Part shown: positions 1 to 64,000 of the stretch, piece by piece | How the letters are laid out: every line of letters begins with the position of its first letter | Position numbering within the stretch: the first letter of the stretch is position 1 | Source: Saccostrea echinata | Lineage: Eukaryota | Length of the DNA stretch: 64,000 bases | Direction of reading: 5' to 3' | NCBI RefSeq assembly: GCF_033153115.1 | Contig: NW_026889796.1 | Location: 7,130,001-7,194,000, forward strand | Translations under genes and position numbers: made by a program | Notes under the pieces: model-generated | The model's database searches: none | Seen by the model: the letters and a program-made list of their open reading frames with translations, nothing else | What the model was told of the DNA's origin: nothing

Positions 1-350
1 TGAGTTTTGACCTCGTGACCCTGAAGTTTGTCCTAATATTGAAAAGTTTGAATGAAAAAAGATAGGGCGTTCTATTTGACAAGTGCTTTACCTATGACAA
101 GACATTTCCTAATGTGTTATGATATTTGATCCAGTGACCTTGACCTTTACCTTTAAGTTTGACTTTTTAAAAAAAAATATCACTGGTTATAACTTCTGAG
201 GGAGAGAAGATAGGGCATACATGTACCTGTGACAAGGCGTTTCCAAATGTATTATGAATCTTAACTTCATGCCCTTGAAGTTTAATCTTATTTCTAAAAA
301 TGATGACTTTTAAATGAGAGAAGATAGGACATTTATATTTGACATGTGCA
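1..350. repeat. Degenerate ~150-bp tandem repeat (tgaccttgaccttt family)
   Basis: Recurring gatagggc..tgacaag..tgaccttga units; a related array lies at 11740-12310. Confidence 0.5.
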
Positions 351-574
351 TTACAATGTACCCAAACAATTGCATCCCAACCACTAATACACCGAAAGCG
401 TCTGACCACCATGTTTTGAATTTGAATTTGCATGTTTTTTTCTGTAAGATTTGAGACTTAATTAAAATGTTATAATCATCAAATTAACCATTTCAATGGC
501 TAAAAATAGGAAATGCATCTTTGTTCCACCTATTTTTCTGCAATGAACAATTGAAGTTCGAGAGCTTGTTACAG

Positions 575-712
575 CTTGTCGGCCGGGTACATACGGTAAA
601 GACTGTAAGGAAGACTGTCCTGACGGGAGATATGGACTTTTCTGCCAAGAAGTTTGCAACTGCTCTTCTTGCGACAAAATTGCAGGGTGCCAGCCGAACT
701 TAACTCATCTGG
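575..712 (+). CDS. Unit A: 8-Cys EGF-like (MEGF10/SREC/Draper-type) exon of a receptor paralog; 5' exons lie outside the window and no TM exon is seen
   Basis: ttgttacAG|CT TGT CGG...CAT CTG G|GTaatc; 138 nt, phase 1-1. Reads CRPGTYGKDCKEDCPDGRYGLFCQEVCNCSSCDKIAGCQPNLTHL. Close paralog of exon 17922-18059, with shared flanking intron (~445-905 vs ~17720-18260). Confidence 0.85.
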
Positions 713-1391
713 GTAATCTTTTTTTATCTCTAGATTTCTAGAAATTTTAGATTATATTTTGAAGGAAACAAACCAGGAGCCAATATGAAAACACCCATTA
801 TAAGATTAATATATGGTATCTTATGTAGTTGCAAAAAGTATTACTATATTTTGATCGGATATGGAGCTAACTGATATGTTTCCCCTGTAGGAAAATGGTT
901 GTTGAAATATGATTATATCGCAGAATGATCATTTAATAAGGAACTGAACCCAATTATGACGTAACAATAAGCAAATGAATACGCACCAAATATGGCTTAA
1001 ATGTATCACGCACTAGATTATCGCAAATGCGTGAACGTCATAAATAAAAATTATGGCAAATCTGCATCAATTAAGAAGTATTTCAGTTCAATAAAANNNN
1101 NNNNNNNNNNNNNNNNNNNNNNNNNNNNNNNNNNNNNNNNNNNNNNNNNNNNNNNNNNNNNNNNNNNNNNNNNNNNNNNNNNNNNNNNNNNNNNNNNNNN
1201 NNNNNNNNNNNNNNNNNNNNNNNNNNNTGTTGAACTCTCGACCTACGGAATATGTCTCCTAAGAGTACAGGAACAGCGCGTGTAGGACAGCGCAGTGCGA
1301 TCCACTAGCATTGCTTTGTGGGTCTCGAGGTTGCTGCTGAAAAAAATCATATGGTGCGAAGTCCGAATTTTTTCTTCGCCTATGCGTTGTC

Positions 1392-1677
1392 TTTGTTGTT
1401 TAACGTACCTTTCGAAAATTTTCCCTCATATGGAAAACGCCACCACTTGCCGGTGGAGGGCTGCAAATTTATACTTATACTCGGCACTCAGGGTCATTGA
1501 GCAGTAAGGGATCTTTTTAGTGCCAACTACTATAGCGACACGGGGCCTCGGTTTATGCGGTCTCATCTGAAGGAGCGGTCTCCATGTCCCGAAGTGGATT
1601 CTAACCCGCCACGTAAGGATTAGCCCTCTACTCCATGATTCTAGAGCAGACATTTTAACCATGGCGCCACGCGGGCG
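1392..1677 (-). mobile_element. tRNA-derived SINE (molluscan Meta/MESC-core type likely)
   Basis: Shares the core gaaaattttxxctcatatggaxacgxcacc..gggctgcaaattt..tactcggcactca..ttgagcagt with seven other copies; A/B-box-like head at the right end. Confidence 0.8.
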
Positions 1678-3115
1678 TTATCGTAGAGCTCGCTGCGCTT
1701 TCTATTAGTTATAAACAACTGAAGTTGATTTAAAAAAATATTTCAATTTTACAAGGCCTTAGCCATTCGTTACATAATGTACTACGATATTTTGGGGTCA
1801 CTTTGTAGCTCTTTAAATTCTAAACTTCGGCAAAATCTGACGAAGGACCATTTCTCCATATCGCTGCCACCAAATATTTGTATTGTGTATATTAAGATTG
1901 TATCCTCTCTGTATGTTCCCTGGCTACTAATCCTGCCCTTTTAAAAATAGATGATCAAAAAATTTTGTGCTGGCTGAGAAAAACTTGGCATATATTGTAA
2001 TTATCATATGGGCATGAAACTTGACAAAATGTCTTAACGAATGTAAGAATTGTAAGCAATTGACCTCCAACGATCCGCCATTTGAATTAGCTGTTGGAGA
2101 CACCTTGCCTTACTGCAGCTGTAACGTAGTTGCTGTACCTATATGAAAGGAGTGCATAAATGTTTATAATCAGTTTTGCAAATCTTAAGAGATTTTTTAG
2201 TGAATTGAGCTAAATTAGTAATGCTTGAGTGTTGTACCTGAAAAGTGACAAAATAATGGTCCAGAAAAATTGGGACATACATGCAGCAAGTCCCACACCC
2301 CAATTTATAATTTTTGAAGGTCTGATGTATATTGCGATTTGGTTACTGATCAAGGACACATCTCCCACTTGCAGTATCCTATCTGATGTATTATCATTTG
2401 ACAGAGTGAATTTAGCAGTACATGAAATGCAGGGGTAAATGCTGCCTTAAAGAGAACAACTTCGTATACACTGCTGCTAATTTTTGTGGCTTACTTAAGA
2501 TATCTAATGTAATTGGAAGCCCAGTGTCAGTCCCTGGATTCGATCTCTTCATAACTTGCAACAAATTTTGAACAACAAATGTTTTGCAGGGCCCGAGTCT
2601 AATACAGTTTACAGTAATAGTTAACTGCGAAATGCAAGACTTAGCGGTAGCATATTTTAAACTTTTTAACGAGAAATAAGCAATAGACATGTTTAGGTTA
2701 CAGCTTAAGTCGGCCATGATAAGATGAAGTCTTAAGATTGACAGATCTTCTCAAAGCTTGAATACGCGCCTTATATGCATTGTGTGTTGACTGGCAGAGA
2801 TGCTGTAAGAAGTCGTTCTACTTCATCAACGATAATGATATCGGGAATGGTCCCAGAATTGGTTGAGGGTTCTTGTCCATGTTAGTTGCTAGCCTTCTTA
2901 AAAATCCCCATTGTTTGAGCGATATTGCATAATCAAATTCAATGTCTGATATGTGCTGGGCTTTAATTTGTATACCCTTATGTAATGCAACCAGCTTTAG
3001 TGGCCTAAGAAATGACACTTTCCTATCAGATCGTGTTGATTATTTATGCAATATGTGAATAACTTGCCTATGATTTTATAAAAACAACCCTGGTATAAAC
3101 AGTGATTCTGGGAGT

Positions 3116-4675
3116 TACTGTGGTTTCATTAATATTCGTTTGTTTTGTTTGTTTGTTGTTTAGCGTCCCTCTCGAGAATTTTTCACTCATATGGAGACGC
3201 CGTCACGTGCACTTGCTGGTGGAGAGCTTCATATTTTTGTCCTATACTCCGCACATACGGCCATTGAGCAGTGAGGGATCTTTTTCGTGCCAGCACCTAC
3301 TGCGACACGGGACCTCGGTTTATACGGTCTCATCCGAAGGATTAGTATTCGTGGGCATCAATTTTCGTGGATTTAGTAAAAATCACTGTTTCGAGGATAC
3401 GCACATTCGTGGATAATGATCATACAAAAAACGAAAAAAAAAATCATTACTTTTTCTTTTTTTACTCGCCGTATGCTTCAGCGGGAATCTTCACGCCATT
3501 TACAATGTTAAGAGAATGTTAATATTTTAAATCAGTTACTAACAAGTGAAAACTTTAAATTAATATTTATAGTTTACTCATCTGCAATCTCAAAAGTCAC
3601 AACCTTCAAGTGTTTACATGGCAGTGTACATGGTATAAAACAATAAAGGGTGAGAATTTACAAATACTGCCTTCAATGTAAGACTTTGATCTCGAATGGC
3701 AAATTAAATATCGGATATTTAAACAGATTATGAAAAACAATTAATTAAAATAGTTTTTAATTTCATCAACGTTTCGGTTAAAAGGTGTGCAAGTATCTAA
3801 AATATTAAGACAGTTTGAATTTTATCTTTATGGCGCGCATACGGACGACGGACAACAGGGTATTTAAAAAGTAAAAAAAATTCTTAAGTACTTAAATTTA
3901 CCAAAAGTGTTAGAGACTTATTTTCACATGCACAGCGTGTTTTTTTGGACTTGACAGTGACATCTTCACAAACCCCCATCCACGCTCGCTGGATACGACT
4001 TAACACATAGACATACAAAATGGACGACAAACAAGCCTTGAAGGGCTTCGAAATGGCAGAAATTCCACAACAAAAATACCCGTTAAAATGCTTTTAAATG
4101 AAAGTCAAATTAACATTAAATTGTTTTTATAATTTGTATGATTTAAGCCAGTTAAGAATAGAAAGTATCTAATTATTGCTACCAGAATTTTTATTTTACG
4201 ATAATTAGTGTTTTCATTGTGCAGATGATAATTGGTGTTGGACCCTTAGATGTTTGGGAATAATGAATTTATTCATTCACATCTGATTATCTATCATCCT
4301 TTATGTTATACCACCGATTGGTATTTGCACAACTTTGACAGATCTATGTGTTTTTTGTTTATCTCAGTGTAAAATATTTATACATATTGATTAAAAAAAA
4401 ATTCCAGATAATTATCTAAAATGTATTTCCTCCCTCTCTCTCTCTCTCTTTTTTAAATATTCTTAAAACGATAAAGTAAAAGTAATCTGTTGGGAAAGGG
4501 AGGATTGGGAGGGGGTATTCACATATATCAACGAAAGTCGTAATATGCTTTTTATATGTCTATCATAAATAAATATGTAGGCACCAAACTTCGATGAACA
4601 TTTGATTTTGTGGATCGACTCAACAAAGAAATCCACAAAAATTGGTGTTCCACGAATAATGACGAAACCACAGTA
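3116..4675. mobile_element. Non-autonomous DNA transposon (Tc1/mariner-like, TA-flanked) with a nested SINE
   Basis: TIRs TACTGTGGTTTCAT ... ACGAAACCACAGTA; the left arm is interrupted by a SINE. Confidence 0.7.
3140..3340 (-). mobile_element. 5'-truncated SINE nested in a MITE
   Basis: (TTTG)n tail plus SINE core; flanked by an attaatattcgt / attagtattcgt target duplication. Confidence 0.8.
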
Positions 4676-5289
4676 TCTGGATGCTGACCTATTGGTTTTG
4701 TTTTAGAAATCACCCCCAAATATGAAGTCTACCATTCTACATTGTAGTACATTAGCAGACAGTATAAAAATTTTAATACATGAGAGAAAACGTATACTCA
4801 GTGTATAACAGAAGACATTGGAGGTCAAAGTGTAATGGAATAGTTTAGGTATAATTTTATCTCTTCGTTCCAGTAAGAGCTCAAGTGTTGCTCTTTGAAC
4901 ATTATCCCTGAAAACAGATTTTTACCAACATGATTTCCTTATTCAACAAAAACAAGCAACAAAAATAGAATGTATTCCTTAATTTGGAAATATCTTTCCT
5001 TATACTTCAAGAGTCGTGTCATTGACTGCACATCATTATTCGGAAACAGTGTTGGTGGGTAATCTGCACAAGGTTAACAGGAATAAAACATCTCAATTTT
5101 TAATATAATGGCCATTCAAACGGTAATATACATGTATGAAGACTCGAACTTGGTGCAAAGTTTGTACTTTAGAAGAACTTGATTTTTATTCTTCATCTAG
5201 AAATATAATTCAACTTACACTCTCAGTTCACTTTCTAGGAATGAAATTCTAAAGATAAAATTCACCAAAATCATATTTCGGTCTTCAAT

Positions 5290-5720
5290 ACTTTTAACAA
5301 TTCAGTCAGCAAAAGTGAGTTGCTTTTACTCTACCTATTCTTGGATTCTTTAACTTTTAAATATCCTTGCAAACAAAAATACATTGCAGGGAAAAGCAAA
5401 TGCTCTACCATGCCTCTATCTAAACTCCTCACAAAAATACTAATTAGTGTGAGAGAGAAACTTTTGATGCACTGTGCAACAGCATGTATAAAGTGGTTCC
5501 AATCGAATGTCGATTCTCCAAAGAACTAAAAAAAATTAAAATCACCAAATTTTTCAAAAGTCAATAACATCAAAACGTATGTCTTTTCTACACTCTATAC
5601 AACTATTCCTCACAATAAATTAAAGACTATGGGTAGTCTTTTTCAAAGACAACTATTTCTTCAATAAAAAACAAAACTCGGAAATATTCAAATGTTGTGA
5701 TTGGTCGTCTACAAATTTAA
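5290..5720 (+). mobile_element. Degraded Penelope-like (Naiad-type) RT fragment
   Basis: KQKYIAGKSKCSTMPLSKLLTKIL and IKTY(V)FSTLYTTIPH motifs; frameshifted. Confidence 0.75.
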
Positions 5721-5759
5721 TGAAATATGGAGGTAACGAACAGTACTCAAACTCAAAAG

Positions 5760-7960
5760 TCCTTGTTAACAATACAATTCAGGAGCAGAGCAGGCCCCAT
5801 GGAGGAGTGAGCATCTCCTGCCGACCGGTCACACCCTCCAAGTGCTCCTTGTCATGATCGGGAAAAACGGACAAATCTGTAGACAATTCAGAGTCTGAAT
5901 AATGGGTTAACAATTAGTTTGTCGAACGTCAGTCAGTATTTGACTAAATGATATATTGTATTTGCTGACAAGGTCGTTGTATCTACCGTAGAACTTGCGA
6001 CATGATGATTTTAAACGAGACTGTTGATATTCTTGTTTCATTAACTTGTTTGTCAAAAGCTTGCATTGTTTTAAAAATTGTTCGTACATAGAGCATGCTC
6101 TTGCGTATAAAATCAACTGAGAGACATAAACCCCATATGCAGGTTATCAGGGTATATTGCTACATAAGAAAAGAAAGTTGACGGTTGAAAATTGAAGCCA
6201 TCACATTTGACATAAAGCGTTTTTTTTTAGTTTACCATTAACGTCTTTTTCTAGTAAAATATCCAAATATGAAACAGATGTGTCAGACTCTGTGGTATCT
6301 TTTATTTCAAGCTCACTGGGATATATCAAGTCGACATATGAATGGAAGTAACTATCATTAATTGATAATACGTCGTCGATAAATCTAGAGGTCAAGTTGA
6401 AGGCAACAGCAAGTGTTTTCTTCTTCTCATGTAAAATTTTGAATAAATTCTACTTCATATGAATACAAAATAATAAGTCTACTAGTAACTGGGCGCAATT
6501 GGTACCCATTGGAATTCTGACAGATTGTTGGAATACCTGGTCTCCAGAAAGAATATAGATATTGTCAATCAGAAACTCAAGCATATTTTCAATGTCAACT
6601 TTAGAGTACTTATGTGTACAATCAGAATGTTGTATGGTTGTATGAAGTGTTGAAAAGTCGTGCGATTTGATGTTATTGATTTTGGTAAAATTTTGAGATT
6701 TCAAATTTTCTAAAAGTTCCCTGGAATTTTTAAGTAGCCATATCTGATTTACACCGTTTCTCGAATATATTGTTGTACAGTACTCCTGAAGTTTCTCCTT
6801 CACTTTTGTTCATATTGTAGTGAGGAGTAAAGAAAGAGGCTTTGAACAAAATTTACTGGAACCCGCTATGTATCTTTGTTTGTACGGATTTTCATGAAGT
6901 ATATGAAACCATTATAAGAAGGGTACTATTGAATCATTTTAATTCGTTGGGGTCAATGTTCATGGGCTAGCAGCAAAATTGTACTTGTTCGTGGGAACGT
7001 AATTTCGTGGGTTACTCGTTTATACAGTCGGTTCAATGAATCAATGCGTTTACAAAATAAAAGTTCGTGAGGGTGTAAATTCGTGGTTAAGGGAGACCCA
7101 CGAAATCCACGAACATTGGTTCCACAGTAATTCAAATTCATTTTAATTGTTTTTTGAAATATTAAAAAAAATAAATCTGACATATATGGCTTTGAAGCAT
7201 TGTCTCCTTAGAAAGGGAACTATGGGCATAAGTTGGATTACCACTTGCAGAATTAAATCCCAGTTCCTCTAAAATACAATTGAAATAATGAGCCTTACAG
7301 ACAAAGACATGTTGTTACCTGCTTTGTCAGCTGGGATCAGTACATGCTGATCGTGTAATCTATCTAATTCCTTTTTTTTTACTTCTGAATTACTGACGAC
7401 AGAGAGATAGATGGTTTTCACATAGTCCCTCCGTGGCTTAATGCTAGATTTTAACATTCATCTGCTACATTTAATCCATTCTGACAAGGTGTCAATGTCT
7501 TCTTTTTCATGTTTGGCCCTTCACCTGACGTAATCTTCCACAGAATTCATAATATTTATGAAATTATGAAGCCACTTGAAAGATTGGGGTTCCCTAGTTT
7601 TTCGCCCTTCTAATATCAGTGATTTAAAGTCCTCATTATGAACTATTTTTACGTCAGCAGTACTGACGTGTCCAGCAGGACAATAGTTGTAGGGTGAAGA
7701 CGTTGGAGGATTATGTTTCAAATGTTCGATTTTTATGTCATATAGAGTTTTCTTGTAAATAAATAATTTGGAAGCAATAGTCTTTGTTGGCATTGCCGTT
7801 TAAGGGAAAAAGCAGGATGTTTTAGCAGTATTTTCTTCCGTAAAATGTGGCGGTTCAAAAGGCCTATGATTTGCAATATCCATAATAACAGACCCGATCC
7901 TGTATTCTGATGTCGATATATCCAAATATAGACTTTTCTTGCCTTTTTCAAATAGACTTT
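5760..7960 (-). mobile_element. Degraded Penelope-like retroelement (Naiad-type, RT at C-terminus)
   Basis: Minus-strand ORF pieces in RT order: PAGHV, PADKAGNN, DFSTLHTT, IPMGTNCA, RFIDDVL, SYLDILL, YARAC, RKFYGRY, then stop and the conserved 3' element. No endonuclease follows the RT. Confidence 0.85.
6924..7129. mobile_element. Small TA-flanked MITE inserted in the Penelope element
   Basis: Ends TACTATTGAATC ... GTTCCACAGTA; related to 43744-43949. Confidence 0.6.
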
Positions 7961-8269
7961 TTCAAAGTTTCAAAGGGACAGAGTAAAGGTTGGTGAGAAT
8001 GTAATGAAAAAAAAAATGAGAATGTAATGTTTATTTACATAAAGTACATGTAGTAGTGAATCAAATGAGACATTGTGTATAAGTTATTTTAAGACTGGTG
8101 TCCATGACTACGCTTACCTCTCGGTGTATTGTAAAAGTCCCATCACATTCACATAGATACACTGTGGACTGAAAAGATTCCCAACACTATTGAAATTGTC
8201 ATTGCATCCATATGGAAAGCACGTTCTAGTTTTCCAATCAAGTATTCGTCTTGTTGTCTACGTAAAGAT

Positions 8270-8790
8270 TATTTAAAAGCATTCTGAATCTATACACAGA
8301 TACTCTGATGTTGATATAAAAAGGATGCTGGAGTTCCTCATAGACAGCATCTATATAATCTTTGGAGACCAGGTCTTCCAACAATCTTTTAATATTTTAC
8401 TGGGCACAAATTGTGCTCCTTTAAAAACTGTCCTGTTTTTATTTATTTCTTTGAGTCAGAATTTATTCAAAACCTTCTACATGAGTAGAGAAAAACTGTT
8501 GTTGTAGCCTTCAACTCAATATTTACTTGTAGATATATCGACGACGTTTTTCAATTAATAAGTTATTCCCATACATATGTCGACGATTTATCTCAATTAA
8601 CCCAAAATAACAGACACCATACTCTGTCACATCTGTTTCATATCTAAATATTTTACTGACTATAGACGATAATAGCCTACATGTACTAGGGACAAAACTG
8701 TATGAAAAATGAGATGACTTCAGCTTTCCAACTTTCCTTATTTATGTAGTAATATTCCACTGTCACCAGCACATGCTGTTTATGTCTTCC
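8270..8790 (+). mobile_element. Degraded Penelope-like RT fragment
   Basis: MLEFLIDSIY..GDQVFQQS..GTNCAPL, RYIDDV, LYEK*DDFSF. Confidence 0.8.
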
Positions 8791-8803
8791 AGCTAATTTC
8801 CGT

Positions 8804-9140
8804 TCACGGTAAACTAGTGGTAGGGCGTTTGCTTCGTGACTGGAATACCAGTTTCGATTCTCATTCGCGTCATATCCAAGATGCAAACATATACAATGCC
8901 CGTTTCTTCGCCAAGCACCCCAAACTAGAGGTGAATGTCACGGTTCTTTTGGATTTCACTTTAAAATCCGATTTCCTATATCATGGTAGGCGTTAGCATT
9001 ATAAAGGACCTTCACTGATAAATGGCCCTAAGTGCCGAGTATAGTTGTAAATTTGAAACCATTCACTGGTATATGGTGACGTCTCTATATGAGTGAAAAT
9101 TTTTTGAATGGGACGGAAAACAACATACAATCAACCTATC
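8804..9140 (+). mobile_element. tRNA-derived SINE (diverged)
   Basis: Head with A/B-box remnants; core ggtgacgtctctatatgagtgaaaatt; (CAAT)-type tail. Confidence 0.7.
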
Positions 9141-10789
9141 CCGGCTTATTCGATAGGGCTCATGGCGGATGCGTCCGGTCTAGATGAGATGCTGTCTCCT
9201 TGTAAGCACCTGATCCAACCTCTGGAATCCCCAGGGGTTTGTGTTTTATGCCCTGTTCATAAACTTTTATTGATCAAAAGATTTTTGGAATCGATCACGG
9301 TTCTTTACCTTCACCTTTTTTACTAGAGCTAATTGAAGATTATTATTTCATTTGAGACTGTCGCTTCAGACAGGACATAATTGTATGTTTTTTAAATGCC
9401 CATTGATGATACCTACTCTTGAAAACTTGTACAGTGTACATCTCCAAAAAAGTAAGACGATTTGCACAGAACTTCTTTATTTTTATATGAAAATAAAAAG
9501 AGATCACAATTGTTTCATGGCATTTCAGTATTGTACGAAGCAATGTATTTGATAATGTCTTATATAGTTATGCTTAGAAATTAATATTTGTTTAATTTTT
9601 ACACTGGTTTCTTTTTTTGAGAAATCAAACAACCACACTCCTGTAGATAATAGAAACTGTTCAAGGTATTTTATGAGTTTTAATTGTTCGAAATACGGAT
9701 GCAGTCTTCATTAAATTTTTAAAAAGATGAAACAGAAGTTAAATGCTTTAAAATGCATTTCAGATCAAATATTAGAGACGATCTTGAATGCTGTGAGAAT
9801 TACAGACGAGTCGACAATAAATGTGAAGGTAAGAGCTTATAAAAGTTGTCAGGCAATATCATAGAAGATGAAATACATGTAACTACATGTATTTATTTCA
9901 TGTATTTCATATTCTATTGTTTTTGGTTCTGTTTATGCATATTTAAGACTACGCGATCAAAGTAAAAAAAATCAGTTTAAAAAAGAAACGACTTTTTTAT
10001 TCTTTTTTTTTTTGAATTTCGATTACACCAATACATTCATATCATGCTTTACTAAGGCATAATGTTGGGCAACATTTCTATGAATATAGTTTTTTTTTTT
10101 ATTAACGAAGGATAGTGAATGACCACAAATGACGTCCATAGATAAACCTATGAAAAACCTATGAATATGTATCATGTGAAATCGGTTTCAAACTCAATTA
10201 ATTATGAAATTATGTAAATAATACTGATTGTTGTTTTAGAAATTCAATTTCACCCTGGGGGCAAAACGGGGGGGGGGGGGGGCAAAATGATGTTTTTCTA
10301 CAAAAAAAAATGGTTCTAGAACTCCTCTTACATTTTAAGAAGTATCCAAATCATCTTTGAAAGATGATTGCAGGTGTCCTATAGGTAGTTGAAAACAACA
10401 CAGAACAACCCGGTGTTCAGTGCCCTATGTCATGTGCAAGAAGCATGTATTTGCTTTTAGAGAGGTTATTGACAGGGATATGTCGAAGATAATTGGTAGT
10501 GACAGGGATATGTCGAAGTTAATTGGCAGTCCAAACCACTTTCTCTTTATGTTTTTCCCCTGGTTATCTCCATTCATCAGATATCTCGAAGTTTTGTCCC
10601 GTCTAGTTTGAGATTACGAGGTTTGATTGTATCTGTTTTAACTACCACGGCAACACTTTTCAACGAAATCAAAAATAGATGAACAGACATATATGTATCT
10701 TAGTGTACATGTAATCTACTTGCAATTGCGCAGTCTTATTGAATCGGATCAAAACGTTAAGAGGAGTAGTTTTTTGAATTTTGAAAACA

Positions 10790-11255
10790 ATTTTGATTCT
10801 GTCGAAGCTTTCATATAATTTCCACTTTTCTTGCCCATTGCTTCTTGAAAAGAAGACTTTTAAAGATTTTTTAATAAACGTTCCCATGTAAAACTTTGAT
10901 CGCCTCTGTTGGCCCCACCCTACCCCTAGAGGTCATGATTTGAACAAACATGAATCTACACTATATGTAATGAATCTTTCACATAAGTTTATACTTTTCT
11001 GATCAGGTTATTCTTGAGAAGATTTTTGAAATTTTCTCTCCTTCTTATCTCTCCTTGAAAGAAGGCTTGACCATTCATTATATAAATCCCTTCACCGAGG
11101 ACATTTTGAGGTAATTATGTTTAGATAGGCCCAGCAGTTCTTTAGAAGAAGATGATATTGTATCAACTTAACAACCAAGACAACAACAATGACAGACAAC
11201 AAACAAATTTTGATTAAAAAAACTGACTTAATCCTTTAGCTCAGGTGAGTTAAAA
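10790..11255 (+). mobile_element. CvA/pearl-like Helentron-associated element with Cg170-type repeat units
   Basis: gaagatttt..ggccccaccctacccc..gtcatgatttgaacaaac.tgaatctacact units, an (ACA)n microsatellite, and the terminal cctttagctcaggtgagttaaaa motif. Confidence 0.6.
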
Positions 11256-11739
11256 TAAGTTGGAGGGGGGGGGGGTAAGGATGACCCTGGAGCACTTGCC
11301 CAACATTATATTCTATGCTTAACTTTAAGATGCATGGGATACATCTAAGTATATATTGGTTAACTTTTCCCAAGTACCATGAGATTTGGTACTGAGCAAA
11401 GGGAGGGACCAAATCGAGGCGAGGGAAAAGTTTAACTACATATTACTCGAGATAGCATCTCTTTGGGTTTTTTCCTATTTCATCACATCTGTCGTGTGTT
11501 TCTTGTTATTTGAATTGAGATAATGATGATTTAATCCTGACTAGTCCAATTTTGTACAGCCTTTGTATGATAATTATACCCTGAAAGATATGTTTACTTA
11601 CATAAAGTCAGGTGAGGGTCCATGTGAGTAGCTTTCAAATATAATATAGTTATTTCTGCTTACACAAAATATGAAGACAGTCATGCATTTTCTAATGGAT
11701 TTCAGTCAGGAACTCACTTGTAGTTTCTTTTTGACTTAG

Positions 11740-12310
11740 ATTGGAGAAAAAAATATCAAGATTTAAAAAAAAAGAAAAGTTTAATATTAACTTGACCACC
11801 AACATCAAAACTTTGATCTTGAACTTGAAATTTGATCCAGATAGGGATAAGGGGAGAGAAAATATACCCTGGACAAGGATTTTATACAAAGAGGTTTTCT
11901 GACTTTGACCTTTCATCTATGAAATTAGTTCAAGGTCACTGAACATCCTCCACGCCATGAACATTTAATGAGTGAAATATAAGTCTACCTGAGAGAAGAG
12001 AAGGAGAGAAAAATTGCTTTGGACAAGAATTCTACACAAAAAACCTTTTTCAACCTTGACCTTTGGACTAAAAAATTAATTTACGTCACTGTATAACCTC
12101 TACCCAGGTGTTCTCTTTAGGTGAAATTTGAGTCCGACTGAGCCAAGGGAAGAGCGTATACTTAAAAACAAGGATTTTACACAGGGGTTTTTGACCTTGA
12201 CCTTTGCTTGAAAAATTGGTACAAGATCCCTGCTCATCCTCACCCATGGTTGAAGTTTGGACCAGGTAGGGTCAAGGGGAGAGTAAACATACATCAGACA
12301 AATTTTTTTA
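11740..12310. repeat. Degenerate ~150-bp tandem repeat array
   Basis: Repeated ggagagaaaat..ggacaaggatttta.aca.ag..ttgaccttgacctttg..caaggtcact units. Confidence 0.55.
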
Positions 12311-14370
12311 TCGAGATTTTCAAAGAATTGTTCCTGACAATAATGCTAAAATATGTCTTTAAGAACCCTCCCTAGAATTCTAATTCTATGATACTTCTTT
12401 GCAGATAGAATGATCTGTCCTTTGATGTGAACACTGTGTGACAGTATTTGTGTATTTTTTAAGTGACGGGGTATTCTAAAAATTAGAAATAGTTGGAAAC
12501 GTGATTTAAATGTATCTTCCCCATTTTAGTAAGCAAAAGTACAGGTAGTTTGTATTAATTATGAAAATTGTCTGTGAAATTTTTCATCAAAATATGTTAA
12601 TTTGACAAAATAAAGATTACAAGAATATTTTAAGTATTGAATTTAAGGTGAAATATCCGCTCCAAATTTCACCATTGTTTCTTTAAATTCCCAACATTGA
12701 TTTTTATTAACAACAAATGCATTAGATTCAAATGGAAAATAGTTTGAAGTATAGAGCTTTGGTTACTTTTTCAGAAATGAATATTATGTCTACTCATGAA
12801 GAAAATTTGATATGGTGATTAGAAAGATCTACAATTTTTATCTCACCATAAGATTAAAAATATGAGGTATATATGAAAATAATATTTAGTATCATACCTA
12901 TCTAATTCACGTTAAGAAACATAATGAAGCGCTACTTTTTAAACCAGAGTATCACATTGTTTTCTTTGCTTGTAAAATAAAAAAGCATCCATCTACAAGA
13001 GTTATTTTTCAATCTACAGGAGTTATCATTATTCAAAATATTTTTTACTGAAAAATATTAATTAATTCATTACAAAAATTCTGCATCTGAAATTTCTGTA
13101 ACAATTAACAGAAATATATGTTAAGAGATAGAAATATCTCAAATTTAACAGTTTAAATGAACTGAGTGTAAACGTTTTAAGTAAAATATAATAGGAAATT
13201 AATAAAAATATTGGCAATAGAAAATAGAAATCAATATGTATAACAATGTTCGGATTTGAATGAGTTGACTATATAATAGTCCTCAATATTTAACCCTGGT
13301 AAGACAATTCATTTAATTGCTTTGAATAATTTCTTTGAAAGTTTTCTCTCTTATCAGATGAATATTACACCTTAATAAATACCAAAATTATTGTTTTCAG
13401 TCGTTTCGAGGTATTTGGTCATATCCAGTTTCAGGGGGGAAGGGATGACCTCCAAAGATCATGAACTATGTACTTATTTAATGCGCCATGANNNNNNNNN
13501 NNNNNNNNNNNNNNNNNNNNNNNNNNNNNNNNNNNNNNNNNNNNNNNNNNNNNNNNNNNNNNNNNNNNNNNNNNNNNNNNNNNNNNNNNNNNNNNNNNNN
13601 NNNNNNNNNNNNNNNNNNNNNNNNNNNNNNNNNNNNNNNNNNNNNNNNNNNNNNNNNNNNNNNNCGTGCACGGGTTGACATTGATATGAATGCATCCATG
13701 TGCATATCGGACATTTACCAATGGCATCCTAAGTAGGAAAGTATGAACTTGAAAGTACTTCTTGCTGCAATAATGAAGCCTTTTCATGGGGGGGGGGGGT
13801 TACAACTCATTTTGGATCATACCATATCATTTCCATTTTTAATTGAAATCATACAATGTAATCAGAAACATTTTAAAATAAATGTTTTTGATGTAATTAT
13901 TCAAAGCATTTTTTTTTTCAAAATATTTAGTAAAGTCTGAGTTTACCAAACTTTAAAGTTTATTGACCTTGACCGATTTTATTTTCGGACAGCCAATGAG
14001 AATTTGGGAGAGGATCTTGATCTGAATATGGGAATTTTTCTTACTTCATACGTAAATAATGCAGCAAAAATAAAAAAAAAAATACCTCATAAACATTTAT
14101 ATATCTGTCTAGTGATAACAAAAGTTAATCTTCTGCAGAATTAAACGTTTTCAATCAAAAGTCATTACATCACACTGTCATGGCTGCTGAAGAAGACAAC
14201 TTGTTTTCACGCTGGTGTATTTTTTCTTTTGACGATTAAATTAAACGTTAGTTTGTTTGCTACGATTAAATATAATTCATTTCATCAATGAATAAATATT
14301 CTTTATGATCTTAATTTTGTCCCACCTCATAGTTTTGAGATTTACTATGCATGGATTATATTTTACAAAT

Positions 14371-14546
14371 CATAGGCGTCGGAACCGGGGGGGGGGGGGG
14401 GGCTTAGCCCCCCTCCCCCACTTTTTTTCCAAAGATAGACATAGTATACTATAGGTATTGAAAATTGGGGCTTACCTTTTTTCGCTGGTTTAGCCCCTCC
14501 ACTTTCATTTAGCCACCCCACTTTCAACTTGCTTCCGACGCCTATG
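14371..14546. mobile_element. MITE with 14-bp TIRs
   Basis: CATAGGCGTCGGAA ... TTCCGACGCCTATG, flanked by a CAAAT direct repeat. Confidence 0.85.
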
Positions 14547-15496
14547 CAAATGATCGATATTTTAGCAGCATTGATAGAATGAACTGTTCGGGCCGCAAGG
14601 GCTGACTTCAGACTACCTATTAAGCGTAGTTACCACGACAACCTTTACATATTTAGAAGAACAGGCTGTCCCTTTTATATATAACGTCAGGGTCAGAGGT
14701 CATGTATTTACATAAGAAAGCTATAAGCCTACAATAATGCTATTAATTTCACTACACTCTCGTAAGAAATATAATGTGAATTTTATTGCATGGAATCAAA
14801 TATTTCTTTGCCCTTAGTTTATGTTTCATATTTACCGCGTTATAAATCTCAGCAGTGAAGGTAATAGCAAACATGGCGAACAAATTCAAGTTGCAATCAT
14901 TTAGACACATTTCAAATTGAAAATATCGGTTATATTGACGTTATTTGATTATTTCGAATTATTTCAAAGTTAAGAAATGAAAATAATGTTATTGTAATTT
15001 TTGGCGGAAAAAGAATGCCTACTTCGAATTCACAAAAATGTGATTCTAGCTGGAGTTGTAACACACACACCCCTTCCCCTAAAAAGAGCATAAAAGAAAG
15101 GAAGGATAAAATAAAATCGGGTAGTTATATTAATATTGCTCCTACGATCATGAGGTTTTTGCCTCCGTTGAGATGGCCAGAGTCGTAAATATATTCTGTT
15201 CATATAAAATAACAAATATATATCTACTTAGTACTTTTGGTGATTTAGCGTGAATGTAATGCGCACGCGCAAGATTGTAAAATACAAAAAATCCAGATGA
15301 TTTCCGGAATTTTTTGAGGAATTTTCGTTGATTATTAATTAGCGAAGCTTAATTGAGAAAAAAATAAAAACAAATTGGTAATCTTCAAGTACCAATGATG
15401 TTTAAAATATATAAAACAATAGACAGTAGTCTTCCGATTTATCGGTATTAAAGGCCAAAAATTCGAGTCTATTATTTTAATATAGTAGTATAGATA

Positions 15497-16672
15497 TACC
15501 GTATAACGGGTATTTTCTGCGGTTGGAAATTTTTGCGATTTAACCCCTAAAAGGTAGCAAATTAATTTCTGCGTTTTCAATTTCTGCGGTTGCATTATAC
15601 CGCAAAAAATATATACTGGGTATGATCACCAAACTCTAAGAATTATCAGATAGCTGCCATGTTTACGTTTTATAAATTCATTGAGACATATTGATCAAAG
15701 GTGCATGAGAACTGGTATTAAGCTATTTAGCTTAATTAAACTACTATCTTTTAGTTAGTCTTTGTACAATTATGTCGAGTCCCAATTGAAATGAATTATT
15801 ACAGTATCAGTCCACCCAAATAACAATAAAAATCTTTATTCTACATTGTAACAAACGTTTTATGCGATCTATTAAGATATTTAAATATATAGATAATTAA
15901 TGCATCCAAGCCATATTCTAAAAATACACTTATAGTTAATTGCCATCAAAATTAACCTGGTGTTTATATTTTAAGCTCAAACAAACAGTTGCATAATCAA
16001 GTAACCTAAAGTTGACCCTATATAATCGCAGGTGCCATGTGCAATGAGGCGTAACTAATCCTGTCAGTCGTCTGCATTGAGTGAAATTCACGAGACAATC
16101 AAGCCACATTGTGTATACAAGCAGTAATTATGGTCTCAAGATAAAACACAAGATTGAAAAAAAGTGTTAAAGAAAGAAAGAAAAGCTAATATGTGTTGTT
16201 TGCAGCTATCGGAGTTTGGACGAATAATTGCGAAATCTCTTTTAGTCATTTACATGTAGGCCTACATGCATATCCCTATAAAATAAAGAAATAGGTACAA
16301 GAAAAGATCTTTTGTATAAAATTATTAAATTGATATTATTTACAGGAACGTTTTGATTCAATATGTTTTGGACAAATCCTGAGTGACATCTAAAATCTTC
16401 GACTTTCGATGACACCCGAATATTCTCGCTAACGAGGACGTGTCCACTCATGAGTCTGCGGACGCATCGTTTTTAAGAACCTTGCGTCCCAAATAATTTT
16501 GCTGCGTCCAGTACGCAGCTTCTTGCGTTAATGAGAATCCTGTGACATACGCACAACTTATCATACTTGCATGTATAAAATATATATCTGAAGAAATATT
16601 GAAAAATATTTTGCGATTGTAATTTTTGCGGATTTGTCCTATCCGCAAAATTCCGCAAAAATTGGACAACCG
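15497..16672. mobile_element. Non-autonomous DNA transposon (right end in gap)
   Basis: Starts TACCGTATAACGGGTATTTTCTGCGG with ttttgcg subterminal repeats; mirrored ccgcaaaa repeats before the N-run. Confidence 0.55.
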
Positions 16673-17921
16673 NNNNNNNNNNNNNNNNNNNNNNNNNNNN
16701 NNNNNNNNNNNNNNNNNNNNNNNNNNNNNNNNNNNNNNNNNNNNNNNNNNNNNNNNNNNNNNNNNNNNNNNNNNNNNNNNNNNNNNNNNNNNNNNNNNNN
16801 NNNNNNNNNNNNNNNNNNNNNNNNNNNNNNNNNNNNNNNNNNTAGCATTCAACTGTTTTCAAGATATTTGGCCATTTCTTTTTCTTTCTTTCTTTTTTTT
16901 TTTTGGGGGGGGGGGTACCTTCAAGGTTCATGACCTATATCATGACACAAAGAACAAGATTATATATGTTTAAGGGTAAAGCTTAAATGTTTTGTGATAT
17001 TTGACCATTACCAGTGGGAATGACCTTCAGGGGCCATTACCTATATACCATTTTAATAGTCATGATACAAGGTTAATATATATATATCTGGTTCAAGGTA
17101 AAACTTTCATTTGAGACACATGTATTCGGCCTCCCTTGCAGATTGTTCGTTCCTCTCTCAGACATGCAGTAAATGTATGACCTGATGGAAGAGAGTAAAC
17201 TTCTATTGTCAGTTAGTCCCTAAACACATTTAAATGCATTTAAAACATTATACAACTTTTCACTTAACACCGCAAAAAATAAATTGTTTATGAAATAATC
17301 AATCATGTTAGTAACACAAATTAGAGAGCTTGGTAAAACGAGTACTACTGTAATTTGGGAAGGGTGTTTGTCTAGATATTCCAAAGAGGGGGTATATTAG
17401 CCAAATATAATAGGAAAACATACGACTTTTGGATGTGTATATTTAGGCCAAGTCAATCTGCGTCACCAGGATAGGTTTGAAAGCCCCCCACCCCAATATA
17501 TATATCTTCTGATATGTTTTTTTTCTTAAATATCGTTTTGGCATTTAAAATTTTCGATTTCAAAATTGCTTCAAAGTAGAAATATTACCTTGCAACAACA
17601 TGAACAGATTCATCGACTTCCGAATAGAGACTTTTTTAAACAGAAAAAATTGAAAAACTTACACACGAGGCCTAATTGCCACATGCTCACCTAAGCATTT
17701 TTTGCCCAATTTAATACATGTAAGATTTGAGACTTAAAATGTTGAAATCATCAAATTAACCGTTATATATTGGCTCAGAAAAGAAAATGCATCTTTTTTT
17801 CAAGTATTTTTCTGCAATGAAAATTGAAAATGTCATTTTGGCATCTAAAATTTTCAATTTCATCAAAATTGTTCCGAGCATTTTCTGCAAGAAAAAATTG
17901 AAGTTCGATACCTTGTTACAG

Positions 17922-18059
17922 TTTGTTGGCCAGGTACCCACGGTAAAAACTGTAAGGAAGATTGTCCTAACGGAAGATATGGACTTCTCTGTAAAGAAGT
18001 TTGCAGCTGCTCATCCTGCGACAAAGTTGTAGGATGCCAGCCGAACATAACTCATCTGG
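17922..18059 (+). CDS. Unit B EGF-like exon (8 Cys)
   Basis: ttgttacAG|TT TGT TGG CCA GGT...CTG G|GTaact; phase 1-1, open frame, CxPGxxGxxC..CPxGxYGxxC..CxCxxC...GC pattern. Confidence 0.85.
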
Positions 18060-18710
18060 GTAACTTTTTTTTTTTCTAGATTTCTAGAAATTTCAGTTTA
18101 TATTAGGAAAGAAACAAACCAGGGGTCAATATCAAAAGCACATATTTTATGATTAATACACGACATCTAATGGAGTAACAAAAGTATTTCGATATTTTTA
18201 TCAAACGTAGAGCTACATATACTAAGATATATGCTCCTCTATGAAAAACTGTTGCTGAAATATTTCTTAGTTTTTGTGGCGGAAAGATCATTTTCTGCTT
18301 TTCATTATACAATAATGCTGAGCAATATAGACTTTAAACTTTTTTTCACATGGGATTATTTATTCTCCCAAGAACTATTACAGTTATTTATTAAATTGAA
18401 ATCCACTTCCTCTCTCATAATTATGACAATTATTTGTAAGTGAAAATATCATTAAGGCTTAAAAAATTAATAATGCTTTAACAAGAAAATGACCATTAAT
18501 TTCTATTTCTATAATGTTTTATGACAATGCAGCAGCATAATTCTTACCAAATATTTCTCATTAATGATTATTAATGTTTTCATTGAATGATCTCGATTTA
18601 ATTCTCACACATATCTGAATGTATTTCTGTGAAAGGTACAGCCCTCAATTGCAGTTTCACTTTAGTTTGATACTTTATAAGACTAGTACTATGGAACTAG
18701 CCAACATGCA

Positions 18711-19499
18711 TACTGTAAACGTGGTTATTTCACGAGTTGAAAAATTGACAATTTTTTTGTTTACGGAAATTGACGAGTGTTAATTTTGACGAAATATTGA
18801 AGCAAGAGTTATGTATATCTTTGATTTCACAAGATTAAACAAAAATAAATACAAAGAACTCTTAAAAATCGAGTTTCAAAACTAGTACTCAGAGTAAGTT
18901 CGCCAGACGCTAGAGGACCAAAAACTTGATGGAAACATTGGCTTAGTTGACTTGATAACGTCTACGATTAAGCCGCTCTTTGCGATATTGGTCCTGAAAG
19001 TTCATGATGTTATAAGCAAGGACCGCGACTTCCTCGGGAACTCGTTTACAAGCGTTCTCATCAATAAAATTTAATTTTGCTTGTAAAAGCCATTTCACAG
19101 TGTACAAGATTTGATTGAATTAATTGTTCTTTTGTATTTTGTTTTATTAAACGACACCGATTGCCTGAAGTGACAAAGTAGGTCAAACACGGCGTGATAA
19201 TTACGCAAAGTCAGAATGTTGTGACCATGGGTAATAATAGTATATGACATACTCAATGGTTTTTAAAACTGTGATTATATGTTTTCATAACTTTTTTCAA
19301 AAATATTAAACAGTAACTTTGATTTAGTTTTTATGGGGGAAGTCGAGAAAATTAAGCGGTAAAGTTGTACAACGGTCAATGTCTATTGTGACGCTATATA
19401 TATGCTATGAAGTTTGACGAGGGGAAATTTTGACGAGAAGAGAAAAATCGTCAATATAGTCAAAATTAGCACGTCGTCAAAATTTCCACGTTTTCAGTA
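18711..19499. mobile_element. TA-flanked MITE in a unit B intron
   Basis: TIRs TACTGTAAACGTGG ... CCACGTTTTCAGTA with ttgacg/cgtcaa subterminal repeats. Confidence 0.75.
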
Positions 19500-20446
19500 C
19501 TAGTTTCAATCAAATTGATTTAACTTTTCCCTATACTATCTACGGATAAAAATTTCTTCATTTTTAGAATAACCTAAACTTCGGCTAAGAAGAAAATATT
19601 TGTATGAAAAGATTTTTCTCCGTTAAAGTAAATGCAAACTTACGGATCATATCACTGAAAAGAAAAGAAAAATGGAACATGCATTCGGTGACTTTTCTAT
19701 TCTTACAATTTAATTCAGAACCAACAGGAGAAGACAATGATGTACCATGGCATATTGTTTCATCCCTTGCTGGAGGGTTTAGTCTGATATTTGTTTTTTC
19801 TCGTACACTGCTCATTAAGGTAAAACTTTTGTTATGTTTTTCTGCATGAAGTAAAATTACTCTCAGTTCACTGGGGTTAAATTATCTATATTTTTTTTTA
19901 TTATGAAGTCCATTTCCTTTTCAACTACATGTATCACCCAGAGGCAGATTAAATATTGATTTCAGATTTTTTTCTGTTAAATTATAAAGGAATTAGAATC
20001 AATTAAAATTAAAGTTGTTTCTTGATAGGCTACAAAAACGTATAATTCTTTGAATAAAAATTCTTTTTTTTTTTTTGCTAATTTAAAAGCGTAGCAACTT
20101 CCGGAATAGGATATATCTTATCGTCTTTCCTATCAGATATGTATAAAGTACTAAGTTGTTTTAAACATTGTATATTGTGCTGCTTCGGTTCATATCTATG
20201 AGGGATATTGTTCTTACAGAAAACGGCTTTCGAAATCAGATTCAAAGGAAGAAAAAGGTAAATCATTTTTCTTTTCTTTTTTGCATTACGAGATTAGCCA
20301 AAAAGACACAAAAATAATATCCACGAAAATAGATTGAGGATTAACAGTGTAATTGAAGACGTTTTTAAATCGACTGAAACAAACGATTTGTAAATTTTCA
20401 CTCCATATTTAAGAAAATTTGTATATATGCTTTATTTAAACAACAG

Positions 20447-20667
20447 AACAGTGTAATTTGCATAATTCACCAGAATCTAAGAAGGGCTGGAAGAGAAACG
20501 AAGACGTTCCTCCATATATTCCATCAAATAACATCATCAATTGTCCAAACAGTTTAAGGGGCAATGACAGCAACGAACCAAGCAATGCAGAACATGTTTA
20601 TGGCCACCTTGACATGGATTTAGGACCTTATGATACATTGAATAAAATGCGGAAAGTTCAGAAATAA
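20447..20667 (+). CDS. Unit B terminal exon: cytoplasmic tail with ITAM
   Basis: caacAG|AA CAG TGT; in frame with ORF 20458..20667; contains YGHL-x6-YDTL; PYDTLN is shared with the unit D tail. Confidence 0.75.
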
Positions 20668-20798
20668 TACTGTTACTATTAAAAAAAAATCTACATTTCC
20701 ACACTTACACAGTTGTAAAGATTAATTAATCAACTATCTTATATATTAAGAACATCATTTAAAAAAAATCAGCAAAAAATTTTTAATCATGTTTATTA

Positions 20799-20833
<35 letters not shown>

Positions 20834-22977
20834 AAATAGAAATGCAAATCATTTCAGAAAAAAATGTATTCAATTTTTAACAAAGTAGAAGTGGATGGTT
20901 TACTTCTTATGATATTTAAAAAAATGAAGGTGGGGACACTAAAAAATAAAACATTAAGAAGCGTTTTCGAAATTTCAAAACAACCACTGAATATATCTGA
21001 TATGCTTTGATAGATTTGTAAAATATAGATTATATTAAAATATATTAAAACATGGACAAAATTAATTCATGTACAGCCTTGCTCCTTCGAGAAAAATGTT
21101 AGGGATAAAAATATATGTAATTCAATCATAATACTTCACAATGTCAAAGGCATTCCAAAATGTTTTCATTCTGTAAAAAATAAAAAAAAAATATTACATG
21201 TATGTTTTACAGTGTAATTTTTCACTTTATGATTGGTTGTATGTCTATAAAATGTTTGCTATATGTTCTGTAATAGTCATATTGTATGAACGTGCATGAA
21301 TTCAACACACTTGAAGACTATTAAAAAGGAAACGGCATTTTGCAATGTTAAAAGCATTTTTAATCTATATTTCTTTCTGTAATTATTTTTAACTATTACT
21401 CTTTAAAATATAGAGAATGACCATTTACTTTTGTGCGGATTGTCCACTGCTGGTACAATAATTATGCACAGGAAGTAAATCAATTCATTTTTGAGAGAGA
21501 AACAGACTTTTAAATTGAAAATACTTAACAAAGGAAGAGTATGTGTTTCACCTAAAAATAAATACTAAAAAAATTAAGTTCTTCCTGTTAATATTTTGGG
21601 CTAACAAGTACACAATGTGTTTCATGAAAATGGAAGTGACGTAAAATGTACAGAACATCAAACATCAGGGAGTACTAAAAAAAAGGAATACGAAAGCCAA
21701 TAAAGCTCATTAGAGATTCGAAATATGAAAATCGAAATACAAGAATCGAATTTTTATATGCAATATCTTAATAAACCAATCAGGGGGCGAATTCAATTTA
21801 ACAATAAAATGCCTTTTTGGTTATTAGTATAGGAATTAATGTTGCAGCTGTTGCAGAAAAAAAAAACATAACCCGCGAAAGCGTTATGTTTCATGTTGAC
21901 GTGATGTGCAGTATACTAAGATGCAAAAAATTCTAAAATTAGGGTTGATTTTGATGTGAAATTATTTTCTTTTTGGATCAAACATAAACACTTTGAATAT
22001 GAAATAGATTAGGTGGATTGAAAATAAGCTTGCATAGAATTTCAATCCAATGTTTTCTCAGACGTCCATGTCGAATTGCACCGCCCATTTTACTCTCTAT
22101 CATCAAATATTTTGACGGCAATTACGTTAGCTACATATTTACAATCCTGCAAGTAAATGTTCTGCGGTCTTAAAATAATTGCTTTAAAAGCGTAAATACG
22201 CTTATTTTTAAGATACTGTGTAAAAATAGAGTACATGTACATGCATTGCGCATTGGCAACCCTAGCCCCCTTTTAAATACACAAATGCACACGAACAAAT
22301 GGATTAATCGTTTCTGTTTCTTGAACCCTGTATGAAGTGTATTCAAATTTAAATTAATTATTACCTTGTAGTTCTGGACGTAATTTTGATGGCAAAAGTC
22401 TATGAAACAGCCTATAGATCAATATTTGTTAAATTTGTAAATTCGTGACTAAATTATTAATGAACTTCTATGAGGAGGGTACCTGACTTGTAAAGTCATA
22501 ACCTCTTTAACAGTAAATATATGAAAATTAATGACCCTCCTTTAAAGGACTACAGTATACTAAACCTAACTGTATTTAAGAGATTAGAATGTCAAATTGA
22601 CATGTACATGAACTTACAAACAAAACATCCTCTTTTAGTATAATATCTTCCTTAATAAAAGAAAATGTTTAAAATAAACTTAATGACACCAATTAGTATA
22701 AATCTATACATTTTTCAAGTGATACTTTAATCAATATCGACGAGTCCATTGTAAAATAAAGCCTATCCTGAGTCAGATAAAATACACACAAAAATTCAAA
22801 TGTATTAAACATCTTTAGCTCAACACTTCCTGATTGTATCTTTGTATATTCCTGTGAAAGATTTTAACAAAAGTAATCTCCCATATCACATTGCATATAA
22901 ACTCAAGGGCTAAAAAAGACTGCATAAATGTGGTATTTAAGGACAGTAAAACCTTTCACGCAACTAATATTTTTTTA

Positions 22978-23561
22978 ATGGAGTGGTATTCATCCATCCT
23001 TTTCTTATTCTTGAAGTTATTTCTCGTGTTGCCATACATTTCATCAAATAACGAAACAGGAGTTTGCTCTAGGAATCATCTTGGGTTTGTACATATATTT
23101 TAATTTTTCCATTATGCATTATGCAGGTGTAACGGAAAGTCCTAAAAACAAATAGATTATATTATAATGAATTGTCTATAATTCCGGAAAAAGTTGGGGC
23201 GACAAATCATTATTGTACCAACTGTTATTTTGTTCTCGAGCTCATATATGGCTTGGACAATCTTAACGTAACTTAGTAGAAATGATAATCGCTTAATTTA
23301 TTTGTGTATTCAACATTTCAAATTTCAAAATGGTAACCATAACCACTGATGGAATCAGACTTTATAGAAACAATCTAAATTTCATTTTTTTCAGTAACTG
23401 TCCAGCCAATCTTTTTACAATTTGAAAGAATTATTCCCTGCATCAAATCAAATCGTTTTTATAATGTTTGCAAAAGGAAACATTCTATTTTTTTCCTTTC
23501 TATCCTAGAGAAACACTTGATTGCTGTCCAAATTACCGAAAAGTTGGACCAAAATGTGAAG
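22978..23561 (+). CDS. Unit C: partial paralog; intact signal exon plus CCxNY micro-exon, EGF exon deleted, no TM exon seen
   Basis: Exon 22978-23084 MEWYSSILFLFLKLFLVLPYISSNNETGVCSRNHLG|gtttgt; exon 23509-23561 ETLDCCPNYRKVGPKCE|gtatga. Lies in a block duplicated with unit D. Confidence 0.75.
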
Positions 23562-24910
23562 GTATGATACATGGAATCCATTATCAATAAGTATAGTATC
23601 TAACAGTGATATACTTTACTTTGTAAGGAAATAAACATCTTAATAGAGAGGCCATTATTTCATTCATGGTCATAGAAGATAAGTTCTGATTGAGGCAATA
23701 TAACAATTTTCTTGTCCTGTACATCAATTAATTTTTTTTATAACACTATACATTCTTTAGTATGAATTTCTTTTCGAATCAAATTTAACGATTTGAAATT
23801 AGAATTTAGCTACATCTGCATAATTATTAAAAATACCAAATGCTGACTGTAAAATAAGGTGTTGAAGGATAAAGTTTATATTATTTTAACTATCAAGCAT
23901 CCATGATTAAAAATAATAATTGATATTTATCTACAAAATATAAATTAAAAAAAAAAATTAGCATTTTCTGTCATTCTTGTTATACCTATGTACATGTATC
24001 ATTTGCTTTGATTAATATAATATTTACCTACAAATCAGTTATGCTGTCGTAAAGTGCATTAAAAAAAGTGCATGAAAGCCAACCATCAAAATCTTATTAT
24101 TTATGGCCAGTATTCATCCCATAAAAGTTTTAACTTTTTCGTAAATGAGGTTTTTTTTCTTCATTGAAATAAAAAGGTTTGCTTGTTGATTTTGATTTTC
24201 ATATTGATGTTTACTGTAAATAATTTAAAAGTAATTATTTTAAATTATTATAAGTCATTAATCCAAGATCCAAAATGTAAGATCACGTAATGGGTTGTTT
24301 GTGCTATTTGTCAGGATATTTATAAATTTTGTACCATTTATTTAATACACAATTTACATCAATGTTTCTTGAAGAACTTGATGATCTTAATCATTTCCAT
24401 TAAATGAATATTGATACAAATATACTAGTATTTATATTTACTCAGGATTTTCCCCCAAAAATGTAAACAACGTTTACAACTTTGAAAATTCAAACTTATG
24501 TCAATTAAAAAAGAAGAAAAAAACCTGCGTAACATATCAAAATGACATTGGAGACAGAGGAAATATGAATCCATTTTTATAACGTTTTATGCTGGATCGA
24601 ATTTGATGCAAATGGCGTCATCACACAAGTTCCCGGCCCACAGGAGTTTCTTATTGAATGTGTTATTCCCATAAAACCTGAAATTCAAGATTTTTAAATG
24701 GTTTTTACTATGACAGAAAAAGAAAGTTGCGTAAGCAATGAGAAACTTGTTTAGCCCGTCTACGACGTTTTGGGACACCCCTCGTATTATCAATATTTTG
24801 AAAAATTAAAATCTTAGAGATACAGTAACTCACTTCCATTCTCAATGACCATGTAGTGTAGGGCAGCGCCGCGAGAATTCCATCGGCATCGAAAGCAAGT
24901 TTTTTGACTT

Positions 24911-25005
24911 GCCTAGATAGCCGAGCGGTCTAGCGCGATGTTCCTATATTGCTACAGTGTAGGAGACAGATTCCGTAGATCGAGAGTTCAACCCCGGGCT
25001 GGGGC
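24911..25005 (+). other. tRNA-like (pol III A/B-box) remnant inside a copy-C-specific insertion
   Basis: TAGCCGAGCGGTCTAGCGCG (A box/D arm) ... GAGTTCAACCCC (B box/T arm). Spacer too long and stems imperfect for a functional tRNA. Confidence 0.4.
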
Positions 25006-27111
25006 GGAAGTGGGTATCCTTATATAAAGTGAATTTCTTTGTGCTTTCTATATTAATATTTCTTCACTTAGGGCAGTTATGTTAGTTTNNNNNNNNNNNN
25101 NNNNNNNNNNNNNNNNNNNNNNNNNNNNNNNNNNNNNNNNNNNNNNNNNNNNNNNNNNNNNNNNNNNNNNNNNNNNNNNNNNNNNNNNNNNNNNNNNNNN
25201 NNNNNNNNNNNNNNNNNNNNNNNNNNNNNNNNNNNNNNNNNNNNNNNNNNNNNNNNNNNNNNNNNNNNNNNNNNATCAAAGTTGACACCATATTCTACCG
25301 AAAATGTATATTTTAAAGTTTTAAGTGATATTGTTTTATACTTTTTTATACTTCAATAATTGTATTACAGTGTGGGAATGGTCCATAAACCACATTTAGA
25401 TTTAGATATTATAGAAGCATATTGACGGCTGTAAATAAAATGAAAATACAATCTAATATACAATTTCAATAATTTCTTTAACTAAAACGAAAAGAAAAAA
25501 ATAATGATATTAACATGTTTACGTGGTTGTGATTTTGAAATTTATTCTATTTTTTAAATGTAAAAATTCTGAGTTAACAAGAACTTTTGAATCATTTTCA
25601 AAGATATTTGAGAAACGTTTTTTCCCCTCTAATTCATTTTGGAAAATTAAATAATTTTACCCACGTTTATTATTCTGAAGTTTTTGTGTTTGCTATTGAA
25701 TTGATGCATCTATATATATTTTATCTATTAGTAAATATGATTTTAAAGGTAAACACATGTCACTGAATAGTACAACGGTATGTACTACGTGAACGCTTCC
25801 ATTATATTTTAAAGGGGCCTAGACACAGATTTGAAGTTAATATTTTCTCAAATTTTCTGTATAATATGATGACTCATATGTTGCTTTAGCATTTCACACG
25901 AAAATATAATAAGAAACTTATTTTATCTGGAAATTATTGAAACTACGAATTTCGGGACGCGTTTGATTGACACATCGTTGCACTTTCATAATTTTTATCC
26001 TTAATATTTAAGAAAAGTAGCAATTTTTTTGTGTATTAATGAAAAATATGTGTCCTTAATGCTGGCATATACATTTTGTTGTTGGCAACGATATATGCTA
26101 CGAAAATGTGCATATTTTGTTGCCAAAGTATGTTTTGAAGAATATTTTACAGTGTTCGGAGAGAGAAAAAGAGAGGAAATAAGAACTATATGCGGTAAAA
26201 GCATATTTTTGCCCCAATAAAATCAAATTTTGAAAATCTTTAGAAATGTACACAATTGAGTATATTGTATGAAAATTCTTAATTGACGAACATTATAATA
26301 GTTTGGACGTAGATTATCGTCAATGCTAGATTCATTGACGGCGAGTTTCTTTGTCCTCGCTGCATACCTCTTACTTTCCTCGCTGTTATTTTACCGTGTT
26401 CACAGATTTTACGGATTTTCTACTGATGCCATTTTAAACAAATAAGGTTTGGTCTCCAACCTCATATCGATAAAATCAGTGATTTGGTTATTTATAACAC
26501 AGAAAATCTAATTTATATCGCTTATATTTTAGTAAGATTAATGTAAACAACTGATCAGCCATTGTCGCCTAGGACGTATGACGGTCACGTGATCCCTATC
26601 TAATTAACTCTATTTTTTTCTTTTTGATTCAGGTACCTTATTTGAATCAAATTATGTTTAATTAACGCGTAATATCCGTACTAAAACACAAAATTAATGA
26701 TCTTATAAGAACGTATAATAGAAATGCAATTTATGTTGCATTTCTTTATTAAACTTATTGCGTAAGGAAATAATAAAAACTTACTATCTGGTGGAGACAT
26801 CTGGACAAGGAATGTTACTTAAAAGAAATTGTATAGTTGATATGATTTTAATTTTGAAATAAAGCAAACAGGCAGAATTTTACTGAATTTATACCAACTA
26901 ATATAATAAAAAATATAATTTTAGATAATATGGGTTTTGTGTTTTCCTTAAACAAATTTGATTATCTTTGATGTCAATTGATGGAACAAACTTGGAAGTT
27001 TTTATGAACTTTCATACTACTTGATGAACTATAAATTGAAATAAAAGTATTTTAAAATCAATTTATATAACTGCCCCCCTTCCAGCTCCCAAAGCAAACT
27101 GAGTATAATTC

Positions 27112-27380
27112 TTTGTTTGTCTGTTTGTTTAAAGTCCTTTTAAGATTTTTTTTCTCAAATTGAGACGCTACCAATTGCCTATGGAGGGCTGCAAATTTAG
27201 ACCTGTACTCGGCACTTACGGTCTGTGAGCAGTGAAGGGTTTTTTTTTATGCCAGACCTACTGCAAAACGGGTCCTCGCTTTATACAATCTCATTCGAAG
27301 GACAGGTCTCCACGTGCCGCCGCGGGAATCGAACCTGCGACATAAGGATCAACACAGCAAATGCTCTAACCACTGCGTCA
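27112..27380 (-). mobile_element. tRNA-derived SINE
   Basis: (TTTG)n tail, SINE core, gggaatcgaacc B-box complement. Confidence 0.75.
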
Positions 27381-30300
27381 TGCATTCAAACAATATAATT
27401 ACATTTTAGCTTGATTTTGATTTTAGTATGTAGGTAAAACATTAACACAGACAATTTGCACAAAGGGATCTCTCAACTGCATATTAACACATTTTTTGTG
27501 ATATCATGCACTTGACCTAGTTGTACCTTCAACTCTATTTCTTTCAAGTGTCGCCCATAAATTGCTTCGGCGCAAGCGCTTAACATGATTTTTATTTCCA
27601 TTGTAATTTGTTGCATAAATAACCTAATTATATTTTAATGTACCTAAACAGTGCTTTGGAGAGTTTTATAAGTGTACGAATTATTTGATGAGAATTTTAA
27701 CTTATCCACAAAGTTGAGGGCTTTCCACTTTTTATTCGTAGTTTCACTCTTTATTTCTTCACTCGTAAATTATCTCAAATCGGATAATTTAATTTCAATC
27801 CATCGAAAATAAAGAATGTAACGGTTCAATATTCAATTAAAAAAATACCCTCAGACTGAAAGCTATATTCAAGTCGTGAATTTTACAATAAAGTGATATG
27901 TGATTTGAAATAAGACATGAACTGTATGACATTCATCCCGTTAGGCAGCTAAAGTTTTTAGTTTCAACTATTCCACTATGACGTCATGTTTTTTTGTAAT
28001 TCAAAAAACTGATTACATGGAATTACATGGAATGTATACTGAAAATTTCTTAAAACGTAGTAATCTTATCCTTATCCTGTAAATGGCTTTTTTGCTGTGC
28101 AGAAATTAAATGCAGAAATCAATTTGCTTATTTTCAGGGGTCAAATCGCAAAAAAAAAAAAAAAAAAATCAATTCACAATAAACAACCATTGTATGATGA
28201 CTTCTTTATGAAAAAATTATCAAGAACAAAATGTATTGTAATAACCCCCTTATCTCCTTCTCATTTAGTGATTCTTAAACTTTCACTTATCGCAAAATTT
28301 ATACAATATCATATGGCATAGCATGAATATCTGGTAGGAATGTCTTCGGGTATATCATTTTCTGAACTTGCATTGTATAGGTAATAGTAATATTAGAGAA
28401 AAGATAAACCTTTTTGCACTCCAAAACTATAGGTTTGTGATGTCGGAAAATTTAATTATCTTTTCTTTTTAATGAGGTTTTTATTCTCCATATTTTGTCA
28501 CATAAACCATTTAAATACGGAAAACATCAATTGTCGATATAGAAGCTGCTCCGTTTTATTGTTACTTTGTATGTTTTTACAGATCAATGATGAAAGGTCA
28601 ATTTTTAAGGTACATAACAACTCCCACCAATAAACAACATATTTTATTTCTTACAGATTTATTTAAACCAGAAAAAAAAATCATCTAATTAATGACCTCA
28701 TTGTTTTTCATGTACTACAATGTTCGAATAAGGATAAGGTAAATGTACTTCCATCATCGAATGATTATCAGAAGTTTTACGGATATATCATCGTCAGAGT
28801 CTGAATTGACATACCAGANNNNNNNNNNNNNNNNNNNNNNNNNNNNNNNNNNNNNNNNNNNNNNNNNNNNNNNNNNNNNNNNNNNNNNNNNNNNNNNNNN
28901 NNNNNNNNNNNNNNNNNNNNNNNNNNNNNNNNNNNNNNNNNNNNNNNNNNNNNNNNNNNNNNNNNNNNNNNNNNNNNNAAATAAAATTCTGGTGCGTTCA
29001 ACAAATATTCTGATACAGCTTAAGAATTTCAATTAATATTTTATTAAGCATATACAGAGTCAAATTTTAAATTATTCATGGCCCTTACATCGTTGTGACA
29101 TACACACTTATACTTATTATTTAACTTACTTCCCCCACTTTATTTGATCTATGTTAAAAGAATCAATATAATAAATTTTATTTTCTTTGTTTATGTTTGT
29201 TCATGTTTGGATAGACAGCTGGATCCTCCTCTGCACCTGTTTTCGACTTTTGTTGACAATATCGCCTAGTCACCTGTTTTCGAGCGCCCGTACGCTAAAT
29301 TATAAAATTTGGTCATATAAGACATTAATTTGATGCACCCTTAATTAAAAAAAAATAAAAAGATTAGATATATTTGTTCCTGGTGCCCTCAAAACAAAAG
29401 ATTTTGTCATATCACGATAGCTTTCGAACGAATTGACTAGCGCTACTTTCACTTCCGTGATCAATGTCTGGAGAATGTTTTCAATCAAATAATGCGGATT
29501 TTAGAATTTAAGAAGTTGGTTTGATGTCGACCGTGTTCGAAATATCAAATCGGTTTTGGAAATTTGATATTTTGGATATTTTCAGTTAACTTATAAAAAC
29601 TCAAAATATAAAAAGTGTTTTGGTTATTTAAGATTTGAATCAAAATGCTATATATCTAAAAATCTTAAACGTTTGAAAGTTGAAATTTAGAAGTTTGAAG
29701 TAAATTTTAAATAATCAAAAGACGAAAAATGGTCCTGAATTTTAGATTGTTAAGAGTAAATTTTCTGAAGAAACGGTACATCAAAATCTCAACGGTTTGA
29801 AATACACAAAAATCGTTTTTGGAAATTTGAATTTTGAATATTTAAGGTAATTTTTTAAAAAAATTAACATTTAAAAACCTGTTTCGAAATTTGAAAATTT
29901 AGATTTTTGAGCTAAAATATTAAATTTCAATATCCGAAATCAGTTTGATTTTTTTAAAATGTAGAAATTGGAACTAATATAGTAGAATTCTAAAGCTCTA
30001 AATCATTTTAGAAATTTGAATTGTTAAGTGTTACACGGACTCGTTTCCTTATCTTAGGGTTCTACACCCAAATTTCAGTACCTGACGGTGTTTGTAACAA
30101 GTAAAAAACTGCGTTTTTTTGTCGTAGCTTTATCCAGTAAGTTTTCCTTTGGAGTCGACGGTTGAACTTTTAAAATAATGTAATTTTGAATCAAATGTTT
30201 TGAAGAGAAGTATTTTGTTGTTTAATAGAGAACTATTGATTATCTTGCTGAAATTGCAATTAAAGCTACAATTAAAAAATAACGATTATTAGTATGTAGC

Positions 30301-32587
30301 AGTGCATTACATAAAATAGATGCCAATATCGTACATTATTTACTTAAACACAATATCGCTTAAATGTCATACTGTCGGATATAATATATTATTATAATAG
30401 TTATATTCTGCAATGAGAATTATTGCAATATTCCCCAGTCCTTGAAATCACTTAAGATAATCATATTTTAAAATGCGTTCATAAGAAAGATTGCTGGCCT
30501 GGATAATTTCGTGTCAACTGTTGTAGTTTCATTTGACATGATTGATTGTATGGGAAATTCTGCCGTGAGTAATGTACTGTTCGCCATGGAATAACATACA
30601 TTTATTGACTGGGTTCAAGGGCAACATGCGTTTTGTCGGACCCAAGAACCATATTTTTGCTTGAAGCCTTTAGGCCTCGGGCAAACAGTTTGGTTCGAGG
30701 GGCCGACAAAACACAATTTGCCCGAGAACGCAGTCAATAAATGTTTTTAATACCTTTTATTGGGGGGGGGGGGGCAAACATGTATCTTGAGTTGGATTTT
30801 ACTGCGGTAAAATTCGGTCAATTTCTGTCACTAATGCGTATACGATTTAGCTGATCCCGCAATCAGTGTAACGTAACGCAAGCGGTCCAATATCTCATCG
30901 ACAGATCGAATATCTCACTCTGCGGTCATACATCTTTTTTTTATAACCGCTCAGTAAAACATTGGAATTGTTAGACCTTTTTAAGTATAGATTTACATAA
31001 GAACTAATTCTTCAAAGGCCGGGGTTGATCTACATTTCCTGCCACCTGGTAGACAATTAAGCATTAAGCACATAAGGGAAAAAAGGCGAAATTATTAACA
31101 TCTCTGTCGGTAATGCTGGTAAGAGCAGGCACTGCATGCAGAGGAACCGAGTCAGCTTTGTTTACACACGAGAAAACTCCAATCTCTTTACATCAATGTG
31201 TTTATCAGTACAATTTGCAATAAAAGTAATCTCTTTATACTTGAGAATTTGTAGGATATCCTCAAAGAAAGAGAAATATATTTAAACAAAGAGAAATATA
31301 TATAATTAAAAAAAATTCATCAGTATAACTGTATTTTTGTTAGGGAGGAACCGGAAGCGATATATAGTAAGCTTTCGCCTCTTCAATAATAACCTTTAAT
31401 GACTTTTTTTGACTAGTCAAAAGAATTCTTACTTTATAGTACCCCCATCCCCCCCCCCCCAAATAAAAAAGGTTTGGTTTTCCCCCTTCCAACTCCAACT
31501 GAAATTGCTTCTTATACGTGTCTGAACAAGGAACCTATATACTAACGGGATAGGCAACTCTCGCAAGTCTCGCGATATGTCGTAAGTTGCGGGATTTTGT
31601 AAGTAAATTTAATTATATATATATATATCTTAAATGTTATTAAATATTTCAGATCAAAAGCTTAATTTATCTATCAAAAAATATTCAAGATTTGTTGTTG
31701 GCACTGTTTATACTCCTTATCTTAGAAGTACATGTAATTACGTTTATTTCAAAATCAGCACGTGTACCTGATCCTCTGGATTTCTGAGAATTCGCCGATT
31801 CTGATGCGTTTGATTTATATTTAAATTATATTATAATGTATGCTTTGAAATCTATTAAAAATAAGGTTTGTATATTACAAAAACAATTCAGAAACAGAAA
31901 AAATGACCATTCTCATGTAAGATAAATTCAGATTTACTAAAGTAGTAAGTTGTTCAATTTTAATTTTACAGTGTTTAAAATAGACTATATACATCAGCCA
32001 AGAGATTGTCTGAAGAAATTAAACTTTTGTTGATAATTAAAGTAAACAAGAAGAGAGGTCAAATCATAAAAAACGACGAAAAGAAAGATCAAAGGAAAAA
32101 ACAAGAAAAAATAAAATTCCAAATAAAATTTAACTGTAAAGATATTCTTCACAAATTTGTTTCATCAAATCTATCAACATACTTCATTAAAGAGATTAGA
32201 ATGCCAAATTGACATGTACATGAACTTATAACAAAACATCCTCTTTTAGTACAATACCTTCCTTAATAGAAGAAAATGTTCAAAATAAACTTAATGACAC
32301 CAATTAATATAACCCATACATTTCAAGTGATACTTTAATCAAAATCGACGAGTCTCTTGTAAAATGAGACCTTTCCTGAGATACATAAAATACACACAAA
32401 AAATCCAAATGTATTAAATGTCTTTAGCTCAACACTTCCTGATTGTATCTTTTTTATTCCCCGGTGATAGAGTTTTACAAAAATAATCTCCCATATCACA
32501 TTGCATATAAGCTCAAGGACTAAAAAAGCACTGCATAAATATGGTATTTAAGGATAGTAAAACATTTCACGCAACTTACATTTTTTA

Positions 32588-35500
32588 ATGGAGGGGTATA
32601 CATCCATCGTTTTCTTGTTCTTTAAGTTATTGTTCGTCGTGACATACATTTTATCAGATAACGAAACAGGAGTTTGCTCTAGAAATCATCTTGGGTTTGT
32701 ACATATATTTTAATTTTTCCATTTTGCTTTATGCAGGTGTAACGGAACGTCCCAAAACAAATAGATTATATTATAATGAATTATATATAATTCCGGAAAA
32801 AGTTGGGGCGACAAATCATTATTGTTCCAACTGTTATTTTGTTCTTGAGCTCATATATAGCTTGGACAATCTTTATGTAACTTAGCAGAAATGATAATCG
32901 CTTAATTTATTTCTGTATTCAACATTTGAAATTTCAAAATGGTGACCATAACCACCGATGGAATCAGACTTAATATAAACAATCTAAATTTCATTTTTCT
33001 CAGTAACTGTCCAGCTAATCTTTTTACAATTTGAAAGAATTATTCCTTGCATCAGATAAAATCATTTTTATAATGCTTGCAAAAGGAAACATTCTAGTTT
33101 TTTCCCTTTATATTCTAGAGAAACACTGGACTGCTGTCCAAATTACCGAAAAGTTGGATCAAAATGTGAAGGTATGATACATGGAATCCATTATCATTGA
33201 GTAAAAACATAGTATCTAACAATGATATACTTTACTTTGTAAAGAAATAAACATCTTAAGAGAAGGGCCGTTATTTCTTTCATGGCCATAGAAGATAAGT
33301 TTTGATTAAGGCCAATTTACAATTTTCTTGTCCTGTACATCAATTTTTTTTCTGAGAATGCTTAGTACATTCTATAGTACGAATTTCAATTCGAATCAAA
33401 TTTAACTGTTAGATATAAGATTTTAGCTACATCTACATTTAAAAATGTCTAATTTTGACAGTAAAAAAAGGAGTTCAAAGATAACGTTCATATTACTTTA
33501 ACTATCTAGCATCCATAATTTAAAAAAGAAAATTCATATTTAATTACAAAATACAAATTAAATTTCATTTAGCATTTTCTGTCATTTCTATTATACATGT
33601 ATGTATTATTTACTTTGATAAAAATAGCATTTAGCTACAAATCAGTTTTGCTGACGTAAAGTCAAATAGAAAAAAATGTACATGAATGTCAAACATAAAC
33701 ATCTTATTATTTATGGCCAGTATTCATCCCATAAAAGTTTAATTTTTTTCATAAATGAGTTTTTTTTTCTTCAGTGAAATAAAAAGGTTTCCTTGTTGAT
33801 TTTGATTTTCATATTTTAATGTTTACTGGAAATAATTCAAAATGAAATATGGAGCAGTATTCAAGCCCAAACTCCAATAAAACAATACAAATCGAGAGTC
33901 CAAACATGGTCCTCCGAAAACAACAGAGTTGAGATCAGGTGCCATTAAGGGTTGAGCACTCCCTGTCGACCGGCCATACCCGCCGTGTGCTCCTTGTCAT
34001 GATGGAAATAACAGAAAAATATGTCGACAATTCAGTGTGTAAATAATGGCCTAACAATTTGTATGAAAAACTTCAGTCAGCATATGACTTGCTGACAATG
34101 TCATTGTATCGACCACAGAACTTACCAAATGATGAATTAAACGAGACTGTTGATATTCTTGTTTCATCAACTTGTTAAAAGTAATTTTTTTTAAAATTAT
34201 TTTAAGTTATTAATCCAAAATCCAAAATGTAGTAATGTTTAAGCTATTTGTCAGGGTAAATATAAATACTGTACTATTTTATTAATACACAATTTACATC
34301 AATGTTTCTTGAAGAACTTGATGATCTTAATTATTTCCATCAAATGAATATTGATACAAAATTAATATACTAGTATGTATATTTACGAGGATTGTCCTAA
34401 AAAGTTGTAGACAACATTTATAATTTTGAAAATTCAAATTTATATCAATTAGAAAAGAAAAAAAAACCTGCGTAACATATCTAATTTTCACGTAAATGAC
34501 ATTGGAGACAGAGGAGATGTGATGCCATTTTCATAACGTATATTTGATGCAAATGACGTCGTCAAACATGTTCCCAGCGCACATATGTATTCCTAATGCA
34601 AATTGCAGGGAATATATATATTCAAATATCATTGAAGATCTGATAGTTAAATCAAAGTTGACATCACATTGTATTTTTAGGTTTTAAGTGATATTGTTTT
34701 TGATATTCTCATACTTCAATAATTGTATTATAGTACGAAAATGGTCCAGAATGATCACGACGAAAACACGATAGATTAAAGTTACACAATGAGTCAAAAT
34801 CATGTGTTTCTTTTAAGATAAGTGTATCACAAAACAAAAGATTTATGTGAAATATGAATATAGCAAAGTTTTGAAAACTCAACTGCACTGTAAAGCAAGA
34901 AAAGAACTGCAAAATTTAAGTGCCGGAAAAAGAAATGCTGTATCTATAGCGTAGTTTTTATCGTCAATTTCAAGGTCACGCGTCCTTTATTTTTAGCGTG
35001 AAACTTGTAAACAACATTGAATTGGAGCAAACAAACGTGAGGAATAAGTTCTGATCATCTTTTTTGAAGACTGTATCATAATTCTCGGTCATCCGACATT
35101 TATATCTATGGAATTGACACCATGGTAAATTCTTCAACTTTTCAGCGCATGCGTACAATAAAGAGGAAACAGTGCAACAATATTTTTGTGTTGGGTTATA
35201 AAATGATATTTTTTGCTTTTATTTTTCTCCATAAAAGTAGATTTTTTAGGTTCTGAAACCTGTAATTTTCTGAAACCTAATATCTTCAGGAACTGAACAA
35301 AATTTGCGTGTGTCATGCAAAAATTCTACTTTTGTCAATTTTCCCGTTTTTCCGTCACAGTGTCACTTTAAGATAAAATGCAGTTGCAAACATATTAACG
35401 GCTGTAAATAATATGAAATTAAAATCTAAGATACAATATGAATACATGTATATGAAAGCTTGCTTTAGAATGCAGACTAATGGTAAATTGTGCAAACGAA

Positions 35501-36565
35501 TAATTTATGCTGCATGAAATAGTTATACCTGAAAGTATTTATATGTTAGGGTAAGAAGAGTACTTACTAATTTTTTTTTGTCAATTACTGTAATACTCAT
35601 ACCTTAAAGCAATTATGTTTTAGTGAGGAAAATTTATACAATTCATATATAAATTATTTCAAAAATTTCTGGGGAATAACTTTTTCACTTACCATAAACA
35701 TACATGTACGTAACATTGATATTTACATTGAAAGAATGCTGGCCAGGAACGTACGGAGAAGATTGCAAGAATAATTGCCCGCCGGGTTACTATGGAAGGT
35801 TTTGTCTCGAGAAATGTCAGTGTTCGACCTGTAACAGTGTGTCAGGATGTACTTGTAAGTAAACATGCTTAGTTTACTATATAGTTAATTATAGTTTACT
35901 ACAGTATCAAAGTTTTTAGTTTATTAAATCAAAGCATTTTTAGTATGAATTTCAAATTGTAGTATTTTTATCCTCTATTTTCTTACATGCAATCTTATAT
36001 ATTAATATTAAAGGCAATAATACTTGGATTTTCAAATATGATTTCTTAAATTTACATCATTGGGATATTATGGCCCTAAATCTAACCAAAAAGGATGTAG
36101 CTATATAGTAAATCAAAGTATTAAAGTATTTACTACAATTAACTTTAGTAAACTATAGTTAACTACAGCAAAATTGTGTTGGGGCGGGTTGTAAATACTA
36201 ATTGGTAGGACTTTGCCTCCTGAAGGAAGGTCAAGGAAGGCTGCAGAAATATTTGTGCCAAACTGTTTTATTAATTTTTGCTATATGTTTGCGACATTCA
36301 GAACACCTACTAGTATTCTTTTCATAAGGTACGTATCAATAATTTCTTAAACTAAGATGAAACAAAAAAACATTAATAATATTTACATGTTTACGTACTT
36401 GTGCTTTTGATAGTCAACATATTTTTTTCATGTAAAAATTCGGAGTTAACAAGGACTTTTGAATCATTTTCAAAGATATTTGAAAAATGTTTTTCACGTC
36501 TAATTCATTTTGCAAAATTAAAATAATTTCCCCCACGTTTATTATTCTGAATTTATTGGTGTTTG

Positions 36566-36640
<75 letters not shown>

Positions 36641-39600
36641 GATATANNNNNNNNNNNNNNNNNNNNNNNNNNNNNNNNNNNNNNNNNNNNNNNNNNNNNN
36701 NNNNNNNNNNNNNNNNNNNNNNNNNNNNNNNNNNNNNNNNNNNNNNNNNNNNNNNNNNNNNNNNNNNNNNNNNNNNNNNNNNNNNNNNNNNNNNNNNNNN
36801 NNNNNNNNTGTTTTACTGTATCGCCCCCGACACAGTAAAATTTCCCCCGACACAGTAAGATTTTCAATTTATATGCGTGCGACAGAGTAAAAATTTTGCG
36901 ACACAGTAAGATCTGTGATAATCAGAAAATCAGAACATAAATTCTCTCTAACTGAAGCTTTAATCAAACAAATCTACCGTCTTTCAATTATTAAGGCAGA
37001 GCACTTAATAATCTCTTAATTAGGGCACTTTGCTTCACCTTGCATAATCAATTATCTCCTAGACCCTCGCTGGACTTAACGCATGAAGGAACAAAGACAA
37101 ATAATTTGTTTTCACACTTCCATGTAAATATTAAATATTATTTAAAAATAAAAAAAAAATATAAATATACCCGGTATGTCTTTATACTTCAGAACAACGT
37201 CTCTAGAATTATGTTGTCAATGTGAGTCAAACATCGTTACGGGTACCTCATCAATTCATTGAAGTAAATGTACATGTATCGTTGAAGAATTTTAAGGCAC
37301 CCTCTAAAAGTATTTTACTATTATAAAGTTTCTTTTTTTAATTCCTTAATTCGGCCAACTGTCAAAAATCACGGCAAATTTACTTTTTAAGTAAATTTGC
37401 CGTAATTTTTGTCAGTTGATCAGATTAAGCAATTAAAGTAGGGCAGTAGATCGATTTTATCGACCAGAATTTCCTCTGCTCTTCAGAGCATTGTAAAATA
37501 AGAAGTTAAATATACATTGTATATACAAAAATATCAAGATTTAATATACACGTACAACTTGTAGACAGTAATACAAGTATAATATTATTTAAGTTTTTTT
37601 TATATCGTACTTATTTTTTCTAGTTGTGTTGGGGGGGGGGGGTATAGTTGGTTTGTCTTATAATACATTGTATGTACATTATTATATGGAAAAATTCTAA
37701 ATGTTTTAAATATCTATTTAATTAATGTATTTTTTATCAATATGTACGATCATACCATTTGTATAACGGATTAGTGATTCAAAAGAATTGTGTGTGAGAG
37801 AGAGGGGGTGTGTGTGCGCGCTTTTGTAGTTAAAATGAATAGGGGTTGCGAATTTGATCGCGAAAATACCGCGAATATTAGTGGTTCACGTAAAGTATGC
37901 AACACTGTAAAATTNNNNNNNNNNNNNNNNNNNNNNNNNNNNNNNNNNNNNNNNNNNNNNNNNNNNNNNNNNNNNNNNNNNNNNNNNNNNNNNNNNNNNN
38001 NNNNNNNNNNNNNNNNNNNNNNNNNNNNNNNNNNNNNNNNNNNNNNNNNNNNNNNNNNNNNNNNNNNNNNNNNNNNNNNNNNNTAAAAGTAAACACACGT
38101 CATTAAACTAGTGAAACCTGAAAAGTACAGTGGTATCTACTACGTGAACTCTTCCATTACATTTTAAACAATATCAAAATTTTTTTTTCACCAGTAAAGA
38201 ATTTATCATTCAGCATTAAAAGTTCTCTTATTTCCAAACCAGTTTTGGCCAGACTACATATATACAACTTAAAGCGAATAACGATGCATCACCGTCCGAA
38301 GTGGCTGCCATGGCCATTTCGAAATGTTAAATTCCCGTATATTATGAATGTGCTACCGTATCATAATACTAGTTGAATTTGAGTGTTGTGACGGTATATT
38401 TTATCACCATGTAGATTTTGTTTCCGGCGACAGTATATACATACTCTCATCGCACATAGTATCGTCCATCTATACATGTACATATTGGCACCGACTACAA
38501 AGTACATGTATGCCGAGATAAAGCTTTTCTCCCTGCAGAATGGGCAACAAAGTGTGTCCTAAATGCTGGCAAATACATTTTTTTTTTGGTTATCAAAGGT
38601 ATATGCTGCGAAAATGTGCATATTTTGTTGCCAAAGTATGTTTTGAAGAATATTTTACAGTGTTCGGAGAGAGAAAAAGAGAGGAAAAAAGAAGTATTTG
38701 CGGTAAAAGCATATTTTTGCCCGAATAAAATCAAATTTCGAAAATCTTTAGAAATGTACACAGTTGTATATATTGTATGAAAATTCTTGACAAACATAAT
38801 AGTTTGGACGTAGATTATCGTCAATGCTTGATTTCTTGACGTCACACACTACTTGAATTTTCAAGAAAAAGGACGAAATTGGCAAACTTTGTTCAATTTC
38901 GATTATGGAATTTACTGAGCGCAAGCTTGCCCCTGAACAATATTCACATATTTTATAGATATTATGATTCTATACATTATATCAAAAGATAGAGCTAGGG
39001 CAGACTTGCGCTCGACGACTTTTAATCAAAATATTGTCTAAAACAGTTCCTTTCACATTTATCATGTGATAAATGGTATCAAACGAACATGTCTTCGCAT
39101 GTACTCCTTACACATACAAAAAATAAAAAAATAATAGTGATAAGATTGTAAAAATAAAATTATTTCTTTCAAATTATAATCTTCAAGAGTCAATTTAAAA
39201 CCATCAGGAACACTTTGATCTGAAAGCATTAAACGATTTTTGGAAATTCAGAGATGAATAAGTTTCCTTGATTACTTACAATTCTATTATTATGCATACA
39301 GAGTTGAGGTGTATGTTGACAATTATTTCCTCATAACATGATTGAACTAAATTGAATCGTATATATCCCACTAATAGCCCACTTCTTAAATACAGTACGT
39401 AGACGATTTTATTTCAGTAACTCACCCAAGGCTGTCCCTAATGAAATTATGATTTCTTAATCTTTTTTCTTCCTCACTTGTCAGTCGGTAACATTTCTTG
39501 ATGAATAAGCTGAATACAAAGCGATTCCAATGAAATCATGAAAATGGTATAGAATAATGTCCATCTATTAATCTTTACACATTTCTTTTATAAAAAACTG

Positions 39601-64000: not shown

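What the first reader, a model, noticed from the sequence alone, without database searches (positions are those of the whole stretch)
20590..20645. Canonical ITAM in the unit B tail
Seen: E-H-V-YGHL-DMDLGP-YDTL fits the ITAM consensus [DE]xxYxx[LI]x6-8Yxx[LI] exactly and lies near the C-terminus of a short tail. Known: ITAMs recruit tandem-SH2 kinases (Syk/ZAP70), and Drosophila Draper signals via an ITAM-like motif to Shark. Inference: B is or was an activating phagocytic/immune receptor in a mollusc.
Basis: partly seen in the sequence, partly recalled or inferred. Interest (0 to 1): 0.75.

Follow-up and report, generated by a model that had tools for sequence, protein, structure and literature searches.

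The report
Conserved ITAM-like tail, oyster mini-EGF receptors
The two-tyrosine signalling motif is really there, is spliced in frame onto a membrane anchor in RNA and is strictly kept in a small oyster-specific receptor family, so it probably is a docking site for signalling enzymes, although this particular gene copy looks damaged and no function has been tested.

Summary
Observation confirmed. E-H-V-YGHL-DMDLGP-YDTL lies at 20590-20640, eight codons before the stop of a terminal exon.

- **Spliced and in frame in RNA.** Spliced contigs from four public runs join the EGF-like exon, the membrane-anchor exon, a small basic exon and this tail exon. In RNA the motif is in frame with the anchor.
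- **This copy looks damaged.** The assembled window has one extra T in the anchor exon (T6; RNA shows T5). Its first exon has a stop four codons after the ATG. An intact, transcribed paralogue 150 kb downstream carries the identical motif.
- **Family hallmark.** Nine genes on this contig share Y-x-x-L-[ND]-M-[ND]-x3-Y-[ND]-T-L. Both tyrosines, both leucines and the 6-residue spacer are invariant, despite synonymous codon changes and otherwise diverged tails.
- **Narrow range.** Outside this genome I found only three "uncharacterized" Saccostrea cucullata proteins.
- **A possible reader exists.** A Syk-like gene (Syk-type N-SH2, second SH2, Syk-type kinase exons) is in the genome.

Best reading: an ITAM-type phosphotyrosine docking site in a lineage-specific family of single-EGF receptors. 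Binding, phosphorylation and any immune role are untested. Membership of the Draper/MEGF10 family is not met at Pfam level.

ITAM-Syk signalling in oysters (CgIgR) and ITAMs in EGF engulfment receptors are already known. This scan also noted similar clusters on other DNA of this genome.

The parts
9570..9666 (+). Putative exon 1 of unit B (start codon and signal peptide). As assembled it is defective: ATG at 9570 is followed by TAA at codon 5, and the signal-like stretch (..ICLIFTLVSFF..) is in another frame.
   Evidence: Homology to exon 1 of the paralogue B', which reads an intact M...signal peptide. Frame translations. The donor at 9666/9667 has the phase that exon 2 needs. It was not covered by the laid reads, so the exon borders are inferred.
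9764..9828 (+). Exon 2 of unit B, encoding ..SNIRDDLECCENYRRVDNKCE, the N-terminal Cys-rich lead-in to the EGF-like unit.
   Evidence: The last 30 letters that RNA contigs X1 and X3 carry before 17920 match 9797-9826 exactly. That is 1 match in the window and 0 in 100 shuffles. AG/GT borders are present. It aligns with CCPNYRRVGRKCE of P0002.
17922..18059 (+). EGF-like exon of unit B (CWPGTHGKNCKEDCPNGRYGLLCKEVCSCSSCDKVVGC..).
   Evidence: Translation. The spliced joint 18059->19719 (GT..AG) is seen in 4 of 4 runs. It is 56% identical to the EGF-like unit of P0002.
19719..19819 (+). Stalk and membrane-anchor exon (..DVPWHIVSSLAGGFSLIFVF..). It is 101 nt in the window but 100 nt in RNA and in B'.
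   Evidence: In RNA it reads on as ..FLVYCSL, and then RKRLSK from the next exon.
19794..19799 (+). T6 run that shifts the frame in the assembled copy. RNA contigs of all 4 runs have T5, and also T instead of C at 19806.
   Evidence: tables 5 and 5c. The contigs fit up to 19798, then carry 18 letters that equal 19800-19817 with one change, and then continue at 20218.
20220..20257 (+). Small basic exon (KRLSKSDSKEEK), the stop-transfer part of the cytoplasmic tail.
   Evidence: Frame 1 translation. Joints on both sides are seen in RNA contigs.
20474..20667 (+). Terminal coding exon (tail) with stop TAA at 20665-20667. An alternative acceptor at 20447 adds 27 nt in frame.
   Evidence: Joint 20257->20474 is seen in X1 and X3. 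Joint 20257->20447 is seen in X2 and X3. Translation.
20590..20640 (+). The ITAM-type motif E-H-V-YGHL-DMDLGP-YDTL.
   Evidence: Conservation.
20588..20673 (+). 86-nt block identical between B and the paralogue B'. It covers the motif, the last 8 codons, the stop and 6 nt of 3' UTR.
   Evidence: The 114 nt of the same exon just upstream carry 20 differences (13 non-synonymous and 5 synonymous codon changes).
20668..20767 (+). 3' untranslated region covered by RNA contigs.
   Evidence: table 8: X5 record 23 covers 20618-20767.

Best explanation
The motif is the signalling core of the cytoplasmic tail of a small type I membrane protein. The protein consists of a signal peptide, a short Cys-rich lead-in, one EGF-like unit, a short stalk, one membrane anchor and a tail of about 77 residues (86 with the alternative acceptor).

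The dual-tyrosine block YxxL-x6-YxxL is the hallmark of a rock-oyster-specific family of nine genes on this contig, and it is held by purifying selection.

Most likely mechanism (inferred):
1. Ligand-driven clustering lets a Src-family kinase phosphorylate both tyrosines.
2. The doubly phosphorylated block then docks a tandem-SH2 protein. The best candidate is the Syk-like kinase encoded elsewhere on the same contig.
3. This starts an activating response such as engulfment.

Shown here: the motif itself, its place in a spliced and transcribed tail that is in frame with the anchor, its strict conservation, and the presence of a Syk-like gene.

Inferred: phosphorylation, the partner and the output.

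The window's own copy (unit B) is probably defective as assembled, or is a polymorphic null allele. The intact paralogue B' 150 kb downstream carries the same motif.

The confidence given is for the mechanism. The anatomy alone I hold at about 0.9.
For: - **Splicing in RNA.** Spliced contigs at 99% or more identity to B, from 4 of 4 runs (2 studies), join 18059->19719. They read T5 in the anchor exon, then join to 20220-20257, and then to 20474 (X1, X3) or 20447 (X2, X3). This puts the motif in frame behind ..FLVYCSL-RKRLSK.
- **Intact paralogue.** B' has a 100-nt anchor exon and an intact exon 1. It is transcribed in X3.
- **Family members.** A profile search of the genome gave 12 matches at E <= 10: nine intact members and one broken one on C47, plus two chance-level rows on C16.
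- **Exact pattern.** 9 forward, 0 reverse, 0/0 control.
- **Invariant residues.** Y0, L3, M5, Y10, T12 and L13 are invariant in 9 of 9. There are 2, 2, 2 and 3 synonymous codons at Y0, L3, T12 and L13. The 12 positions upstream each carry 2 to 5 different residues.
- **Most conserved island.** The block is the most conserved part of 13 aligned tails, including 3 S. cucullata proteins.
- **Syk-like gene at C47:2.11-2.123 Mb.** The upstream SH2 exon best matches the SYK N-SH2 (E 1.9e-7). The kinase exon matches SYK at E 1.7e-15, ahead of every other family except one EGFR entry. All pieces are colinear on one strand.
- **Precedents, from passages read.** Oyster CgIgR carries an ITAM that recruits CgSyk (PMC6994640). 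Draper and MEGF10 ITAMs are read by Shark and Syk (PMC8092387).
Against: - No phosphorylation, binding or expression in immune cells was tested, and the runs' tissues are unknown to me.
- The spacer is 6 residues, the shortest in the consensus. From memory, most Syk-binding ITAMs have 7-8, and the 6-spacer FcεRIβ motif is a poor Syk binder. I could not find a paper to cite for this.
- Residues that an ITAM does not need (H at +2, [ND]-M-[ND], T at +2, N after the last L) are also conserved. This hints at a more specific partner.
- The second tyrosine has S or L at -2 in 6 of 9 genes, an ITIM-like context.
- Unit B as assembled has an extra T in the anchor exon, and an exon 1 whose ATG frame stops at codon 5.
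- The 86-nt identity between B and B' includes synonymous sites and UTR. For that pair it therefore speaks for gene conversion rather than selection.
Confidence: 0.48

Rival explanations
1. The two YxxL units are tyrosine-based sorting signals (YxxØ) read unphosphorylated by clathrin adaptor complexes. They would drive endocytosis or lysosomal delivery of a scavenger-type receptor, with no SH2 signalling.
For: Each half fits YxxØ. The ectodomain loosely resembles SREC/MEGF scavenger receptors in the Atlas leads, with scores of 0.76-0.78 that count as leads only. Unit D in the window keeps only the second half, EPYDTL. That fits independent single units.
Against: Sorting signals need no fixed distance between two copies, yet the spacer is exactly 6 in 9 of 9 genes and in 3 of 3 S. 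cucullata proteins. The acidic residue at -3 (8 of 9) and the conserved [ND]-M-[ND] are not features of YxxØ signals.
Confidence: 0.17
2. The block docks a tandem-SH2 phosphatase (SHP-2/Corkscrew type) or another SH2 protein, and is inhibitory or modulatory rather than activating.
For: The second tyrosine sits in an ITIM-like context ([SL]-x-Y-N-T-L) in 6 of 9 genes. SH2-bearing genes are numerous in the genome: 59 matches to PF00017. Draper-II uses an ITIM and Corkscrew (passage in PMC8092387).
Against: The first tyrosine has N, H, K or D at -2 in all 9 genes, never an ITIM residue. In B and B' the second has G at -2. From memory, tandem-SH2 phosphatases usually bridge tyrosines further apart than 10 residues.
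Confidence: 0.13
3. For unit B itself, the motif is a relic in a transcribed pseudogene. The copy in the window makes no receptor, and its perfect motif is kept only by gene conversion from the intact paralogue B'.
For: Exon 1 as assembled has ATG-CTT-AGA-AAT-TAA, and the signal-like part is in another frame. B' is intact there. The anchor exon has T6 in the assembly. There is an 86-nt identical tract across the motif, stop and UTR, with 17.5% divergence just upstream and 13 non-synonymous against 5 synonymous codon changes.
Against: RNA from 4 of 4 runs shows T5, so the anchor-tail frame is intact in those animals. The transcript is spliced at all sites seen and carries 313 nt upstream of the EGF exon. 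The exon 1 defect was not checked against reads. This rival concerns only copy B; it does not touch the family-wide conservation.
Confidence: 0.35
4. The match is a chance hit of a loose pattern in AT-rich sequence.
For: 34 core-pattern matches in the six-frame translation of the window.
Against: Only 1 match to the full pattern, and 0.037% of tail shuffles. It lies in a spliced coding exon. It is invariant across 9 paralogues with synonymous variation. The genome-wide pattern count is 9/0 against 0/0 for the control.
Confidence: 0.02

Closest known systems
Draper (Drosophila) / MEGF10 / Jedi-1 (PEAR1-type EGF engulfment receptors)
   Same: All are single-pass type I receptors with a PEAR1-like EGF cysteine pattern outside and an ITAM-type dual tyrosine motif inside. 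In Draper and MEGF10 that motif is written by Src-family kinases and read by Shark or Syk (passages in PMC8092387). The Atlas look-alike search lists MEGF10/11, SREC and Draper clusters among the weaker leads.
   Different: This family has one EGF-like unit instead of an EMI domain plus many EGF repeats. No Pfam family is above cut-off: P0002 has none, B's EGF exon has none, and unit D's exon reaches 19.1 bits against a cut-off of 37.5 for EGF_PEAR1L. There is no NPxY in B's tail. The spacer is fixed at 6 residues. The family was found only in rock oysters.
CgIgR of Crassostrea gigas (ITAM receptor that recruits CgSyk; PMC6994640, passages read)
   Same: It is an oyster single-pass receptor whose own tail carries [DE]xxYxxL...YxxL. 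It shows that an ITAM-Syk axis operates in oysters.
   Different: CgIgR has five Ig domains, an 8-residue spacer (YTEL-GQCDPETP-YEKL) and no sequence relation to this family. For the present family nothing has been tested. Its Figure S2 is in a supplement that I could not open.
Vertebrate ITAM chains (CD3, Ig-alpha/beta, FcR-gamma, DAP12, FcεRIβ)
   Same: They have short tails whose main feature is one D/E-xx-YxxL/I-x6-8-YxxL/I block near the C-terminus. From memory, the start of the spacer (L-[ND]-[LIM]-D) resembles Ig-alpha/beta.
   Different: Those are adaptor chains that pair with ligand-binding partners through charged membrane-anchor residues. Here the anchor has no charged residue and the protein has its own ectodomain. 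From memory, the usual spacer there is 7-8.
hemITAM receptors (Dectin-1, CLEC-2 type)
   Same: Unit D of the same tandem array keeps only one half..CEFEPYDTL... This is formally like a single-YxxL motif with acidic residues in front.
   Different: Those are type II C-type lectins. No relation and no test here.

Membership tests
ITAM (motif class) | Sequence Yxx[LI]-x6-8-Yxx[LI], usually with D/E at -3 of the first tyrosine | tested here: met
   YGHL-DMDLGP-YDTL with E at -3. E at -3 in 8 of 9 paralogues, and the spacer is 6 in 9 of 9.
ITAM (motif class) | Located in the cytoplasmic tail of a membrane protein | tested here: met
   RNA contigs splice the tail behind a 23-residue hydrophobic segment followed by RKRLSK (with frames). 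The topology itself is inferred from the signal peptide of B' and P0002 and from the positive-inside rule.
ITAM (motif class) | Both tyrosines and their spacing conserved in homologues | tested here: met
   9 of 9 paralogues and 3 of 3 S. cucullata proteins. Unit D of the window lacks the first half.
ITAM (motif class) | Tyrosines phosphorylated by Src-family kinases on receptor clustering | not testable with these tools
   Needs phosphoproteomics or a kinase assay.
ITAM (motif class) | The doubly phosphorylated motif binds the tandem SH2 domains of a Syk-family kinase | not testable with these tools
   Only the presence of a Syk-like gene was shown.
Draper/MEGF10/PEAR1 family | EGF_PEAR1L / EGF_laminin domains above the Pfam cut-off, in multiple copies | tested here: not met
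   P0002 and P0001 have 0 families at E <= 1. B's EGF exon has 0 families. Unit D's exon scores 19.1 bits against a cut-off of 37.5. There is a single unit per protein.
Draper/MEGF10/PEAR1 family | N-terminal EMI domain | tested here: not met
   No Pfam hit in full-length P0002. Only about 25 residues lie between the signal peptide and the EGF-like unit.
Draper/MEGF10/PEAR1 family | NPxY motif in the tail for PTB adaptors (GULP/CED-6) | tested here: not met
   No NPxY in B's 64-residue tail exon, nor in the small exon.
Syk/ZAP-70/Shark kinases (presence of a reader in this genome) | Two SH2 domains followed by a Syk-type tyrosine kinase domain in one gene | tested here: inconclusive
   At C47:2.11-2.123 Mb three pieces lie on one strand. 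The first SH2-like exon best matches the SYK N-SH2 (E 1.9e-7). The second best matches Grb10/7 only (E 6e-4). The kinase exon best matches SYK and ZAP-70 besides one EGFR entry. That they form one transcript was not shown. A first candidate on C9 proved CSK-like.

The most novel reading that the evidence does not exclude
A roughly 1-Mb stretch of one rock-oyster chromosome holds a lineage-specific family of miniature single-EGF receptors whose tails work as self-contained ITAMs with a fixed 6-residue spacer.

These genes sit in tandem arrays beside siblings with the same kind of head but other tails:
- half-motif only (unit D);
- YDEI/YVEI Src-SH2-type tails (units E and F);
- short 'ITAM-only' forms (B and B'), kept identical over the motif by gene conversion.

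That would make the region an invertebrate counterpart of vertebrate paired activating/inhibitory receptor clusters, built on an EGF head instead of an Ig or lectin head.
Probability: 0.2. Interest if true: 0.7.

Novelty: new variant of a known kind. Interest (0 to 1): 0.45.

Why it matters
If the block is a working ITAM, rock oysters have built a fast-evolving, tandemly duplicated family of minimal EGF-headed receptors around the same Src/Syk docking logic that vertebrate antigen and Fc receptors use, and that Draper/MEGF10 use for engulfment.

That would give a compact, easily synthesised test case: a 17-residue peptide, one Syk-like gene and an ectodomain of about 45 residues. With it one could ask how old ITAM-Syk signalling is and how invertebrates diversify innate receptors.

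It also shows a practical point. The assembled copy would be called a pseudogene, yet RNA shows an intact anchor-tail frame.

Tried and rejected
- **First Syk candidate was wrong.** I first took two full SH2 matches 4.7 kb apart on C9:42.77 Mb, with kinase pieces downstream, for a Syk-type gene. The SH2 next to the kinase best matches CSK (E 5.8e-30), so I dropped it.
- **No solved relative.** PDB sequence search with full-length P0002 gave 0 hits at E <= 10.
- **No Pfam family above cut-off.** Pfam on P0002 and P0001 gave 0 families. Pfam on five EGF-like exons and the tail gave only sub-threshold rows.
- **Profile search of 1.84 billion representatives.** It gave 3 proteins at E <= 0.001. 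I judged one of them (P0003, a tandem-repeat protein) unrelated from its sequence.
- **Word-based search with P0002.** 3 proteins among 1130 candidates, all S. cucullata "uncharacterized". B-type short tails were not found in either library, so no orthologue of B outside this genome is known to me.
- **Signal-peptide exon of B.** Searching with the signal exons of units C-F gave only one weak row (E 0.14). The exon was placed by alignment to B' instead.
- **Literature.** 'ITAM + Crassostrea + EGF-like + phagocytosis' found 0 papers. A broader search and two searches for a citable statement on ITAM spacer length (passages of PMC7582382 read) gave nothing useful. The spacer remark therefore rests on memory. 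I claim only that I found no paper on this family in those searches. Subscription journals in fish and shellfish immunology are largely outside the library.
- **Not done.** I made no structure prediction, because the tail is expected to be disordered and no complex modelling is on offer. I made no check of reads on exon 1.

Full report
**The observation.** The + strand between 20440 and 20664 is open and ends ...SNAEHVYGHLDMDLGPYDTLNKMRKVQK, followed by TAA.

A bare pattern match is weak evidence in this AT-rich DNA:
- The core pattern Yxx[LI]-x6-8-Yxx[LI] occurs 34 times in the stop-free six-frame translation of the window.
- The pattern with [DE]xx in front occurs once, here.
- In 200,000 shuffles of the 64-residue tail, 0.25% gave the core pattern and 0.037% the full one.

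**The gene around it.** The window holds a tandem array of small genes of one kind. EGF-like exons (CWPGxxGxxCxxxCPxGxYGxxCxxxCxCxxCxxxxGC) lie at:
- 577-711 (unit A);
- 17924-18058 (B);
- 30486-30575 (degenerate, with stops);
- 35731-35853 (D);
- 49017-49154 (E);
- 58192-58335 (F).

Matching signal-peptide, 'CCxNYRxxGxxCE', anchor and tail exons accompany most of them.

For unit B the exons are:

| Exon | Coordinates | Content |
|---|---|---|
| 1 (putative) | about 9570-9666 | start and signal peptide |
| 2 | 9764-9828 | Cys-rich lead-in |
| 3 | 17922-18059 | EGF-like unit |
| 4 | 19719-19819 | stalk and anchor |
| 5 | 20220-20257 | small basic exon |
| 6 | 20474-20667 | tail |

That step was left out, and frames across joints were worked out from exon lengths and the single-exon translations.

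**RNA evidence.** One search for public runs returned five small-share holders, each holding about a tenth of the sampled words. That is the share expected if only the exons are present. I laid four of them (three samples at most, two studies) on 16900-20900. All four are contig sets, so they show presence and joints, not levels.

- Contigs at 99% or more identity to B (for example a 735-nt record in X1, with 0-1 differing letters per exon piece) skip 18059->19719 with GT..AG ends in 4 of 4 runs.
- They then run through the anchor exon and join to 20220-20257.
- From there they join to 20474 (X1, X3) or to an alternative acceptor at 20447 (X2, X3). That acceptor adds 27 nt in frame.
- In the anchor exon all four runs carry five T where the window has six (19794-19799), and T for C at 19806. 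The aligner reports this as 18 'letters between' that equal 19800-19817 with one change.

With T5 the exon is 100 nt, as in the paralogue. The reading then goes ..WHIVSSLAGGFSLIFVFLVYCSL, then RKRLSKSDSKEEK, then E-SKKGW...EHVYGHLDMDLGPYDTLNKMRKVQK. That is a 23-residue hydrophobic anchor, a basic stop-transfer stretch, and the motif in frame in the cytoplasmic tail.

With T6, as assembled, the frame breaks, and no acceptor seen in RNA brings the motif back into frame. It would hold only for the assembled haplotype, if the T6 is real.

**The 5' end.** The X1 record carries 313 nt before 17920. Its last 30 letters match 9797-9826 exactly: 1 match in the window and none in 100 shuffles. They lie in an exon with AG/GT borders that encodes ..DDLECCENYRRVDNKCE.

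Upstream of it, alignment with the paralogue places exon 1 at about 9570-9666. In the paralogue this exon reads an intact MLRNTYICTWIFTLIIFV... signal peptide. In the window the ATG is followed by a stop at codon 5, and the signal-like stretch lies in another frame with no ATG.

This defect is not in a long homopolymer, and I could not test it against reads. So copy B as assembled has two frame problems. One is contradicted by RNA and one is untested.

**The paralogue B'.** A copy 150 kb downstream (G000:C47:7,296,4xx-7,300,665) has all exons open: exon 1, a 100-nt anchor exon, the small exon and the tail. Its EGF-to-anchor and anchor-to-small-exon joints appear in run X3 (loose end at 19727 and the 23 'letters between').

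Its tail ends with the identical ..EHVYGHLDMDLGPYDTLNKMRKVQK. The two copies are identical over 86 nt (20588-20673: motif, last codons, stop and 6 nt of UTR). The 114 nt just upstream in the same exon differ at 20 places, with 13 non-synonymous and 5 synonymous codon changes. Identity at synonymous and untranslated sites points to gene conversion over the motif rather than to selection alone.

**The family.**
- A profile of five tails found nine intact members and one broken one on contig C47 between 7.15 and 8.13 Mb. It also found two chance-level rows on C16 (E 1.72).
- An exact degenerate pattern for L-[ND]-M-[ND]-x3-Y-[ND]-T-L finds 9 places in the 923-Mb genome. All are on the + strand of C47 in these tail exons, with none on the other strand and none for the backwards control.
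- Across the nine, Y0, L3, M5, Y10, T12 and L13 are invariant, and the spacer is always 6. E stands at -3 in 8 of 9.
- Y0, L3, T12 and L13 use 2, 2, 2 and 3 different codons. The amino acids, not the nucleotides, are therefore being kept. The 12 positions upstream each carry 2 to 5 different residues.
- Seven members have long tails (about 180-270 residues in the last exon) with further conserved islands and a common end, ..LLRYSFAPSTEI.
- B and B' stop 8 residues after the motif. Unit D of the window keeps only the second half, EPYDTL.

**Outside this genome.** The tail profile found three proteins at E <= 0.001 among 1.84 billion representatives. Two are real relatives and one is an unrelated repeat protein. 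A word-based search with the best one found three proteins in all. All are 'uncharacterized protein' of Saccostrea cucullata.

The full-length ones (418 and 392 residues) show the architecture: signal peptide..CCPNYRRVGRKCE-ECWPG.. EGF-like unit, stalk, anchor, and a tail with ..SENIYSHLNMDA[LM][PS]YNTLN... The family is thus narrow as far as these searches see, and nothing is known about it.

**What the head is.** No Pfam family reaches its cut-off:
- P0002 and P0001 give nothing at E <= 1.
- B's own EGF exon gives nothing.
- Unit D's exon gives EGF_PEAR1L at 19.1 bits against a cut-off of 37.5.
- PDB sequence search gives nothing.
- The Atlas look-alike search lists unnamed molluscan clusters first (0.91-0.86). 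MEGF10/11, SREC and Draper clusters appear only at 0.76-0.78 and at TM 0.35-0.47, which the tool itself calls leads.

The head therefore resembles one unit of a PEAR1/MEGF10-type EGF repeat, but membership of that family is not met.

**Is a reader present?**
- SH2 matches number 59.
- My first candidate for a tandem-SH2 kinase, on C9, is CSK-like and was dropped.
- At C47:2.11-2.123 Mb, on one strand, lie three pieces. The first is an SH2-like exon whose best solved relatives are the N-terminal SH2 of SYK (E 1.9e-7), then ZAP-70.
- The second is an SH2-like exon with only weak Grb10/7 matches.
- The third is a set of kinase exons whose best relatives are SYK (E 1.7e-15) and ZAP-70. One EGFR entry scores marginally higher, and other families score four orders of magnitude lower.

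That is good but incomplete evidence for a Syk-family gene.

In Crassostrea gigas, a Syk was shown to be recruited by the ITAM-bearing Ig receptor CgIgR (PMC6994640; passages read, supplement not seen). Draper and MEGF10 ITAMs are read by Shark and Syk after Src-family phosphorylation (PMC8092387; passages read).

**Reading.** The conserved, expressed, cytoplasmic YxxL-x6-YxxL block is most simply a phosphotyrosine docking site of the ITAM type.

I hold the anatomy (real motif, in-frame tail, family hallmark) at about 0.9. I hold the specific mechanism (Src-type writer, Syk-type reader, activating output) at roughly 0.45-0.5.

Against the mechanism stand five points:
- the short spacer;
- the extra conserved residues inside the block;
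- the ITIM-like context of the second tyrosine in 6 of 9 genes;
- the lack of any expression or binding data;
- the damaged state of copy B.

The rivals are sorting signals, phosphatase docking, and (for B alone) a transcribed pseudogene kept alike by gene conversion.

**Novelty.** ITAM-Syk signalling in an oyster, and ITAMs on EGF-type engulfment receptors, are both in print. This is a new, lineage-restricted variant: a single EGF-like unit, no EMI domain, no NPxY, and a fixed 6-residue spacer.

Two earlier notes of this scan (s1-803105 and s1-803080) describe similar mini-EGF or lectin-EGF receptor clusters with ITAM-like tails on other pieces of the same genome. One of them calls the genome a black-lip rock oyster, which I did not test. 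The theme has therefore been found before in this scan. The exact motif of the present family is confined to C47.

Noticed in passing
window 577-711, 22978-35853, 32588-42904, 48291-51650, 56831-63501: The window is a tandem array of at least six mini-EGF genes with the same exon plan but different tails. Unit D's long tail keeps only the second half of the motif (EPYDTL) and the family end ..LLRYSFASSTKIV. Units E and F have unrelated tails with YDEI/YVEI-type tyrosines. A degenerate EGF exon with stops lies at 30486-30575.
   Followed up: partly
window 20588-20673 versus G000:C47:7300589-7300674: An 86-nt tract is perfectly identical between B and B', amid 17.5% divergence in the same exon. 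This is probably a short gene-conversion tract centred on the motif.
   Followed up: partly
window 18728-19500: An intronic stretch is covered by much deeper RNA contigs that differ from the window by about 6% and carry many small indels. It is probably an expressed repeat or mobile element with copies elsewhere.
   Followed up: no
window 6204-6809 (-) and 8277-8504 (+): Open frames resemble each other (..FLIDNIYI..GDQVFQQS..GTNCA..) in the 8-kb intron between B's exon 2 and A's EGF exon region. They are likely remains of a retroelement.
   Followed up: no
G000:C47:7070414-7071725 (L024): A third B-like copy has an EGF-like exon (80% identical) and the first half of the anchor exon (75%). It diverges after mid-anchor and has no motif-bearing tail.
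   Followed up: partly
G000:C47:7205800-7205949 (L014): A fragment of a long-type tail exon with a TAA inside lies 12 kb beyond the window's end. It is a broken family member.
   Followed up: no
G000:C47:2108000-2126000 (L018, L021): A Syk-like gene: an exon of SYK N-SH2 type, a second SH2-like exon, and kinase exons most like SYK/ZAP-70.
   Followed up: partly
G000:C9:42767844-42777978 (L017): A CSK-like SH2-kinase gene has a further full SH2 match 4.7 kb upstream on the same strand. Whether that SH2 belongs to the same gene is open.
   Followed up: partly
window 20800-20830 and 36554-36646: There is an A31 run about 130 nt after the stop of B, a possible internal-priming site for poly-A-selected libraries. 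A 12-nt microsatellite reading YLSI in one frame abuts an N run.
   Followed up: no
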